Positions 1 through 64,000 are shown, counted from the first letter of the stretch. The stretch: DNA of 64,000 bases from Clostridium hydrogenum (GCF_021432385.1 NZ_JAEACT010000002.1:502016-566015); one strand, 5' to 3'. Numbers and translations: made by a program. Notes: generated by a model not told the origin, from the sequence alone.

Positions 1-203
1 GCAAATACGCCCATAAATGGTCCAAGCAATAATTGAGGTATTAAAGTTACAGCTAATACCGAAGCAAACTTCGTTCCTGAACCTGTAATTTTAAGTACAT
101 ATAATGACAAAGCAAAATCCTGCATTAACGTTCCTATATTAGATATAATTGATCCTAACATTAACAAGGAAAAATCCTTTTGTTTTAACAGTTTTACATT
201 CAT
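1..203 (-). CDS. MFS transporter, N-terminal fragment (gene runs off window start)
   Basis: ATG at 203..201 followed by MNVKLLKQKDFSLLMLGSIISNIGTLMQDFALSLYVLKITGSG..., the hydrophobic TM1/TM2 pattern of MFS exporters. Its ATG overlaps the TGA stop of the upstream rSAM gene (ATGA), which implies translational coupling. Confidence 0.6.
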   Translation of the reverse strand, partial: MNVKLLKQKDFSLLMLGSIISNIGTLMQDFALSLYVLKITGSGTKFASVLAVTLIPQLLLGPFMGVF

Positions 204-1477
204 ACTATTTCTCCTTTATTATTTATAATATCACTATAATAATGAAGCTTAATTCTATCTTCTAATGTCATGCCTCCTTTAGCTTTAGCAATGCATATAT
301 TAGAATTTTTAAATCTACTCAATTTACAACCGTCCATACACATAGGTAACTCTATGCACTCTCTGCATGCTTTATTATCAAATGGTGACATACTATGAAA
401 TTTATAATATAAAGACTGATCAGTAAAATTTATATTTTTCTTATCTCCTATGCTTCCAAAATACAATCCTTGTTCACCTGCCATAGAGCAAAAAGTCAAA
501 TTTCCTTTTGGATCAATAGTAATAGCATTTGGTGTACTTGCTTCACACTTTACTAATCTATTCACCTTATCCGAATACATATATCCTTTTTCTATAGCCA
601 ATTTATACAAATTATAACAATTTAAATTTTCTTTGTTTTGAAATACATTTACAATCTGAATGTTAACATTCCTTCTATACTTTTCAGGAATTATATCAAA
701 TAACTCAACTATACTTATATAATTATTTTCATCAAGATTTATTCTCAAATTTAAATTAATATTTTCTTGTAACAATTTCACAAAATTCTTTACTACTTTT
801 TCAAAAGTTCCCTCTCCATTAGCAAGAGGCCTTTTTTTATCGTGATAATATTTTGTACCATCTAATGTAATCTGAATATTTTTAATTGATAAATCATTTA
901 ACATACTTATATTTTTATCATTAAACAAATAACCGTTGCTAGTCATTCTAGCTTCATACTCACAATTGTTTTCATCACATATTTCCTTAAATATTTTTGT
1001 TAATTCAACAATTTTATTAAATTGTAACATAGGTTCTCCACCAAACCATGCAATCTTCAGTTTACTTATTTTTTTACACTTATCTTTTACTAAATTAGTA
1101 ATTTTATTTGAAACCTCATCTGTCAAATTTTCATTTTTATGTTCTTCATAGCAATATACACATCTAAAATTACAATTAAGCGTCGTTTGAATAACTAACG
1201 TTGCGGTATCTTGTTGAAATTTTTGTTTATTATATAAAAAACTAAGCCTGCTTATTTCATCAAGCTCATCTGAAACTGCTGCTCCTATTTTAATCATTTT
1301 TTTTATGTATTCAGCTTCTTTTAATTCAAATTTATCATGTTTTAATTTTTTTAATATCCCTTTAATCTGTTCTTTTTCCAAATTATTAAATACTAAATAT
1401 TTTCGCGTTAAAATATTATAAAGTAATGATTTCTTATCATTTACATCTAAAATTATATTATATTTAGACTCCTTCAT
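200..1477 (-). CDS. radical SAM / SPASM-domain peptide-modifying enzyme
   Basis: CxxxCxxC cluster (NCNFRCVYCYEEH) about 100 aa from the N-terminus. Before it is an RRE-sized N-terminal extension. The C-terminal region is Cys-rich (CSMAGEQG...CRECIELPMCMDGCKLSRF...NICIA), typical of SPASM auxiliary cluster domains. RBS upstream. Confidence 0.85.
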   Translation of the reverse strand: MKESKYNIILDVNDKKSLLYNILTRKYLVFNNLEKEQIKGILKKLKHDKFELKEAEYIKKMIKIGAAVSDELDEISRLSFLYNKQKFQQDTATLVIQTTLNCNFRCVYCYEEHKNENLTDEVSNKITNLVKDKCKKISKLKIAWFGGEPMLQFNKIVELTKIFKEICDENNCEYEARMTSNGYLFNDKNISMLNDLSIKNIQITLDGTKYYHDKKRPLANGEGTFEKVVKNFVKLLQENINLNLRINLDENNYISIVELFDIIPEKYRRNVNIQIVNVFQNKENLNCYNLYKLAIEKGYMYSDKVNRLVKCEASTPNAITIDPKGNLTFCSMAGEQGLYFGSIGDKKNINFTDQSLYYKFHSMSPFDNKACRECIELPMCMDGCKLSRFKNSNICIAKAKGGMTLEDRIKLHYYSDIINNKGEIV

Positions 1478-1564
1478 AGTTTTCTCCTTACACAGCTTGA
1501 TATATATGCGAAAATCCGCATATATATCAAGCTGTTTACTTTATTACTATACAAAACTCAAACT

Positions 1565-1729
1565 TTATTTAGTAGATATTACTACACAAAAATTAAGTCC
1601 TGCTTCCTCTTCAGCTGAAAGATCCAATTCTTCATTTTGTATAGCATTGGCTAATTCTGCTGAATTGATATACACCTTTCCTTCTTCAACTTTAACTTGT
1701 TCCTTTGTAACTTTAATTTCCTTTGCCAT
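1565..1729 (-). CDS. small ORF (54 aa), candidate RiPP precursor peptide
   Basis: Absent from the ORF track (<60 aa). AGGAGG (1954..1959 is the other one; here CCTCCT at 1738..1743 on plus), 8 nt before the ATG at 1729. Translation: MAKEIKVTKEQVKVEEGKVYINSAELANAIQNEELDLSAEEEAGLNFCVVISTK. Acidic leader-like region, short hydrophobic C-terminus with a single Cys. Lies immediately upstream of the rSAM/SPASM gene. Confidence 0.55.
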   Translation of the reverse strand: MAKEIKVTKEQVKVEEGKVYINSAELANAIQNEELDLSAEEEAGLNFCVVISTK

Positions 1730-1785
1730 AATAAATTCCTCCTAAAATAATATTTATTTATTTTTAATTAATAATAATTAACAAG

Positions 1786-1944
1786 CTAAGATTTTCCTGT
1801 TACTTTTATTGTTAAAATCTCATATCCTATTCCATTGCTTTCCTCATCAACTTCAGTATCTAATGAAGTATCTTGAATATCTAAATCATTTAAATTCTCA
1901 TCCTGTTTAACTTTACGATTTTTGTTCTTTTTATCCTGTCCCAC
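1786..1944 (-). CDS. small ORF (52 aa), possible second precursor-like peptide
   Basis: AGGAGG (CCTCCT at 1954..1959 on plus), 9 nt before the GTG at 1944. Translation: MGQDKKNKNRKVKQDENLNDLDIQDTSLDTEVDEESNGIGYEILTIKVTGKS. Shares an acidic-then-G-then-hydrophobic C-terminal pattern with the 54-aa ORF. The non-ATG start lowers confidence. Confidence 0.35.
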   Translation of the reverse strand: MGQDKKNKNRKVKQDENLNDLDIQDTSLDTEVDEESNGIGYEILTIKVTGKS

Positions 1945-2014
1945 ATCCAATCACCTCCTTAAAGTGCCATCTTTTTAATATATCATTACTAACTTTTAAA
2001 TTTTAGTGAAAATA

Positions 2015-2584
2015 TTATCCTAATTTATATGGTGCTAATGCACTTATAAATCCATAAGTTTCATCAGCCTCTAAATTTTCTAAGGCTTGATATTTTTCAA
2101 ATAATTCTTCTAAATCTTTTTTAAAATTCACCATTGTTTCTTCATCAGCTTTTATAAAATATGCTTTTATTTTATGAGGCTTTTGCTCATAGTCAGGTAT
2201 ATTCCTTATAATATCCCTTGTCAAAGATGCAAAATGCTGCGCAGATAATTCAATATTTTCTTTATCATTACTTGATTCACAATTATTTTTTACATAATTC
2301 AATATTTCAATATCCGTCGATGCCAATTTATATGTTTTTTCTACCTTACCATCAATTATTCTTACATCTGTTACTTTAATAAGCTTTGCATCAACCAATC
2401 GCTTAACATATAATTGAGTAGAAAAACTAGGAGTATTCAAATCTCTAGAAATTTCTTTTATTGTTTTAGCGCCTGACAAAAGAATCAATAATATGTCTAA
2501 AGCCTTTCCGTTAACAATATCCTTTTTAAATTTATCATCCTCATTAATAAGTGCTACTTCATTTATGCAAGGCATATCAGCCAT
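2015..2584 (-). CDS. putative winged-helix transcriptional regulator
   Basis: N-terminal HTH-like segment ALDILLILLSGAKTIKEISRDLNTPSFSTQLYVKRLVDAKLIKV, resembling ArsR/MarR-type winged helix. Acidic C-terminal domain. Confidence 0.5.
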   Translation of the reverse strand: MADMPCINEVALINEDDKFKKDIVNGKALDILLILLSGAKTIKEISRDLNTPSFSTQLYVKRLVDAKLIKVTDVRIIDGKVEKTYKLASTDIEILNYVKNNCESSNDKENIELSAQHFASLTRDIIRNIPDYEQKPHKIKAYFIKADEETMVNFKKDLEELFEKYQALENLEADETYGFISALAPYKLG

Positions 2585-2601
2585 AGAATCATCTCCTTTC
2601 C

Positions 2602-3990
2602 CTAATTCATTTTAAGTAACGGAACTAGTGCATCTATATCGAATTTTCCAATAGCCGCTAGTCCAATATTGTTTTCATTAAATATTTCTGTTGCAACTCT
2701 GTACACATTTTCTTTTGAAACATGCTTAATATTTCGAACTTCTTGCTCTAATGAAAACGACTTTCCGTAAGATGAGCATTTACCCAAAAACTTTAAATGC
2801 GCCACTATGTTATCTATATCTAATAAAGTTCTTGTTTCAAGAATTCGTTTCGCTCTATCAACTTCTATATCATCAAAACCTTTTTCTTTTATTCTTAAAA
2901 ATTCATTTGTCATAATTTTTACTATCTCTTCTACTGATTCATGAGCACATACAGCCATAAACCCAAGCGTTCCTCTATCTTCATAAAAATTAGTAAAAGC
3001 TCCCAAGTTGTATGCTAGTCCTCTCTTCTGACGAATCTCCTGGCATAACCTTGATTCCATAGTAGGATTACCCAATATAGTTGATAAAACCTCTATGCTA
3101 AGCCTGTCTTCATGGTTGTATGATGGAAGTCTAAATCCTATTGATAAAGCTGAACTTTTCCCGTTATTCACTGAATTAAAATATATGCCAGGATCACTAT
3201 CTACAATTTCTTTATATTTTCTAGTACTCTTATCACTCCATGGTGAAAAACTTTCTTCAATCATTTCTAATGTTTCTTCATAATCAATTCCACCTATAAC
3301 AACTAATGTTGTATTTTCTGGTGTGTATGTTTCATCTATTATTTTTTCTATATCCTCTAGCTTAGCTTTTTTTATATTTTCGATATTTCCAACTATTATT
3401 CTACCTATACCTGTATTTCCCCAAAGTGCTTGACTAGTTCTTTCTTTTATTTGATTAAACGAAGAATAAAAAGATACAGTTTCCTGTGTTACAACTTTTT
3501 TTTCATTCTCAAATAATTCTTTTGAAAAAGTCTTATTGTCCATAACTATACTTGACAAAGTTTCTATGCATTTTCCTAAAGTTCTAGTTAATCCTGTAAA
3601 ATAGTAGCTGGTAGTTTCTTTTGTGGTACCTGCATTATAAACAACACCTTCATATGAAGTTTCGTCAATTAAATTTTTAAATCTTTTGTTATCATAGTTG
3701 TTTATATTAATCATAAGATGTTCTAACAAATGTGATAATCCATTAGTCTCATCATCTTCATGCTTACTTCCTTGCTTTACCCAAACACCACATGCCATCG
3801 TCTTAACAGCTGGTATTTTATGCATAACCACTCGTAATCCATTTTCTAAATATACGGTTAATATATCATACACTTTCTCACCCACTTGCTTAGTTGTTTT
3901 GCTTGTATGTAATAATATCATGTTTTTTTTAAAAAGTAAATAATTTTTATTTACTTTTTTATTTTTTAATTTCTGGATCAATAGAGTCAC
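2602..3990 (-). CDS. M16 family (pitrilysin/insulinase-like) zinc peptidase
   Basis: Inverted zinc-binding motif HxxEH (GLSHLLEHLM). Size and two-lobe organisation fit the M16 family. The likely true start is the ATG at 3921 (MILLHTSK...), which removes the overlap with the upstream small ORF. Confidence 0.8.
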   Translation of the reverse strand: MTLLIQKLKNKKVNKNYLLFKKNMILLHTSKTTKQVGEKVYDILTVYLENGLRVVMHKIPAVKTMACGVWVKQGSKHEDDETNGLSHLLEHLMININNYDNKRFKNLIDETSYEGVVYNAGTTKETTSYYFTGLTRTLGKCIETLSSIVMDNKTFSKELFENEKKVVTQETVSFYSSFNQIKERTSQALWGNTGIGRIIVGNIENIKKAKLEDIEKIIDETYTPENTTLVVIGGIDYEETLEMIEESFSPWSDKSTRKYKEIVDSDPGIYFNSVNNGKSSALSIGFRLPSYNHEDRLSIEVLSTILGNPTMESRLCQEIRQKRGLAYNLGAFTNFYEDRGTLGFMAVCAHESVEEIVKIMTNEFLRIKEKGFDDIEVDRAKRILETRTLLDIDNIVAHLKFLGKCSSYGKSFSLEQEVRNIKHVSKENVYRVATEIFNENNIGLAAIGKFDIDALVPLLKMN

Positions 3991-4120
3991 TAATATATAT
4001 ATTAGTTAATGCATACTTTTGTTGATTGTTTTTATTTGCATTACTAATATTTTTTGCCCCAATATTTAATACCAACAATGCACTTAACCCTATAATTATT
4101 ATTTTTGCTGATTTTTTCAT
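3959..4120 (-). CDS. small secreted peptide (53 aa) with signal peptide
   Basis: Not in the ORF track. GAGGGGG, 7 nt before the ATG at 4120. Translation: MKKSAKIIIIGLSALLVLNIGAKNISNANKNNQQKYALTNIYISDSIDPEIKK. Classic n-h-c signal peptide with an IGA|K cleavage site. Lies divergent to the RNPP-like regulator and co-directional with the M16 peptidase. Confidence 0.4.
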   Translation of the reverse strand: MKKSAKIIIIGLSALLVLNIGAKNISNANKNNQQKYALTNIYISDSIDPEIKK

Positions 4121-4312
4121 CACATTGCCCCCTCTTTTATTAATTGTAGCCTTTTAGGTAAATTTGTTTAATAAAGTAAACTTTGATTTGTTTTACCTTA
4201 TTATATCACTTAACTTTTTTAAAGTAAATATATATTATTTACTTTTATGTTTTTTATTTTTATTAACTATGATATAATTAGATAAGAAATTTCAATTAAA
4301 GGAGAAAGTATC

Positions 4313-5641
4313 ATGAATACTAAAGTTATTACAGCTGGCGAAAAGCTTAAAGATATAAGAAAAAAATATAAGATAAAGCAATATGAATTAAGTGGGAATG
4401 AGCTTACACGAAACATGATAAGCATGATTGAAACTAACAAAGCTGGGCTAACGAAAAACACAGCTGAAATACTACTTAAAAATATTCATATATTATGCGA
4501 AAAAAAATCTATAGATTGTGATGTTACTTTAGAATATTTGCTTGAATCAGATGAAATTCAAGCAAAAAAAATATGTGATGATTTTATTAAATTATTGAAT
4601 TCAAATCCTACGAAAATACTTGAAGATGAATTTGAAACAAGTCTCATTGAAATACAAAAGTTGCTAGATGCATATAAATTGAGGGATAAAAAATTAACAA
4701 TATATTTAAAACTAAGTGATATATTTGATGATTGTCGTGATTTTTATAAGGCATACCTCTATTCTTTAAGAGCTTTTGAAAATTATAATGATTTGTTCAA
4801 CAACCCCGAATTAATAGACTTGATTATTAAAATCACTTATTACTGCAATCATTTAAAAAAATACAAAGAAATGCTAGATTTTGTTAAATTAGCATATATC
4901 TATATGCCTAATCTTCCAAAAGATAAAGAATACAAATTAAAATTCAACACCATAAAAGCTTATAAAAATTTAAAGGATTATAATTCCGCCTTAAGAACAA
5001 TTGATGAAATAGAAAATACTTTTAAAGAAAATTTAAATTCAGATTCTGCAGAAAAAATAAGCATCTTGATTTTTAAAGCCAATTGTCTTAGCGAAAAAAA
5101 ATTTTTTATAGATGCCCTACAAATACACAGAAAAATATTAGAATTGACTGAGGATAATGTGGAACTTCATCTTGTCACATTATGCAATATAATTGAAGTA
5201 TATATAAAAATAAAGGATAGCCAAAAGCTCAAAGAATATATTGATAAATCTATCTTTTATTTAAAAGAATATGACAAATTAGAAAACAAAATTTATTCTT
5301 CTGAGATATATAATCTTATTGGATTGGGATATTACACTATAAATAAATTTGAAATGAGCAAAATATACTTTAACAAGGCTTTAAGTAAAGCCAAAAAATA
5401 TAAAGATGTAGACGTTATAATCTCAGCTTTTGAAAAGCTTTTAAGTATAGCTATAACTACTAATTGTACAGATGAAGTGAATGATTTAAAAAATCAATTG
5501 ATTGAAATAATTTCTCTTGAACTATTGCCTATAAACAATGTTGTGATATTTCAATTTATCAAATATTACAATGACTTAGGTGATAGAGAAACCATTAATG
5601 ATATAGTTAACTTTGTAACTTCTATGCTATCTAAACGTTAA
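4313..5641 (+). CDS. XRE-HTH + TPR-like transcriptional regulator (RNPP/Rgg-like quorum-sensing regulator family)
   Basis: N-terminal XRE-type HTH (KLKDIRKKYKIKQYELSG...ISMIETNK). It is followed by about 380 aa of helical repeats with TPR-like periodicity (AYLYSLRAFENYNDL..., GLGYYTINKFEMSKIYFNKALSKAKK). Good RBS. Confidence 0.6.
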   Translation: MNTKVITAGEKLKDIRKKYKIKQYELSGNELTRNMISMIETNKAGLTKNTAEILLKNIHILCEKKSIDCDVTLEYLLESDEIQAKKICDDFIKLLNSNPTKILEDEFETSLIEIQKLLDAYKLRDKKLTIYLKLSDIFDDCRDFYKAYLYSLRAFENYNDLFNNPELIDLIIKITYYCNHLKKYKEMLDFVKLAYIYMPNLPKDKEYKLKFNTIKAYKNLKDYNSALRTIDEIENTFKENLNSDSAEKISILIFKANCLSEKKFFIDALQIHRKILELTEDNVELHLVTLCNIIEVYIKIKDSQKLKEYIDKSIFYLKEYDKLENKIYSSEIYNLIGLGYYTINKFEMSKIYFNKALSKAKKYKDVDVIISAFEKLLSIAITTNCTDEVNDLKNQLIEIISLELLPINNVVIFQFIKYYNDLGDRETINDIVNFVTSMLSKR

Positions 5642-5686
5642 TATTTTTAATTAAATTACAATTTTAATGTTTTATATTGTTTCTCT

Positions 5687-7090
5687 CTACTCTAACGGAA
5701 TAGTAAAATAAAAGGTACTTCCATTATCTTTTAAGCTTTTGCAATAAATTTCTCCTCCATGTTTTTCTACAATATACTTGCAGGTTGAAAGTCCTAACCC
5801 TGAACCTTGTATACGTGAATTTCTGGACTTGTCTCCTCTGTAAAATTTATTGAATATATAAGGCATATCTTCTGGTGATATGCCTATTCCATTATCTTCA
5901 ATGCAAATAAATAGATATCTATTTTCTATATACGATTTAAAACTTATTGTTAAATTACCCTTGCCATATTTCATTGAATTGCTTATAAGATTAAAAACTG
6001 CCTGATATATTCTTATATTATCTACATTTATAATTCCCTCTGGAATACCTTTGTCCCATATAAACTCTATATTTTTACTCTTAAGTTCTAAATCTATTTC
6101 TTCTATTAACTTTTGTAAAAATGGCTTTATAGATACTTCTTTCTTTCTAATTGTTAGCACTTCCAAATCTGCTTTTGATTGTTCAAGTAAATCGCTAACC
6201 AGACTATTTAAAGTATCTATTTTTTTTAAAATTATAGAGGTATATTCCTCTTTTTCTTCCAGCGTTTCTGCCATACCATCTCTAATCGCCTCTACATATG
6301 CCTTAATTGATGACAGCGGTGTTTTTATATCATGAGAAATTGCTGCTATTACTTCTTTTTCGGACTTTTTAATGTTCTCCTCTTTTTTAATATGATCACC
6401 TAATTCATCACGCATAAGTTCAAAGGCATAGGACAAGTCTCCAACTTCATCTTCGCTATTATAAGTAACATAATTATCAAACTTTCCTTCTATAATGTCA
6501 TTTGAACTTTGTGTTATTTTTTTTATTGGTTTTAGTACTTTTTTGCTTACAAAAATTTTAAAGCATAATAAAAGCAAAGATAATATTACAAGCATTATCA
6601 CCTCTGGAGTTAAAGTGATTAATTTTCGCTTAAATAATGAATTTTCTTCAAGATCCGTATGTTTTATGAAAGCCACAAAAAAACCTTTATTTTCACCATT
6701 AATAACAATTGGAAAACTACTTTTAATATAGCCCTTATATTTGATCGCTGAACTATTATCAAACTGAAGAAAACTTTCCAAGCTTTGACTTTTGCCTATA
6801 TTTAAGCTTCCTGAAGCATATAACACTTCGCCTTTATTGTTAAGCACCACATAAGGATATTTCCAAGTTGTAAAATTGCTCTGCCCACTAGCAAAGCTTT
6901 CTTCAACTTTTTGAATTTTTTGCGCACAAATAAGCCTAGTTTTATTATAATAAAGGCTTTCATCTTCATTTGGATAAAAAGTAAAAGTCAAAGCAATAGC
7001 TAAGACTTCTAAAGTAATTATGGCTATAATAAAAATGTTTATTAACTTAGCAATACTCTTATTATCACTATGCCTCAAGCTTATACCCAA
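5687..7090 (-). CDS. sensor histidine kinase
   Basis: Two TM segments flank an extracytoplasmic domain of about 120 aa. HisKA H-box AAISHDIKTPLSSI. HATPase_c N and G boxes (NLISNSMKYG, GSGLGLS). Confidence 0.85.
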   Translation of the reverse strand: MGISLRHSDNKSIAKLINIFIIAIITLEVLAIALTFTFYPNEDESLYYNKTRLICAQKIQKVEESFASGQSNFTTWKYPYVVLNNKGEVLYASGSLNIGKSQSLESFLQFDNSSAIKYKGYIKSSFPIVINGENKGFFVAFIKHTDLEENSLFKRKLITLTPEVIMLVILSLLLLCFKIFVSKKVLKPIKKITQSSNDIIEGKFDNYVTYNSEDEVGDLSYAFELMRDELGDHIKKEENIKKSEKEVIAAISHDIKTPLSSIKAYVEAIRDGMAETLEEKEEYTSIILKKIDTLNSLVSDLLEQSKADLEVLTIRKKEVSIKPFLQKLIEEIDLELKSKNIEFIWDKGIPEGIINVDNIRIYQAVFNLISNSMKYGKGNLTISFKSYIENRYLFICIEDNGIGISPEDMPYIFNKFYRGDKSRNSRIQGSGLGLSTCKYIVEKHGGEIYCKSLKDNGSTFYFTIPLE

Positions 7091-7760
7091 CCCCTCTAAC
7101 AGTTTTTATATAATTAGCTCCAAACTTACCCATTTTGTCCCTTAACCTATTAATATATACTGCAACAGCGCTGATTTCCCCGTACTCATTAAAACCCCAA
7201 ACCTTTTCATATATTTGTTCCTTTGACAACACTTGGTTCGGATTTCTGCATAAAAGTGTGAGCATTTCAAATTCTTTAGAGGTTAAAGATAAAAACTCTC
7301 CATTTATAGAAACATCATAGGATGCTGTGTTTATTTCTAAAGCTTTTATTTTAATAATGTTTTGTGCCTCTTCTGAAACTCCTGTATTAAAATCTTGGTA
7401 TCTTCTTATATGCGCCTTAACTCTAGCTACTAGTTCAAATGGACTAAAAGGTTTTGTAATATAATCATCTGCACCCAAGCCAAGGCTTAAAACTTTGTCC
7501 AAATCACCGTCTTTAGCCGATAACATAATTACAGGTACTTTTGACTCACTTCTTATTATCCTGCACACTTCCATGCCATCTAGCTTTGGAAGCATTATAT
7601 CCAAAATCACCAAATGGGGCTTAAAACTTTTAAATATATCCAAAGCTTCCTTACCGTCATTTGCCGTACTAACCTGAAAGCCCTCTTTAGTTAGATACTT
7701 TTCTTCTATCCTTGCTAAATCAACCTCATCATCAACAATTAAAATTCTCTCATTGGACAT
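7068..7760 (-). CDS. OmpR/PhoB-family response regulator
   Basis: Receiver domain (ILIVDDE..., LVILDIMLP, K in LSAKD) plus a C-terminal winged-helix DNA-binding domain (LTSKEFEMLTLL..., GVGYKLEA). Overlaps the HK start by 23 nt. Confidence 0.9.
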   Translation of the reverse strand: MSNERILIVDDEVDLARIEEKYLTKEGFQVSTANDGKEALDIFKSFKPHLVILDIMLPKLDGMEVCRIIRSESKVPVIMLSAKDGDLDKVLSLGLGADDYITKPFSPFELVARVKAHIRRYQDFNTGVSEEAQNIIKIKALEINTASYDVSINGEFLSLTSKEFEMLTLLCRNPNQVLSKEQIYEKVWGFNEYGEISAVAVYINRLRDKMGKFGANYIKTVRGVGYKLEA

Positions 7761-7798
7761 AATACAACCCCCACTTTTTCCCTTAATTATAACATAGG

Positions 7799-8557
7799 TT
7801 ACCAGCCTTTACTCTCAAGAAAGCTAAACACTTCTTCTTTTCTTTCTTCTTGTCCCATGCTAGTATATTTGGGCATATTAAGTTCTCCATCAATTCTTCC
7901 ATCTTTAATGTAGAGTAGCCTATTTGCTCTGCAAGCTGCTTTAGCATCATGAGTTACCATTACAATTGATTGTCCTTCATTATTAATCTTTGAAAGTATA
8001 TCAAGTACTTCCTGTCCACTGGAGGAATTTAATGCTCCCGTAGGTTCATCTGCAAAAATCACCTCTGGCTTATTTATAAGCGCTCTACATATAGCAACTC
8101 TTTGCTTTTGGCCGCCAGAAAGCTGTGATGGATACTTGCTTTCATGCTCTTTCAATTCAAATGCATTTAATAATTTATCTATAGTTTGTCTTAACTCATT
8201 TTTGTCCCTTTTCATCTTATAAGTTGGAGCCGCTATATTTTCATATATATTTAAATCATTAATCAAGTTTATTCCCTGAAATACAAAAGAAAGCTTCTCT
8301 CTTCTTATTTTGTCCATTTCCTTTTTATCTATTTTTTTTTAATCCTTGTCTAGCATTTTAACTTCACCTATGGTAGCATTATCCATACCACTTAAGAGGT
8401 ACATTAAAGTTGATTTACCTGAGCCCGAGCTTCCCATTATTACAGTAAAATCACCTTTATATATTTTTAGATCCATATTCTTAATCACATTATAATTTTC
8501 GCCGTCCGTATCAAAGCTTTTGCAAAGACCTTTTGTTTCTATTATTACTTCTTTCAT
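7799..8557 (-). pseudogene. ABC transporter ATP-binding protein (MacB/BceA-like), disrupted by a frameshift
   Basis: Walker A GSSGSGKST is in ORF 8339..8557 and ends KMLDKD*. ABC signature LSGGQKQRV and Walker B IFADEPT are in ORF 7799..8317, in another frame. The two reading frames exchange within about 8 nt next to an A10/T10 homopolymer (8331..8340). Confidence 0.6.
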
Positions 8558-8569
8558 TCAAAATTCCTC

Positions 8570-10924
8570 CTATTCCTCATTAAGCTCCTGAACCCTTACC
8601 TTTCCAATGGATAGTGACGATATTAAGGTACAAAGTACATAAACAAAAATAGATGCTATTAACCCTACTGCCAATAACTCTGGCTTTATATCTGCAGGAT
8701 AATTATATATTCCAAAGGTACTCATAATTAAATTCATAATTTTGCAGAAAGTAATAGAAAATACCGGAATACATATAATTGAAGCTATTACTGCCAATAT
8801 TAAAACATAAAATAGGTTTCCCTTTATAAGATCAGGTGTACTGTAACCTATCGCTTTATACACACAAAACTCTCTTCTGCTATTTATATTCATTAGTAAA
8901 ATAATCGAAAACACATTTATTGCTCCAACCACAACTATCATTATCATAAAAGGAGTAAGCGCCGCCTTCATTGGAACCAAAGAACCGCTTAACATGGAGC
9001 TAAAGCTTTCTATACTTTTTTCCACATCTATAGCGCTTCCAAACCTATTTTTCAATATTTTTTTAAAGCTGTCATAGTCTTTAGAATTCTTGAGATTAAA
9101 GCTTATTGCATCACTAACATAACTTTTATCTGCAGACTTTACTGTACTTTTAAGAACTCTCACATTCATACCCATATACATCATAGATTGGTAATCTCCA
9201 ACTATCAAAAGATTTTTCTCTTCACCACTAATATAAACTTTAATATAATCACCTAGTTTTTTATGGGTCTTTTCCATCACTTTTTTACTAACTGCTATCT
9301 CATTTTCATTTTTGGGATTTCTTCCTTCTACAACCTCTTCTTTTATAGCATTATCATAGGTGTCATAGACCTCACTTATAAGACTGCCCTCACCATCTAG
9401 TTCATCTTTTGATATTACAATTTTTGCATATTGGAAGGTCCCATCCACGTAATTTTTTATTTTATCATTCTTTTTAATCCACTCTAAAATATCTGGTGTC
9501 TTTTTCGTGTTCTTTATCCTTATTCTATACTGTGCGTTATCAAGACCAAACCAAAAGCTGGTTTTTTCAGATAACTTAGAAAGATCGCTATAGTTTATAA
9601 CAGAGAAAGCTACTACATAAGAGCAAACAAATAATACTAAAAATAATATTATAGATAATTTTTTATAATAAAATATTTTTCTAAGCGCCTGACTTATTGG
9701 AGTAAATTTCGTTTCTATTATTTTTAAGGTAGTCCCCTTTTTATTATTAACTGGCATTCCTATCCTAAATACTTCTACTGGTGATATATTTTTTGTTCTT
9801 TTTATCACACCATAAATACTGCTTAACATTAAAATTATTACAAATGCTAAAGTAACTATTATTGGCACAACTTCAAATGTATTAAACTTTTCTCCATAAA
9901 CCTTAAAATTACTACTAAGCATAGCATTTATAAAAAAACTTGCTAAAAATGAACCAATAACAGCAAAGATTATAACTATAAAACTATAAGCTTTCATATA
10001 AATATTCATTATTGTATTAGCAGAATAACCTATAGCCTTATAAACTCCAATAGTTTTATATTCTTTTGCTATACTATCCAATATAGATGCTCGTATAACA
10101 ACTGCCGACACTAAAAGTATTATAATTGCAAAAGCACATACAAAAGCTCCTATTATTTCATTCATAATTTCAGCACTTATCTTTGCCCTGTTTATATCAA
10201 CTAAAGAAATAGGTATTTGAATATTAGTATTTTTTCTATAATATTTAACTATGTTGTCACAGCTTCCACCATCTCTTGCGTACACCGTAACTAGCTTCAC
10301 AGGGATTCCATATATACTTTGAAGCTGATTTTTACTTACATAAAATCTATCAACATCCATAAAGCTTGAAACACTATACGCATCGGAATATATTCCTGTT
10401 ATTTTAAGTTTTGTTTTACTATCTGGATTTTCAATTGTAATGTAATCTCCAAGTGATAATTTATAAGTTTGTGCAATTATTGAAGTTATAAAACACTGAC
10501 CATCTTGAAGACTGCTGCCACCCTTTAAAAACTTTAAGCTTCCAAATTCTCCATCTTTATATGTCATAAAAAATTTTGTAGACAATTTAATTTCCTTATT
10601 ATTGTCCATAATTTTAGACCTAATAACTTTTACCCTTTCTGCAATGGCAACCTTTTTAACCTCTGCATTTTTCTCAAAAACTTTTTTTGCATTTAAAGCT
10701 TGTCTGTCTAGATCATTAACTCCTGGTACAATTGCATATAGCGTTGGTGCGTTCGTATCCTTAATAAGTTCACTCATAGGTTTATCTACACTTATAATTA
10801 TTCCCAAAGCTGCCGTTAGCATCAAAGAACTCACAAGAACAACAAGTCCAATCAAAAACATCTGAAGCTTTTTATTTTTGATTTTGTTTAACCACATTTT
10901 TTTCACCCACTTTGCGTAATTCAT
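8570..10924 (-). CDS. ABC transporter permease, FtsX family (MacB/BceB-like, two FtsX modules)
   Basis: 784 aa with N-terminal TM, a large extracytoplasmic domain and FtsX-like 4-TM bundles (GYSANTIMNIYMKAYSF...; AIGYSTPDLIKGNLFYV...). Sits immediately upstream of the ATPase on the same strand. Confidence 0.8.
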   Translation of the reverse strand: MNYAKWVKKMWLNKIKNKKLQMFLIGLVVLVSSLMLTAALGIIISVDKPMSELIKDTNAPTLYAIVPGVNDLDRQALNAKKVFEKNAEVKKVAIAERVKVIRSKIMDNNKEIKLSTKFFMTYKDGEFGSLKFLKGGSSLQDGQCFITSIIAQTYKLSLGDYITIENPDSKTKLKITGIYSDAYSVSSFMDVDRFYVSKNQLQSIYGIPVKLVTVYARDGGSCDNIVKYYRKNTNIQIPISLVDINRAKISAEIMNEIIGAFVCAFAIIILLVSAVVIRASILDSIAKEYKTIGVYKAIGYSANTIMNIYMKAYSFIVIIFAVIGSFLASFFINAMLSSNFKVYGEKFNTFEVVPIIVTLAFVIILMLSSIYGVIKRTKNISPVEVFRIGMPVNNKKGTTLKIIETKFTPISQALRKIFYYKKLSIILFLVLFVCSYVVAFSVINYSDLSKLSEKTSFWFGLDNAQYRIRIKNTKKTPDILEWIKKNDKIKNYVDGTFQYAKIVISKDELDGEGSLISEVYDTYDNAIKEEVVEGRNPKNENEIAVSKKVMEKTHKKLGDYIKVYISGEEKNLLIVGDYQSMMYMGMNVRVLKSTVKSADKSYVSDAISFNLKNSKDYDSFKKILKNRFGSAIDVEKSIESFSSMLSGSLVPMKAALTPFMIMIVVVGAINVFSIILLMNINSRREFCVYKAIGYSTPDLIKGNLFYVLILAVIASIICIPVFSITFCKIMNLIMSTFGIYNYPADIKPELLAVGLIASIFVYVLCTLISSLSIGKVRVQELNEE

Positions 10925-11080
10925 CTATGCTTAAATAATAACAGTATAAGATAAAAGGAACTTATATGGAATATTAAAATTTCATTAAAAAAAATAGATA
11001 AAGCAATTTTAATCATTACTTTATCCAAACAAATTCTATATATTTTTATATCATGCACAAGTATTAAGTTTTAGATTTTC

Positions 11081-11150
11081 CGCAGCAACAGCGGAGAAAA
11101 ATCATCCTTCACTCTACTCTCTACTCTTTACTCTCTGCTCTGTTCTATTG
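11081..11150. repeat. solo terminal-inverted-repeat fragment of the heptamer-TIR MITE-like family
   Basis: GCAACAGCGGAGAAAAATCATCCTTCACTCTACTCTCTACTCTTTACTCTCTGCTCTG matches the right arm of full copies (GCTAACGGAGAAAAATCGTCCTTCATTGTACTTTGTACTCTG...). It overlaps the last codons and stop of the MFS gene ending at 11114. Confidence 0.7.
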
Positions 11151-12322
11151 TATATTGTATAACATACAATTCCAAATACTAGAATTAAAGCACTAAAATT
11201 AAATACCCAGTCATATCCGAGGTTAGAAGCAACAACTCCCCCTACTAAAGGTCCTAATCCTTGTCCGACATTGGCACCAATAAAAAATGTACTTGAAGCT
11301 AATCCTCTTTTTTCACTACCCATTTTATGAAAACATTCTGCTTGCAGCGCAGGTTGAGCAAATCCTTGTCCGAATGCTTTAAAAATTGCAGCCAATATTA
11401 TCATCCAAAGAACACTTCCATGACCGAGAAGTAAAGCTTCCATAATAGCACACAATAAGGCAGGATATAAAACAGTTGCAAGACCTTTTTTATCATACAG
11501 CTTTCCAGCCACAGGTCTTGTAAAAATAAGAAACAATGCATTTACTACAAAATACATTCCTACTCCAGCTATCTTACGCTGTTCTCCCATTAAAACTAAA
11601 AATGAGGTAACAAGACCATTTCCCATAAAAAATAAGCCACCAAAGAAAGATAATGGCAATACTTCAAATGCGATAATATCTTTTAAATGAATAGAACGTT
11701 TTTTAGTCACAGTATTTTCTTTAATTGACTTACTTTTGTTAGGCAAAAAATTCATAAACAAAGCCGCCACTATTATAAGTACTGCTGATACCATAAAGGT
11801 TTTAGAAATCCCAAATCTGCTTGAAGCTTCTATTCCTATTTCAGGACCAAAGGCAGTTGCAATAATTTGACTAATACCAAGATAGCCTATGCCTTCTCCC
11901 ATTCTCTCCTTTGGTATAAACTCCGTTGCCCAAGCAACACTAGTAGCACTGGTAATACTAAAACTAGCTCCATGCAGTATTCTAAAGAAAATTAAAAATC
12001 CAATATTAGGCGACAAACTATACCCTAAGGTTGCTATGCCATTTATAAAAGTACCAATTATCATTACATACTTTTTACTTGTTCTATCTGTAAGTATTCC
12101 CCCAAAGGGTCCTATAAAAAGAGCTGTAAGTGAAAACAAGCCTACAATTACGCCTGCCATACTTAAAGAAGCTCCTAATCCTATAGAATACTTTGATAAT
12201 AGTGGATAAACAAGATAAAATGCTAAAAATGTAAGTGTACTAATTGCTAATAAACTAATAAACTTAATATTCCATAATTTTTCACCTTTTTTTGTTTCTA
12301 GGTTTACTTCTGTCTCCTTCAT
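11114..12322 (-). CDS. MFS transporter
   Basis: 402 aa, 12 predicted TM helices, MFS motif-like GxLaDrxGrk region (GGILTDRTSKKYVMIIG). The C-terminal tail is encoded by a repeat element. Confidence 0.8.
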   Translation of the reverse strand: MKETEVNLETKKGEKLWNIKFISLLAISTLTFLAFYLVYPLLSKYSIGLGASLSMAGVIVGLFSLTALFIGPFGGILTDRTSKKYVMIIGTFINGIATLGYSLSPNIGFLIFFRILHGASFSITSATSVAWATEFIPKERMGEGIGYLGISQIIATAFGPEIGIEASSRFGISKTFMVSAVLIIVAALFMNFLPNKSKSIKENTVTKKRSIHLKDIIAFEVLPLSFFGGLFFMGNGLVTSFLVLMGEQRKIAGVGMYFVVNALFLIFTRPVAGKLYDKKGLATVLYPALLCAIMEALLLGHGSVLWMIILAAIFKAFGQGFAQPALQAECFHKMGSEKRGLASSTFFIGANVGQGLGPLVGGVVASNLGYDWVFNFSALILVFGIVCYTIYNRTEQRVKSRE

Positions 12323-12395
12323 TTATAATTTCTCCCATCTCTTATAAATATGTTAGAAATCTAACAACTTTTAACACCTATAGACTATCACACTT

Positions 12396-12413
12396 TAGTT
12401 GAACGGTCAACTA
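12396..12413. promoter_or_regulatory. near-perfect palindrome TAGTTGA-ACGG-TCAACTA in the divergent MFS/MFS-MarR promoter region (candidate MarR operator)
   Basis: Inverted repeat read directly from the sequence. Its position between divergently transcribed transporter genes and upstream of the MarR operon is typical for MarR operators. Confidence 0.35.
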
Positions 12414-12490
12414 TATTGTGATATTGTATATATAGGAACATATGTTAAATATAGGTGCTGCTTCATGAACCATTATAGACATACAACTTG

Positions 12491-12820
12491 GAAATTTAAT
12501 TCAGAGTACAACTGACAGAGTACAGTGTACAGTGAAGGATGATTTTATTCCGCCTTGCTACAGAAAATCCTATAACTTATTTTTTGATTGCTTATGCAAT
12601 CGCTATATTATCAATGTTTTTCAGCGAAGCTGACAACATTTAAGTTTAAGATTTGCCTAACGTAAATTTATTAATATACAAAGTTTTATTGTACTACTAT
12701 TGAAGGTACTTCTACTAAGTTAAAGAACCTACATGGGCTTTACGCCCAAACCCCTAGTATGTGTATCCTTAACTGTACTCTGTACTCTGTCATCTGTACT
12801 CTGTACTCTAATTTAATGGT
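12491..12820. mobile_element. MITE-like element copy (inverted orientation, with about 100 bp of extra internal sequence)
   Basis: Left TIR CAGAGTACAACTGACAGAGTACAGTGTACAGTGAAGGATGATTT. Internal module ...TTCAGCGAAGCTGACAACATTTAAGTTTAAGATTTGCC, the reverse complement of the core of the 25.9 kb copy. Right TIR CTGTACTCTGTACTCTGTCATCTGTACTCTGTACTC (12766..12808). Confidence 0.65.
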
Positions 12821-12903
12821 TCGTATTAATTTTAAGTTACATATTAAATAATCTTAGTGCGACAGCCCATTATTAATGTGTATTAAGAAAGGATGACGTT
12901 TTA

Positions 12904-14109
12904 ATGAAGGAATCGAAAATAGAAACACTGTGGAATTCTTCATATATTTTAATGCTAATAATAAATACACTTATCTTTATTGGTTTTACTATGATGACAC
13001 CAGTACTGCCTAAATATGCGATTAGTTTAGGTGCAACTATGTCTCTTGCTGGGTTAATTGCAGGTGTTTTTGCTATTACCTCCCTTGCTATTCGTCCATT
13101 TGCTGGATTTGCAACTGATAAATTTAATAAGAAAAATTTGCTAATTATTTCAACTATTTTTCTATCCCTTTCTGCATTAGGTCTTAGACTATCAACTAAT
13201 ATGTACTCACTTTTTTTCTTTAGAATTGTTCAAGGTATATCCTTTTCTATGAGTGTTACAGTAAATAATGCCCTTGCTACAGCATATATACCAAAAGAAA
13301 GAATAGGTGAGGGAATAGGATTTCTGGGATTAGGCTGCATTTTTGCAACTGCAATAAGTCCAAATCTTGGGCTCCAAATCTCATCAAAATTTGGATTTAA
13401 ATATGTATTTTACGCATCCTGTGTTATTATCATGCTTGCAGTTATTCTTATTACCACGATTCCATACATTAAGCCAAATAATGAAACTTCAACTACAAAT
13501 AAACTTCAAATTAAAGTTGATGACTTTTTTGATAAAAGATTAATTATCTTTGCTGTTCTTGCTTGTTTATTCACCTTTATGAACGGAGCTATAGGCAGCT
13601 TCTTAGCTTTAATAGGTGATGAAAGGCATATTTCAAATATTGGTTATTACTTCACAGTAAATGCTATTGTAATTCTCATTATTAGACCAATTTCAGGTAA
13701 AGTGCTTGATAAAAAAGGTCTAGGAATTATAGCATTTCCAGCTTTTATTATGGCAATAATAGCATCAATATTGCTAGGAAGTTCTAAATCTCTTTGGATG
13801 ATACTTTTGGCGGCAATTTTTTATGGAATCGGACAAAGCTCACTTTCACCAGCACTGCAAGCTACCTGTGTAAAAAAACTTGGACCTAGCAGAGTAGGCG
13901 TCGCAACAAGCACCTATTTCATTGGCTATGATGCAGGGCAAGGATTAGGCCCAATTATAGGTGGAACAATAGCAGGTAAATTTGGCTTAGCTTCTCTTTT
14001 TTATAGCTGCAGCATTATATTATTTGCTGGCATAGTTATATACTATTTGTACTCATCAAGAGAAAAGCGTAAAATTTTAAAAAGCAATAAAAATACTATT
14101 TACAGATGA
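12904..14109 (+). CDS. MFS transporter
   Basis: 401 aa, 12 TM helices, paralogous in pattern to the divergent MFS (GFATDKFNKKNLLII). RBS AAAGGATGA. Confidence 0.8.
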   Translation: MKESKIETLWNSSYILMLIINTLIFIGFTMMTPVLPKYAISLGATMSLAGLIAGVFAITSLAIRPFAGFATDKFNKKNLLIISTIFLSLSALGLRLSTNMYSLFFFRIVQGISFSMSVTVNNALATAYIPKERIGEGIGFLGLGCIFATAISPNLGLQISSKFGFKYVFYASCVIIMLAVILITTIPYIKPNNETSTTNKLQIKVDDFFDKRLIIFAVLACLFTFMNGAIGSFLALIGDERHISNIGYYFTVNAIVILIIRPISGKVLDKKGLGIIAFPAFIMAIIASILLGSSKSLWMILLAAIFYGIGQSSLSPALQATCVKKLGPSRVGVATSTYFIGYDAGQGLGPIIGGTIAGKFGLASLFYSCSIILFAGIVIYYLYSSREKRKILKSNKNTIYR

Positions 14110-14124
14110 TTATAAGGAGAATTT

Positions 14125-14562
14125 ATGGATAACAAAGCACTAGATTTAATTGGATTAACTGGCTGCCTATATAGATGCGCTCAAACTTATTTTGATAGGG
14201 AATTAAAAAAATTTGACCTATCCATGGCAACCTACCCGTATTTACTTTCATTAAGTAAATGCGAAGGGATAAATCAAAACGAGATAAGTAGAATACTTTA
14301 CGTAGATAAGTCTATGTCTGCAAAATCTATTAAGAAGTTAATAAATCTTGGATATGTAAATAAAAAAGAAGATAAAGAAGATGCACGAGCATATAAACTT
14401 TACTTAACCGCTAAAGCAAAGAATATAATCCCTGAAATACTAGAAATCAGAAATAAGTGGATTGATATTTTGTCACAAGACAGTGATGATGAAAAAATAG
14501 AAAACTCTATAGATTTTTTATGGAAAGCCTTGGGGAACGGAAAAGAGGAGCTGGCACACTAA
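14125..14562 (+). CDS. MarR-family transcriptional regulator
   Basis: 145 aa, winged-HTH (MATYPYLLSLSKCEGINQNEISRILYVDKSMSAKSIKKLINLGYV). Likely co-transcribed with the MFS gene upstream. Confidence 0.7.
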   Translation: MDNKALDLIGLTGCLYRCAQTYFDRELKKFDLSMATYPYLLSLSKCEGINQNEISRILYVDKSMSAKSIKKLINLGYVNKKEDKEDARAYKLYLTAKAKNIIPEILEIRNKWIDILSQDSDDEKIENSIDFLWKALGNGKEELAH

Positions 14563-14711
14563 AAATTGTCAAACTATAATTTAAAAAATTATACACTAAT
14601 GCATATTGTTTAACATTTCATCCAATGCCAACTTTGTATATTAGTTGGCATTCGTTAAAACTATACTTTATAAACTTAGATTTGCAAAAAAATTATATAT
14701 ATTATTACTAT

Positions 14712-14972
14712 TTATAATTTTCTTTTGCTATAAATATCACCTGAAATTTCACTACCTATGCTATAGTCAAAAATATCATCTAAATCAATATTATATGATA
14801 TGTCATTATCAATAATTATACTATTTGCTATTTTGCTATTTAATTGTGTTGTCATTTTAATTATAACTTTTCCAGGGAATTTAAGTTTACTTGGCATTCT
14901 CTGTTCTTCCACTAAATTTATTATTCTACCCTCACCAACAAGTTGTCCATTTAAATACAATTTAACATTCAT
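14712..14972 (-). CDS. hypothetical protein
   Basis: 86-aa ORF. No recognisable motifs. Confidence 0.3.
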   Translation of the reverse strand: MNVKLYLNGQLVGEGRIINLVEEQRMPSKLKFPGKVIIKMTTQLNSKIANSIIIDNDISYNIDLDDIFDYSIGSEISGDIYSKRKL

Positions 14973-15266
14973 AATTATTAACCCTCCATACCGAATAATT
15001 TTTATATACTACCAAATTATTATATATGCTTAATTATAAAATACAAATATAGTTTTATTGATACTATTAACATTGAGTATATATAAATATTTAGTTAGTG
15101 CTTAAAATGAGTATATTATGTAAAGGTATAATTAATCTTTATCATATATTTCATCGTGAGAGTATGACTTTTTAGATTGATTATTTTTGACTAAAATATA
15201 CGGTTTTATAATATTACTGCAAGTAAGGTTTTATCAATGTTATACTAAATATAATGCATATTAACC

Positions 15267-15584
15267 CTACTTTTCATAATCTTTTGTATATCTACATTTT
15301 GGATAGTTTGAGCATCCCCAAAACGTTCCATATTGTCCACTTCTTAGTTTCATTTTAGAACCACACTGAGGGCAAACAGGTCTAGACTTTTCATAATCCA
15401 TATTTCTTTTATATTGTTCTTCAGTTATAACATTATAATCATCTGTTCCCTTATTAACTCGACAAATCGTAGTATTACATATTGGACATTGAATTTCATG
15501 AGCAATATCCTTAATAGGATATTTTACCTTTTTTAAATAGTACTTAGTTCCACACTTTGGACATTTACTCCATTCCTCATCCAT
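15267..15584 (-). CDS. zinc-ribbon protein with topoisomerase-type C4 zinc finger
   Basis: Three CxxC pairs (CPKCG...CPIC..., CPQCGSKMKLRSGQYGTFWGCSNYPKCRYT) matching the Topo I-type zf-C4 ribbon. Confidence 0.6.
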   Translation of the reverse strand: MDEEWSKCPKCGTKYYLKKVKYPIKDIAHEIQCPICNTTICRVNKGTDDYNVITEEQYKRNMDYEKSRPVCPQCGSKMKLRSGQYGTFWGCSNYPKCRYTKDYEK

Positions 15585-15877
15585 AATAATATCCTTCCTT
15601 TCATTAAATTTAATTTTCCTTGTATTTTTTATATTGTAACATAATTAGTTATATTTCCTAAAATTTATACATTATACGAGAAATATTTTAGATATTATAA
15701 ATAAGTGCAATATATAAAGTATACTAATTTACTAACACCATTTGACCTGTGTTGAAAATCATTCTTGTATATTTGAGCTACTTGCATAATTTTTTCATTC
15801 TAATGAGTGATTATTTTAATTTCATCACAATAGTAATATTTATTAAATAATTATTCTATGAAATCTGGAACCTTTTT

Positions 15878-16633
15878 CTAGAATGTAAATTTTTGTTTAT
15901 ATGATAACCCCAATATACCTTTAATTAAATTCTTTACTCTAGTACTTGATAAAATAAATTTTAGTATTCTAATAAATTGTTTTTCATCGCATATGTTCCA
16001 AAACTCTTCTCTCATTCTAGATTCCCCTTTATAATAAAATGTACCTGGTATTTTATCAAAATCTCCAAACTTGCTCCACATAGGATTATAAAAGAAACTA
16101 TATTTGAATTTTTTCACAATTCTACTTTCTTTACTTGCTACTTCAATTGATGACACTGCATGAAGTCCATCGGCATTTAATATACAATCTTCAAAAGGGT
16201 TTGCATTAAAATCTCCTACAATTATTGTATTTTTTGTACCGTATTTTTCCTCTATAGACTCTATATGATTTTTCATTCGTTCAATTATAACCCTTCTATC
16301 AGCATCCTCAGCATGCATCTTACTAGGAAGATGAACTGCCGAAATTATTTGTTTTTCAACCTCTGATATTTTTATTATTTTTATTGTATAGTATTCCTCC
16401 GAATCACCAGTTTGAAATTTATCTATACACGAAATAATTCTTATTCTCTCACATATATTAATATCAGAAATTTCGTACATTAAAATATTATGATCATCTA
16501 ATTCTTCTAGCAATTCTTTTAAATTATCATTATATTCTGCTAAAATTACTATTCCATATCTATCTTTAATAATTAATTCTTTTAAATATTCATTTACTTT
16601 TTGCTTATTAGTATTCCAGAATAAATATTTCAT
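15878..16633 (-). CDS. endonuclease/exonuclease/phosphatase (EEP) family protein
   Basis: IVGDFNANPFED motif (GDFN), upstream acidic catalytic residues, size about 250 aa. Confidence 0.5.
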   Translation of the reverse strand: MKYLFWNTNKQKVNEYLKELIIKDRYGIVILAEYNDNLKELLEELDDHNILMYEISDINICERIRIISCIDKFQTGDSEEYYTIKIIKISEVEKQIISAVHLPSKMHAEDADRRVIIERMKNHIESIEEKYGTKNTIIVGDFNANPFEDCILNADGLHAVSSIEVASKESRIVKKFKYSFFYNPMWSKFGDFDKIPGTFYYKGESRMREEFWNICDEKQFIRILKFILSSTRVKNLIKGILGLSYKQKFTF

Positions 16634-16720
16634 TACATTTCTCCTAAATAAATTAATGCTTGTTTTATTTACATTTTGAATTTAATTCCACATTTGTTGT
16701 AATGTTTTTTATTTATAGTT

Positions 16721-17086
16721 TTATTCTTTTAGCTTACTTTTTTGCATATATTGACTGAAGAACTTTAATTGTAAAAGGGATATTATAAGAGTAATTATGA
16801 TTGATAAATCACCTAATTGATCTGCTCTTTTTAAAGAATCATTATCATATCCATTATTAAAGTAAGTAAGTTTATACAGATTTATACCTCTTTTAATCAT
16901 TCTTACAATAAATAAAAATATAAAAATATAAATAATTGCTTTATAAATATAAGTACCTAACATATTGAATTTAATTTTAGATTCAAGAGAAAATAATATT
17001 AAAGCTAGTACAATAAATGCTTTAATGCTATTAGTTTCAAAAATTAAGTTTGCAATACGCTTTTTCATATGTAATATATCCTCCAT
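16721..17086 (-). CDS. small membrane protein, hypothetical
   Basis: 121 aa with two or three hydrophobic helices. Confidence 0.35.
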   Translation of the reverse strand: MEDILHMKKRIANLIFETNSIKAFIVLALILFSLESKIKFNMLGTYIYKAIIYIFIFLFIVRMIKRGINLYKLTYFNNGYDNDSLKRADQLGDLSIIITLIISLLQLKFFSQYMQKSKLKE

Positions 17087-17509
17087 ATAATGTAAAACTA
17101 AATTTAATATAGTTTCATACCGACAAACGATTTTATTTTAACATTAATTATATCATAAAATTTCATTATTTTTGAATTTATGGAATATCATTTACTTAAT
17201 CAAGTTAAAAAGCAGTCTTGTAGGAATTTAAGTTCCTCAAGACTGCTATCTATATTAATGAATATATTCCTTTAGAGGTATTTTAGAAATTATTTTTACA
17301 TTTATATTTTTAAAACTGTACTATAATATATTGCTATTAAATTTCATACAACATCTCTTACATGTACTTAACTCATAAATTTTATTAATATTTAGCTATT
17401 ATATATTTTGACACCTAAAAACTATTCCTGAAAAAGCTAGATTTTCAGGAATAGTTCAATCACAAATCCGTTAATTACACAAAATTTTAACGCGATAAAG
17501 CATTTTTCT

Positions 17510-18382
17510 TTAAAAGTACTTTTCCAAGTCCGAAACCTTTTCAAAATCAAATATTTCTGTTCCTATTATCTCTATATTTTCTTCTGGAAGCGATCTTATT
17601 TTATCAATATATTCTTTTGGCAATTTTTTAAACTTTTTTACTAGCAATTTAATTAACAGCTCTGATTTTCCTTCTGCCTTTCCCTTTTCTATTCCTTCTT
17701 CAATACCCTCTTCTCTGATCATTCTACCTATATCCGTCATTGAAAACACCTCCTTTAACTTTTTCTTACTAATTTCATCTCCAAATTTATCCGTTAACGC
17801 ATAAAGCATACTTATGCACTGAAGTTTATTTTCATTATCCTTTATATTTTCTGCAATCTCAATACTTTCTAATGCTCTTTTAAGCCTACTCTCTTTCCCA
17901 CTCATCAAAGGCAAAAATGTTAGCGTTAATATATCATTAGGATTTAACTTTTCTCCTTTTGATACCTTTTCACTTATATATTTTAACTTCTCATCACCAT
18001 TTAATTTTTTCATGTAAACTGCTTCAATACTATATTTTATTGTTCCAGCATCTATAAACGTTTCTGTATTATCTATGTCTGCTGAATATACAACTACTGT
18101 TTTCACTTTTCTTTTTTCTTTATAATACAACGAAGCATCATAAAACAAAAACCTTTTTATATCATCTTTTTTATCCGTGGTTTGAAACTCGAAATGCAAG
18201 TAGTTTCCATCTTCAGTATAAAAAAGATAATCTACAAAATTTGTATTGATTTGAATATCCTTTATTTCTGTTTCTGCTGATCCAAGTATCTTCGTATCTA
18301 TACCGAAAAAGTCAACAGCACTTTGCTTAAATATATCCATTGCCTTCTTTAAAACTGTATCCTCAATCTTATTATAATCCAT
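17510..18382 (-). CDS. Rpn-family recombination-promoting nuclease / putative transposase (PD-(D/E)xK, YhgA-like)
   Basis: 290 aa. The C-terminal GIEEGIEKGKAEGKSELLIKLLVKKF repeat region is characteristic of this family. N-terminal nuclease-like core. Confidence 0.5.
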   Translation of the reverse strand: MDYNKIEDTVLKKAMDIFKQSAVDFFGIDTKILGSAETEIKDIQINTNFVDYLFYTEDGNYLHFEFQTTDKKDDIKRFLFYDASLYYKEKRKVKTVVVYSADIDNTETFIDAGTIKYSIEAVYMKKLNGDEKLKYISEKVSKGEKLNPNDILTLTFLPLMSGKESRLKRALESIEIAENIKDNENKLQCISMLYALTDKFGDEISKKKLKEVFSMTDIGRMIREEGIEEGIEKGKAEGKSELLIKLLVKKFKKLPKEYIDKIRSLPEENIEIIGTEIFDFEKVSDLEKYF

Positions 18383-18459
18383 GCAATCACCTACTTAAAA
18401 GAGAAATTTTATATTGTTATTATTTACATAAATCATAATAATATGCGAACATATGTTTA

Positions 18460-19071
18460 CTATTTTTCAACTATAAATTTATAAATCATATCTATTAAGC
18501 CATCTACATACTCATTTCTATACTTTTCATCCTCAATCCTAGTGATAGCACTAGCATTACCCTTAATTGTATTAATTAATATGTCATACTTTAATTCAAA
18601 ATCTACTAAAGTTTTATCATTATTAGCACTTTCAAGAAATGGTTTAAGCAGCTTTTTTACTCTTTCGTTGTGATTTTGAAATATTGTTTCTAATTGAGAG
18701 TATTCCTTCTTTAAGCTATCTATTTCTTCATATATGTGTCCACTTTTATAAAGACTTTTTATTCCAATCTGTAAATATTCTTTAAAAATTTCACTTGAAG
18801 CTTCAGTATTTATTAAAGTCTTATGAACAAGCTCTTCTAATAGGTTATAAGAATAATCACAATCCCCCTGAAAAATTTCTAAAAATATATCTATTTTATC
18901 TTTAAAATAATTATAAAACACTCCTGTTGATACTTCTGCATTACTAGCTATTTCTTTGGAATTAGTATTGTAAAAACCTTTATTCTTAAATAATTTATCA
19001 GCAGAAATTATAAGTTTTTCCTTATTTTCTAATGTTCTTTTTTGCACAGCCCTTTTTCGTTTTTTCTCCAT
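18460..19071 (-). CDS. TetR-family transcriptional regulator
   Basis: N-terminal TetR HTH (KLIISADKLFKNKGFYNTNSKEIASNAEVSTGVFYNYFKDK). 203 aa. Confidence 0.8.
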   Translation of the reverse strand: MEKKRKRAVQKRTLENKEKLIISADKLFKNKGFYNTNSKEIASNAEVSTGVFYNYFKDKIDIFLEIFQGDCDYSYNLLEELVHKTLINTEASSEIFKEYLQIGIKSLYKSGHIYEEIDSLKKEYSQLETIFQNHNERVKKLLKPFLESANNDKTLVDFELKYDILINTIKGNASAITRIEDEKYRNEYVDGLIDMIYKFIVEK

Positions 19072-19142
19072 TTTGCATCATCCTCATTTTGTTTTTCTAT
19101 AATTCAATTTTATGATTACTTAAATCTATAGTCAATGCTAAA

Positions 19143-19216
19143 GTGAAATAAAGTTCATTTTAATATTGACTTTTGTATTTCCCGGACTTAAAATGAAATA
19201 AAGTTCATTTTAATAT
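19143..19216. promoter_or_regulatory. two direct copies of a palindromic operator-like motif AAATGAA-ATAAAG-TTCATTTTAATAT
   Basis: 19143..19166 and 19191..19216. The arms AAATGAA/TTCATTT are reverse complements. Located in the divergent promoter between the TetR gene and the hydrolase gene. Confidence 0.5.
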
Positions 19217-19282
19217 CAAATAAATTATTTATGGATTCTTAAAAAATTTCCATTTAAAAACTAGCGAAACGGGGGAATAAAT

Positions 19283-20587
19283 ATGCCTAAAAACAATTGT
19301 GTCATAAAAATCATTCCAGAAAAATCTTTTATAGATGAGAAAGTGGACATAAAAATAAGTGGACTACCTAAAAATGAGAAAGTACTTATTCGAGCAGTAA
19401 GTAAAGATTACTATTGCATAAATGCCGGCATGACGGAGCAAGGAAGAAATTCAATATGGGAAGCCTATGGAATTTTTATAACAGATAACAATGGAAACAT
19501 CGATCTAAAAAATACTGCTCCAATTGAAGGAACCTATAAAACTTGCAATCCCATGGGACTGTTTTACTCTATGAGGATAAAAAGGCTGAATAAATGCACT
19601 CCTCCTCAAAAACTCCATGAAGTTAGTGAAAATAGAAATTACAATGTTCTTTTTACAGTTGAAGTTAATAATGAAGTTTTAACATCTCAAAAGCATACAA
19701 GAGTGTTTTGTGATGAAACAATAAAAAGTGAAACCATTATAAATAAAAATCTTGTAGCACGTTATTTTACAAGCAATAAAATTGAAAAAAGGCCTGCAAT
19801 TATTGTAGTAAGCGGAAGTGATGGAAGAATTGAAAAAGCTCAAGCAATTTCAGAAATCTTTGCAGCAAAAGGTTACTCTGCACTTGCAGTATGCTATTTC
19901 GGAATGGAAGGGACTTCACCTTGTCTAAATAAAATACCTCTTGAAATAATTAAAAATGCTATTGACTGGCTAAGTATGCAAGATACTGTTGATAAAAATC
20001 GCATTGCCATTTATGGACGATCAAAGGGTGGGGAATTAGTTCTTCTTGCAGCTTCTCTTTTTAAAGAATTAAATTGTGTTATTGCAAACGTACCAAGCTG
20101 CTATATATATGAAGGCTTGAAAAACGCTCTTCCTTCTCATCAGTCATCATGGACATACCAAAACAAAGAACTTCCTTTTTTAAAATTTTCTATGTTCTTA
20201 CTTATAAAAATGGCTATTAAAAAGCTTCTTGGTCAAGAAAACATCATGTCCTGGATGTATAAAAATTTAATAAAAAAAGGTAATACAACTACAGCTGCAA
20301 TTGCATTGGAAAAAATAAATGGTCCAATTTTAATGTTATCTTCAGCATCAGATAATATATGGCCATCACTATTACATTGTGAAATAGCGTCAAAAAGATT
20401 GACAGAAAAAAATTTTAAATACAACTATAAGCATTGTACATATGAAAAATCAGGTCATATGCTTACGTTGCCATTTCAATCCATATCCTCTTTAAATAAG
20501 TGCAATAATAACTTAGAAGCTTGGGCAAAAGCTTGTATTGATTCTTGGGAAGAAACAATTGAATTCTTAAATAATTGGACAAGGTAG
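19283..20587 (+). CDS. BAAT/acyl-CoA thioester hydrolase-like alpha/beta hydrolase
   Basis: GxSxG nucleophile elbow (GRSKGGELVLLAAS) and a C-terminal His (SGHM) in an alpha/beta-hydrolase context. An N-terminal beta-rich domain, as in the BAAT/acyl-CoA thioesterase family. Confidence 0.5.
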   Translation: MPKNNCVIKIIPEKSFIDEKVDIKISGLPKNEKVLIRAVSKDYYCINAGMTEQGRNSIWEAYGIFITDNNGNIDLKNTAPIEGTYKTCNPMGLFYSMRIKRLNKCTPPQKLHEVSENRNYNVLFTVEVNNEVLTSQKHTRVFCDETIKSETIINKNLVARYFTSNKIEKRPAIIVVSGSDGRIEKAQAISEIFAAKGYSALAVCYFGMEGTSPCLNKIPLEIIKNAIDWLSMQDTVDKNRIAIYGRSKGGELVLLAASLFKELNCVIANVPSCYIYEGLKNALPSHQSSWTYQNKELPFLKFSMFLLIKMAIKKLLGQENIMSWMYKNLIKKGNTTTAAIALEKINGPILMLSSASDNIWPSLLHCEIASKRLTEKNFKYNYKHCTYEKSGHMLTLPFQSISSLNKCNNNLEAWAKACIDSWEETIEFLNNWTR

Positions 20588-20596
20588 GATTAAAAT

Positions 20597-23191
20597 TTAT
20601 GTTATTAATCCTACCTTCTTAGCCTTTTCTACCGCTTGCACTCTATTTGAAACTTCAAGCTTAGAATAAATATTTATCATATGAGTTTTTACCGTAGCCA
20701 AAGATATGTGCAGGATTCCTGCGATTTCCTTATTTGAGTGTCCTGCGCAAAGAACCTTTAGTACTTCCTTTTCTCTCTCACTTAAGAGGTCATTTTTCTG
20801 GGTTTTATTTGGCTCTTCTATATCAATTATCCTTTGAATAAATTCTTTTTCATTATTATTCAATTCTATTTCATTATCATTTTTAAGCTTTTTAATAAGC
20901 TGAAGCAGCCATTTACCTTCAATTATATAAACTCTTAAATATCTATTTTGTATGCTATAATGAATAGCTTCTCTAAGCAAATTATATATTTCTCTTTTTT
21001 TTGTGTTAAAATCTTTTTCAAGTATTAAAATCTTTATTACTATTCCTTCAATTAGAAAGCTTCCCATTGAATATTTTCTACAACCTTCCAAAACTTCATT
21101 AATACCCTTTAAAGCTTCTTCCTTTTGTGAAAGCAAATATAAAACTCTGCAATAAACTATTTTATCTTCAATAGTTACATACATTTCTTTATTGTTTCTA
21201 TATTTCTCAATTAATTCTTTATATTCAATAAGCTCTGATTCTTCATATGCTTTAAGTGGCAGTGTAAATTTTAATTTTGCAGAAAAAAAGCGGCAAGGAA
21301 GGTAGGTTTTTGATGCACTATATTCCCCTATGAGTTTATCTGCTATTTCAATTCCCTTCTTAATCTCGCCCTTAACAAAGCAAAACTCCATATTGTGATA
21401 AACTATGGTATTTTTTATAATGGGCGCGTGCATTTCTAAATCTCCAGATACTATACTAAGGCTTTTTTCAGCTTTATCAATTTCATACCTTTTTATGTAT
21501 ATACCTGCAACCCCTAAATCATATACAAATTTAAAGTAGCTTAAAAAACTGTTTTTATCAACAATGTTTTTAATCTCTCTATAAGTTTCAATCACTTTAG
21601 AAAATTCGCCCATCTCTTCAAACTTTGAAGCCATCTGAAATTTTGCAAAAATACTAAGAGAAACCATATTATACTTTTTAGCAATTCTATCAGTTTCTAA
21701 AATATAGTACATAGCCTTATCATATTCATCGTATTTATAAAGAAACATCCAAATGTTAGAATAGATTATTGCCCTAGTAATCTCACTGAGCTTAACTTTT
21801 TCAATAAGCTTTAAATCTTCATCTGTAATAGTTGTATGGTAATTATATATATACAATTTAAATATATTTGCAATGGCTTTTAGTTCTGTTTTATCACTGT
21901 TATTTATCTTTTCCACTATTTGCTTGCACGCACCTACATCCATATTCGATAAATGATAAAAAATTCTTTGAACCATGAGCTCACTACTATCCATAAGTTT
22001 TTCTAAGGGTATTTCTTTAATATATGGCAATAACTTCATGTTGGTTATATTTTCTTCTATATCCTTAATCGCCTTATCGTAAGCTTTTATTTCTAACAAG
22101 TGCTTTATGCCTTCGTTAAGATCGTCATTTTCCTTTAAATAATTATATGCCCTTAAGTGAAGTTCTTTCTTTTCACTTTCCTCTAGCTTTTCAAAATTGA
22201 TATTCAAAAACTCCTTAAAAAGATGATGATATCTAAATACATTTTCTCTCTCATTAAGCGTTATTATAAATAAGTTTTTATCTACTAAGCAATTTATTAT
22301 ATCTCTAGAATTGTCCATTTTAAGTATATAATTGCAAAACTCTGCATCAAACCAATTTAAAATTGAAGTTCTTATAATAAAATTTCTTTCTTCTTCACTA
22401 AGTCCTTTAAGTATTTCCTCTGTTAAATATTCAATAACATATTTATTAATGACATCTATTTTTTCAATATCCTTTTTATTTTTAAATGCCAAAGCTGTAA
22501 GTTGTATTCCGCCTATCCAGCCTTCTGAGATGCTAAAAACCTTACTCACAAACTCTTCTGATAAATCAAACTTTAACGTATTTTTTATAAAGTTTAAACA
22601 TTCCTCCTTTGAAAATTTAAGTTGACTTTCATCAAACTCCAAAATTTCATCCCTTACCCTAAGCTCCCCAAGATAAATAGGGAACTCCTCTCTGGTAAGG
22701 AACACATAATGCATATTTGTGGGAGAATATTTTATAAGATATTCTACTGTAGCATTTAATGCCTTTTCTTTAATGTAGTGATAATCATCAAACACCACTA
22801 TAATATCTTCCTCTGTTGAAATTTTATTTACTATATAGGCTGCAATATTTAACACATCATCTTTATTTACCATACCATTCAAAAAATCAATAAGCTTTTC
22901 ACCATGTTCTGGAATATAATCTTTAATAGCTTCAATAAAGTAATACCAAAAAGAATATATATTATTATTACTCTCATCCAAGTTTACCCACTGAATATTT
23001 TTAGGTTTCTTATCTTCTATAAAAGAAGAGAGCAGTGTAGACTTACCGCTTCCTGCTGCTCCCTTTATTATTGTTACTTTGTATTCAAATATATTACTTA
23101 GTTCACTTATTAGCCTTTCTCTTTTAATGCAATTTTTTCTCGGTATTGGCGCTATAAGCTTTGTTCTTATCAAATTAAATTCATTTTTCAT
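20597..23191 (-). CDS. LuxR-family transcriptional regulator, large ATP-binding (LAL/MalT-like)
   Basis: 864 aa. N-terminal P-loop GAAGSGKST. Long helical/TPR-like middle region. C-terminal LuxR HTH (EIAGILHISLATVKTHMINIYSKLEVSNRVQAV). Confidence 0.8.
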   Translation of the reverse strand: MKNEFNLIRTKLIAPIPRKNCIKRERLISELSNIFEYKVTIIKGAAGSGKSTLLSSFIEDKKPKNIQWVNLDESNNNIYSFWYYFIEAIKDYIPEHGEKLIDFLNGMVNKDDVLNIAAYIVNKISTEEDIIVVFDDYHYIKEKALNATVEYLIKYSPTNMHYVFLTREEFPIYLGELRVRDEILEFDESQLKFSKEECLNFIKNTLKFDLSEEFVSKVFSISEGWIGGIQLTALAFKNKKDIEKIDVINKYVIEYLTEEILKGLSEEERNFIIRTSILNWFDAEFCNYILKMDNSRDIINCLVDKNLFIITLNERENVFRYHHLFKEFLNINFEKLEESEKKELHLRAYNYLKENDDLNEGIKHLLEIKAYDKAIKDIEENITNMKLLPYIKEIPLEKLMDSSELMVQRIFYHLSNMDVGACKQIVEKINNSDKTELKAIANIFKLYIYNYHTTITDEDLKLIEKVKLSEITRAIIYSNIWMFLYKYDEYDKAMYYILETDRIAKKYNMVSLSIFAKFQMASKFEEMGEFSKVIETYREIKNIVDKNSFLSYFKFVYDLGVAGIYIKRYEIDKAEKSLSIVSGDLEMHAPIIKNTIVYHNMEFCFVKGEIKKGIEIADKLIGEYSASKTYLPCRFFSAKLKFTLPLKAYEESELIEYKELIEKYRNNKEMYVTIEDKIVYCRVLYLLSQKEEALKGINEVLEGCRKYSMGSFLIEGIVIKILILEKDFNTKKREIYNLLREAIHYSIQNRYLRVYIIEGKWLLQLIKKLKNDNEIELNNNEKEFIQRIIDIEEPNKTQKNDLLSEREKEVLKVLCAGHSNKEIAGILHISLATVKTHMINIYSKLEVSNRVQAVEKAKKVGLIT

Positions 23192-23224
23192 TTAATCATC
23201 CTTTTTAAAACATATTAAACCCAC

Positions 23225-25810
23225 TTATTCAATTAAATTAAATTGTTTTGCTTTATCAACGGCCTGCACTCTGTTTGAAACTTGAAGCTTGCCATAAATG
23301 TTTATAATATGAGTCTTTACAGTAGCTAAAGATATATTAAGAATTTCTCCTATTTCCTTATTTGAATGACCTTCACAAAGAACCTTTAAGACCTCTTTTT
23401 CTCGCTCGCTCAAAAGCTCATCCTTTTTAGTTTTATCTGGCTCTTCTATATAAAATATCTTTTGAATAACTTCTTTTTCTTTATCATTTAATTTTATATC
23501 TTTATCATTTTTAAGCTTTTTAATAAGCTCAAGCAATGGCTTGCCCTCAATTATATATACTCTTAAATATCCATTTTTTATGCTATAATGAAGTGCTTCT
23601 CTAAGCAGATTATATATTTCCCTTTTTCTAAGCTCAAAATTCTCTTTAATAAGCATTATTTTCACTACAAGTCCATCTACAAGATTAGTTTTTATAGAAT
23701 ATTTTCTCGAATATTCCAAAACTTCATCTATGACTTTTAGCGCCTCCTGTTTATTTGAAAGTAAATATAACACTCTTGAATAAACTATTCTATCCTCTGG
23801 CCTTATATATTTCCCATCGTTTTTCTCTCTTTCAAACATATCTTTAAATTGCTGCAAATCTTCTTTTTTATAAAGCTTCATTGGAAGCATATATCGAAGC
23901 TTAGCAGTAAAAATTTGAAGAGGTATAAAAGAATCTATATATACTTTTGCAAGTCCATCTGCAATTTCTTTGCCATCTTCGATTTCATTCTTTATAAATT
24001 TAATCTCCATTTCATTATAAAGAATACCAAGCTTTGTAATAGAATACTTCATGCCTATTACTTTTTTAGATATATTTAAACACTCTTCAGCTTTAGCTAT
24101 ATCATATCTTTTCATATATATACCTGCAACCCCAAGATAGTATAAACTTTTATATGCTCCCTTAAAGCCACTTTTTTCAGCCAACACTTTTATCTCATTA
24201 TATTCTGTGAGAACTTTATCATATTCACCCATATCCTCAAGTATACTTGCTATTTGACATTTTGCAAAAACGCTTAAAAAAAACATATTATATTTTTCAG
24301 CTATTTTATTAGCTTCTACTGCATATTTCATTACCTTTTCATACTCATTTTTACTCAAAAATATAGGTTGAATATTAAGATATATAACAGCCTTTGTAAT
24401 TTGACTTACTTTAAGTTCTTCTATCAATTTTAAATCTTCTTCTTTTATTTCACTGCAATAATTGTAAACATACATTTTTGATATATTGGCAAGAGACTTA
24501 GCCTCCCTTGAACCATGTTTTTCAATATAATTTATTATGTCCTTACACTCATCTACCTGCATATTCGAAAAATCATAAAAAATTCGCTGTATAATAAGTT
24601 CATTACTGGCTATTAAATTTTTAAGCGGTATTCTTTTTATATATATCCATGATTTTGGATCTGAAATATTTTCTTCTATAAGCGGTATAGCTTTTTCATA
24701 AGCTTTTATTACAAGAAGATGCCTTATGCTTTCACTTACATCCCCGTTTTCCTTTAAAAAATTACACGCTCTTAAATGAAGCACCTTTTTTTCTTCCTCA
24801 TCTAGCTTATCAAAACTCATATTTAAAAACTCACTAAAAAGATGATGATACCTAAATACAGTTTCTTCCTCATTAAGAGTTATTATAAACAAGTTTTTGT
24901 CTACAAGAGAATTTATTATATTTGCCGAATCTTCTATTTCCAAAACATAATCTGTTAAGTCAGCATTGAAATATTTAAGTATAGAAGTTTTTATAAGGAA
25001 CTCTCTTTCCCGCAGCTTCAATCCATTTAATATTTCCTCTGTCAAATATTCAATAACATACTTGTTTAAAACATTAATGCTTTCAATATGCCCCTTATTT
25101 TTTAATGCTAGAGCTGTAAATTGAAGTCCACCTATCCAACCTTCAGAAACAATAAAAATCTTATTCATGGCTTCTTCCGATATATTAAATTTTAGCGTAT
25201 TGTGCATAAAATCTAAGCATTCTGCCTTTGAAAACTTAAGTTCATTTTCATCAATTTCTAAAAGTTCATCCCTAACTCTAAATTCACCTAAATAAATTTG
25301 GAATTCCTCTCGCGTTAAAAATACATAGTGAACATTTTTAGATGAATATTTTATAAGATACTCTACTGCTAAATTCAAGTTCTTTTCCTTAATGTAATGA
25401 TAATCATCAAACACTATTAAAATATCTTCTTCCACACACATTTTGTTTATTATATAAGATATTATTTCTAGTATTTCCTCATTTTTTGTCATTCCATTTA
25501 AATTGTTAATAAGTTTTTCGCTTTCCCCAAATAAATATTCTTGAACTGCTTCTATAAAATAGTACCAAAACGAATACATTTCATTATTATCCTGATCTAA
25601 ATTTATCCATTTTACATGTTTAAACTTTTTATCCTTTATAAAAGAAGAGAGCAGTGTAGACTTGCCGCTTCCTGCTGCTCCCTTTATTATTGTTACTTTA
25701 TATTCAAATATATTATTCAGTTCACTTATGAGCCTTTCCCTTTTAATACAATTTCTTCTCGGCATTGGCGCTATAAGCTTTGTTCTTATAAAATTAAATT
25801 CATTTTGCAT
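23225..25810 (-). CDS. LuxR-family transcriptional regulator, large ATP-binding (LAL/MalT-like), paralog
   Basis: 861 aa. Same architecture as the preceding gene and alignable along the full length, for example EYKVTIIKGAAGSGKSTLLSSF, VFRYHHLF and LSEREKEVLKVLC(A/E)GHSNKEI are shared. Confidence 0.8.
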   Translation of the reverse strand: MQNEFNFIRTKLIAPMPRRNCIKRERLISELNNIFEYKVTIIKGAAGSGKSTLLSSFIKDKKFKHVKWINLDQDNNEMYSFWYYFIEAVQEYLFGESEKLINNLNGMTKNEEILEIISYIINKMCVEEDILIVFDDYHYIKEKNLNLAVEYLIKYSSKNVHYVFLTREEFQIYLGEFRVRDELLEIDENELKFSKAECLDFMHNTLKFNISEEAMNKIFIVSEGWIGGLQFTALALKNKGHIESINVLNKYVIEYLTEEILNGLKLREREFLIKTSILKYFNADLTDYVLEIEDSANIINSLVDKNLFIITLNEEETVFRYHHLFSEFLNMSFDKLDEEEKKVLHLRACNFLKENGDVSESIRHLLVIKAYEKAIPLIEENISDPKSWIYIKRIPLKNLIASNELIIQRIFYDFSNMQVDECKDIINYIEKHGSREAKSLANISKMYVYNYCSEIKEEDLKLIEELKVSQITKAVIYLNIQPIFLSKNEYEKVMKYAVEANKIAEKYNMFFLSVFAKCQIASILEDMGEYDKVLTEYNEIKVLAEKSGFKGAYKSLYYLGVAGIYMKRYDIAKAEECLNISKKVIGMKYSITKLGILYNEMEIKFIKNEIEDGKEIADGLAKVYIDSFIPLQIFTAKLRYMLPMKLYKKEDLQQFKDMFEREKNDGKYIRPEDRIVYSRVLYLLSNKQEALKVIDEVLEYSRKYSIKTNLVDGLVVKIMLIKENFELRKREIYNLLREALHYSIKNGYLRVYIIEGKPLLELIKKLKNDKDIKLNDKEKEVIQKIFYIEEPDKTKKDELLSEREKEVLKVLCEGHSNKEIGEILNISLATVKTHIINIYGKLQVSNRVQAVDKAKQFNLIE

Positions 25811-25876
25811 TTAATCACCTTATATACTTTATGTGGATATAATACTCGAAAACTTCAAATTGAAAATACAAAGTTT

Positions 25877-26150
25877 ATCCTCCTAAATTACAATTTGAAA
25901 AGCAAAGTACAAAGTACAAAGTACAGAGTACAAAGAAGGATGATTTACCTTTCGTTTTACTCAGGCAAATCTTAAACTTAAATGGTATCAGCTTCGCTGA
26001 GTACCATGTATGGCGCGATTGCGCAGCAATAAAAAAATAAGTTTTCAGATTTTTTCGTAGTGCTAACGGAGAAAAATCGTCCTTCATTGTACTTTGTACT
26101 CTGTACTTTGTACTTTGGCTTCTCCTCGATAAATCGTAATTTAACAGGAT
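25877..26150. mobile_element. complete copy of the MITE-like element (about 270 bp)
   Basis: Outer inverted repeat ATCCTCCTAAATTACAATTT ... AAATCGTAATTTAACAGGAT. Inner TIRs are heptamer tandem repeats: (AAGTACA)n-GAAGGATGATTT on the left and AAATCGTCCTTCATTGTACTTTGTACTCTGTACTTTGTACTTTG on the right. The GC-rich internal hairpins are TCAGCTTCGCTGA and GCGCGATTGCGC. Confidence 0.75.
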
Positions 26151-26230
26151 GCATCTAGAATTTATAATTTTCATATTTAAACAAGTATATCCATATCTTT
26201 ATTTTATAATACTAAGCTATAAGATGACAA

Positions 26231-27220
26231 TTAATATTTTCCAGTTTTTAAATTTCTTTTTGTAATAAAGGTTCCAAGAATAAATAACGCTAAACTCAAA
26301 CCTAAAATATAAGTTAACTGCCCATAATAATTTGATAGTCCTTTTCCATCTTCAATTCCTTGTACTAAAGTTAAATATCCCTTAAAAGGAATTGCTGTAA
26401 CTATGGTATCCAAAATCTTGTTGTCATCTGTAAAGGAATAGAAGCTTCCTGCCAAAATTGACGTTATCATAATTATTGCATTTGCAAGCATGGCAGCATT
26501 GTCTACATCATCCATAATCGACGTAATAAAAAGTGCAAAAGCTGTTCCCATAATCAAAAGCAAAGCTAAAACTCCAGCAAGTTGTAAATATGAAAATCCA
26601 ATATCAATATTAAATATAACCTTGGCACCTATTACAGCTATATAAGTTGGTATAAATGCTACTAAGAAATCAAAAATGCCCTGTGAAATTAGATACTTAC
26701 TCGAGCTTACTGGTGCTATTAGTATCCTCTTAAAAGTTCCAAAATCCCTGTCCTCCGGATAAAAAAGCATAAAATTAATTTGTAATATTAAAACTATCAT
26801 TATCAAAAATCCAATTATACTAGTTCCAACGCCTCTTTTATTATACGAGTTTGAACCCACAGTAACTGAATTTGATTTTTTAAATAGACTTGCAATTTGG
26901 CTTTTTAATTTATCATCTTTAATAGTCGTTATTTTAAAATTTCCCATTCCTTTATCTTCAACTATAGCATCATACTTATTAAGCACAAGTTCAGACATCT
27001 TAGGCTTTTCCTTTACTACCTTGAGATTAACATATTTGTTACTTAGATTTAGCTTTTGATTATTTGAAACCACTGCTATATTTGCCTTTGTCTCCATTTT
27101 TGCATTAAAATACACTCCTCCAACTATCATAAGTGGAATAAATATAACAGCATTTATAATTATTATTTTCTTACCCAGCAATCTATACAAATTATTTTTT
27201 AATATATTAAATATATTCAT
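26231..27220 (-). CDS. ABC-2 type transporter permease
   Basis: 329 aa. N-terminal TM, an extracytoplasmic loop of about 130 aa, then five TM helices, the ABC-2 topology. Immediately downstream of another permease and an ATPase. Confidence 0.6.
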   Translation of the reverse strand: MNIFNILKNNLYRLLGKKIIIINAVIFIPLMIVGGVYFNAKMETKANIAVVSNNQKLNLSNKYVNLKVVKEKPKMSELVLNKYDAIVEDKGMGNFKITTIKDDKLKSQIASLFKKSNSVTVGSNSYNKRGVGTSIIGFLIMIVLILQINFMLFYPEDRDFGTFKRILIAPVSSSKYLISQGIFDFLVAFIPTYIAVIGAKVIFNIDIGFSYLQLAGVLALLLIMGTAFALFITSIMDDVDNAAMLANAIIMITSILAGSFYSFTDDNKILDTIVTAIPFKGYLTLVQGIEDGKGLSNYYGQLTYILGLSLALFILGTFITKRNLKTGKY

Positions 27221-27975
27221 TACACATACGCCTCCGGTTTAAAGGTTAATTTGCACAAAAACATTAGCATTACTGATCCAACTAATAATATTGCTACTAC
27301 CGGTACAAACATAGAAAGATCCTTATCATAAATTATTTTTAAGGCACATTCGTTTATCCATTTTAAGGGAGATATACAAGATAACTTTTGTACTGCACTT
27401 CCAAGGCTATCCACATGAAAAAATACTCCTCCAAATATACCAAACAACATAATAAAAGGGGACATAACTTTATTTGTTGCTTCTTCACTTTTAAAAATGC
27501 AGCACATAAAAGCTCCAAATGAGCACATAAACAATATCAAGACTAATACCAATATTAATACATATATAAAATCTTCCCCGCCAAGCTTTATATTAAAAAC
27601 CTTATCCTCTATTACCATTAAAATCGTATAGCATATTGCTGCAAAAGCAGAACAAGCAAATATTTTAGACAAAAATATATTTGAAGTTTTTGTTGGCGAA
27701 TAAATAAGTCTAACATTTCCCGGCTTAATTCTCTTCTCCATAAAAGTATTTGATTCAGTAAGTGCTATATTTAAAACAAAGAAAAGTGTCATCGTCACTC
27801 CGTAATAATCATACGAAGTTACCTTTGTTCCATAACTCCCCTTTGTTATAAACCCCATTATAAGTATAAAAATCAACGGAAACACCGTATTACAAAGAAA
27901 CAATGTTGGGTTCTTTACCGTATTCATAAAATCCATTTTACATATTTTAAACAAATTCAATTGTATTACCTCCAT
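27220..27975 (-). CDS. ABC-2 type transporter permease
   Basis: 251 aa, six TM helices. Confidence 0.6.
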   Translation of the reverse strand: MEVIQLNLFKICKMDFMNTVKNPTLFLCNTVFPLIFILIMGFITKGSYGTKVTSYDYYGVTMTLFFVLNIALTESNTFMEKRIKPGNVRLIYSPTKTSNIFLSKIFACSAFAAICYTILMVIEDKVFNIKLGGEDFIYVLILVLVLILFMCSFGAFMCCIFKSEEATNKVMSPFIMLFGIFGGVFFHVDSLGSAVQKLSCISPLKWINECALKIIYDKDLSMFVPVVAILLVGSVMLMFLCKLTFKPEAYV

Positions 27976-27992
27976 CTATAATTAAAGATTTT

Positions 27993-28047
27993 CCAGAATG
28001 AAATGAAGGAAAATCATCCTTCACTGTACTCTCTACTCTATTTTTTA
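27993..28047. repeat. solo TIR fragment of the MITE-like family
   Basis: GAAATGAAGGAAAATCATCCTTCACTGTACTCTCTACTCTATTTTTTA. It fills the gap between the ATPase stop (28045..28047) and the permease start. Confidence 0.7.
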
Positions 28048-29028
28048 GTCTCTCAAGCTTCTTCCTGTAAGATTTAAAAATACTCTTTCAAGCGAAGCTG
28101 AATTAGTTGTTATATTGTTTATTTTGCAGTGCTTATTCATCATAACCATAATTAGCTTATCTAAATTTTCTACTGTATTTAGGCATATTATTTCAACCTT
28201 GTTTTTCAATATATCTACTTTTTTAACGCCTTCAACCTCAAAGAAATCATCATCGCTTAATTTTTCTACATTATCAGCTTCTATGGTATATACTTTTTCG
28301 TCTTGAATATTTTCCTTTAGCTTTTCTTTTGTCCCTTCTGCAATAATAGTCCCATGGTCCATTATTATTATTCTATCTGATATTTCCTCTACTTCTTCCA
28401 TGTAATGAGTTGTATATATTATTGTTGCGCCTCTTTTTTGAAGCTTCTTTATTGAATCTAAAATGTGATTTCTTGACTGAGGATCTATTCCAACAGTAGG
28501 CTCATCCATTATTATTAACTTTGGATTATGTGCTATAGCACAAGCTATATTAAGTCTCCTTTTCATACCGCCTGAAAATGTCTTTGCCTTATCAGCTTTT
28601 CTATCATATAAACCTACAAACTCAAGAGCTTCTTTTACCTTTTCATTTAAAATCTCACCTTTAAGTCCATACAAGCTTGCAAAGAACCTAACATTTTTTT
28701 CTGCTGTTATGTCCTCGTATATGGCTAAATCCTGAGGAACTATTCCTATATTCTTTTTAACTCTAAGTGAATTTTCTTTAACATTTTGTCCATCAAATTT
28801 AATTTCTCCACCATCGGCTTTTAAGGCTGTAGATAATATATTTATAGTTGTACTTTTCCCTGCACCGTTAGGTCCTAAAAAACCTAATATTTCTCCTTGT
28901 CTTACATTAAAACTTATTTCCTTTACTGCTTTTTTGTCCTTATATCCCTTTTCTAAATTTTTAACTTCTACTATATTTTCCAATTTCATTTCTCCCTTCA
29001 ATGTTTCCTTGATGTAAAGATAAACCAT
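28045..29028 (-). CDS. ABC transporter ATP-binding protein
   Basis: Walker A GPNGAGKST, signature SGGMKRRL, Walker B IIMDEPT, H-loop. The probable true start is M14 (MKLENIVEVKNLEKGY), around 28989. Confidence 0.85.
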   Translation of the reverse strand: MVYLYIKETLKGEMKLENIVEVKNLEKGYKDKKAVKEISFNVRQGEILGFLGPNGAGKSTTINILSTALKADGGEIKFDGQNVKENSLRVKKNIGIVPQDLAIYEDITAEKNVRFFASLYGLKGEILNEKVKEALEFVGLYDRKADKAKTFSGGMKRRLNIACAIAHNPKLIIMDEPTVGIDPQSRNHILDSIKKLQKRGATIIYTTHYMEEVEEISDRIIIMDHGTIIAEGTKEKLKENIQDEKVYTIEADNVEKLSDDDFFEVEGVKKVDILKNKVEIICLNTVENLDKLIMVMMNKHCKINNITTNSASLERVFLNLTGRSLRD

Positions 29029-29587
29029 TGTGAAACTTAAAATTTATTTGTACAAAAATGCCGTCTTCTGGGCATTATTGTGCACATGAATTTTAATAGC
29101 TGAACTAGTGTATCTATATATTAACAAAAATAACAAAAAAACAAATCAACCGAAAGATTGATTCTAAGGGTTGATTTTTAGGCAACAAAAAAAGTACATA
29201 ATATAAAACTGGACATTATTTTATTATATTATAAATCGAAATAGTAATTACTCTATAAAACTATTATTTTACTTTATGACATGTTGTATGTTTTATTTGC
29301 AATTACTTTAAAACATATACAATCGCAATATATTCAACATCACAATTATACATTTTTCTACTATTTTAAAGTTCAAATAATAAAAATAAAAAAATATATT
29401 TACATTTTTCGCATATTAAGTTATAATCAAGACATAACAATTGTTATTAATTTCAAACTTTTTGTTGGCGTTAACAAATTCCCCCTGTATTAATGAACCA
29501 GTTGAAACATCAAATTTATAAGTATATATTTGGTACTTCTAATTTTGAAGTTTCAAGTGGTTTATATTTAAAAGGAGTTGATTGTTA

Positions 29588-30718
29588 ATGAAAAAATTAT
29601 TATGTTTTGTTACCTCTGTTGCCGTTTCTCTTTCTTTATCTTCAGTGTCGCAATTAAAAGCAAATACAATTCATAACGCCACTGCAATATCCGTGGCAAG
29701 CACAGGTTCTGGGAACGATTCAGCTGTTATACAAGCTGCTGTAAATAAAGCCATGCCAGGCGACACAATAGTGCTTACTAGTCCATCCTATAAATTAAAA
29801 TCACCAATTGTATTAAGCAAAAGTGGAACTTCGTCAAATCTTATAACAATAAAATCCTCCACTACACAAAAGGTAACACTTGATTTTTCCAGTGAACCCG
29901 ATGGGGATAGTGATTACGGAATCAATATCAAAGGCTCTTATTGGGAACTAGATTATTTAAATGTATACAGTGCTGGCGACAACGGAATAATAATGAAAGG
30001 TGCTGCAGCTGGCAATAATGTAATTAATCACTGCGACACAGACAATAATGATGATGCAGGATTACAAATTACAGGCGGTGCTCACGACAATTTAGTTGAG
30101 TATTGCAATTCATATAATAATTACGATGTAGCTACAAAAGGTTCAAATGCAGATGGTTTTGCATGTAAACTTGGAGCTGGAGCCGGAAATGAATTCTTAA
30201 ACTGTGACTCTTACGGCAATGCAGACGATGGATGGGATTTACTAGGTACTGATGAAACCGTTAAAATAATCGGATGCACAGCTACTAAAAATGGCTTTTA
30301 TCATGGTGATCCTCAAAGTTCTCTAAACAACTCAGGCATGAATGGCGATGGTATTAAGCTTGGTGGAAATCAAAAACCTCCAAAGGGGACGCACAGATCT
30401 TTAGGCTCACATATAGTAACTGGCTGCAAATCATATGACAATAAAGCAGCAGGTTTCTCTCAAAATAACAGTGCTGGAGCTTTAAAACTTACAGATTGTG
30501 ATGCTGACAGAAATGGTGCTGATAATCAACTTAACGCTAATCAAAAAACCACTAAAGGTAATTTTAACTTCCCTTATAACCCTAATAACGGAAATGTATT
30601 TACCTTTACAGATTGTACAACAACAGGAAAGTATATAATATATGGTGGTGCCAAAGTTATAGGTGGCAATATAAGCGCAAATGCTCCTAACACTCCACTT
30701 CCAGGTATTAATGATTAA
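29588..30718 (+). CDS. secreted right-handed parallel beta-helix protein (pectate-lyase-like fold)
   Basis: Signal peptide MKKLLCFVTSVAVSLSLSSVSQLKA. Repetitive G/N/D-rich beta-helix-like repeats (NHCDTDNNDDAGLQITGGAHDNLVEYCNSYNNYD...DGFACKLGAGAGNEF...). Confidence 0.55.
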   Translation: MKKLLCFVTSVAVSLSLSSVSQLKANTIHNATAISVASTGSGNDSAVIQAAVNKAMPGDTIVLTSPSYKLKSPIVLSKSGTSSNLITIKSSTTQKVTLDFSSEPDGDSDYGINIKGSYWELDYLNVYSAGDNGIIMKGAAAGNNVINHCDTDNNDDAGLQITGGAHDNLVEYCNSYNNYDVATKGSNADGFACKLGAGAGNEFLNCDSYGNADDGWDLLGTDETVKIIGCTATKNGFYHGDPQSSLNNSGMNGDGIKLGGNQKPPKGTHRSLGSHIVTGCKSYDNKAAGFSQNNSAGALKLTDCDADRNGADNQLNANQKTTKGNFNFPYNPNNGNVFTFTDCTTTGKYIIYGGAKVIGGNISANAPNTPLPGIND

Positions 30719-30941
30719 TACCTAAAGTTAGCCTTGTTATTTTCTTTAAAATGCCCAACAAAGTTCCTAGATAATTAAAGCTAAGTGAAGAGAACAATAG
30801 TTTCTCTCCACTTTTTTCGTTTACCTAGTAAAAAAGATTACATTTTATGTTAAAATCGTTCTTTTTCTCAAATTGACTTCCAATGCAAATGTGGTATTAT
30901 ATAACTCATATCAGAAATATTTATGAAGGTGAGGGTTCTTT

Positions 30942-33059
30942 ATGAATCAAAGTTACATCTACTTAATCATCGCTGTTATAGCAATTATAGCAGTATTATT
31001 TCTAGTACTAAAATTTATAGGAATAGTCGTAATAAAAAGCAGTGAAGTTGGAATCGTAGAAAAATGGTGGTCACCAAAAGGATCACTAAACAAACAAATT
31101 ATAGCTTTAAATGGGGAAGCTGGTTTCGAGCCAGATGTACTAAGAGCTGGTATTCACTTAAAAACTCCTCTTATGTACAAAATTCATCGTGCTCCACTTA
31201 TAACTATTCCTCAAGGTAAAATAGGCTACGTTTTTGCAAAAGATGGAAAAGCTCTTGATGTTTCTCAAACTCTTGGTCGTGTAATACCTGAAGCAGATAA
31301 CTTCCAGGACGTTAAAGGATTTTTGAAAAGTGAAGGTCAAAAAGGGCCTCAAAGAGCAATACTAAGAGAAGGTACCTATGCCTTTAACCTTGCACAATTC
31401 ATAATCATAACTGAAAATGGCGTTTATTCTCTAACTACCACTAAAGAGGAAAATCAACAAGTTCAGAACATGGCAGATAAGATAAGAAGACTCGATGGTT
31501 TTAATCCAGTTATAATTAATGGTAAAGATGACAGCATAGGTATAGTTACTGTAAATGATGGTCCTGCTCTTCCAAATGAAGTTTTAATAGCACCAATTAT
31601 AGGTGACAAGGCTGGACTTGAAAATTACCACAACAACTTCCAAGATCCTGAGAAGTTCCTTAAAGCTGGCGGTTTTAAAGGAAGACAGATGCAGATTTTA
31701 GCAGATGGAACTTACTTCATAAATAGATTATTTGCAACTGTTGAATATTTACCTAAAACCATAATAAACATTGGTGAAGTTGGTGTTGTTGTATCTTATT
31801 ATGGAGACAAGGGTAAGGATGTTACTGGTGACACTTATAAACACGGCGAATTAGTTTCTGAGGGTTCTAAAGGTATATGGGAGGCTGCTTTAGCTCCTGG
31901 CAAATATGGATTTAATATTTATGCTGGGAAAGTAGTTAAAGTTCCAACAACAAATGTAATTTTAAAATGGATTAGTGGACAAAGCGGAAATCATAGACTT
32001 GATGAAAACTTAAAAGAAATAAGTCTTATTACGAAGGATGCTTTTGAGCCAAGTCTTCCTTTAACTGTAGTAATGCATATAGATTATAAAAAAGCTTCTA
32101 GAGTAATACAAAGATTTGGTGATGTAAAGCTCCTTATAGAACAGTCACTGGATCCTATGATAGCTGGATACTTCAAAAATGTCGGACAAACAATGACTTT
32201 AGTAGAATTGATACAAAATAGAAATGAAATCCAAAATAGGGCTTCCGCTGAAATGAAAGAGAAGTTTGAGAAATACGACTTAGAATTAGAAGAAGTCTTA
32301 ATTGGTACTCCTATTGCCTCTAAAAATGACAATAGAATTGATACAATACTTGCACAGCTTAGAGACAGACAACTTGCAATGGAGCAAATAGCAACTTTTG
32401 ATGCCGAACAAAAAGCTGCTGAAAAAGAAATAGAATTAAACAAAGCAAAAGCTGCTTCATCAAAACAAGCTGATTTAACTGCTTCTGCTGTAGAAATTCA
32501 AATTAAGGAAAATGAAGGTAAAGCTCAGCTTCTTGTTGCTAAACAAATTGCAGAAAAAACAAAAACTGAAGCTGAAGCTAATTTGTACAAACAGCAGAAG
32601 GATGCCGAAGCCAAGGCATATACAACAAAACAAGATGCCGAAGCAAAAGCTTATGCTATTGAAAAAGAAGCTACCGCAAACTCTAAGCAAATTAGTCTTC
32701 TTGGTTCTGCCGAAGCTTCAAAGATAAAATCTATTGGTGAAGCCGAAGCTGACAAGGAAGCTAAAATCGGTATTTCCAAGGCAATAGCTGCTAGAGAACA
32801 AGTTAATGCTTATGGTGGTCCTCAATATCAAGTAATTCAAGATGTAATGACTAAACTTGCAGAAGCATTAAAAGAATCAAAAATTGATATCGTTCCTAGA
32901 ACTTACATTGGTGGCAACAGCGATGGCAAAACTCCAAATGCTTTAGAAGGTATCCTTAATTTACTTCTCGCAGACATGGGTAATGGAACAAGCACAGAAA
33001 GAGAACTTTCTCCTGAAGTTGAAAAAATAAAAAGTAAAATTATAGAATCACTAAAATAA
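30942..33059 (+). CDS. flotillin-like SPFH/band-7 domain protein
   Basis: 705 aa. N-terminal TM helix, an SPFH domain, then a long coiled-coil with EA-rich repeats (AEAKAY x3), typical of bacterial flotillins. Confidence 0.8.
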   Translation: MNQSYIYLIIAVIAIIAVLFLVLKFIGIVVIKSSEVGIVEKWWSPKGSLNKQIIALNGEAGFEPDVLRAGIHLKTPLMYKIHRAPLITIPQGKIGYVFAKDGKALDVSQTLGRVIPEADNFQDVKGFLKSEGQKGPQRAILREGTYAFNLAQFIIITENGVYSLTTTKEENQQVQNMADKIRRLDGFNPVIINGKDDSIGIVTVNDGPALPNEVLIAPIIGDKAGLENYHNNFQDPEKFLKAGGFKGRQMQILADGTYFINRLFATVEYLPKTIINIGEVGVVVSYYGDKGKDVTGDTYKHGELVSEGSKGIWEAALAPGKYGFNIYAGKVVKVPTTNVILKWISGQSGNHRLDENLKEISLITKDAFEPSLPLTVVMHIDYKKASRVIQRFGDVKLLIEQSLDPMIAGYFKNVGQTMTLVELIQNRNEIQNRASAEMKEKFEKYDLELEEVLIGTPIASKNDNRIDTILAQLRDRQLAMEQIATFDAEQKAAEKEIELNKAKAASSKQADLTASAVEIQIKENEGKAQLLVAKQIAEKTKTEAEANLYKQQKDAEAKAYTTKQDAEAKAYAIEKEATANSKQISLLGSAEASKIKSIGEAEADKEAKIGISKAIAAREQVNAYGGPQYQVIQDVMTKLAEALKESKIDIVPRTYIGGNSDGKTPNALEGILNLLLADMGNGTSTERELSPEVEKIKSKIIESLK

Positions 33060-33117
33060 TATAAATTAGTGTGCTGTTGCACTAAAAAATATTTAATAGA
33101 AATTTAAAATTATTGCG

Positions 33118-33151
33118 AACCTTTATTCAGAGTACTCTGAATAAAGGTTTG
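33118..33151. terminator. bidirectional stem-loop between convergent genes
   Basis: Perfect 15-bp stem AACCTTTATTCAGAG/CTCTGAATAAAGGTT with the 4-nt loop TACT, flanked by T-rich sequence. It overlaps the last codons of the minus-strand ORF. Confidence 0.55.
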
Positions 33152-33569
33152 CAACAATTTCATTATTCTTAATCACCGTTCTTTGTTTAGGTAATGTTAT
33201 TTTATATTCATTATTTCCCAAAACATGTAGTACCACAAAATCATACGCAGTATTGCTGTCTTTATTCATACTTGTATCGTAAATTCGTATTCCGCCACCA
33301 ACTGCAAAGGTATATGTAGGGAATCCTTTTGCATTAAATAAAATTTCAATTTCATCATTCTTTTCACTTACCGAATTAATAGTAATTTTTTTATTATCAC
33401 CTACTGAGACATCAATCGGCAACTTGGAGTTTAATGGTAAATACTTTGGGTTTTTTACCTTAAAATCATTAGAAAAAACACTATCACCTTTTGGTTTAAG
33501 TATCATAATCCTAGAAAGCTTGCTACCTTCAATTTGCTTGTAAAATAAGTATTCTAAGTTCATAATCAA
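33123..33569 (-). CDS. hypothetical protein (beta-rich, could be a sigma-factor partner)
   Basis: 148 aa. Overlaps the 3' end of the sigma-factor gene by 41 nt in another frame. The track start is TTG; an ATG lies 2 codons downstream (33563). Confidence 0.4.
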   Translation of the reverse strand: MIMNLEYLFYKQIEGSKLSRIMILKPKGDSVFSNDFKVKNPKYLPLNSKLPIDVSVGDNKKITINSVSEKNDEIEILFNAKGFPTYTFAVGGGIRIYDTSMNKDSNTAYDFVVLHVLGNNEYKITLPKQRTVIKNNEIVANLYSEYSE

Positions 33570-33927
33570 TTTTATCTACCGTGCTTCTTATGTCTATTTT
33601 TCTAAAACCATTTTCTTCAAATGTACCTTCAACGTAATTTTCATAAGAAACAATTTTTCTTTTCTTATTAATAATTGCATTACAACTATTGATAAGAATT
33701 TTTATAAGCCATGTTTTAAAATACTCAGGCTTTTTCAACTTTCTTATACCTTCAAAAGCTTTAAGTATAGAATCTTGTATAGCATCTAAAGCATCGTCAT
33801 CATTTTTAAGCATTGCAATAGCTATTCTATATAAATCTTTTTCGTAAAGTTTTATAATTTGCGTAAATGCTTCTTTATTTCCTTTCCTAGCCACTTCTAC
33901 TAACCTTATCGAGTCCAAATTTCCCAT
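33529..33927 (-). CDS. sigma-70 family (ECF-like) RNA polymerase sigma factor, short or truncated
   Basis: Region 2-like segment (KEAFTQIIKLYEKDLYRIAIAMLKNDDDALDAIQDSILKAFEGIRKLKKPEYFKTWLIKILIN). GGAGGA RBS 6 nt before the internal ATG (M15, 33927). The ORF ends where region 4 would begin (VDKIDYELRILILQAN*). Confidence 0.5.
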   Translation of the reverse strand: MGNLDSIRLVEVARKGNKEAFTQIIKLYEKDLYRIAIAMLKNDDDALDAIQDSILKAFEGIRKLKKPEYFKTWLIKILINSCNAIINKKRKIVSYENYVEGTFEENGFRKIDIRSTVDKIDYELRILILQAN

Positions 33928-34343
33928 ATTATCCTCCAAAGCTAAAATATGATTACATTTTATATTCACATATTAGATAAGTTAAAACTACTTTTGGTTC
34001 TAACAAATTTTTCAATAGTAGTATGTTTTTTATCAATTTCTCTTTATATAAATCTACATAAAAATATTACATTTTATACAAATACTATTTAAAATTGTTA
34101 TGTGTTAGCTTAAAATAATAAAATTATAAACTTTATTGTCAATATGCATTTGTAAATTTTCACTATTACATTGTATTATTTACCAAATATATAATTGTAT
34201 GTAATTATATATTGTTTTATAGCATTCATTAGGTGTATACTTTTACATTTGATATGTAATCTAATTACAGAAATTGAAAAGAAAGTTTCGCAATGCTATA
34301 ACTTTACTCGTGATCACAAATATATATCACAGGAGGCAATAAT

Positions 34344-35102
34344 ATGAAATTAAGTAAATTTTTAAAGAAAGTTCTTGTTACTTCAGCATTTGTTGCTGCT
34401 TTTTCTATCTTTGGTATTGCTGGTTTACCAAATCAAGCAAAAGCCGATACCCTTCCTGCTCAATTATATTATTCTCAACGTGTCCTAGATTCTAGAGGTG
34501 GGACAAGCCATCTTGAAGGATATATTGCTATACAAAACTTAGCATTTGAAAAGAATGTAACTGTTCATTATACTTATGATGGCGGTAAAACATGGTATGA
34601 TGCCCCTGCAAGTTACTTAAAAACAGATTCAAATGACAATAGTGAGGTATGGAAATTCCAAACAATGTCAGTATATTACTTACAACCCATAACATATTGC
34701 ATAAAATATGAAGTTAACGGACAAACTTACTGGGATAATAATAATGGTAAAAATTACACAGATGGTGCTTTTGGCAAATCATACGTGTACGCACACTCTA
34801 TCTTTACTCAAACATTTAATGGAAACAACTATATTTCTTTTTATACAGCTACAAGAAATATCGCTGGTTCAAACTCTAGAGTAGTTAAAGTACGTTATAC
34901 TGAAGATAATTGGAACACATACAAAGATGTAGATACAGCTTATCAAGTAGGTTCAATTAGTACTGCTGATACTACTGAATGGGCTACAAATGTTACAGTA
35001 TCAAGTTCTTCAAAGCAGGTTAAATTTGCTGTACTTTATGAAGTAGATGGAGTAGACTATTGGGACAATAACTTCGGAGCCAACTATACCGCAAACTTTT
35101 AA
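34344..35102 (+). CDS. secreted protein with two tandem carbohydrate-binding-like repeats
   Basis: Signal peptide MKLSKFLKKVLVTSAFVAAFSIFGIAG. Two repeats of about 100 aa each ending in a YWDNNxGxNYT motif (GQTYWDNNNGKNYT and GVDYWDNNFGANYT). The repeats resemble starch-binding CBM families. Confidence 0.5.
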   Translation: MKLSKFLKKVLVTSAFVAAFSIFGIAGLPNQAKADTLPAQLYYSQRVLDSRGGTSHLEGYIAIQNLAFEKNVTVHYTYDGGKTWYDAPASYLKTDSNDNSEVWKFQTMSVYYLQPITYCIKYEVNGQTYWDNNNGKNYTDGAFGKSYVYAHSIFTQTFNGNNYISFYTATRNIAGSNSRVVKVRYTEDNWNTYKDVDTAYQVGSISTADTTEWATNVTVSSSSKQVKFAVLYEVDGVDYWDNNFGANYTANF

Positions 35103-35201
35103 ATTATAAATTATAAAGAGTTACCATGATAAAACTAAAGTTATACATGTTACAAAATAATAGTCATAAAACTCATTATTTAAAACATGTATAACTTAAA
35201 T

Positions 35202-35615
35202 TTAAGATTGGTAACTTTCAATTTTAAATATAACTTGACCATATTGGACCATATCTTTATCTTTAACTAATATTTCTAATATAGTTCCATTAACTGGAGA
35301 AAGTATTTCAATAGTAACCTTTAAAAAATTAATTGTGCATAGTAATTGCTTTATCTTAACCCTTTCACCACGTTTTACATATAAATTGTTAATTTCATGA
35401 TTAAAAATATTTACTATGCCAACATATTGCGACTTAACTTCTATAATCTCACTTCTATTGTGAGTAGTGCAACAGATTTCATTTCTAGCGGTATTGAAAA
35501 CTTCTTGTGTCGCCTTTATATATAAATTATTTGTTTTTATTTCAACATATGTCATATTGGAATTTATTATTTGTTGAATTAGGTTAACAAGTTGAGATTC
35601 CTCCATATTCTTCAC
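35202..35615 (-). CDS. hypothetical protein, last gene of the RiPP/ABC operon
   Basis: 137 aa. C-terminal region (VSPVNGTILEILVKDKDMVQYGQVIFKIE) weakly resembles a biotin/lipoyl-like hybrid barrel. Confidence 0.4.
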   Translation of the reverse strand: MKNMEESQLVNLIQQIINSNMTYVEIKTNNLYIKATQEVFNTARNEICCTTHNRSEIIEVKSQYVGIVNIFNHEINNLYVKRGERVKIKQLLCTINFLKVTIEILSPVNGTILEILVKDKDMVQYGQVIFKIESYQS

Positions 35616-35659
35616 CTAGCTTACGAGTTTTTATAAGTACCTCAAATTTAATAGCTTAT

Positions 35660-36331
35660 TTACTTACTACTGCATATCCTACCATCTTTTATTTTAATAA
35701 CATCATCACATATTGAAGTAGATTCTAAGTTATGTGTAACCATTAATATAGTGGTCTTAAAATCATCACAAAGTTTTCTTAATAATTTTAAAATCATATC
35801 AGCATTTTGGGAATCTAAATTACCCGTTGGTTCATCGGCAAAAACAATCTTAGGGTTATTAACTAATGACCTTGCTATTGACACACGCTGTTGTTCTCCT
35901 CCTGATAAATATCCTGCTTTTTTATTTCTCTTATCATACAATCCTACATCTTTCATTAATTTATCAATAATATCTTTCTTTTTACCAAGTTCCCTATTCG
36001 CTATTATTATTGGTAATCTAATATTCTCTTCAATAGTCATCGTAGGTATAATATTATAAGATTGAAATACAAAACCTATATTATTACATCTAAACTCTGA
36101 CATTTTACTATCATTTAATTTCATTATATCAGTATTATCGATATATACTTCTCCTTTATCAGCAGTTAATAGCCCACTCAATGTATACAAAAGAGTACTT
36201 TTACCAGATCCCGAATTTCCTGTTATTGCAACAAATTTGCCATTTTCAACATTAAGTGATATATCCTGTAATACTGGTACATTTGTATTATTATTATCGT
36301 ACGACTTACAAACATTTACTGCTCTAATCAT
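35660..36331 (-). CDS. ABC transporter ATP-binding protein (MacB/FtsE-like)
   Basis: Walker A GNSGSGKST, signature LSGGEQQRV, Walker B VFADEPT, H-loop THN. 223 aa. Confidence 0.85.
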   Translation of the reverse strand: MIRAVNVCKSYDNNNTNVPVLQDISLNVENGKFVAITGNSGSGKSTLLYTLSGLLTADKGEVYIDNTDIMKLNDSKMSEFRCNNIGFVFQSYNIIPTMTIEENIRLPIIIANRELGKKKDIIDKLMKDVGLYDKRNKKAGYLSGGEQQRVSIARSLVNNPKIVFADEPTGNLDSQNADMILKLLRKLCDDFKTTILMVTHNLESTSICDDVIKIKDGRICSSK

Positions 36332-36341
36332 TTACAATCCC

Positions 36342-38858
36342 CTATTCATCCTTTATATTTTTAACAACATCGCATTTAACTGATTTTCTAACGGAAAAAA
36401 ACATGAACGTCAGTGATACACTAAGAACTAATATACCAATTATACAAGACTGTACTACTGAAAAACTACTTGGCACATTTACGCCACCTCCATTAGATGC
36501 TTTATTAAAAATCCCCACCAAATATTCAGTTGATATACTACTTCCACAAATGCCAACTACAATCACCACAAGAAATAATAACGCTATCTCTAAAAACGCT
36601 ATTCTAGTAGTGCTAATCTTGCTTAGACCAATAGACATTAGTAACGCTAATTGCTTTTTATTTTCACTTATTGTCATTACACATGTATTTACCAATAATG
36701 TCATTAAAGCAAGTTCTATGGTAAAGAAAAGAACTTCAATTGGTAGCATTCCTTCCATCACATTTTCCTGCCACATATATTTCATACCATTACGGTCATT
36801 ATAATCTACTTCCTTGCTTTTTTGCTTTCTTTCTTCTTTAATCTCTTCTTTGCTTTTTTGTGTAGTATCACCAAACAACGCTTGATCAATTTTATCTTCT
36901 GTGTCAAATCCATTTTTCTCATTTATATATTTAATTGGTATTCTACATGTTTCAGGCTTAAATTGATCCTTATCGCCAAAAGAAAATACAACCCTTCCTG
37001 AATAATCCATAGTATTAATTATATCAGCAATCCTAACATTTTTCTTTTTTTCTCCTACAATTACTTCCAACTCAGAATTTATTTTCTTGTGTAAATTATC
37101 AGCTAATTCCTGTGAAATTACAACATCGTTATTGTTATCTTTAATATACTGTAATCCATTTTCAAATAAATTTTGATTATACATTTCCTTTATGACCGAT
37201 TCACTAGTTACACAATAGTTAAATTGGTCTCCTAAATTACTTTTTGCTTGTCCTTCATATATGCTACCAATTGGTTCTATATTTCCAATCTTTTTAATGA
37301 TCTTTTGCACTTTACTTTCTTCGGAATCTGTATATTTATAATTAATCTCAATATCATACCTTAATTGTTTATCAACTTGATCCCTTGCCCAATTGTGGTA
37401 TGACTTAATTGTATTTGATAAGGAAAGCTGTATAAGAATTATTAATAAAAAAGAACATGCCAGCCCCTTGTTTTTACTAAAATTATTACTCATATTATGA
37501 GATACAAGAAGTGTAGTTCTATTTACCTTTAATTTCACTAATTTTCCGATGATCACTACTATATACGGAACCAAGCTAATAATTCCAACAATAAATAGTG
37601 CAAATAAAATTCCACATGATAACAATGTTAAGTTATTACTATTACAAACTAAATGGATAGTAATTGGGATAGCTATAGCTATGATACCCAGAGTAATTTT
37701 GATAGGATTATTTTTACTGCTATCTATTACTTCATCTTTAGCTTTAATAAGCTCATATGGGGTTTTCTTATTAAACCTTGTTGTTACAACTAAAACTGAT
37801 ACTATTGGCAGTACACCACCAACAACAATAGATATTAAAATGAATTCAAAACTCGGCACAAAACTCAAAATTGGTGTAGCTGTTAGAGTACAAACTCCAC
37901 ACCCTAATGCTATTCCTAAAGTAATTCCAAGAACTATACCAATACATGAATAAAACAAATTCTCAAGCACTATACAATATACCATCTCTCTATACTTAAG
38001 TCCTATAGTTCTTAAAACTGCCCAAAACTTAATACGTTCATTAATTATAACCGTATACGTATTTATAATTAAACTACACCCTAGAAATACAATAATAGCA
38101 ACTAAAAAAAGTAAACTATTTTGTAAAAATCCCATATCTTTTTCAACTTTAACATACTTTTGATAATCGTCAAAAACCTTTACCTCATCTCCATAGCTAT
38201 TATTTATCTTTTGTATTAACAATTTTGCATTGTTTGTATTGTGATTTAGATCTAGAAATATTCCACTTAAAGTATTACTACCATTTAAAATACCACTAGA
38301 AATAAATATTGTATCATTATCAGAGGTACTTGCATAATTTTCAGTTACTGCAGCAATCCTACATTCAGTTTTAATCCCATCAACCTCAACCTCTACATAA
38401 TCATTTAATTTAGCCCCCAGTTTTTTCATTAACTGCTTATTAACCACAATATCATTAGGTAATTTACTTATACTTCCTTGTACTATATTCATTTTTTCCA
38501 TGTAATTATAATCATTAAATTCTGTTTCATAAATATCTATACTTACTGGATTATCATTAAATGTTATATTACCTCCTTGTATAATATTAAAATTGACTTT
38601 CTTCTTTACATCACTATTGCTTATAATATTATCAATTTTTTTTCTATTAACCTCAGAATTAAATATCAGCCTTACATCTGAACTTCCACTTTTATTGACT
38701 TCTCTTATCTTCAGTCCGTTCATATTATTTGAGAACAATATTTCAGACATAATTATTATTGCCACTATTAGCATTACAGCAAAGGAAATAGGTATATTCC
38801 TCCTACGCTCTTTTGAATTGCTCACCCTATCTTTTATTAATATAATTTCTTTTTCCAT
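36342..38858 (-). CDS. ABC transporter permease, FtsX family (two FtsX modules)
   Basis: 838 aa, N-terminal TM, large extracytoplasmic domains, two 4-TM FtsX-like bundles. Adjacent to the ATPase. Confidence 0.75.
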   Translation of the reverse strand: MEKEIILIKDRVSNSKERRRNIPISFAVMLIVAIIIMSEILFSNNMNGLKIREVNKSGSSDVRLIFNSEVNRKKIDNIISNSDVKKKVNFNIIQGGNITFNDNPVSIDIYETEFNDYNYMEKMNIVQGSISKLPNDIVVNKQLMKKLGAKLNDYVEVEVDGIKTECRIAAVTENYASTSDNDTIFISSGILNGSNTLSGIFLDLNHNTNNAKLLIQKINNSYGDEVKVFDDYQKYVKVEKDMGFLQNSLLFLVAIIVFLGCSLIINTYTVIINERIKFWAVLRTIGLKYREMVYCIVLENLFYSCIGIVLGITLGIALGCGVCTLTATPILSFVPSFEFILISIVVGGVLPIVSVLVVTTRFNKKTPYELIKAKDEVIDSSKNNPIKITLGIIAIAIPITIHLVCNSNNLTLLSCGILFALFIVGIISLVPYIVVIIGKLVKLKVNRTTLLVSHNMSNNFSKNKGLACSFLLIILIQLSLSNTIKSYHNWARDQVDKQLRYDIEINYKYTDSEESKVQKIIKKIGNIEPIGSIYEGQAKSNLGDQFNYCVTSESVIKEMYNQNLFENGLQYIKDNNNDVVISQELADNLHKKINSELEVIVGEKKKNVRIADIINTMDYSGRVVFSFGDKDQFKPETCRIPIKYINEKNGFDTEDKIDQALFGDTTQKSKEEIKEERKQKSKEVDYNDRNGMKYMWQENVMEGMLPIEVLFFTIELALMTLLVNTCVMTISENKKQLALLMSIGLSKISTTRIAFLEIALLFLVVIVVGICGSSISTEYLVGIFNKASNGGGVNVPSSFSVVQSCIIGILVLSVSLTFMFFSVRKSVKCDVVKNIKDE

Positions 38859-38869
38859 ATATTCTCCTT

Positions 38870-40066
38870 TTATGCTTGTTGTTTATTTTTAACACCCTTT
38901 AATTTCTTAAGTATATCTACTATGCCTATACAAGGCAGCACAGTTACTATTGCAACAAAAATTTTTGTAAAAATTGAGTGTGCATCATACCAAGCTAAAA
39001 ATATCCATCTAGCCATAAATAAAAACATATAAGCTATAGCTATTAAACTAGCTATAAAATATATAAAATATACTCTTCTCTCCTTTTTGCTTATCTTATA
39101 AGCTTTATTCTTAAAGAACATATATTTAATTATATATGTTCTTACGTTGAATTTATTTAAAAGAATGGAAAATAAAAAATACCCATCAGTTAATGAAAAT
39201 GGACTTAAATTAGTTACAATAGCAATAAAATTACTTATAGCTACTATCTTACACATATCTCTAAAATTAGAGTCAATCCCTCCAAGCGATGCAATCCCTA
39301 AACTTACAAATGCAATAGCTAAATTTGTAACTAAACCAGCCATAACTATCTGTATTTTCTCAACATTTTTAAGTGTATTAATTCCCTTTACTTTAATATA
39401 AACAATAGGCATACATCCACTATATAAATTAAATGAAACTTTGTAAACGTCCTTTCCTAATGACAATGCAACAATAATATGTGATAATTCATGGGCTATT
39501 AATGAAAATCCTGACATAATTGTTAGATAAATAAATCCAGCTGAAGCAGAATTATTATACTTATACAATTGTTTTGTATTTCCCAAATCTAAAACATTGA
39601 AATTATTTATAGCAACTATAATACTAAAAAAAATCAATATACTATATAAAGCTATAAATAATTTCTTTATAGCTTTAGCTATTTCCTTTATTTTTTTGCT
39701 TTGAGGTTTCAGTATAACTTTAACTATCTCCTTTGACATAATATCAATTTCATTACTTATAATTCCACGCTGTTCATTTTCAATAAACCCATTATTCACT
39801 AATATCTTATAAAAGGCGCCAATATCTACTTTGCATTTTAATTCATCTTCAACTTTTGATTGCACATTGCTTAATGTACTACTTCCATCAAATAACTTTA
39901 TTATTCTTTGTACATATTTCAATTTATTTTTTGGTATCTTTATATATTTCTCCTTGTCCTCGCAAGCTAATACATAATACTCTTGTTTTCCAAATATGGA
40001 CTTATCCTCGATTATCTTATAGTCACTTACAAATTTAGGTTTAGCCTCTAAACTACTAGCCTCCAT
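38870..40066 (-). CDS. M50-family (site-2-protease-like) membrane zinc metalloprotease with N-terminal cytoplasmic domain
   Basis: HExxH within a TM helix (LIAHELSHIIVAL) and a downstream LDG-type motif (NLSPFSLTDGYFLF). Multiple TM helices. Its ATG overlaps the stop of the upstream rSAM gene (TAATG). Confidence 0.7.
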   Translation of the reverse strand: MEASSLEAKPKFVSDYKIIEDKSIFGKQEYYVLACEDKEKYIKIPKNKLKYVQRIIKLFDGSSTLSNVQSKVEDELKCKVDIGAFYKILVNNGFIENEQRGIISNEIDIMSKEIVKVILKPQSKKIKEIAKAIKKLFIALYSILIFFSIIVAINNFNVLDLGNTKQLYKYNNSASAGFIYLTIMSGFSLIAHELSHIIVALSLGKDVYKVSFNLYSGCMPIVYIKVKGINTLKNVEKIQIVMAGLVTNLAIAFVSLGIASLGGIDSNFRDMCKIVAISNFIAIVTNLSPFSLTDGYFLFSILLNKFNVRTYIIKYMFFKNKAYKISKKERRVYFIYFIASLIAIAYMFLFMARWIFLAWYDAHSIFTKIFVAIVTVLPCIGIVDILKKLKGVKNKQQA

Positions 40067-41472
40067 TAATTATCAACTCTCTCTAAACTTTTTTTATAAT
40101 ACTCGTAACTATTGAAATTTGCCTCTGAAAAATTAATTGATAACTTTTTTACATTCTTACTAAAGTTTTTATACTCCTCTTTATTTGTAACAAGTTTAAC
40201 AAGGTTTAATATTACCCTTTCAGTTATAACCCTTTGAACAGCACATCTTGATTCTATTACACTTTTTTTATTTCCATTAAACAAAAGTGAACTTCCTTCA
40301 CACCATAATGTACATACTCTATTGCAGAAACATTTTTTACATTTTTCTATCTCCGAACGATCTACCTTTTTAAATTCGTTCATTTTATCTTTTATATTTG
40401 ATTCATTATCAAAAATTGATGATATTTTGTCTTTTTTAGCTTCATAATACATTTGGCATGGATAAAACACTCCATCTATAGTATAAAATAATGACTCCTT
40501 ACCTGCTGTACAGTATTTAGCTTTTCTTTTTGTTACTATATTTATAATTATATTCAAAATTGTAATCGGAACTGTCATACATTTTTCTTCATCCTGTAAC
40601 ATTTCAAAACAATAATCAACCATATCATAATAAAATGTTCTTATATTTCTTTCAAATTCTGTAGGTAACTCATTCACATTATTGTAATCAGCTATATATG
40701 TAGATACATTCTGAGCCCCTAGTTCATAAAAATTATTAAAATATTCATTTATACTTCCGGCATTATATGTTCTTAAAAATGCCTCTCCCACCGTAGACTC
40801 TACCTCAAAAGTATATCCTCTATCTCTTAGCAATTTTAAGTTATTTAAAACTGTATCATAAGATCCTCTACCATCCTTAAATACTCTCATAGAATCATGA
40901 CATTCCTTATTTGCATCCATGCTAATAGTCACAAGAACACTATGTTCAATTATAAACTCAACAATTTCATTTGTAAGTAATGTACCATTTGTAATTACAC
41001 TAAATAGTGGCTGAGTAATGTTCTTTTGTCTACAAACATCTTCTGCATAACATATAAATTTTTCTATCTCACTAAATCCAATTAATGGTTCTCCGCCAAA
41101 AAAATTAATTACCTTTACACCATCAGGATAATTATTTAGAATAAATTCAAAAATCTTCTTATAATCATCAAATACCATTACTTTGTTGCCTTTTCTATCA
41201 TAAGTACCAGCATTTGCAAAACAGTACTTACAAGCCAAATTACAAGTTTCTGATGAACATATTATAAGATGTTTTAACCAAGTTCTATCAATAACATTAT
41301 TGGGAGTAACCATATCTTTTATTTTATCATTCTTAAAAACTTCTTTAATTTTTAAATTTATTTCATCTGGTTTACTACTATATAAAGCGATACTTGACGT
41401 TTCTGCATTATATAATATTTTTGTATTTTCATCCCTATCAATTACGTATACATTATCATACATCTTGTTCAT
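40066..41472 (-). CDS. radical SAM / SPASM-domain peptide-modifying enzyme
   Basis: CxxxCxxC (ETCNLACKYCFANAG), a GGEP motif (FFGGEPLIG), and a C-terminal Cys-rich SPASM-like region (KYCTAGKESLFYTIDGVFYPCQ...CKKCFCNRVCTLWCEGSS...RCAV). About 70 aa of N-terminal extension precede the rSAM core. Confidence 0.85.
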   Translation of the reverse strand: MNKMYDNVYVIDRDENTKILYNAETSSIALYSSKPDEINLKIKEVFKNDKIKDMVTPNNVIDRTWLKHLIICSSETCNLACKYCFANAGTYDRKGNKVMVFDDYKKIFEFILNNYPDGVKVINFFGGEPLIGFSEIEKFICYAEDVCRQKNITQPLFSVITNGTLLTNEIVEFIIEHSVLVTISMDANKECHDSMRVFKDGRGSYDTVLNNLKLLRDRGYTFEVESTVGEAFLRTYNAGSINEYFNNFYELGAQNVSTYIADYNNVNELPTEFERNIRTFYYDMVDYCFEMLQDEEKCMTVPITILNIIINIVTKRKAKYCTAGKESLFYTIDGVFYPCQMYYEAKKDKISSIFDNESNIKDKMNEFKKVDRSEIEKCKKCFCNRVCTLWCEGSSLLFNGNKKSVIESRCAVQRVITERVILNLVKLVTNKEEYKNFSKNVKKLSINFSEANFNSYEYYKKSLERVDN

Positions 41473-41574
41473 TAACTTTTCCCCCTATGATATTTATTTT
41501 TTATATCCTTTTTAATATCGAGAAGCACTGCCAACAAAATTAATTGCTAGCAAGTGCTAAAGGTTATATATTAA

Positions 41575-41709
41575 CTAGCAGCAGTGATAGCCACCAAAAG
41601 AAAATCCACTTACAACTTCTTCAATCTCACTAAGATCATCAAATGAGACCATTTCTAAATTTTCTTCATCTAATATTTTGTTTTCATTTTCTCTTTCATT
41701 CTTTATCAT
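41575..41709 (-). CDS. RiPP precursor peptide paralog 1 (44 aa)
   Basis: GGAGGG RBS. Translation: MIKNERENENKILDEENLEMVSFDDLSEIEEVVSGFSFGGYHCC*. Not in the ORF track. Confidence 0.7.
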   Translation of the reverse strand: MIKNERENENKILDEENLEMVSFDDLSEIEEVVSGFSFGGYHCC

Positions 41710-41849
41710 AATAAACCCTCCCCTCTTATCTGATTATTTGTTTATAATCTTATTACCTTGTAAAGAACCATATGTTTATTTATTCATATTATTCAAATAT
41801 ATGTCATACAAGGTTAAAATTTTTTTATTATTTTCCTAACTAATCTTAA

Positions 41850-41984
41850 TTAGCAACAGTGATAGCCACCAAAAGAAAATCCACTTACAACCTCTTCAAT
41901 CTCACTAAGATCATCAAATGTAACCATTTCTAAATTTTCTTCATTTAATATTTTGTTTTCATTTTTCTCTTCATTTTTTGTCAT
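41850..41984 (-). CDS. RiPP precursor peptide paralog 2 (44 aa)
   Basis: RBS GGAGCG. Translation: MTKNEEKNENKILNEENLEMVTFDDLSEIEEVVSGFSFGGYHCC*. Confidence 0.7.
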   Translation of the reverse strand: MTKNEEKNENKILNEENLEMVTFDDLSEIEEVVSGFSFGGYHCC

Positions 41985-42033
41985 AATAAAACGCTCCTTT
42001 AATCTTTTAATTTACCATATTAACTATTCTAAA

Positions 42034-42168
42034 TTAGCAACAATATTGAGTTCCTGCAGAAAATCCACTTACAACCTCTTCCATTTCACTGAGATCATCA
42101 AATGTAACCATTTCTAAATTTTCTTCACTTAATACCTTGTTTTCATTTTCTTTTTCATTTTTCATCAT
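42034..42168 (-). CDS. RiPP precursor peptide paralog 3 (44 aa)
   Basis: RBS GGGGTG. Translation: MMKNEKENENKVLSEENLEMVTFDDLSEMEEVVSGFSAGTQYCC*. Confidence 0.7.
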   Translation of the reverse strand: MMKNEKENENKVLSEENLEMVTFDDLSEMEEVVSGFSAGTQYCC

Positions 42169-42252
42169 AATAAAACACCCCTTTTAATTTTTTTAATATA
42201 TAATAAACTCAATCAAAAATTATTAAAACTTTGTTATATTATCTATTGTTAA

Positions 42253-42387
42253 CTAACAACAATATTGACTTCCTGCAGAAAATCCGCTTACAACTTCTTC
42301 CATTTCGCTAAGATCATCAAATGTAACCATTTCTAAATTTTCTTCACTTAATACCTTGTTTTCATTTTCTTCATTATTCATCATCAT
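42253..42387 (-). CDS. RiPP precursor peptide paralog 4 (44 aa)
   Basis: RBS GGGGGGG. Translation: MMMNNEENENKVLSEENLEMVTFDDLSEMEEVVSGFSAGSQYCC*. Confidence 0.7.
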   Translation of the reverse strand: MMMNNEENENKVLSEENLEMVTFDDLSEMEEVVSGFSAGSQYCC

Positions 42388-42466
42388 TGCAAATCCCCCC
42401 CCTTCAAATTTTATAATTTCAATTAACTATTTAGTTTTACATTTATTTATTGATTGAATTTATATC

Positions 42467-43579
42467 TTAATTTGTGACTATGGAATTAACTTTTTTCATA
42501 ATTTCAGCCTCTATTTTGGAAACTTCCTCTAGTCTAATAATCAAATCTTTTAGAAATGAAATTTTGCATCCAATGTAATTTTTATTATTATATAGTTTTC
42601 TAATTATATATCTCCATTTGATACTTAAATCCATCATTTTTTGTGCTTCAATAACTAACTCATCACTTTTAATATCCTTTCCAAACATTATTAATGCCTT
42701 TGCTATCTCTTCTCTTTCAAAAGTGCTTGTCCCTATTATTAATCCTTTTCTAAGGATTTTTGATTGTAATGTAAAAATTTTACTTGTTATATCCTCCTTA
42801 TTGGTATATCTTTTAATCATATCTATAAATTCATTAAGATATTCTATTATATACTTATATGCATTTTTACCACTTGTGAAATAAACATTATCACAATATT
42901 GTGTTAACTTGCTTTCCTTTGAATAGTTATCAGAAAATATAGCTATTTGCCTTAATATCAGTGTTCTTAATTTATCCTTATCCAATGACATTTTACTGTT
43001 TTTTTCAATTATAAATGCTCGTCCACTTGGCGACATTGGATATATTTTACTTTGCCTACTTCTTTTAAAATCCTCATAATCTACACTTATATATTCCTCA
43101 GTACTTGCAAGTGAACTCAATATTAGCTTTTCTTCTAAAACCCCTATTACTATTCCAGAAGATATATTGCTAATTCTTGCACTATTTTTTTTATATCTAT
43201 CTAACATCTCACTAGTATCGAAATAATAAACTACAGTTTGTTTATTAGAAACATATTCTTTAATTTTCTCAAGTGAATCTGTATTTTCCTTATCTAATTC
43301 AAAAACATTAAAACCTAATGATTTCAAAACATATATTTCAACCTCCTCATCACCAGGAAATATCTGGCACAAGTTTAGTTTGTTATAATTCTTTATTAAA
43401 AAGAAATTTATAATATTATTTAGACTTAATAACAATATATATTCAAAGCTTACTTCTTCATTTTTTAACCTTAGTAAATCGTAGATACATTTAATTCTAC
43501 AATGCCTATTTCTTTCATGTATGCCTTTATACTTATAAAGTAATGAATCTTCCACTATACTCCCTCCAATTTTTTGCAC
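42467..43579 (-). CDS. hypothetical protein (370 aa) between the KS/ACP genes and the precursor array, candidate transferase
   Basis: Intact ORF with RBS. No motif I can assign with confidence. Its position suggests a role linking the ACP-bound product and the peptide. Confidence 0.5.
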   Translation of the reverse strand: MQKIGGSIVEDSLLYKYKGIHERNRHCRIKCIYDLLRLKNEEVSFEYILLLSLNNIINFFLIKNYNKLNLCQIFPGDEEVEIYVLKSLGFNVFELDKENTDSLEKIKEYVSNKQTVVYYFDTSEMLDRYKKNSARISNISSGIVIGVLEEKLILSSLASTEEYISVDYEDFKRSRQSKIYPMSPSGRAFIIEKNSKMSLDKDKLRTLILRQIAIFSDNYSKESKLTQYCDNVYFTSGKNAYKYIIEYLNEFIDMIKRYTNKEDITSKIFTLQSKILRKGLIIGTSTFEREEIAKALIMFGKDIKSDELVIEAQKMMDLSIKWRYIIRKLYNNKNYIGCKISFLKDLIIRLEEVSKIEAEIMKKVNSIVTN

Positions 43580-43602
43580 GAAAGTATTTTTTTATTAAAA
43601 AT

Positions 43603-45954
43603 CTATAATTTGCATTTTTTTAATATAACCGCACTATATGAGTGAGGATATGAGTAACTAGTAATCAAAATATTATTTATATCTGTTTTTAAACCTCTAC
43701 AATAGTAAATACTATTTTCATACAACTTATTTTCCCCACGCAATACCAATGCAGCATGTGCTATTTGCATTGAACTTGTTGCCGCTCGTCCTTCTCCTAA
43801 AATATCCTTAATTGAAATGATAGAAATATCGTTAAAAATATTCTTATAAATTTTTAGCTCCATCTCATCTATATTCTTATGCCCATTTGCAAGCCCCACA
43901 ATAGCCCCTATATCACAAGGATTTAATTTACACCGTTGTAATGCCATACTTATTGCGTACTTTAATCCTTCGCCATCATAATTAATTTTTGAAGAATCAT
44001 TATACATGCCATATCCCAAAACTTCAGCGTACTTCCTTCCATTTCTCTTATTGACGCTTTCTTCTGATTCTAAAACTATACTCCCAGCACCTTCAGTGAT
44101 TTCAAAACCATTATTTCTAAAGCTATCTGTTACTGAATTTTTATCATAGTTTGCCATATCATATGCTTTTTTTATGGTATCATTTATTTCATCTACCCCA
44201 GAAGCTATTATGCATTGGCTTCTATTTAGCTTTATTAAGTCATAGGAATAACAGAAACTATGAATTCCACTTTCTATACCATTTACTAATGTCGCTGTAT
44301 ATCCTTTTGCTTTTGTTATCATTGATAAATACCCTGCTGCGGTATTATATGATATACTTGGAAATAAAATTGCACTTGTGCCTTTAGTTCCCTTTTGTAT
44401 AATTTGCTTTATATAACTTTCAATTGTATTTATGGGTCCATCGCTTGTACCGACTATTATACCTACATCTTCTAATTGATTAAAATCAATTTTCGCATCA
44501 CTTATTGCATTTATCCCTGAAACAGTTAACATCTTTGAAAATCTATCCATTCTTCTTAAATACTTACTCTTAATACAATCAAATTTTTTTAAATTCTGCT
44601 CAAAATTTTCCATTTCATTTATATGCTTATCACCGTTTCTTTTTGTAAAAAAATCTATGTAGCTATCCTTACCTATTCCAAGGCAATTTACCATACCAAT
44701 TCCAGTTATAAATACTCTCGGTTGATTTAATTCCTCCGCTTTATATGAATTTACTTTCCTAGAAAATATAACAGACGAATTAACTCCACCAAAAGCTAAC
44801 GAATTAGACATTATATTATTTGTATTATACTTAATAAACTTATTAGGAATAAAATCCATATTATAATTTTGATTATTTTTATCAAAATTCATAGTTGGCG
44901 GTAATACATTATTCTCCATAGATTTTATTGATATTATCGCTTCTAATATGCCTGCTGCACCAAGGCAATGCCCTATCATCGATTTAGTTGAGCTTATCTT
45001 TATGGAATTTAATTTTTTTGCAAACAGTTTTTCATAACATCTTTTTTCAGTTGTGTCATTTAAATACGTTCCAGTTCCATGTGCATTTACATAATCTATA
45101 TCACTAGCATTTAATTTTGACATGTTTAAAGCAGACTCCATTGCTTTTAATTGAGTTTCTCCTGATGGTTCAGGTGATGTTACATGATATGCATCGCTTG
45201 TAGTTCCATATCCTAATACTTCACAATACATCTTTGCATTTCTTTTATTTGCATGCTCCAAAGATTCTACTATAATTATTCCTGCCCCTTCTCCTAATGT
45301 TAACCCATCACTTTTTGAAAATGGTGAACATTCATTACTAGATAATGCTTTTAAAGCATGGAATCCTGAAAACTGAGTATTACTAAGTGCATCAGCTCCA
45401 CCTACAATCATTACATCGACATTTCCTCTTTTAATCAAATCACATCCATATGCAATACTTATATTGGAAGATGCACACGCATCTGCAATACTTTCTACAG
45501 GACCACATATTTCAAAATATTCCGATATTTTTTCAGCAATATTTCTTATGCTGATTTTATCAATATCACTTTTAAAAATTTCCTTGCCCTTATCAATTTT
45601 TCTTAGGACGGTTTCACGTGAGTTCATTCCGCCCATGCAACTTCCTATAGCTATTCCTATTCTGCTTTTATCCAATTCACATATGTTTAACTGTGAATCC
45701 TCAATTGCCTCTATACATGCTTTTAAGGCCATCATTGTTGTATTATTTAATTCTTCTCTGATTTTAGAATGAAATTCGAAATTATCAATTTCAGCTCCTA
45801 CCATTGTATAACATCCATCAGTATTAACCTTGCTTAATTTTTTAAAACCAACTTTTCCATTTACTGTATTTAAAAAAGTATCATTTACATTTTCTCCATT
45901 ACAGCATGTACACCCCATACCAGTTACAACACATCTAATCATTTCCATCACCAC
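43603..45954 (-). CDS. tandem beta-ketoacyl synthase protein (KS + chain-length-factor-like second KS domain)
   Basis: Domain 1 carries the KS triad: active-site Cys in IADACASSNISIAYG, and His in VNAHGTGTYLND and SMIGHCLGAAG. Domain 2 (from about aa 410) is KS-like but lacks the active-site Cys (TSDGPINT), as in CLF/KS-beta. Confidence 0.8.
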   Translation of the reverse strand: MVMEMIRCVVTGMGCTCCNGENVNDTFLNTVNGKVGFKKLSKVNTDGCYTMVGAEIDNFEFHSKIREELNNTTMMALKACIEAIEDSQLNICELDKSRIGIAIGSCMGGMNSRETVLRKIDKGKEIFKSDIDKISIRNIAEKISEYFEICGPVESIADACASSNISIAYGCDLIKRGNVDVMIVGGADALSNTQFSGFHALKALSSNECSPFSKSDGLTLGEGAGIIIVESLEHANKRNAKMYCEVLGYGTTSDAYHVTSPEPSGETQLKAMESALNMSKLNASDIDYVNAHGTGTYLNDTTEKRCYEKLFAKKLNSIKISSTKSMIGHCLGAAGILEAIISIKSMENNVLPPTMNFDKNNQNYNMDFIPNKFIKYNTNNIMSNSLAFGGVNSSVIFSRKVNSYKAEELNQPRVFITGIGMVNCLGIGKDSYIDFFTKRNGDKHINEMENFEQNLKKFDCIKSKYLRRMDRFSKMLTVSGINAISDAKIDFNQLEDVGIIVGTSDGPINTIESYIKQIIQKGTKGTSAILFPSISYNTAAGYLSMITKAKGYTATLVNGIESGIHSFCYSYDLIKLNRSQCIIASGVDEINDTIKKAYDMANYDKNSVTDSFRNNGFEITEGAGSIVLESEESVNKRNGRKYAEVLGYGMYNDSSKINYDGEGLKYAISMALQRCKLNPCDIGAIVGLANGHKNIDEMELKIYKNIFNDISIISIKDILGEGRAATSSMQIAHAALVLRGENKLYENSIYYCRGLKTDINNILITSYSYPHSYSAVILKKCKL

Positions 45955-45959
45955 TCAGC

Positions 45960-46220
45960 TTAATTGATTTTAGTAATAATTAAATTAGCCAAGTCTCGTA
46001 TACATTTAATAGATTTCTCATCATCACTTGTAATTGTAATTCCAAACATATCTTCAGCAGTTGATGTTATTTCAATTATGTCTAGCGAATCTAATTCTAA
46101 TCCTCCATCAAAAAATTCTTGATCATATGTTAATCTTTCGGCATCAATATCTAGTTTTAACTTTTCAATTATTTCTTTCTTTAGCTTTGCACAAATATCC
46201 TCTTGACTATATTTCATCAT
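45960..46220 (-). CDS. acyl carrier protein
   Basis: 86 aa, acidic. Phosphopantetheine attachment motif GGLELDSLDIIEI, where the Ser of DSL is the attachment site. Confidence 0.75.
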   Translation of the reverse strand: MMKYSQEDICAKLKKEIIEKLKLDIDAERLTYDQEFFDGGLELDSLDIIEITSTAEDMFGITITSDDEKSIKCIRDLANLIITKIN

Positions 46221-46594
46221 TTATCCCCACTTTCATTTTTATTATATTCCCACAATAATATTTAACTTTTGTTAAAATACTAATTTACGTTTAGAATCGT
46301 ACAATTAGCATATTTTTTGATTTTAACAACCAATATGTAATATATTAAAATTATTATTTTACAATTCCTTATTTGTATTATACTTCCAATTAACTTTATA
46401 TTCAATACTTTTTTGTATTATTTTGCCAAATATATTTTTCTAACTATCAAGTTTCTGTAAATATAAAGCAAAAACACCTTAATTCATACTTTTTAAGTAT
46501 AAATTAAGGTGTTTTTATTAAATTTAGGTATAACACAAAAAGTGTAAATACATTTTTAATTATATATTTTAAATTATTTGCTACAAATGTTGAG

Positions 46595-47203
46595 TTACCT
46601 AAAAAGTTTTTCCCCAATCTCTACAAAGGCTTGGAACATTATAAACGCCCTCATATCCATTTTCACATCTTCTTTTAATAACTTTTTAACTTCATCTTGC
46701 GAAAGTAGCATTACTTCAATGTCCTCATCTTCCTCAAGAAACTCATTAGATACAGTTCCCTTGCAAGTGCAGAAAACTATTGCTGCTGATTCATCTGTCA
46801 TACCTGCTGAGGCATAAACCTTCTTTTTAGTTTTTTCATGATTTATTTCAATAAGTTCAAGTCCTGTTTCTTCTTTCAATTCTCTTGCAGCTGCAACATC
46901 AAAACTCTCATTTCCATCAACAAGTCCTGCTGGAAGCTCATATACATAATCATTTAAAGGAACCCTAAATTGTCTTACACATACTATTTTTTTACTTTCA
47001 ACATGAAGTGCAGCAATTATTGCAGCATCGACTCTCTCCTCTGCCCCTTCAAAATATTGTTTTTTAAGTGTTTCATAATCTTTTCTTGAAGCAATTGTCC
47101 AATGCTTTAAACTTCCCATTTTATTTTCATATTCTGCATCATAAAGACTCAAAAATTTTGATCCTGCCATGGTTGTTAACTTCTTTATTTTATTTTCTTT
47201 CAT
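46595..47203 (-). CDS. NUDIX hydrolase (ADP-ribose pyrophosphatase-like)
   Basis: NUDIX box PAGLVDGNESFDVAAARELKEETGL. The start is set at the ATG with RBS GAGGGTGA (MKENKIKK), not the upstream track ATG at 47239. Confidence 0.75.
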   Translation of the reverse strand: MKENKIKKLTTMAGSKFLSLYDAEYENKMGSLKHWTIASRKDYETLKKQYFEGAEERVDAAIIAALHVESKKIVCVRQFRVPLNDYVYELPAGLVDGNESFDVAAARELKEETGLELIEINHEKTKKKVYASAGMTDESAAIVFCTCKGTVSNEFLEEDEDIEVMLLSQDEVKKLLKEDVKMDMRAFIMFQAFVEIGEKLFR

Positions 47204-47231
47204 ATGTATCACCCTCATTTTCAAAAAAATC

Positions 47232-47270
47232 ATCCACATTCATACTATATATTTTAGCATAAATGTGGAT
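47232..47270. promoter_or_regulatory. conserved stem-loop motif, copy 1 (ATCCACATT-N21-AATGTGGAT)
   Basis: 9-bp perfect stem with the 21-nt loop CATACTATATATTTTAGCATA. A near-identical stem and loop recur at 50317..50355. Sits between an HK stop and the NUDIX start. Confidence 0.5.
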
Positions 47271-47286
47271 AAGTATGCTTTTATAT

Positions 47287-48717
47287 TTAATTTTCGTTTA
47301 AGAATCTTATAGCAATCCTTGTCCCTTTATTAACTTCACTTTCAACTTCAAGTTTAGCATTGTGAATCTTAGAAATTTGTGCACATATTGAAAGTCCAAG
47401 TCCTGAGCCATTATTACTTCTATCTCTTGATTTATCAACCATATAAAAGGGCTCAAAAATCTTATTTATATCTTCCTTTGGAATTCCAATTCCGTTATCT
47501 GCTATTTCAATAACAGGAGATTCCTTAACATATGCTCTTATATATATTTCACCATCATCTTGAGACGCCTTTATTGCATTATCCACAAGATTTGTTATTA
47601 AAATTATTATAAGCTCCCTATCCATGTTTATACATAAATCTTGTGCCTTAATTATTAGCTTAATATTTTTACTTTTTAATTTAGGTGTAATTAAAGCCTG
47701 TACCTCTCGAAGAAGCTCTTGTACTCTTTCCATTTTCATTATAGGCTTTTCTTCTCTTAATACAATCAAATCTCTAAGCTTTAAAGAAAGTTTTTGTAAC
47801 CTTTTTCCTTCTTTATATATGTACGTTAAACATTTTATATGTGTTTCTTCATCATATTTATCAGTTGTTCTTAAAAAATCAGCATATCCAATTATTGAAG
47901 TAAGCGGTGTTTTAAGCTCATGTGATAAATCATCTATAAATCTTTGCTTATCCTCTGAAATTCTCTCAAGCTCATTTATCTTATCTTCTATTACCTGTGC
48001 CATACAATTAAAATTTATTGATAAATTACTAATTTCATCATGTGATTTAATTTTGACCCTTTCAGAAAAATCCCCACTGGATATTTTTTTTGTAGATTTA
48101 ACAAGCTCATCTATAGGCCTAATTATAATTTTACTAAGCAATATCATAACTACAGCTAAAATCAAACATATTGCTATATTGGCCTTTATTAAAACATTAT
48201 ATAAGTACTTTCCATCTTCATATGCTTGCGAAATTTCCTTTACATATGTAATTTTATAAATATTTTTATTTAAATTAATTTTTTTATTTACAAACAAATA
48301 TGTATGTTTATTTATATCATGTATAAAGTAACTATAACTATTAAATGAAATATTCCATATACTTTTATTACTTATAATTTTCTCTTTAAAATTGGTGAAT
48401 ATAGTTTTGTTATTTTTATCACTTATGTACAAATATACATTTCTATCATTAAAGTAACTTGCATAAGCACATACCATAGAATCTATACTTTTCTTATCCA
48501 CCTTCAAATCATCACTAGGTGGATTTTTTTTATCTTCAAAAAACTTAATTGAAAGTTTTATAGAATCACAAAATTTATTTTCTTCAATCATACCTATATT
48601 TATTTCGTTTTGTAAATTACGTTCAAAGCTTCTATGTATTAAATACATGCTTGATGATACAAAAAATACTTCAAAAACTATTAAAGTACATAAAAATATC
48701 TTCTCCCAAAGTTTCAT
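47287..48717 (-). CDS. sensor histidine kinase
   Basis: Two TM segments and an extracytoplasmic domain. H-box LSHELKTPLTSI. HATPase_c N and G boxes (NLVDNAIKAS, DNGIGI, GSGLGLSI). Confidence 0.85.
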   Translation of the reverse strand: MKLWEKIFLCTLIVFEVFFVSSSMYLIHRSFERNLQNEINIGMIEENKFCDSIKLSIKFFEDKKNPPSDDLKVDKKSIDSMVCAYASYFNDRNVYLYISDKNNKTIFTNFKEKIISNKSIWNISFNSYSYFIHDINKHTYLFVNKKINLNKNIYKITYVKEISQAYEDGKYLYNVLIKANIAICLILAVVMILLSKIIIRPIDELVKSTKKISSGDFSERVKIKSHDEISNLSINFNCMAQVIEDKINELERISEDKQRFIDDLSHELKTPLTSIIGYADFLRTTDKYDEETHIKCLTYIYKEGKRLQKLSLKLRDLIVLREEKPIMKMERVQELLREVQALITPKLKSKNIKLIIKAQDLCINMDRELIIILITNLVDNAIKASQDDGEIYIRAYVKESPVIEIADNGIGIPKEDINKIFEPFYMVDKSRDRSNNGSGLGLSICAQISKIHNAKLEVESEVNKGTRIAIRFLNEN

Positions 48718-49374
48718 TTATTCCTCCAGCTTATATCCTAATCCAAACACTGTTTTTATATCATCCTTTAAATTCAATTTTTTTCTAATACGTTGGATAT
48801 GGCTATCTATGGTTCTTGTTTCACCTATATAGTCATACCCCCATATCTTTTCTAGCAATCTTTCTCTTGTAAGTACAATATTCTTATTTTGCACTAAAAT
48901 TAAAATAAGCTCAAACTCCTTAAGTGTAAGTTTTACAAAGTCTCCATTTTGTTTCACAGTTCTTTCTTGCAAATTAATTTCTATATACTTATACCTAAGT
49001 ATATTTTCCACTTTATTATAATGCCTAAGTACATTTTCAATTCTTGCAAGCAGTTCAACACCTTCAAAAGGCTTTGTCATGTAATCATCGGCACCCATTT
49101 TTAACCCATATACCTTATCTGCGATTGAATCCTTTGCTGTTAAAAAAATACTAGGAATGTTATACCCCTTAATTTTTTTAAACAAAGTAAATCCATCTAC
49201 CTTTGGCAGCATTACATCTATAATCGCCAAATCAAAGGTTTCTTCTTCGATCATATCCAAAGCCTCTTTGCCATTATATGCTTGTCTACTATCATAGTTT
49301 GACATACTTAAATTTAGCTTTATTAAATCAGAAATTGGGACATCATCTTCAACTATTAATATTTTCATTATCAA
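48718..49374 (-). CDS. OmpR/PhoB-family response regulator
   Basis: Receiver domain (KILIVEDD, LAIIDVMLP, LTAKD) plus a winged-helix domain (LTLKEFELILIL, GLGYKLEE). Confidence 0.9.
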   Translation of the reverse strand: MIMKILIVEDDVPISDLIKLNLSMSNYDSRQAYNGKEALDMIEEETFDLAIIDVMLPKVDGFTLFKKIKGYNIPSIFLTAKDSIADKVYGLKMGADDYMTKPFEGVELLARIENVLRHYNKVENILRYKYIEINLQERTVKQNGDFVKLTLKEFELILILVQNKNIVLTRERLLEKIWGYDYIGETRTIDSHIQRIRKKLNLKDDIKTVFGLGYKLEE

Positions 49375-49461
49375 TCCTTCTTCCTAAAATAAATAAATGT
49401 AAAACTTGAAATTAATTTATACCAAAATGCTGTCTTTCAAACATTTTGGTATAAATTAATT

Positions 49462-50208
49462 TTAGTTTAAAAACTTTTTATTTAAAGATTCTCCGTAGCC
49501 ATTTACCGTATAATTTAATATATTAACCTGTACCCACTTAGTTACACCATCAGGATAATCAACATATGCAGCACTATATGGAACTACTGCACAAGTATCT
49601 GGTCCACCAGTTCTTATGCCTGTGTAATTTGTATCAAAGCCTTTATCTTTTAAAAATTGTGCAATTACACTTTTAACCCTATTATCATCATATTTGCCCT
49701 TTAACCTTCTATCTATATTATTGTAAACTTCCGCATCTCTAACTTTACCATCTCTTAAAGAAATAGCAACTTTAGCACTAGCATCAATATAATCTGGTAG
49801 TGAAGAATCATTAGGCTTACAAAATTCTAAAGTAACAGGCGTATTAAATCCTTTTTTTATCAATTCATCAGTATTATCTACTCCATTATTAAAATCCTTT
49901 GGCCAATAAAACGTTACTTGAGTAATTCCTTCCTTATCAAGATCTACGCCATATATATTTTTTATAGTCTGTTTGGCAATTGCTATGGCCTTGTCACTAG
50001 TCATATTAAAACCCTTACTAGCACTAGTATTAGTTGCTGCTGCTATCGTACTCTGATTCTGACTTTGATTTTTTACAGTTTGAGTTTCTACCTTAACAAC
50101 ATCCTTAGTTGACTGTGTTGCATTTTGACTTGCAAAAGCAATTACGGATGTACTAATCGTAATTACAAATGCTGCAGTTAACGTTCCAAATATCTTTTTC
50201 TTATTCAT
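49462..50208 (-). CDS. secreted hypothetical protein
   Basis: Signal peptide MNKKKIFGTLTAAFVITISTSVIAFA. RBS GGAGGG 7 nt before this ATG; the track's upstream ATG lies inside the RBS. Confidence 0.5.
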   Translation of the reverse strand: MNKKKIFGTLTAAFVITISTSVIAFASQNATQSTKDVVKVETQTVKNQSQNQSTIAAATNTSASKGFNMTSDKAIAIAKQTIKNIYGVDLDKEGITQVTFYWPKDFNNGVDNTDELIKKGFNTPVTLEFCKPNDSSLPDYIDASAKVAISLRDGKVRDAEVYNNIDRRLKGKYDDNRVKSVIAQFLKDKGFDTNYTGIRTGGPDTCAVVPYSAAYVDYPDGVTKWVQVNILNYTVNGYGESLNKKFLN

Positions 50209-50316
50209 AATTAATCCCTCCATAAACTAATTTTTTATAGAATTATCTTCTATAAACATAATTATCAGTTCATGATGTATAAAATCTTTGCTTAAAATGT
50301 GTTTAAAATGTAAAAT

Positions 50317-50355
50317 ATCCACATTCATACTATTTATTTTAGCACAAATGTGGAT
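50317..50355. promoter_or_regulatory. conserved stem-loop motif, copy 2 (ATCCACATT-N21-AATGTGGAT)
   Basis: Same 9-bp stem, loop CATACTATTTATTTTAGCACA. Sits between the dapA-family gene 3' end and the start of the secreted-protein gene. Confidence 0.5.
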
Positions 50356-50361
50356 AACTAT

Positions 50362-51222
50362 TTATAGAATGTTATTTATTTTTTTAGCTAATTCGTCTGA
50401 TATTTCAACTAAAGGCAATCTAACTTCTGGCGATTTTATTAAACCAAGCTTACTTAAGCAGTACTTAATTGGAGCTGGATTAGGTTCTTCAAACAACAAT
50501 GGTATTATAGGCGCTACTTTCTTCCAAATTTCAAATGCACCTTCGTGGTCGTTTTGCTTAGCTTTATTAAATATTTCTACATACTTCTCTGCATTGAGAT
50601 GTGCTGAAGCCATTATTCCACCATCTCCACCAAGCATTAATGTGCTGTAGAAAAATGCATCTTCTCCTGTTAATATTGAAAAATCCTTTGGTCTATTAAG
50701 TAAAAGGTCTGTTGTTTGATTAAAATCTCCGCAAGCATCCTTTATACCAACTATATTTTTGAGTTCTGCAAGCTTTCTTACAGTATCATTTTCAATATTT
50801 CTGCCAGTTCTATAAGGTATGTTATAAAGGACTATATCCAAAGCTGTAGACTCAGATATCCTCTTAAAGTGTTCATATATACCCTTCTGGCTAGGTCTAT
50901 TGTAATATGGACATACCGATAATATTCCTTGAATTTTATATTTTTCAAACATTTTAATACTCTTTGCCATTTTTTCTGTATTGTTTCCCCCAAAGCCAAT
51001 ATACAATGGCACTTTATTTTCAGTATATTCTACTGTTTTTTCAAGTATACTTTCATATTCATACTCTGATAATGTTGGGGTTTCTCCTGTAGTTGCAAGC
51101 GGCATAAGTCCTGAAACACCCTTACTTGTATAGTTCTGTATCAATTTTTTATAGGAAGCAAAATCTACTTCCCCATTTTCAAAAGGAGTAATAATTGGTA
51201 ATAAAACGCCTTCAATTTTCAT
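50362..51222 (-). CDS. dapA: 4-hydroxy-tetrahydrodipicolinate synthase family protein (DapA/NAL superfamily)
   Basis: DapA-family motifs (LPIITPF, GLMPLATTGE, Schiff-base Lys context GIKDA). It is preceded by a lysine riboswitch, which supports dapA rather than another aldolase. Confidence 0.65.
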   Translation of the reverse strand: MKIEGVLLPIITPFENGEVDFASYKKLIQNYTSKGVSGLMPLATTGETPTLSEYEYESILEKTVEYTENKVPLYIGFGGNNTEKMAKSIKMFEKYKIQGILSVCPYYNRPSQKGIYEHFKRISESTALDIVLYNIPYRTGRNIENDTVRKLAELKNIVGIKDACGDFNQTTDLLLNRPKDFSILTGEDAFFYSTLMLGGDGGIMASAHLNAEKYVEIFNKAKQNDHEGAFEIWKKVAPIIPLLFEEPNPAPIKYCLSKLGLIKSPEVRLPLVEISDELAKKINNIL

Positions 51223-51259
51223 ATATATCCACCTTTCTTCTACCTGGGCTAAAAATATT

Positions 51260-51500
51260 CACATGAAAAGTAACAGCAAAGGAACACCCTTGCTGTTACT
51301 ATTATATTCAATATTAACAATACGCGTGTACCTTGTAGCTCTCCACTATATAAATATTTCAAGTGACAGTCCTGCATATATTCTATACAAAACCAGAAGG
51401 CACCCTTGCCAGAATGCTTTCTTCGGCTGTAATTCCTTTTCTTGTCCATCACTGCCCGCTGGCTAAAGACAAGTACTTATAATTGCAGCACCTCTACCCT
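51260..51500 (-). ncRNA. lysine riboswitch (L-box) with terminator-type expression platform, in the dapA leader
   Basis: Read on the minus strand: AGAGGTGCTGC ... CCGAAGAAAGCATTCTGGCAAGGGTGCC ... GACTGTCAC ... TGGAGAGCTACAAGG. These match the conserved L-box blocks AGAGGTGC, GAAAG...GGG, CTGTCA and TGGAGxGCTA. They are followed by the hairpin AACAGCAAGGGTGTTCCTTTGCTGTT plus a T-rich tail (51272..51297). Local GC is high for this genome. Confidence 0.7.
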
Positions 51501-51567
51501 AGGTAAAATTCATTTAATTTTACAGTTAGTTTATCACATACCTGTATAAATTTCAAGCCATGCAAAA

Positions 51568-52272
51568 TTAATAATTATTGTCTCTTTTTACATAAAACTT
51601 AACATAATTATTATCCATATAATCATAGGAATAAAAAATAGGCAAATCATTAATATCAAAATGAAGCTGCTTAAGCAAAATAGTCTTTTCTCCTAATTGA
51701 CTTACAGCTTTCTTATAAAAAACTTCACTGTCATTTGGTATACAAATTTCACTAAAAGCATAACTTATATTTATATTCATTTTCTCTTTTAAAAACGATA
51801 ATAATGAACCCGAAATTCCGTCCTTAAAAAAATCCTTAGCAATATTATGAGGAAATATATTAAAAGTATACGCTGCCTTTATTTCATTGCTTTTTCTTAT
51901 TCTTTCAATAATAATTGCCTTTCCATCGCAATTAAGTTTTTCCTTCCATTCCTCTATCATATCAAGTTCATATATATTTACCTCTGCTTCAGCTGGTTTT
52001 ATTCCAGAATGCTCTATCATCGAATTAGTACCCTGAAGTAAATTAAGTGAATTGCTCATAAGTGCTCTGTTCTTTTGCACATAAGTTCCAATGCCATTTT
52101 TGGAAATTAACAAACCCTGTATTTGTAAAAGTTTAATAGCTTCTCTCAATGTAGATCTTGATACATTTAACTCTTTTGCAAGGATTGGTTCTGATGGGAG
52201 CTTATCTCCCTCCTTTAATATTCCATCCTCAATCATATTCTCTATTTTTTGTTTTACACTTAAATAAAGCAT
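51568..52272 (-). CDS. GntR-family transcriptional regulator (HTH + UTRA-like effector domain)
   Basis: N-terminal GntR HTH (KLPSEPILAKELNVSRSTLREAIKLLQIQGLL). 234 aa. Confidence 0.75.
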   Translation of the reverse strand: MLYLSVKQKIENMIEDGILKEGDKLPSEPILAKELNVSRSTLREAIKLLQIQGLLISKNGIGTYVQKNRALMSNSLNLLQGTNSMIEHSGIKPAEAEVNIYELDMIEEWKEKLNCDGKAIIIERIRKSNEIKAAYTFNIFPHNIAKDFFKDGISGSLLSFLKEKMNINISYAFSEICIPNDSEVFYKKAVSQLGEKTILLKQLHFDINDLPIFYSYDYMDNNYVKFYVKRDNNY

Positions 52273-52273
52273 A

Positions 52274-53248
52274 CTAGTCCACTTCTTTCCTTGTCTTAAA
52301 ATAAATGGGGTTAGTTATAGCTATTGTATCATTACTTCTATAATCTATTATTTTAGCCCTTATCCATTTAACTCTCTTATCCCCATAAAGCTTAAACTGA
52401 ATATTGCATTTTTCATCGTACTTAGCTTCAGCTAATATGCCATCATTGCTTACTATACATACTTTCATAGAAATATCCTTTACCAATTCACATGGTTTTA
52501 TTGTGACCCTATATTGTTCTTTTTCACTTAATAAAGCAGTATCTCCTATATTATAAATTTCATTGTTATTTTCAAGCGTCATATCAAAGCATACTCCCTT
52601 TGACATTATTAATCTCCCACACCTAATTCCTTCTTTTACCGCTTCAAGGAACTCTTTATTTTCATCTATTAAAAGCCAATTTACAGCACTGCTTTTATCA
52701 AAATTCTCCTTTGCATGAAAATCTCCACCGTATAAACATGTTATTTTGCCCACAGCATTTATCTTATCAAGCCAAAATTTTTCATTTCTCTCCCATTCAT
52801 TTGACTCATTAATTACACGATGCCAGGTTTCAATGAAATCTATATTTTTAAAATCAACATTTTCAAACTCAAAGGTTGCCCCGGTAGATACTGGATCACC
52901 AAGCTGCCTTGGGTGTGCTATTCCTATTATTCCATCATTTTTATGCACATAATCTACAAGTTCATTTAAAGATTTTTTATTTATATTTTCCCACCTATAA
53001 TACGGTGCATCTATTGCAATTATGTGTCCATAAAAAGTTGTATATTCAATACCCTTTATTATTTTTACACCGTTCACCTCATATACCTTATCAAAATTCT
53101 CATAACCCGCCATAGTATTGTGATCCGTAAGGCATATCGCATCAATATTATGTTTTTTCGCCGCCTCTGCCATAGCTTCCAAAGTATCTTTTCCATCCGA
53201 ATTTAAAGTATGTATATGCGTAAGTATTTTTATCCACTTTAAGCCCAT
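52274..53248 (-). CDS. PHP-domain (polymerase/histidinol-phosphatase-like) metal-dependent phosphoesterase
   Basis: N-terminal HIHTLNSDG and DAICLTDHN motifs of the PHP fold. Confidence 0.6.
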   Translation of the reverse strand: MGLKWIKILTHIHTLNSDGKDTLEAMAEAAKKHNIDAICLTDHNTMAGYENFDKVYEVNGVKIIKGIEYTTFYGHIIAIDAPYYRWENINKKSLNELVDYVHKNDGIIGIAHPRQLGDPVSTGATFEFENVDFKNIDFIETWHRVINESNEWERNEKFWLDKINAVGKITCLYGGDFHAKENFDKSSAVNWLLIDENKEFLEAVKEGIRCGRLIMSKGVCFDMTLENNNEIYNIGDTALLSEKEQYRVTIKPCELVKDISMKVCIVSNDGILAEAKYDEKCNIQFKLYGDKRVKWIRAKIIDYRSNDTIAITNPIYFKTRKEVD

Positions 53249-53263
53249 AATTATAACCCTTTC

Positions 53264-53719
53264 CTATATAATTTCCTTTACCAAAACTTTTACACAAATA
53301 TTATCAGAATATGCTGCATGTACAGAAAGTATTATTTGCCACTCTCCATCTTCAATTGGCATCTTTATGAAACCAGGTGTACTTTCAAACTCTGATATCA
53401 CTATATTCTGTTTACTATCATGCCTATGCGCACATCCTACATATGTTTCTTTGCAATAAATGGACATAGTAATTAAATTATTTATTTTATTATACCCTTT
53501 TAAAAATTCATCTTCTAAAATTCTTGTCTCCTTTAAATCAAAGGCCTGTTTAATATCTTCCTTTTTTTCTACAAATTCATTACTATAACTAAATTCTATT
53601 TTTAGCTTCTGAATCCCACTATTTACCCTAAAGGATTTCTTTATTTGTGTTTTGTTGTCACCTTTATTTATTTTTAAATTCCAGTTTAATATTTCTTCCA
53701 TATTATCGATACCCTTCAA
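53264..53719 (-). CDS. hypothetical protein
   Basis: 151-aa ORF, no clear motifs. Confidence 0.4.
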   Translation of the reverse strand: MKGIDNMEEILNWNLKINKGDNKTQIKKSFRVNSGIQKLKIEFSYSNEFVEKKEDIKQAFDLKETRILEDEFLKGYNKINNLITMSIYCKETYVGCAHRHDSKQNIVISEFESTPGFIKMPIEDGEWQIILSVHAAYSDNICVKVLVKEII

Positions 53720-53738
53720 ACATTTAATTAATTAAAAA

Positions 53739-54584
53739 TTAAGACCTAGATGCCCATTTATCTTCTTTCATCATTGATGCTATATAAAAGGAACCCACCA
53801 CTGCCGAAATTATAAACATCATAACAGACATAGCCGCCGCTCTTGGTAAATTATAAAAAGTTCCAAACTCTTGCTGAAGCGCAACCCCCAGCATTCTCGG
53901 TGAATTTGTTCCCATTAAATATGGAGTCGTAAATTCTCCTATGTTTCCCATAAACACAAATATAGCTGCTATCATAATTGTCCTTAAAGATAATGGGAAT
54001 ATTACTTTAGCTGCAATTGTAAGCTTATTTGCCCCTATATCTCTTGCACTCTCAATTATAGAATCTGATATCCCAGTTAAACTTGAGTGTATAAGCATAG
54101 TTGAAAAAGGTATGTTAAACCATAAATTAGCTAAAATTATGCCTTTTGCAGTAAACATAATACCAGGCTTATAATTAATGCCAAATACAAGCAAAAATCT
54201 ATTTATAACGCCTGTGTCTTTAATTATTAACATAATAGCATATACTGCTACTATTGATGGTACAAATTTAGGTATTATGTATATTTTTTCTAATATATGT
54301 GCTACTCTACTTGTACTAAATCTTAAATAAAGTGCAAAAGCAAATGATATTATCATGCAAAGTATTACAGTAATTACCACTATATACAAAGTATATTTTA
54401 TATTACTAACTTGTCCTTTGTCACTAAAAATGCTTTGATAATTTGATAAATCATAAGTATTTTTCTTTTCATCATGAAAACTCAATATTAATGAATTTAA
54501 AATGGGGATCATTATTACTACTACCATTATAATAAAAGATGGAAGTACCAATAAAAGTGGCTTTAACTTAGAATTTCTTTCCAT
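53739..54584 (-). CDS. ABC transporter permease (binding-protein-dependent, PotB/PotC-like)
   Basis: Six TM helices and the EAA-like loop region (SARDIGANKLTIAAKVIFPLSL). The start is set at ATG 54584 (MERNSKL) with a GGAGG RBS. The upstream 33 codons in the track ORF lie inside a repeat element. Confidence 0.7.
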   Translation of the reverse strand: MERNSKLKPLLLVLPSFIIMVVVIMIPILNSLILSFHDEKKNTYDLSNYQSIFSDKGQVSNIKYTLYIVVITVILCMIISFAFALYLRFSTSRVAHILEKIYIIPKFVPSIVAVYAIMLIIKDTGVINRFLLVFGINYKPGIMFTAKGIILANLWFNIPFSTMLIHSSLTGISDSIIESARDIGANKLTIAAKVIFPLSLRTIMIAAIFVFMGNIGEFTTPYLMGTNSPRMLGVALQQEFGTFYNLPRAAAMSVMMFIISAVVGSFYIASMMKEDKWASRS

Positions 54585-54630
54585 AACATCCTCCATAATA
54601 TTTATTTTAAAAACAAGCTTTGAACTTTTT

Positions 54631-54740
54631 CCAAAGTACAAAGTATAAAGTACAGAGTACAAAGAATGATGATTTTCCTCCATTTCACTACGAAAAATCT
54701 TACAACTTATTTTTATTGTTTATACAATTGCAACAGTTCC
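54631..54740. repeat. MITE-like element fragment (TIR plus about 60 nt of internal sequence)
   Basis: CCAAAGTACAAAGTATAAAGTACAGAGTACAAAGAATGATGATTTTCCTCC followed by CACTACGAAAAATCTTACAACTTATTTTTATTG, which matches the core of the full copies. Confidence 0.7.
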
Positions 54741-54826
54741 TGTTTTTATTCCAAAATTCCGTAGGCACGAAGGAATTTTTTCCTTTAAAACCATGTACAT
54801 TGAGAAGTAAGTGTGTTGTAGGATGA

Positions 54827-54968
54827 TTTAAATAAAATTTTATAAATCTTAGGTAAAAAACTTTAAAAGGCTTAGAGGTTTCATTTGTCTGAGCGTTTTT
54901 TCAGCGAGTTATTGGAACGTCTTAGGCTTTTAAAGTTTTTTACCTTAGATTTATAAATTTTATTTAAT
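54827..54968. repeat. long inverted repeat (arms of about 48 bp, spacer of about 42 bp)
   Basis: TTAAATAAAATTTTATAAATCTTAGGTAAAAAACTTTAAAAGGCTTAGAG pairs with GTCTTAGGCTTTTAAAGTTTTTTACCTTAGATTTATAAATTTTATTTAAT. Lies inside the operon between the SBP and permease genes. Confidence 0.7.
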
Positions 54969-54999
54969 ATCCTGCAATATACTTACTTTTCAATAGTTT

Positions 55000-56157
55000 T
55001 TAGTTTAACGTAGCAATTTCATCCTGCCATTTTTTATTAAGATCTTTGCTTAAATCTCCAATACTATATGCTCTAAATTTACTTATCTGTAATCCTTGCA
55101 ATACTTTTATTGATGCTTTTGGAAGCTTAGCCTCGTCTATTACCGGTATAGCCTTCATTTTACTTACAAATATTCCTTGACCATCAGCAGACGCTACAAA
55201 ATCTAGAAATTTTTCTGCTGCTTCTTTATTCTTTGATTTACTTGGTATAACCAAATCCTCACCACCGCCATTAAGCTCTGGTTGTATTTGCGCTATTTTT
55301 ACCGACTTTGGAAGTGTACCTTTATCTAAAGCATCAAGTGTCATATCTGCCCATGCTGGTATAATGTCAACTTGTCCGTTGGCAAGCAAATCTAAAGTTC
55401 CTTGATTCTTTACTGGATATTGCACTTTGCCTGAAGCCTTATACATATATGGATGAAGTTCTTTGAGCAAATTAAATCCTTCCGTCCACTGAGCTTCCCA
55501 CTTAGTATCATCTGACATAATAGCTTCCTTTGGTAAACTATTGTAAACTGCTGTTACTAAGAAGGATTCTCCAGCTCCTCCTGTTGTTGGGTCATTATAT
55601 GCGAATCTTCCCGGATGAGCTTTTATCCAAGAATATAATTCTTTATCTGTTTTAGGAACATTTTTTACCTTATCTGAGTTATACGCTAAAACTACAGTTG
55701 TTCCTCTAAATACCATTGCTTTATCTCCACCGGATGATGACTTAAATTTAATATTGCTTATATTAGGAATATCTTTTGAAGTCAAAGTTGTAAGTGTATT
55801 TTTTCCTGCTTCTTTAAATAATCTTGATATATCATCATCAGAAGCTTCTATAATATCCATATCTGTTTGCTTTTGTCCTGCTTTTTCTGCTGCAATTTCT
55901 TTGTCTATTGCTGATTGAGCACCTGTACCAGATGGTATAAACTGAAGTTTAACTTTAATATTAGGGTTTTTAGCATCGAAGGCACTTATTACTGATTCCC
56001 AAGTTGTCCTTACATTATCAGAACCACCTGCATAAATATTAATAGTTGCTGATTTAGCTGCTCCATTAGTCTTACTAGCTTGCCCACATCCTGTTAATAA
56101 TAGAGATACTGTAGTTAATGTTACTAACACTGTTGATAAAATTTTTTTTCTTATCAT
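55000..56157 (-). CDS. ABC transporter substrate-binding lipoprotein (family 1 SBP)
   Basis: Lipobox LLLTGC after the signal peptide. 385 aa, periplasmic-binding-protein-like. Confidence 0.7.
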   Translation of the reverse strand: MIRKKILSTVLVTLTTVSLLLTGCGQASKTNGAAKSATINIYAGGSDNVRTTWESVISAFDAKNPNIKVKLQFIPSGTGAQSAIDKEIAAEKAGQKQTDMDIIEASDDDISRLFKEAGKNTLTTLTSKDIPNISNIKFKSSSGGDKAMVFRGTTVVLAYNSDKVKNVPKTDKELYSWIKAHPGRFAYNDPTTGGAGESFLVTAVYNSLPKEAIMSDDTKWEAQWTEGFNLLKELHPYMYKASGKVQYPVKNQGTLDLLANGQVDIIPAWADMTLDALDKGTLPKSVKIAQIQPELNGGGEDLVIPSKSKNKEAAEKFLDFVASADGQGIFVSKMKAIPVIDEAKLPKASIKVLQGLQISKFRAYSIGDLSKDLNKKWQDEIATLN

Positions 56158-56305
56158 GGGTTTCTCTCCTTTTAAATTTATTTATATTTTAACTTTTAGA
56201 TAAACTACTTCAACTATTGAATTTATATGCACCATAATTCCCAGAAAACGGTATTTTGCTACAAATAAATTTCAAGTTTCAGAGTAGTTTATCTTTGATT
56301 ATGGG

Positions 56306-57277
56306 TTAGTTTGAATATGAATGATATTTTTCAAAAAGAATTGAAACTGTCTCAGCTACTTTATAATTGCTTGCTTCTTCCCTTGAAATATAAGATTTTA
56401 CTGTACCTGCTTCAGTTTTAACATTTACTTCTGCATAATGTCCTAAAATCATCACATTTTCTATGGCTCCTATATATCTACTTTTTGCTTCTTTTCTTAA
56501 TAGTATATTTTCTGGTCTTACTGCTATAACTTCCTTGCCTTTTTCAAAGAAATTCATGTTTCCTATAAACCCTGCGACAAATTTGGATTTAGGTTTATCA
56601 TATATCTCACTTGGAGTTCCTATTTGTTCAAATTTTCCTTTATTCATAACAACTATTCTATCTGAAAGCGTCATTGCTTCCTCTTGATCGTGAGTTACAA
56701 AGACAACTGTTATGCCAAGTTTTGTTTGTATTTTTTTTAGTTCTTCTCTCATTTGAGCACGGATTCTTGCGTCAAGTGCAGAAAATGGTTCATCTAAAAG
56801 TAGTAAGGATGGTTTTAAAAGTAATGCTCTTGCTATAGCAACTCTTTGTTGCTGACCACCTGATAATTGAGATGGATACTTTTTCTCCACGCCTTCCATT
56901 TTCACAAGTTCTAACACTTTTTTAATTTCAGCTTCAATTAGATTCTTACTTATCTTTCTAATCTTTAATCCAAAAGCCAAATTATCAAATATTGTCATAT
57001 GAGGCCATAGATTGTAACTTTGAAATACCATTGCTGTAGGCCTTTTTTCTGGAGGCAGCTTAGATATATCTTCGTTATCAAGCATAATTTTCCCTGAAGC
57101 CAGCTTTAAAAAGCCTCCAATAGTTCTTAATAAAGTGGTTTTTCCACACCCAGAGGGGCCAAGTAATGTTAAAAGCTCACCTTCATATATGTCAAGATTA
57201 ATGTTTTCAATACCATCTCCATTTTCATATTTTCTTGTAAGTCCCTTAAGCGAAACTTTAATTTTGTTTTCCTTCAT
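56306..57277 (-). CDS. ABC transporter ATP-binding protein (PotA/MalK-like with C-terminal TOBE-like domain)
   Basis: Walker A GPSGCGKTT, signature LSGGQQQRV, Walker B LLLDEPFSALD, H-loop THDQ. 323 aa. Confidence 0.85.
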   Translation of the reverse strand: MKENKIKVSLKGLTRKYENGDGIENINLDIYEGELLTLLGPSGCGKTTLLRTIGGFLKLASGKIMLDNEDISKLPPEKRPTAMVFQSYNLWPHMTIFDNLAFGLKIRKISKNLIEAEIKKVLELVKMEGVEKKYPSQLSGGQQQRVAIARALLLKPSLLLLDEPFSALDARIRAQMREELKKIQTKLGITVVFVTHDQEEAMTLSDRIVVMNKGKFEQIGTPSEIYDKPKSKFVAGFIGNMNFFEKGKEVIAVRPENILLRKEAKSRYIGAIENVMILGHYAEVNVKTEAGTVKSYISREEASNYKVAETVSILFEKYHSYSN

Positions 57278-57290
57278 AATTGCCTCCTAT

Positions 57291-58091
57291 TTATTTCATA
57301 GTGAAGCCCTGAGACAGAGCCTTAGTTCCTGCAAATTTCCTAAGCACCATTAGTAAAATTATTGTCGGTATAACAAGTATTATTGCAAACACTGCGCCTC
57401 CAGTAGCTGGATAATCCGTTATTACTGAATACATCAATACAGATAAAGTTTTTATATTTGGCATTCCAATTAAAAGTGTTCCTTGAGCTTCTTCAAGCGA
57501 TGCTAAAAAAGTAAATATTGAAGCTGTGATAATTCCAGGCATAGCAAGTGGCAATGTAATATGCATAAAAGTCTGCCAAGGGGTTGCTCCTGCATCCAGT
57601 GCTGCTTCTTCCTGTTCCTTATGTATACTTTTGAATGCCCCCGCTGGTATCCAAGTCATAAACATCAAGGTATTTACTATATGGATTAATACTACGCCTC
57701 TCATTGTTCCCATTAAATTTAGCTTAAAAAACATAACTCCAATCATTACATACAAGCCTATTTTAGGGAAAGCATTTGATAAAAGAAAAGAAAATAAGAA
57801 CATCCTCTTAAATGGGAACTCATACCTTGCAAATGCATATGCAGCAGGTATACAAATTACAATTGATAGCAATGTGGCTATACTTGCTATTACAAAAGAC
57901 ATGATTATTGCACCAAATAAATTTTCTTGGCTAAATACAAATTTCCACCACTGAAAAGAAAATGCAGTTGGTAAAAATGTAGGATAATCATAGTTATTTG
58001 CAAAAGCTAAAACTGCCAAATTTATAATTGGAATAAAAAAGAATATTATGAATATTGCAAACATAATATAACTAAAAAAACGTTTATTCAT
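57291..58091 (-). CDS. ABC transporter permease
   Basis: 266 aa, six TM helices, EAA-type loop (EAALDAGATPWQTFMHITLPLAMPG). Overlaps the upstream gene by 4 nt. Confidence 0.75.
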   Translation of the reverse strand: MNKRFFSYIMFAIFIIFFFIPIINLAVLAFANNYDYPTFLPTAFSFQWWKFVFSQENLFGAIIMSFVIASIATLLSIVICIPAAYAFARYEFPFKRMFLFSFLLSNAFPKIGLYVMIGVMFFKLNLMGTMRGVVLIHIVNTLMFMTWIPAGAFKSIHKEQEEAALDAGATPWQTFMHITLPLAMPGIITASIFTFLASLEEAQGTLLIGMPNIKTLSVLMYSVITDYPATGGAVFAIILVIPTIILLMVLRKFAGTKALSQGFTMK

Positions 58092-58759
58092 CTTTTCCCT
58101 CCTAATAAATTTTTTAAAACATCTACTTTTTTGGTTGTTATAGAATTTACCCTTAAACTTATCATTCTCTCCATTTGACTTACTTCGTCAACTGTCCAAA
58201 CCGAACATAATAATCCATTCTCCCTACAAGCTTCTACAAGTTCAACTGATGCTAATTCATAAAATATATTTACCCCAATTGCCTTTAAACTTTTTATTTC
58301 CATCATTAGTTCATTCAAATATGATTTTGTATGTATTTTTGATATATCAAGTTTAGGTGGTTCAAGATTTATAAAGTAACTCTTTCCAATTAGCTTGTCT
58401 ATGTTTTCAATTAGACTTTTAAAATTTATCCCTGTAAAAAAGGTTTTGCTCTCAATATCATAATCTGAAATAATCTTATTAGCCTTTTCTATCACTTCCA
58501 TTTTCTTTACATCAATATTCAATAATACATTTTGTTCTTTTATTAATTCTAAAACCTCTCCAAATTTTTTATACTGGACATCTCCTTCAGGTACGTTATG
58601 ACTTAAAATAAGTTCTCCCTCTTCATTTTCATTTTCATTAAGGTCAATTTCTATGATATCAGCCTGATGCTTTATTCCTTCTGTTATTGACTCAAGACTA
58701 TCCATCTCGGTACCCATACAACCAGCATGTGCTGTTATATTTATTTTGTTTTTTTCCAT
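58088..58759 (-). CDS. glycerophosphodiester phosphodiesterase-like (GDPD family) protein
   Basis: N-terminal ITAHAGC...E.D pattern and a TIM-barrel-sized protein (223 aa) at the head of the ABC importer operon. The assignment is tentative. Confidence 0.45.
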   Translation of the reverse strand: MEKNKINITAHAGCMGTEMDSLESITEGIKHQADIIEIDLNENENEEGELILSHNVPEGDVQYKKFGEVLELIKEQNVLLNIDVKKMEVIEKANKIISDYDIESKTFFTGINFKSLIENIDKLIGKSYFINLEPPKLDISKIHTKSYLNELMMEIKSLKAIGVNIFYELASVELVEACRENGLLCSVWTVDEVSQMERMISLRVNSITTKKVDVLKNLLGGKR

Positions 58760-58957
58760 AGTATCTCACCTACACTTATAATAATTTTAAGCTGTCTGAC
58801 AGTTATTATTTTATACTGCTATTGTTAAGTAAAATGTACTTTTAAGTTAATTCCCTGTTAAAGCAAAAAAAATCCCCTCGAAAGCATCTTTAATGCAAAC
58901 AAAGAGAATTTATATATAGATAAGCAATTTGAAAAGTTAAAATTGCTTTTACCAAGT

Positions 58958-59220
58958 TCATCCTGTTAAATTACAATTTTTAGAGCAGAGTACAGATGAC
59001 AGAGTACAGAGTACAGTGAATGATAATTTGCCTTTCGCTTTGCTTAGGTAAATCTTAAACTTAATGTTGTCAGCTTCGCTGAGCACCATTTATGGGGCGA
59101 TTGCGCAGCAATAAAAATAAGTTTTCAAATTTTTCACAGTGCTAACGGAGAAAAATCATCCTTCGTTGTACTCTGTACTCTGTACTCCGTACTCTATGTT
59201 AAATTGTAATTTGTCAGGAT
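58958..59220. mobile_element. complete copy of the MITE-like element
   Basis: Outer IR TCATCCTGTTAAATTACAATTT ... AAATTGTAATTTGTCAGGAT. Heptamer TIRs GAGTACAGATGACAGAGTACAGAGTACAGTGAATGATAATTT and AAATCATCCTTCGTTGTACTCTGTACTCTGTACTCCGTACTC. The same core as the 25.9 kb copy (GTCAGCTTCGCTGA, GCGATTGCGCAGCAATAAAAATAAGTTTTCA). Confidence 0.75.
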
Positions 59221-59251
59221 AAACTTGGTATTTGCAATTTCAATGTTCCAG

Positions 59252-61387
59252 TTATATTTTAAACTTTCTTACCATATTTTCTAAGTCCTTAGCCAGTTGT
59301 TCTTGCTTCTCTGATGCTGCTGCTACCTTTTTTACAACATCTGTAGTTTCATTAACGCTAATTTTTATTGTTTCAGTATTTTCAGATGATTTTTGAGCAT
59401 TTCTTGCAGTTCCTTGTACTGATTCACTTACCTCATTTATTGTTGCAGTAAGCTCCTCTGTCATAGAAGCTATTTCCTCTGACATCTTGCTTACAAACTC
59501 TGAATCCTTGTAATATACATCTCCTATATCCTCCATGTACTTTAATTGAGGATATACATTTTCATATATAAAATTGAGAACATCCTTTTCATTATCAGAA
59601 AGGCTTTTAAATGCATCTTGAACTTTTTTAATGGTATCCTGTATATTGGACACGGCTTCAGATGACTGCTCTGCGAGTTTTCTAACTTCTTCTGCAACCA
59701 CTGCAAAACCTTTTCCCTGTTCTCCTGCTCTTGCCGCTTCTATCGATGCATTAAGTGCAAGCAAATTTGTTTGCTCAGATATTTCTGAAATAGTATCTGC
59801 CATAACCTTTATGTTCTCTACAACCTTACCATCTTCTATTGCTTTTAAAGCTTTATTCTTCTTTTCTTCATATATTTTTTTAGTTTCTTCAACTGCAGCT
59901 CTTCCTTTATCCTTAATGTCAGTAGCTGTTTTCTTTGAAGTATTTGCATTATTGCTGCTATCCATTGCCTTATCCGAAAGTACATTTATACTAGAATCTA
60001 CTTCCTCAACAGATGTACTTATCTCTTCAGAAGCCGCCCCTGCTTCCTCCATTTCATTTGATATTTTTACTATTGCTTTATCAATTTCTTCAGCTTTTAA
60101 TAATAATTCATTGGTAGCATAACCTAGTTCTTCACTCATGGAGTTCATATTTTGAGAATTCTTAAGCATTTCTTTGATTATCATTACAAATTGCTTTTTC
60201 ATAATCATGAAGGCTTCTGCAAGCTGTCCTATTTCATCCTTACGCTTTATCAAGTATTTATAATCTTCATCCTCAGTCAAATCAAATTCCGAAGATTTTT
60301 TAATTATCCCAGTAATTTTAATCAAGGGCTTTGAAATTATGCTTCCAAAATATAGAGAAATTACTGCAACTATAATTATGCCAATTACAATAAATATACT
60401 TATTATTCTAATTAGATTATTAGACTGCCTAAAAATTTCACTTTCTGGTGCTGCAAGTACAATTGTCCACCCATTAGAAAGTTTTTTATAAGCTAAATCT
60501 TTTTTGATACCATTAAAATCATAGTCATATATCTTATTTGAAGTTTTATTTTTACTTATCTCATTTGCCAAAAACTTCAGCGAACCTTTATCTACAGTAT
60601 TTAAATTATCCTTTATTGTATATTTAGGATGAATCATAAAGTTATAGTTATCATTAATTAAAAATGAATACCCACCAGCATATACTTTAGTGCTTTTTAC
60701 AATGTCCTTAATCTGATTGAAATCAATATCCATTCCTACTATACCAATAGTCTGTCCATCTTTAAAAATTGGAACCACATAGGATATCATATAAACATTA
60801 ATATTAGAATTCAAATACGGATCGAGCCATGTTGCTTTTCCATTTTTTATAGGAGTGTAATACCATCCAACATGTGCTGTATCGCTTGGATCATATTTGC
60901 TAAAATCCGTTGGAACTAATTTTTTAAAATCACCTTTTGCACTTTCCTTTGAATAAAATACTCCAGATGTTGGTGGGGTATATTTAGGATTAAATCTTAT
61001 GTAAAAGGTCATTGCCCCATCTGTATTTTCTCCAAACTCCTTAGCTATAGCTTCTATTTTATTTTGGTAATCGTTCAAATAATTACTGTCGGTAAAAAAT
61101 TTATTTACATCACCTAAGTTATCAACTGATATCTTTGCTAATGTATCTACTGATGCCTGTATTTTTGAAATCTTTAAATTCAGTTCATTAGCTTCATTTT
61201 CACAACTAAGTTGTATCTTTTCTTTTGAATTTTCCTTTGACATAGTAGTTGAATTTATAATACCTGCTGCCCCAACAAATAATGCAATTAGTATTGAACT
61301 TAATATTATCGCTAAAAATATTTTAGTTCTTATGCTTCTCATAATTTTCATCCCCCTAATTATTCTTTTGTTAAACATGCCTTTCAT
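59252..61387 (-). CDS. methyl-accepting chemotaxis protein
   Basis: N-terminal TM, an extracytoplasmic Cache-like domain, a second TM, a HAMP domain, and the highly conserved MCP signalling motif [38 protein letters not shown]. Confidence 0.8.
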
Positions 61388-61560
61388 TTATTTCATAATA
61401 CACTGTATATACACAATAGTAAATAAAAAAATGTACTAATTAGTCAAAGTTTAGCTAATTAGTACATTTCCTAACGCTTAGTAAAATTAACCTGATATAC
61501 AATACTAAAATCATTAATTTAATACATAACACTTGTTGTTTCTCAATTTAATATGCCTTA

Positions 61561-62433
61561 TTAACTATTTTTTAAATATTTTATAAGTAGTTTAATTTGT
61601 GGCAACATGTAATAAGAATTTTTACATAAAATATAAGTATTACGACAAAATGGAGTCCCATCTGAAAAATATAACTCTTTAATATATCCATCAAAGTTAT
61701 CCAAGCATATTTTGGGGAAAATACCCCATCCTAATCCGTATTTAGCCATTTCTAAGCAAGTATCAATATTGTCCATCCAAAGTTTTGTATTGTCAACAGA
61801 TATGCCATTTTCCAAAATCCAAGTCTCAATTTTCCCTTGTGAAATGGGATCGGTAGTTCTTCCAATATACGAGTAAGAATTAAGCGGAAGATTTGCGTTT
61901 TCATTACTGCACACAAGACACATCGGTTCGGTATCTAATAGTATAATTTGTTCATCCCAGTTATATTCTCCCCGTATAATTGCCATGGAAAATTCATCCC
62001 TTTTAAGTCTATTATATAAATTTTTGCTATGATCAGTAATTATATTAACATCAACATTTGGAAATGCCTCTGTATAACTTTTTAAAATCTTAGGAAGGCG
62101 ATATCGAGCATAATTTAATGAAACTCCTGCAGATAAACTTCCTCCCATAAAATCATGGTTAGCTGATACATGTTGACGCATCTCATTTAAAGTATTTACT
62201 ACATTTCTAATATACGGGATAATACTTTCACCTAAGGGAGTAAATAAAACTCCTTTCTTAGAACGGATAAGCAATTCAGCACCCAACTCTTTTTCTATTT
62301 TTTTAATCCTCTTTGTGAGGGCAGGTTGAGTGATAAATAATTTTTCAGATGCCTTTGTAATATTTTTCAATTTATACAGTGTTAAAATTAACTTATAATC
62401 CTTCTCATCCATAATTATTAATCCTTTATTCAT
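61561..62433 (-). CDS. LysR-family transcriptional regulator
   Basis: N-terminal LysR HTH (LKNITKASEKLFITQPALTKRIKKIEKELG) and a C-terminal substrate-binding domain. 290 aa. Confidence 0.8.
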   Translation of the reverse strand: MNKGLIIMDEKDYKLILTLYKLKNITKASEKLFITQPALTKRIKKIEKELGAELLIRSKKGVLFTPLGESIIPYIRNVVNTLNEMRQHVSANHDFMGGSLSAGVSLNYARYRLPKILKSYTEAFPNVDVNIITDHSKNLYNRLKRDEFSMAIIRGEYNWDEQIILLDTEPMCLVCSNENANLPLNSYSYIGRTTDPISQGKIETWILENGISVDNTKLWMDNIDTCLEMAKYGLGWGIFPKICLDNFDGYIKELYFSDGTPFCRNTYILCKNSYYMLPQIKLLIKYLKNS

Positions 62434-62702
62434 TACTTTTGGTTATGATTATTTATAAAATAGTATTATTATACATTATAACATATAAGATATATAATAG
62501 AATTGCGTTATTTAAGAAATTCTTAATTTAGGCATATTAAAGAAAATAACAAGTGCAACTTTCAGCTAGTTTTGTGTACTACTTCGTCACCATAACACGC
62601 TAAGACAACCAGTATTAAGGAATTATAGTTCCTTGTATTGCACAAAACTATCTCTCAATTTGGACTTATTATTTTTTTTAAGATGCCTTAAAAGGAGATA
62701 AA

Positions 62703-63317
62703 ATGATTAATCAAAATAAAACAAAATCAAATACTTGCACAATTACCAAACTGCTTCTTACATGGCTACAAATTGGTTTTACATCCTTCGGTGGTGGTGC
62801 TACAACTCAATATCTTATCCAAGAGCAATTTATTTACAAACATAAATGGATAACTGATGAAGAATATGCTAATATCATCGGAATGTGTCAGATAACCCCA
62901 GGTATGAATATAATTGCATACACCATACTTATAGGTAAAAAGTTAGCTGGTGCTATAGGAATTCTTGTATCTTTGGTTGGCCTTATTTTACCTAGTGCAG
63001 CAGTTACAATTGCATTAACTACAATTTATACTTCTATTAGTAAATCACCAAAAGTACATTCTGCACTTCACACAGTATTTGCTGCTATTTTTGGTATAGC
63101 TTTAGCTACCAATTGGAGAAATGTACAACCTATTATTATAAAAAATTATAAGCGGGAACACATTATTTTTGCAACAACACTTGTTATAATGATTGGCAGT
63201 GGAATTATTTATATACTTTTAAACCCACCTGTAATTTTATTATATGTCTTAGGTGGCTTATGCTTTGCTGTTGCCTATTGGTATATTTCAAAGAAAGAGG
63301 TGAAGGTTAACAAATGA
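62703..63317 (+). CDS. chrA: chromate transporter (CHR family) short-chain subunit 1
   Basis: GFTSFGGGATTQYLIQEQF motif typical of ChrA N-terminal halves. 4-nt overlap with the partner gene. Confidence 0.7.
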   Translation: MINQNKTKSNTCTITKLLLTWLQIGFTSFGGGATTQYLIQEQFIYKHKWITDEEYANIIGMCQITPGMNIIAYTILIGKKLAGAIGILVSLVGLILPSAAVTIALTTIYTSISKSPKVHSALHTVFAAIFGIALATNWRNVQPIIIKNYKREHIIFATTLVIMIGSGIIYILLNPPVILLYVLGGLCFAVAYWYISKKEVKVNK

Positions 63318-63823
63318 GCTGGATTGTATTTTTTTGGATCTTACTTAAATCAGTTTTATTCTCTTCAGGAGGTTATGGACCTTTACCTAGTTTACATTCT
63401 GACTTTATACATTATAGGCTATCAGGTCAAAAACAATTTACTGAAGCCTTATCAATTGGACAAATTACTCCTGGCCCTAATGGACTTTGGGTTGTAAGTC
63501 TATGCTATTTAGTTGCTGGATTGCGTGGTGCTTTATTGTCATGCATTGCATTGCTTTTGCCACCGCTTTTAATCTTAATTGTTCAACCTTGCTATAATCG
63601 TATTGCCAGCTATCCCGCAACACAAGGGCTACTTGATGGTGTAGTAATTGTTATATCTACCTTTAGTATAATAGTTGTATTTAAAATATTCGTAGGTAAT
63701 GGCATAGATATAGAAACAATTGCAATTGCAGCTATAAGTTTTGCATTAGCAATGTCAAGACGTGTATCTACAAATATTATATTATTAGTTTCAGCCCTGA
63801 TAGGCATAGGGTTGTCGCATTAA
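63314..63823 (+). CDS. chrA: chromate transporter (CHR family) short-chain subunit 2
   Basis: Paired CHR half (GQITPGPNGLWV). Gene-pair organisation as in split ChrA systems. Confidence 0.7.
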   Translation: MSWIVFFWILLKSVLFSSGGYGPLPSLHSDFIHYRLSGQKQFTEALSIGQITPGPNGLWVVSLCYLVAGLRGALLSCIALLLPPLLILIVQPCYNRIASYPATQGLLDGVVIVISTFSIIVVFKIFVGNGIDIETIAIAAISFALAMSRRVSTNIILLVSALIGIGLSH

Positions 63824-63865
63824 AGGTTGCTAAATCATGATTAATAAATATTGCGAAGCAGCTAA

Positions 63866-64000
63866 ATCAAAGTACAGAGTACAAAGTACAATGAAGGATG
63901 ATTTACCTTCCCTTACGTCAGGTAAATCTTAAACTTAACTGTTGTCAGCGAAGCTGACAACAGTAATGACGCGATTGCGTAAGCAATCAAAAATAAGTTA
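63866..64000. mobile_element. MITE-like element copy, truncated by the window end
   Basis: AAAGTACAGAGTACAAAGTACAATGAAGGATGATTTACCTTCCCTTACGTCAGGTAAATCTTAAACTTAACTGTTGTCAGCGAAGCTGACAACAG...GCGATTGCGTAAGCAATCAAAAATAAGTT. Confidence 0.7.

Follow-up and report, generated by a model that had tools for sequence, protein, structure and literature searches.

A putative lipidation module with a BtrH/CtaG-fold protein in a ribosomal peptide operon of Clostridium hydrogenum

Why does a cluster for ribosomally made peptides encode, in the same operon, an acyl carrier protein (ACP), a fused ketosynthase (KS) and a protein of BtrH-like fold? The question is raised by a cluster of ~11 kb from a cultured species, Clostridium hydrogenum, within the 64-kb stretch of DNA that was analysed (the window). 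The operon lies on the minus strand and runs, 5' to 3', from the ACP through the fused KS-KS' protein, the BtrH-like protein, four precursor peptides, a radical SAM (rSAM)/SPASM enzyme and an HExxH protease to a MacB-type exporter.

Organization of the operon

46470..46516, minus strand: terminator-like hairpin of the upstream NUDIX gene (20-bp stem, then a T run)
46405..46377, minus strand: promoter-like TTGAAT-17-TATAAT (sequence match)
45960..46220, minus strand: dedicated ACP, 86 aa, phosphopantetheine site Ser45, the DSL serine of LDSLD (Pfam PP-binding, E 1e-9)
43603..45954, minus strand: fused KS-KS' protein, 783 aa (Pfam, two ketoacyl-synt N+C units)
44755..45954, minus strand: N-terminal KS domain, catalytically complete, Cys160/His292/His329 (Pfam, alignment)
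43603..44718, minus strand: C-terminal KS-like domain, CLF-like partner in the same polypeptide, Ile560/Leu688/Glu721 (Pfam, alignment)
42467..43579, minus strand: BtrH/CcbD/CtaG-fold protein, the '370-aa' ORF (structure model, Pfam matches of relatives)
42253..42387, minus strand: precursor peptide 1, 44 aa, C-terminal end ...FDDLSEMEEVVSGFSAGSQYCC (strong Shine-Dalgarno site; leader homologues in other loci)
42034..42168, minus strand: precursor peptide 2, 44 aa, C-terminal end ...EEVVSGFSAGTQYCC (strong Shine-Dalgarno site)
41850..41984, minus strand: precursor peptide 3, 44 aa, C-terminal end ...EEVVSGFSFGGYHCC (strong Shine-Dalgarno site)
41575..41709, minus strand: precursor peptide 4, 44 aa, C-terminal end ...EEVVSGFSFGGYHCC (strong Shine-Dalgarno site)
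40066..41472, minus strand: rSAM/SPASM peptide maturase (nearest the PapB and SCIFF thioether-forming families, below cut-offs)
38870..40066, minus strand: polytopic membrane metalloprotease with HExxH motif HELSH (NCBIfam daptide_HExxH, E 1.7e-14; YydH/LiaK, E 1.9e-9; both below cut-off)
36342..38858, minus strand: MacB/FtsX-type ABC permease, 838 aa (Pfam)
35660..36331, minus strand: ABC transporter ATPase (Pfam)
35202..35615, minus strand: biotinyl/lipoyl-domain protein, 137 aa, at the operon 3' end (domain search)

The ACP, 783-aa and 370-aa reading frames lie on the minus strand where a first-pass annotation had placed them, and the peptide cluster in which it saw them embedded is real, with four 44-aa precursor genes each preceded by a strong Shine-Dalgarno site. 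The gap between the ACP and KS genes, reported as 6 nt, measures 5 nt from the ACP stop codon to a GTG start and 11 nt to the ATG at which NCBI begins the gene. The ACP, KS and BtrH-like genes are spaced 5-23 nt from their neighbours and form one transcription unit starting after a terminator; as judged from sequence, the predicted hairpin of the NUDIX gene marks the 5' boundary of the operon. The TTGAAT-17-TATAAT site is put forward as a suggestion for the operon promoter, since promoter-like sites are no commoner than chance in the AT-rich DNA of the window. At the other end, the biotinyl/lipoyl-domain protein may be a remnant BCCP, and its membership of the system is uncertain. Homologues of KR, DH, malonyl transferase (MCAT), thioesterase and PPTase were found nowhere in the 64-kb window, which likewise holds no plsX/plsC, fabD, fabG or fabZ. 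The operon has no cyclase-like or aromatase genes, and Pfam detected no GNAT/Acetyltransf or other acyltransferase domain in nine proteins of and beside it.

The peptide half of the operon resembles several known systems in part. The precursors share a conserved leader that ends ...EEVVSG, with a small-residue pair (S/N-G) at its terminus, followed by cores of 9-11 residues of the form ...S-x-G-x(2-3)-C-C with an invariant adjacent Cys-Cys. The rSAM/SPASM enzyme and the Cys-containing cores recall ranthipeptides and sactipeptides (PapB, SCIFF), while the HExxH protein, probably the leader protease, finds its best models among the daptide and YydH/LiaK proteases of daptides and epipeptides. Unlike in those systems, the cores are short and carry the invariant Cys pair, and the rSAM and HExxH model scores fall far under the family cut-offs (162 vs 340 bits and 54 vs 300 bits, respectively).

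The carrier protein and the fused ketosynthase

The ACP scores below every NCBIfam cut-off for housekeeping ACPs, and its neighbour is a member of a clade of fused KS-KS' proteins of about 780-830 aa. All three motifs of the catalytic triad that had been assigned to the N-terminal KS (DACASS, AHGTGT and GHCLGAAG) indeed lie in the first unit, and Cys160, His292 and His329 are invariant in 121/121 aligned fusions (the window protein and 120 relatives). Alignment of the two halves revealed that the C-terminal domain has lost all three residues, with Ile560 in place of the Cys and Leu688 and Glu721 in place of the His residues. The earlier observation that this domain lacks the active-site Cys was thus correct, but the TSDGP segment cited for it lies opposite the GSCMGG loop, and the true position is Ile560 in VNG-I-ESG. 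Across the fused family this position is variable (A 34, I 24, N 13, S 12, V 9, W 7, others), with no conserved Gln. A Gln for decarboxylative priming is the hallmark of a CLF and is conserved in those of aromatic type II PKSs, so the label CLF- or KS-beta-like fits loosely and means no more than a catalytically inactive partner of a KS.

As the first-pass annotation had suggested, the KS pair differs from an ordinary FabF. The N-domain scores 318-406 bits against the N halves of fused relatives and 270 bits against the best solved FabF; the C-domain scores 177-274 bits against the C halves and at most 103 bits against any solved structure, the best match being the Cys-less chain 9s5h_C. As a whole, the protein reaches 496 bits against the NCBIfam fabF cut-off of 493.75, passing only when both domains are summed. 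The two domains, the lack of fab neighbours and the higher scores of the fused relatives all speak against a housekeeping FabF (single-domain, ~410 aa, in a fab operon).

Members of the fused clade occupy the cylI position of cyl/granadaene-like polyene operons (for the cyl gene order, see PMC4315905), and also occur with KR and an ApeI-like DH in sister RiPP clusters (L001 and L008 of the related loci described below). On the Bacillus cereus plasmid pBCM301, a KS-KS' fusion of about 800 aa, placed at the cylI position by synteny and 34.5% identical over 100% of the query, directly follows an aminomethyltransferase gene (cylF position) in an operon with MCAT, FabG, ACP, FabZ, GNAT and rfb genes. 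CylI-type systems and the window KS are alike in having a dedicated ACP and an ABC exporter. However, cyl operons encode their own KR, DH (no ER) and MCAT and a large GNAT/CylE acyltransferase loading ornithine, none of which is present in the window, where a BtrH-like protein and ribosomal precursors are found instead. An active KS is likewise paired with a Cys-less homologue in actinorhodin (1tqy), ishigamide (Iga11/12, 6kxd) and cispentacin (AmcF/G) biosynthesis and in the uncharacterised 9s5h_B/C; AmcF scores 267 bits, and 9s5h_C has the motifs VG(T/S)xxG(P/S)I and NG-x-x-S in common with the second domain of the window protein. Type II PKS KS-alpha and CLF are two polypeptides accompanied by cyclases and aromatases, as opposed to the single 783-aa chain encoded here with neither.

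The BtrH-like protein and its genomic company

The ORF described as 370 aa is present, but its most likely start is the GTG at 43555, 6 nt after GGAGGG, for a product of 362 aa, the length also given by NCBI. An AlphaFold model built from 41 sequences (pLDDT 94.3, pTM 0.92) is bipartite, with an N-terminal papain/C39-like alpha/beta domain and a C-terminal helical domain, and all 19 Foldseek matches at E<1e-3 belong to three proteins of BtrH/CcbD/CtaG-type fold. Full-length relatives number 50, and residue counts were taken from 42 that were aligned, among which BtrH_N (PF14399) matches 19 and DUF4872 (PF16169) 15. The window protein itself has no Pfam match even at E 10; the C. fungisolvens homologue exceeds the gathering cut-offs of both families. 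Structure prediction and the relatives' Pfam matches agree on the BtrH-type fold, one of those proposed at the outset for this partner.

The active site departs from that of the characterised members of the fold. Cys27 (Cys19 from the likely true start) takes the nucleophile position where the first helix begins. In alignment it falls on the Cys of 3erv, a C39-like peptidase (CRiqslrdlL vs CEVTSLAMML), and it is retained in 39 of the 42 relatives; its near-invariance argues against a dead scaffold. The canonical catalytic His position, where the clade profile 'nlSlvlvvgyd' aligns with 'NEHCVVLIGYD' of 3erv, is Ser140 in the window protein and Ser, Thr or His in 34, 6 and 1 of the relatives, respectively; the only two His residues of the protein are at positions 21 and 26. 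The third triad position, expected to be acidic and some 15-16 residues beyond the His, is by placement from sequence only Ser155 (Asn 13/42, Asp 8/42 and Ser 6/42 in the clade). With the His and, on this placement, the acidic residue replaced, the published Cys-His-Asp/Glu mechanism cannot apply unchanged. In the helical domain, Arg277, Arg289, Glu291 and Glu357 are near-invariant.

CtaG (closthioamide), CcbD/LmbD (lincosamides), BtrH (butirosin) and AsbE (petrobactin) are papain-like, carrier-protein-dependent amide ligases or transacylases; CcbD and CtaG are Cys-dependent ping-pong enzymes fed by a carrier protein, and BtrH and AsbE have the same fold (PMC12865890, PMC12945683). As in CcbD, the nucleophile is Cys19 when counted from the likely true start, and as in these pathways a carrier protein is co-encoded, here two genes upstream in the same operon. 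In contrast, sequence identity is only 10-14%; the window protein has Ser in place of His128 of CtaG and His131 of CcbD, as has about 95% of its clade, and no acidic residue at the third position as placed from sequence; and the presumed acceptor is a ribosomal peptide, whereas all characterised CtaG/CcbD/BtrH-type members act in ribosome-independent pathways (PMC12865890).

BtrH-like relatives adjoin precursors with homologous leaders (...F[DE][DE]L.E.E..) in ten other loci, nine of them distinct as L006 and L007 are one gene set. Of the ten, seven (six distinct) have a carrier-protein gene, which L005 lacks; the remaining L090 and L091 are short contigs. L001, L008, L012 and L092 combine the fused KS with an ACP, and with KR and DH where the locus extends far enough, while L004 and L006/7 have a stand-alone KS and an A-PCP-C protein directly upstream of the BtrH-like gene. 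At L005, the BtrH-like, HExxH and precursor genes are present, but the 10 kb to each side encode neither a carrier protein nor a KS. The HExxH protease has orthologues in L005 and L006, and the rSAM/SPASM enzyme a strong one in L006 (3e-111). Four other loci, including those of C. fungisolvens, P. tritici and P. piscarius, contain the same set of ACP, fused KS, BtrH-like protein, precursor, rSAM enzyme and HExxH protease, with the genes in rearranged order. From gene content, the lipid-building module thus appears interchangeable (fused KS, stand-alone KS with NRPS-like A-PCP-C, or none), and a BtrH-like/precursor pair that stays constant while this module changes is consistent with a protein that bridges the lipid and peptide halves. 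The first-pass annotation had noted that the gene sits where an ACP-to-peptide acyltransferase would be expected, and several genomes bear this out, with the gene wedged between carrier-protein and precursor genes.

A proposed route to a lipidated peptide

The BtrH-like protein is probably an ACP-to-peptide acyltransferase, the ACP/KS/BtrH-like module being the lipidation part of a hybrid lipid-RiPP cluster and the product a lipidated thioether peptide; no published description of such a system was found. As the window encodes neither activity, host enzymes would phosphopantetheinylate and malonylate the ACP. The N-terminal KS domain (Cys160/His292/His329) would carry out decarboxylative condensations, and the dead C-terminal domain would act as its dimer partner within the same chain and give the acyl pocket its shape, as its counterpart does in KS/CLF pairs and in CylI-type polyene synthases. 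Primary fatty acid synthesis would have to supply any keto-reduction or dehydration, failing which the chain would be short and beta-keto. Cys27 would then take the acyl group from acyl-S-ACP and hand it to a nucleophile of the peptide core; judging from BtrH, CcbD and CtaG, this would most likely be the amine freed by leader removal after ...EEVVSG. In several classes of lipidated RiPPs, the acyl group is put on the N-terminus after leader removal (PMC13647313). The rSAM enzyme would cross-link the invariant C-terminal Cys-Cys, the HExxH protease would cut off the leader and the ABC system would export the lipopeptide. The proposal sets no order between acyl transfer and cross-linking, leader removal or export.

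Acyl transfer is supported by the position of the BtrH-like gene directly between the ACP/KS genes and the precursors, by the lack of any other acyltransferase domain among the nine scanned proteins and by the intact first KS domain of every fusion aligned. Counting against it are the replaced catalytic His with Ser155 at the third position, the L005 locus devoid of carrier protein and KS, the missing Pfam match of the window protein, and a window with no KR, DH, malonyl transferase, thioesterase or PPTase. Moreover, AziU3/U2 have this fold yet form an aziridine, so that the fold is no proof of acyl transfer (PMC12865890). The protein might accordingly catalyse a different reaction, such as cyclisation, elimination or cross-linking of the peptide or the ACP-bound chain, or be a non-catalytic adaptor between ACP and precursor, with the acyl group attached otherwise or never. 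This is unlikely: Ser or Thr for His in 40/42 members, the conserved Arg and Glu residues, which suggest a reshaped active site, and L005 speak for it, but hardly any member has lost the nucleophilic Cys, carrier proteins occur in seven of the ten other loci, and the scanned operon proteins offer no other acyltransferase candidate despite the co-transcribed ACP and KS.

Similarity to C39 motifs is seen in the D/N-C motif and the GYD strand, and the leader ends in a small-residue pair; a C39-like cysteine protease could thus cut the double-glycine-like leader after ...EEVVSG while the ACP/KS pair makes a separate lipid. We consider this very improbable, as the clade is missing the His that is essential in C39 proteases, whole-length similarity is far higher to CcbD/CtaG than to C39 domains, the operon has its own HExxH protease of the daptide/YydH kind and the leaders of sister clusters do not end in Gly. 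Nor does the protein show the Cys-His pair, usually fused to an ABC exporter, by which C39 leader peptidases are recognised. Slightly less credible still is that the ACP and fused KS are merely neighbours of the RiPP cluster, for instance an accessory fatty acid synthase for membrane lipids. In its favour, Lachnospira eligens and Lachnospiraceae MAGs carry the same fusion beside ACP, KR, FabZ, MCAT, ACC and PlsX/PlsC, an apparent operon for general lipid synthesis; a RiPP link is seen at only 1 of the best 80 genome loci, and the two-domain protein just passes the fabF cut-off. Against this stand the tight gene spacing in one transcription unit behind a terminator, the recurrence of the six-gene set in shuffled order, and a window devoid of plsX/plsC, fabD, fabG and fabZ.

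The acyl-transfer reading leads to a comparison with known lipidated RiPPs. The known lipidated RiPP classes listed in a 2026 paper, among them lipolanthines, goadvionins, selidamides, lipoavitides and aphotorhaptins, all use GNAT-superfamily acyltransferases (PMC13647313). The operon is similar in combining leader-bearing precursors, here four, with an acyl or polyketide supply that may be dedicated or borrowed, here an ACP and KS. It differs in that a BtrH/CtaG-fold protein takes the place of the GNAT, which is absent from the scanned operon proteins, and in that the peptide half is an rSAM/SPASM and HExxH-protease system rather than a lanthipeptide one. We tentatively suggest a new class of lipidated RiPPs, in which a His-less BtrH/CtaG-fold transacylase (Cys with Ser/Thr and the Arg/Glu residues of the helical domain) may move a chain from the carrier protein, a dedicated ACP on which a CylI-type fused KS has assembled it, to a short rSAM-cross-linked ...S-x-G-x(2-3)-C-C peptide.

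The operon thus predicts an as yet undescribed kind of lipidated ribosomal peptide, with a protease-like transferase acting from carrier protein to amine. If true, this would be the first ribosomal substrate for the BtrH/CtaG ligase family, the first non-GNAT enzyme of RiPP lipidation and a variation on the catalytic mechanism of papain-like ligases, raising the question of how the Cys works with Ser in place of His. The apparent module swapping around the BtrH-like/precursor core makes the hypothesis easily tested by heterologous expression. Until now the CtaG/CcbD/BtrH fold has been presented as serving assembly independent of the ribosome (PMC12865890). Its association with ribosomal precursors, in a clade found in Clostridium, Paenibacillus and metagenomic Firmicutes, would join two fields and provide a new carrier-protein-fed enzyme for genetically encoded lipopeptides.

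Gene content of the operon

The three genes and the main motifs described in the first-pass annotation are present on the minus strand of the window, and the points to correct are its placement of the Cys-less motif, the length of the 370-aa ORF and the size of the gap between the ACP and ketosynthase genes. The ACP, the fused ketosynthase (KS-KS′) and the 370-aa protein, here called BtrH-like, are encoded first in an operon that starts after the terminator hairpin of an upstream NUDIX gene. The 370-aa ORF is real, although its length is probably 362 aa, as in the NCBI record of an identical protein from Clostridium hydrogenum; the true start is likely the GTG at 43555, 6 nt past a GGAGGG. Residue numbers used here follow the 370-aa form. 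The window is low-GC DNA (~28%), and each of the four precursor ORFs has a strong Shine-Dalgarno site. One of the four reads ...LEMVTFDDLSEMEEVVSG-FSAGSQYCC, and the other three are close variants of it.

Genes of the operon and the preceding terminator, in operon order
46516..46470 (-): terminator hairpin of the upstream NUDIX gene
45960..46220 (-): ACP, 86 aa; Pfam PP-binding, E 1e-9; LDSLD motif, Ser45
43603..45954 (-): fused KS-KS′, 783 aa; two ketoacyl-synthase N+C units
42467..43579 (-): BtrH-like protein, 370-aa ORF; no Pfam or NCBIfam match
42253..42387, 42034..42168, 41850..41984, 41575..41709 (-): four 44-aa precursor ORFs
40066..41472 (-): radical SAM (rSAM)/SPASM enzyme
38870..40066 (-): polytopic HELSH protein; best matches are daptide and YydH/LiaK HExxH leader proteases
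36342..38858 (-): MacB/FtsX permease
35660..36331 (-): ABC ATPase
35202..35615 (-): small biotinyl-domain protein, 137 aa, the last gene

When proteins of sister clusters (RiPP loci with a BtrH-like gene and homologous precursors) were used as queries, no KR, DH, MCAT, biotin carboxylase, carboxyltransferase, thioesterase or beta-lactamase-fold gene was found in the 64 kb, the sole trace being a weak BCCP-like match at 35205..35615. With ACP and KS-KS′ alone, the module encoded here is 'minimal', and primary metabolism must supply malonyl loading, phosphopantetheinylation and any reduction; otherwise the chain would stay short and beta-keto. In the sister clusters, the presence of KR and DH without ER suggests, by analogy with cyl systems, an unsaturated or polyene chain. 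The biotinyl/lipoyl protein at 35202..35615 shows weak similarity to the BCCP encoded first in the Clostridium fungisolvens sister cluster (E 1e-6), carries FLKV in place of the usual AMKM biotinylation motif, and may be a degenerate remnant.

Elsewhere in the window, a second RiPP-like locus occupies 200..3990 (-), with 5687..10924, and has a WalK/YycF-like two-component pair, an FtsX permease and a short ABC ATPase ORF nearby. Two neighbouring LuxR/MalT-type regulators of ~860 aa (GerE C-terminal domain, TPR_MalT) adjoin an ABC-2 transporter set, and a lysine riboswitch precedes a dapA-like gene.

Other features of the window
200..1477 (-): rSAM/SPASM maturase; best matches are the Clo7bot, TIGR04463 and CefB models, all below cut-off
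1565..1729 (-): candidate precursor, 54 aa, ...EEEAGLNFCVVISTK
2602..3990 (-): M16-like peptidase
7799..8317: short ABC ATPase ORF, 172 aa, possibly split
20597..25810 (-): LuxR/MalT-type regulators
26231..29028: ABC-2 transporter set
51328..51504 (-): lysine riboswitch, Rfam RF00168, 108 bits
50362..51222: dapA-like gene

The fused ketosynthase and its genomic contexts

The two halves of KS-KS′ share 28% identity in a pairwise alignment. Residue conservation was read from an alignment of the window protein with 120 fused relatives (n=121), in which Cys160, His292 and His329 of the N half are kept in every sequence. In the C half, the corresponding residues are Ile560 (a position that varies across the family, with A, I, N, S, V, W and others), Leu688 (Phe in 106 of 121) and Glu721 (Glu in 110), and this half is therefore read as a dead KS serving as a built-in dimer partner. 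The active-site Cys is thus missing from the second domain as first described, although the TSDGP motif proposed as the Cys-less active site is not at that position; with the halves aligned, it forms a conserved loop opposite GSCMGG. A conserved Gln is the hallmark of chain-length factors (CLFs) of aromatic type II PKSs. The C half has no such conserved Gln among the 121 aligned proteins, and because of this the earlier 'CLF-like' label fits only loosely; strict identity with a type II PKS CLF was set aside.

Affiliation of the KS domains was judged from bit scores, which here stand in for a reference-sequence tree. The best solved matches of the N domain are FabF enzymes (270 bits to Bacillus subtilis FabF), compared with 318-406 bits to the N halves of fused relatives, and a housekeeping FabF was set aside on these values. 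The C domain scored 177-274 bits against the C halves of fused relatives, whereas no solved chain exceeded 103 bits; the highest of these was 9s5h_C, the Cys-less chain of a KS pair. The two-domain protein barely passes the NCBIfam fabF cut-off, with 496 against 493.75 bits when both domains are summed. These scores agree with the first-pass view that the pair is not an ordinary FabF, and place the fusion as an apparently FabF-derived but distinct clade. The pair of PDB 9s5h (chains B and C) is also among the best matches of the N domain, and chain C has a Cys-less NG-x-x-S motif in common with the second KS-like domain; the literature searched gave no origin for this entry.

Fused relatives of ~780-830 aa number in the thousands in Firmicutes metagenomes, and when one genome per species was scanned with the CLF-like domain as query, 549 loci showed the second-domain motifs. 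The fusion lies in varied surroundings. Lachnospira eligens and a Lachnospiraceae MAG have it together with ACP, KR, FabZ, MCAT, ACC and PlsX/PlsC, where it may be part of a general fatty acid/lipid pathway rather than a secondary-metabolite cluster. A Bacillota MAG encodes it with KR, DH, three amine-oxidase/desaturase-like genes and a methyltransferase. On Bacillus cereus-group plasmids it directly follows an aminomethyltransferase gene, in an operon with MCAT, FabG, ACP, FabZ, a 1038-aa GNAT and rhamnose genes. The gene order there agrees with that published for cyl/granadaene operons, the fusion taking the place of cylI (PMC4315905, PMC6985545). Among the best 80 of the 549 loci only one, in Paenibacillus piscarius, is RiPP-linked. 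The fusion alone is therefore no marker of secondary metabolism, and only a minority of its occurrences are peptide-associated.

Loci with the fusion outside RiPP clusters
L094, L. eligens ATCC 27750, 627-kb replicon, 8251..17039, and L009, Lachnospiraceae, 8092..16434: gene sets also hold a flavodoxin/FMN-reductase-like gene, an ACC subunit, and PlsX or PlsC
L093, B. cereus K8 conjugative plasmid pBCM301, 1465..17887: complete cyl/granadaene-like operon of ABC, thioesterase, MCAT, FabG, ACP, FabZ, 1038-aa GNAT, DUF6365, aminomethyltransferase, fused KS (shared with many other B. cereus-group plasmids) and rfbACBD

Fold and active site of the BtrH-like protein

A word-indexed homology search with the 370-aa protein returned only itself, and two proteins when the family alignment was used, and neither the protein nor its profile picked out anything useful among PDB sequences beyond a weak match to the C39-like 3erv. 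Exhaustive phmmer searching recovered 50 full-length relatives with a top identity of 36%. Pfam domains BtrH_N, DUF4872 and Peptidase_C39_2 were matched by 19, 15 and 3 of 42 aligned members, respectively; the window protein itself matched none of them, even at E 10. AlphaFold gave a model with pLDDT 94.3 and pTM 0.92 from a 41-sequence alignment, and a pLDDT of only 38.9 from the single sequence. All 19 Foldseek matches of the model at E<1e-3 are CcbD, AziU2/U3 or CtaG entries. The model, these matches and the BtrH_N domains of the relatives bear out the BtrH-like fold, one of those that the first-pass annotation proposed to look for.

Characterised proteins of this fold include CtaG, a papain-like ligase with a Cys11-His128-Asp144 triad that moves an acyl group from one carrier protein to its own Cys and on to an amine, and BtrH and AsbE, which also accept carrier-protein-bound donors (PMC12865890). 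CcbD, with Cys-His-Glu, acts in the same ping-pong manner on a carrier-protein-bound donor (PMC12945683). AziU3/U2 have the same fold, yet form an aziridine (PMC12865890).

The family-defining Cys is present in the window protein as Cys27, which is kept in 39 of 42 clade sequences and aligns with the catalytic Cys of 3erv. The defining His is absent. Its position is taken by Ser140 (34 of the 42 have Ser here, 6 have Thr and a single one has His), as the clade profile 'nlSlvlvvgyd' pairs with 'NEHCVVLIGYD' of 3erv, and the 113 residues from Cys to Ser match the Cys19-His131 spacing of CcbD. The window protein contains no His other than His21 and His26. By sequence-based placement, the third residue of the triad would be Ser155, a position at which half of the clade has Asn or Asp. 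In the helical domain, Arg277, Arg289, Glu291 and Glu357 are almost invariant. If the protein is a transacylase, a modified active site would therefore be at work.

Related clusters and a proposed lipidation route

Ten other loci with relatives of the 370-aa protein were examined, nine of which are distinct since two, L006 and L007, have an identical gene set. In all ten, a small ORF after or near the BtrH-like gene encodes a leader homologous to that of the window precursors, with the shared motif ...[ILV]TF[DE][DE]L.E[MI]E.V.... A closer group also shares the core motif ...VV[SN]G-x-S-x-G-x(2-3)-C-C, examples being GGSAGPILCCNS, ASFGIGICCIYN, SGGTISCCNG... and STSGIAICCSG.... Seven of these loci, or six when L006/7 is counted once, encode a carrier protein.

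Gene sets of loci with relatives of the BtrH-like protein
L001, C. fungisolvens: ACC genes, rSAM, 4 precursors, 434-aa protein (no family assigned; between the precursors and the BtrH_N gene), BtrH_N/DUF4872 protein, beta-lactamase-fold protein, ACP, fused KS, KR, ApeI-like DH, FtsX, ABC
L008, P. tritici, and L012, P. piscarius: ACP, fused KS, KR, DH, rSAM, precursors, HExxH, BtrH_N
L092: BtrH-like, 2 precursors, rSAM, HExxH, FtsX, ABC, beta-lactamase-fold protein, ACP, fused KS
L004 and L006/7, metagenomic: a different chain-building set of ACP, thioesterase, KS-like, KR, DH and stand-alone KS, plus an A-PCP-C protein
L005: BtrH-like, HExxH, precursor, M23 peptidases, ABC genes; no carrier protein or KS found within 10 kb
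L090 and L091, metagenomic: contigs too short for judging the gene set

In L004 and L006/7, the A-PCP-C gene is directly upstream of the BtrH-like gene and this directly upstream of the precursor, followed by near orthologues of the window's rSAM (3e-111) and HExxH (4e-70) proteins. The lipid-building module thus varies across loci and the BtrH-like/precursor pair is constant, the pattern expected if the BtrH-like protein links a carrier-bound donor to the peptide. A second, distant BtrH-like paralogue lies among the chain-building genes of L006 (3392..4450) and L004 (65..1105), scoring E 1e-12 to 1e-17 against the family HMM with no Pfam match; this duplication could point to a pathway with two transfer steps. 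L006 also encodes, at 13923..16829, a further Cys-rich precursor (…CFHVCINCIDCFCIKISCISF) that is unrelated to the first, accompanied by an rSAM enzyme of its own and a membrane protein of 396 aa; two peptide systems are therefore neighbours there.

From the gene content, operon arrangement, catalytic residues, fold and recurrence across genomes, we infer a lipidation route with its chemical steps, acceptor atom and order of events. The ACP would be loaded and the chain extended by the active KS half, with the dead half as a pocket-forming partner. The acyl group would pass to Cys27 of the BtrH-like protein and then to the peptide, the probable target being the N-terminal amine bared by leader removal, by analogy with characterised amide-forming members and N-terminally acylated RiPPs. 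The rSAM/SPASM enzyme would cross-link the Cys-Cys end, and the HExxH protease and MacB-type exporter would complete processing.

The role of ACP-to-peptide acyltransferase, suggested for the 370-aa protein at the outset, is in our judgement a probable one. The precedent of AziU3, the missing catalytic His and locus L005 speak for a role other than acyl transfer, or for an adaptor, which we regard as unlikely. The missing His also counts against a C39-type leader protease, as do the separate HExxH protease in the operon and a far weaker structural match, and this candidate was set aside as highly improbable. That the ACP and fused KS are a lipid-synthesis pair merely adjacent to RiPP genes is the least likely reading, given the tight operon and the fact that the same genes recur together elsewhere, differently ordered.

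The acyltransferase reading can be compared with known lipidated RiPPs. Lipolanthines, goadvionins, selidamides, lipoavitides and aphotorhaptins all employ GNAT acyltransferases (2026 paper, PMC13647313), whereas the scan of operon proteins turned up no GNAT. The CtaG/BtrH/AsbE/MllDE fold has been presented as a ligase class for ribosome-independent assembly (PMC12865890). Nothing describing the system came up in full-text searching on BtrH and RiPP, on DUF4872, or on RiPP together with chain length factor and ACP; subscription journals were outside the scope of this search, so prior work is possible. The system would represent a hybrid lipid-RiPP cluster that combines a different, catalytically unusual transferase family with a CylI-type ketosynthase.
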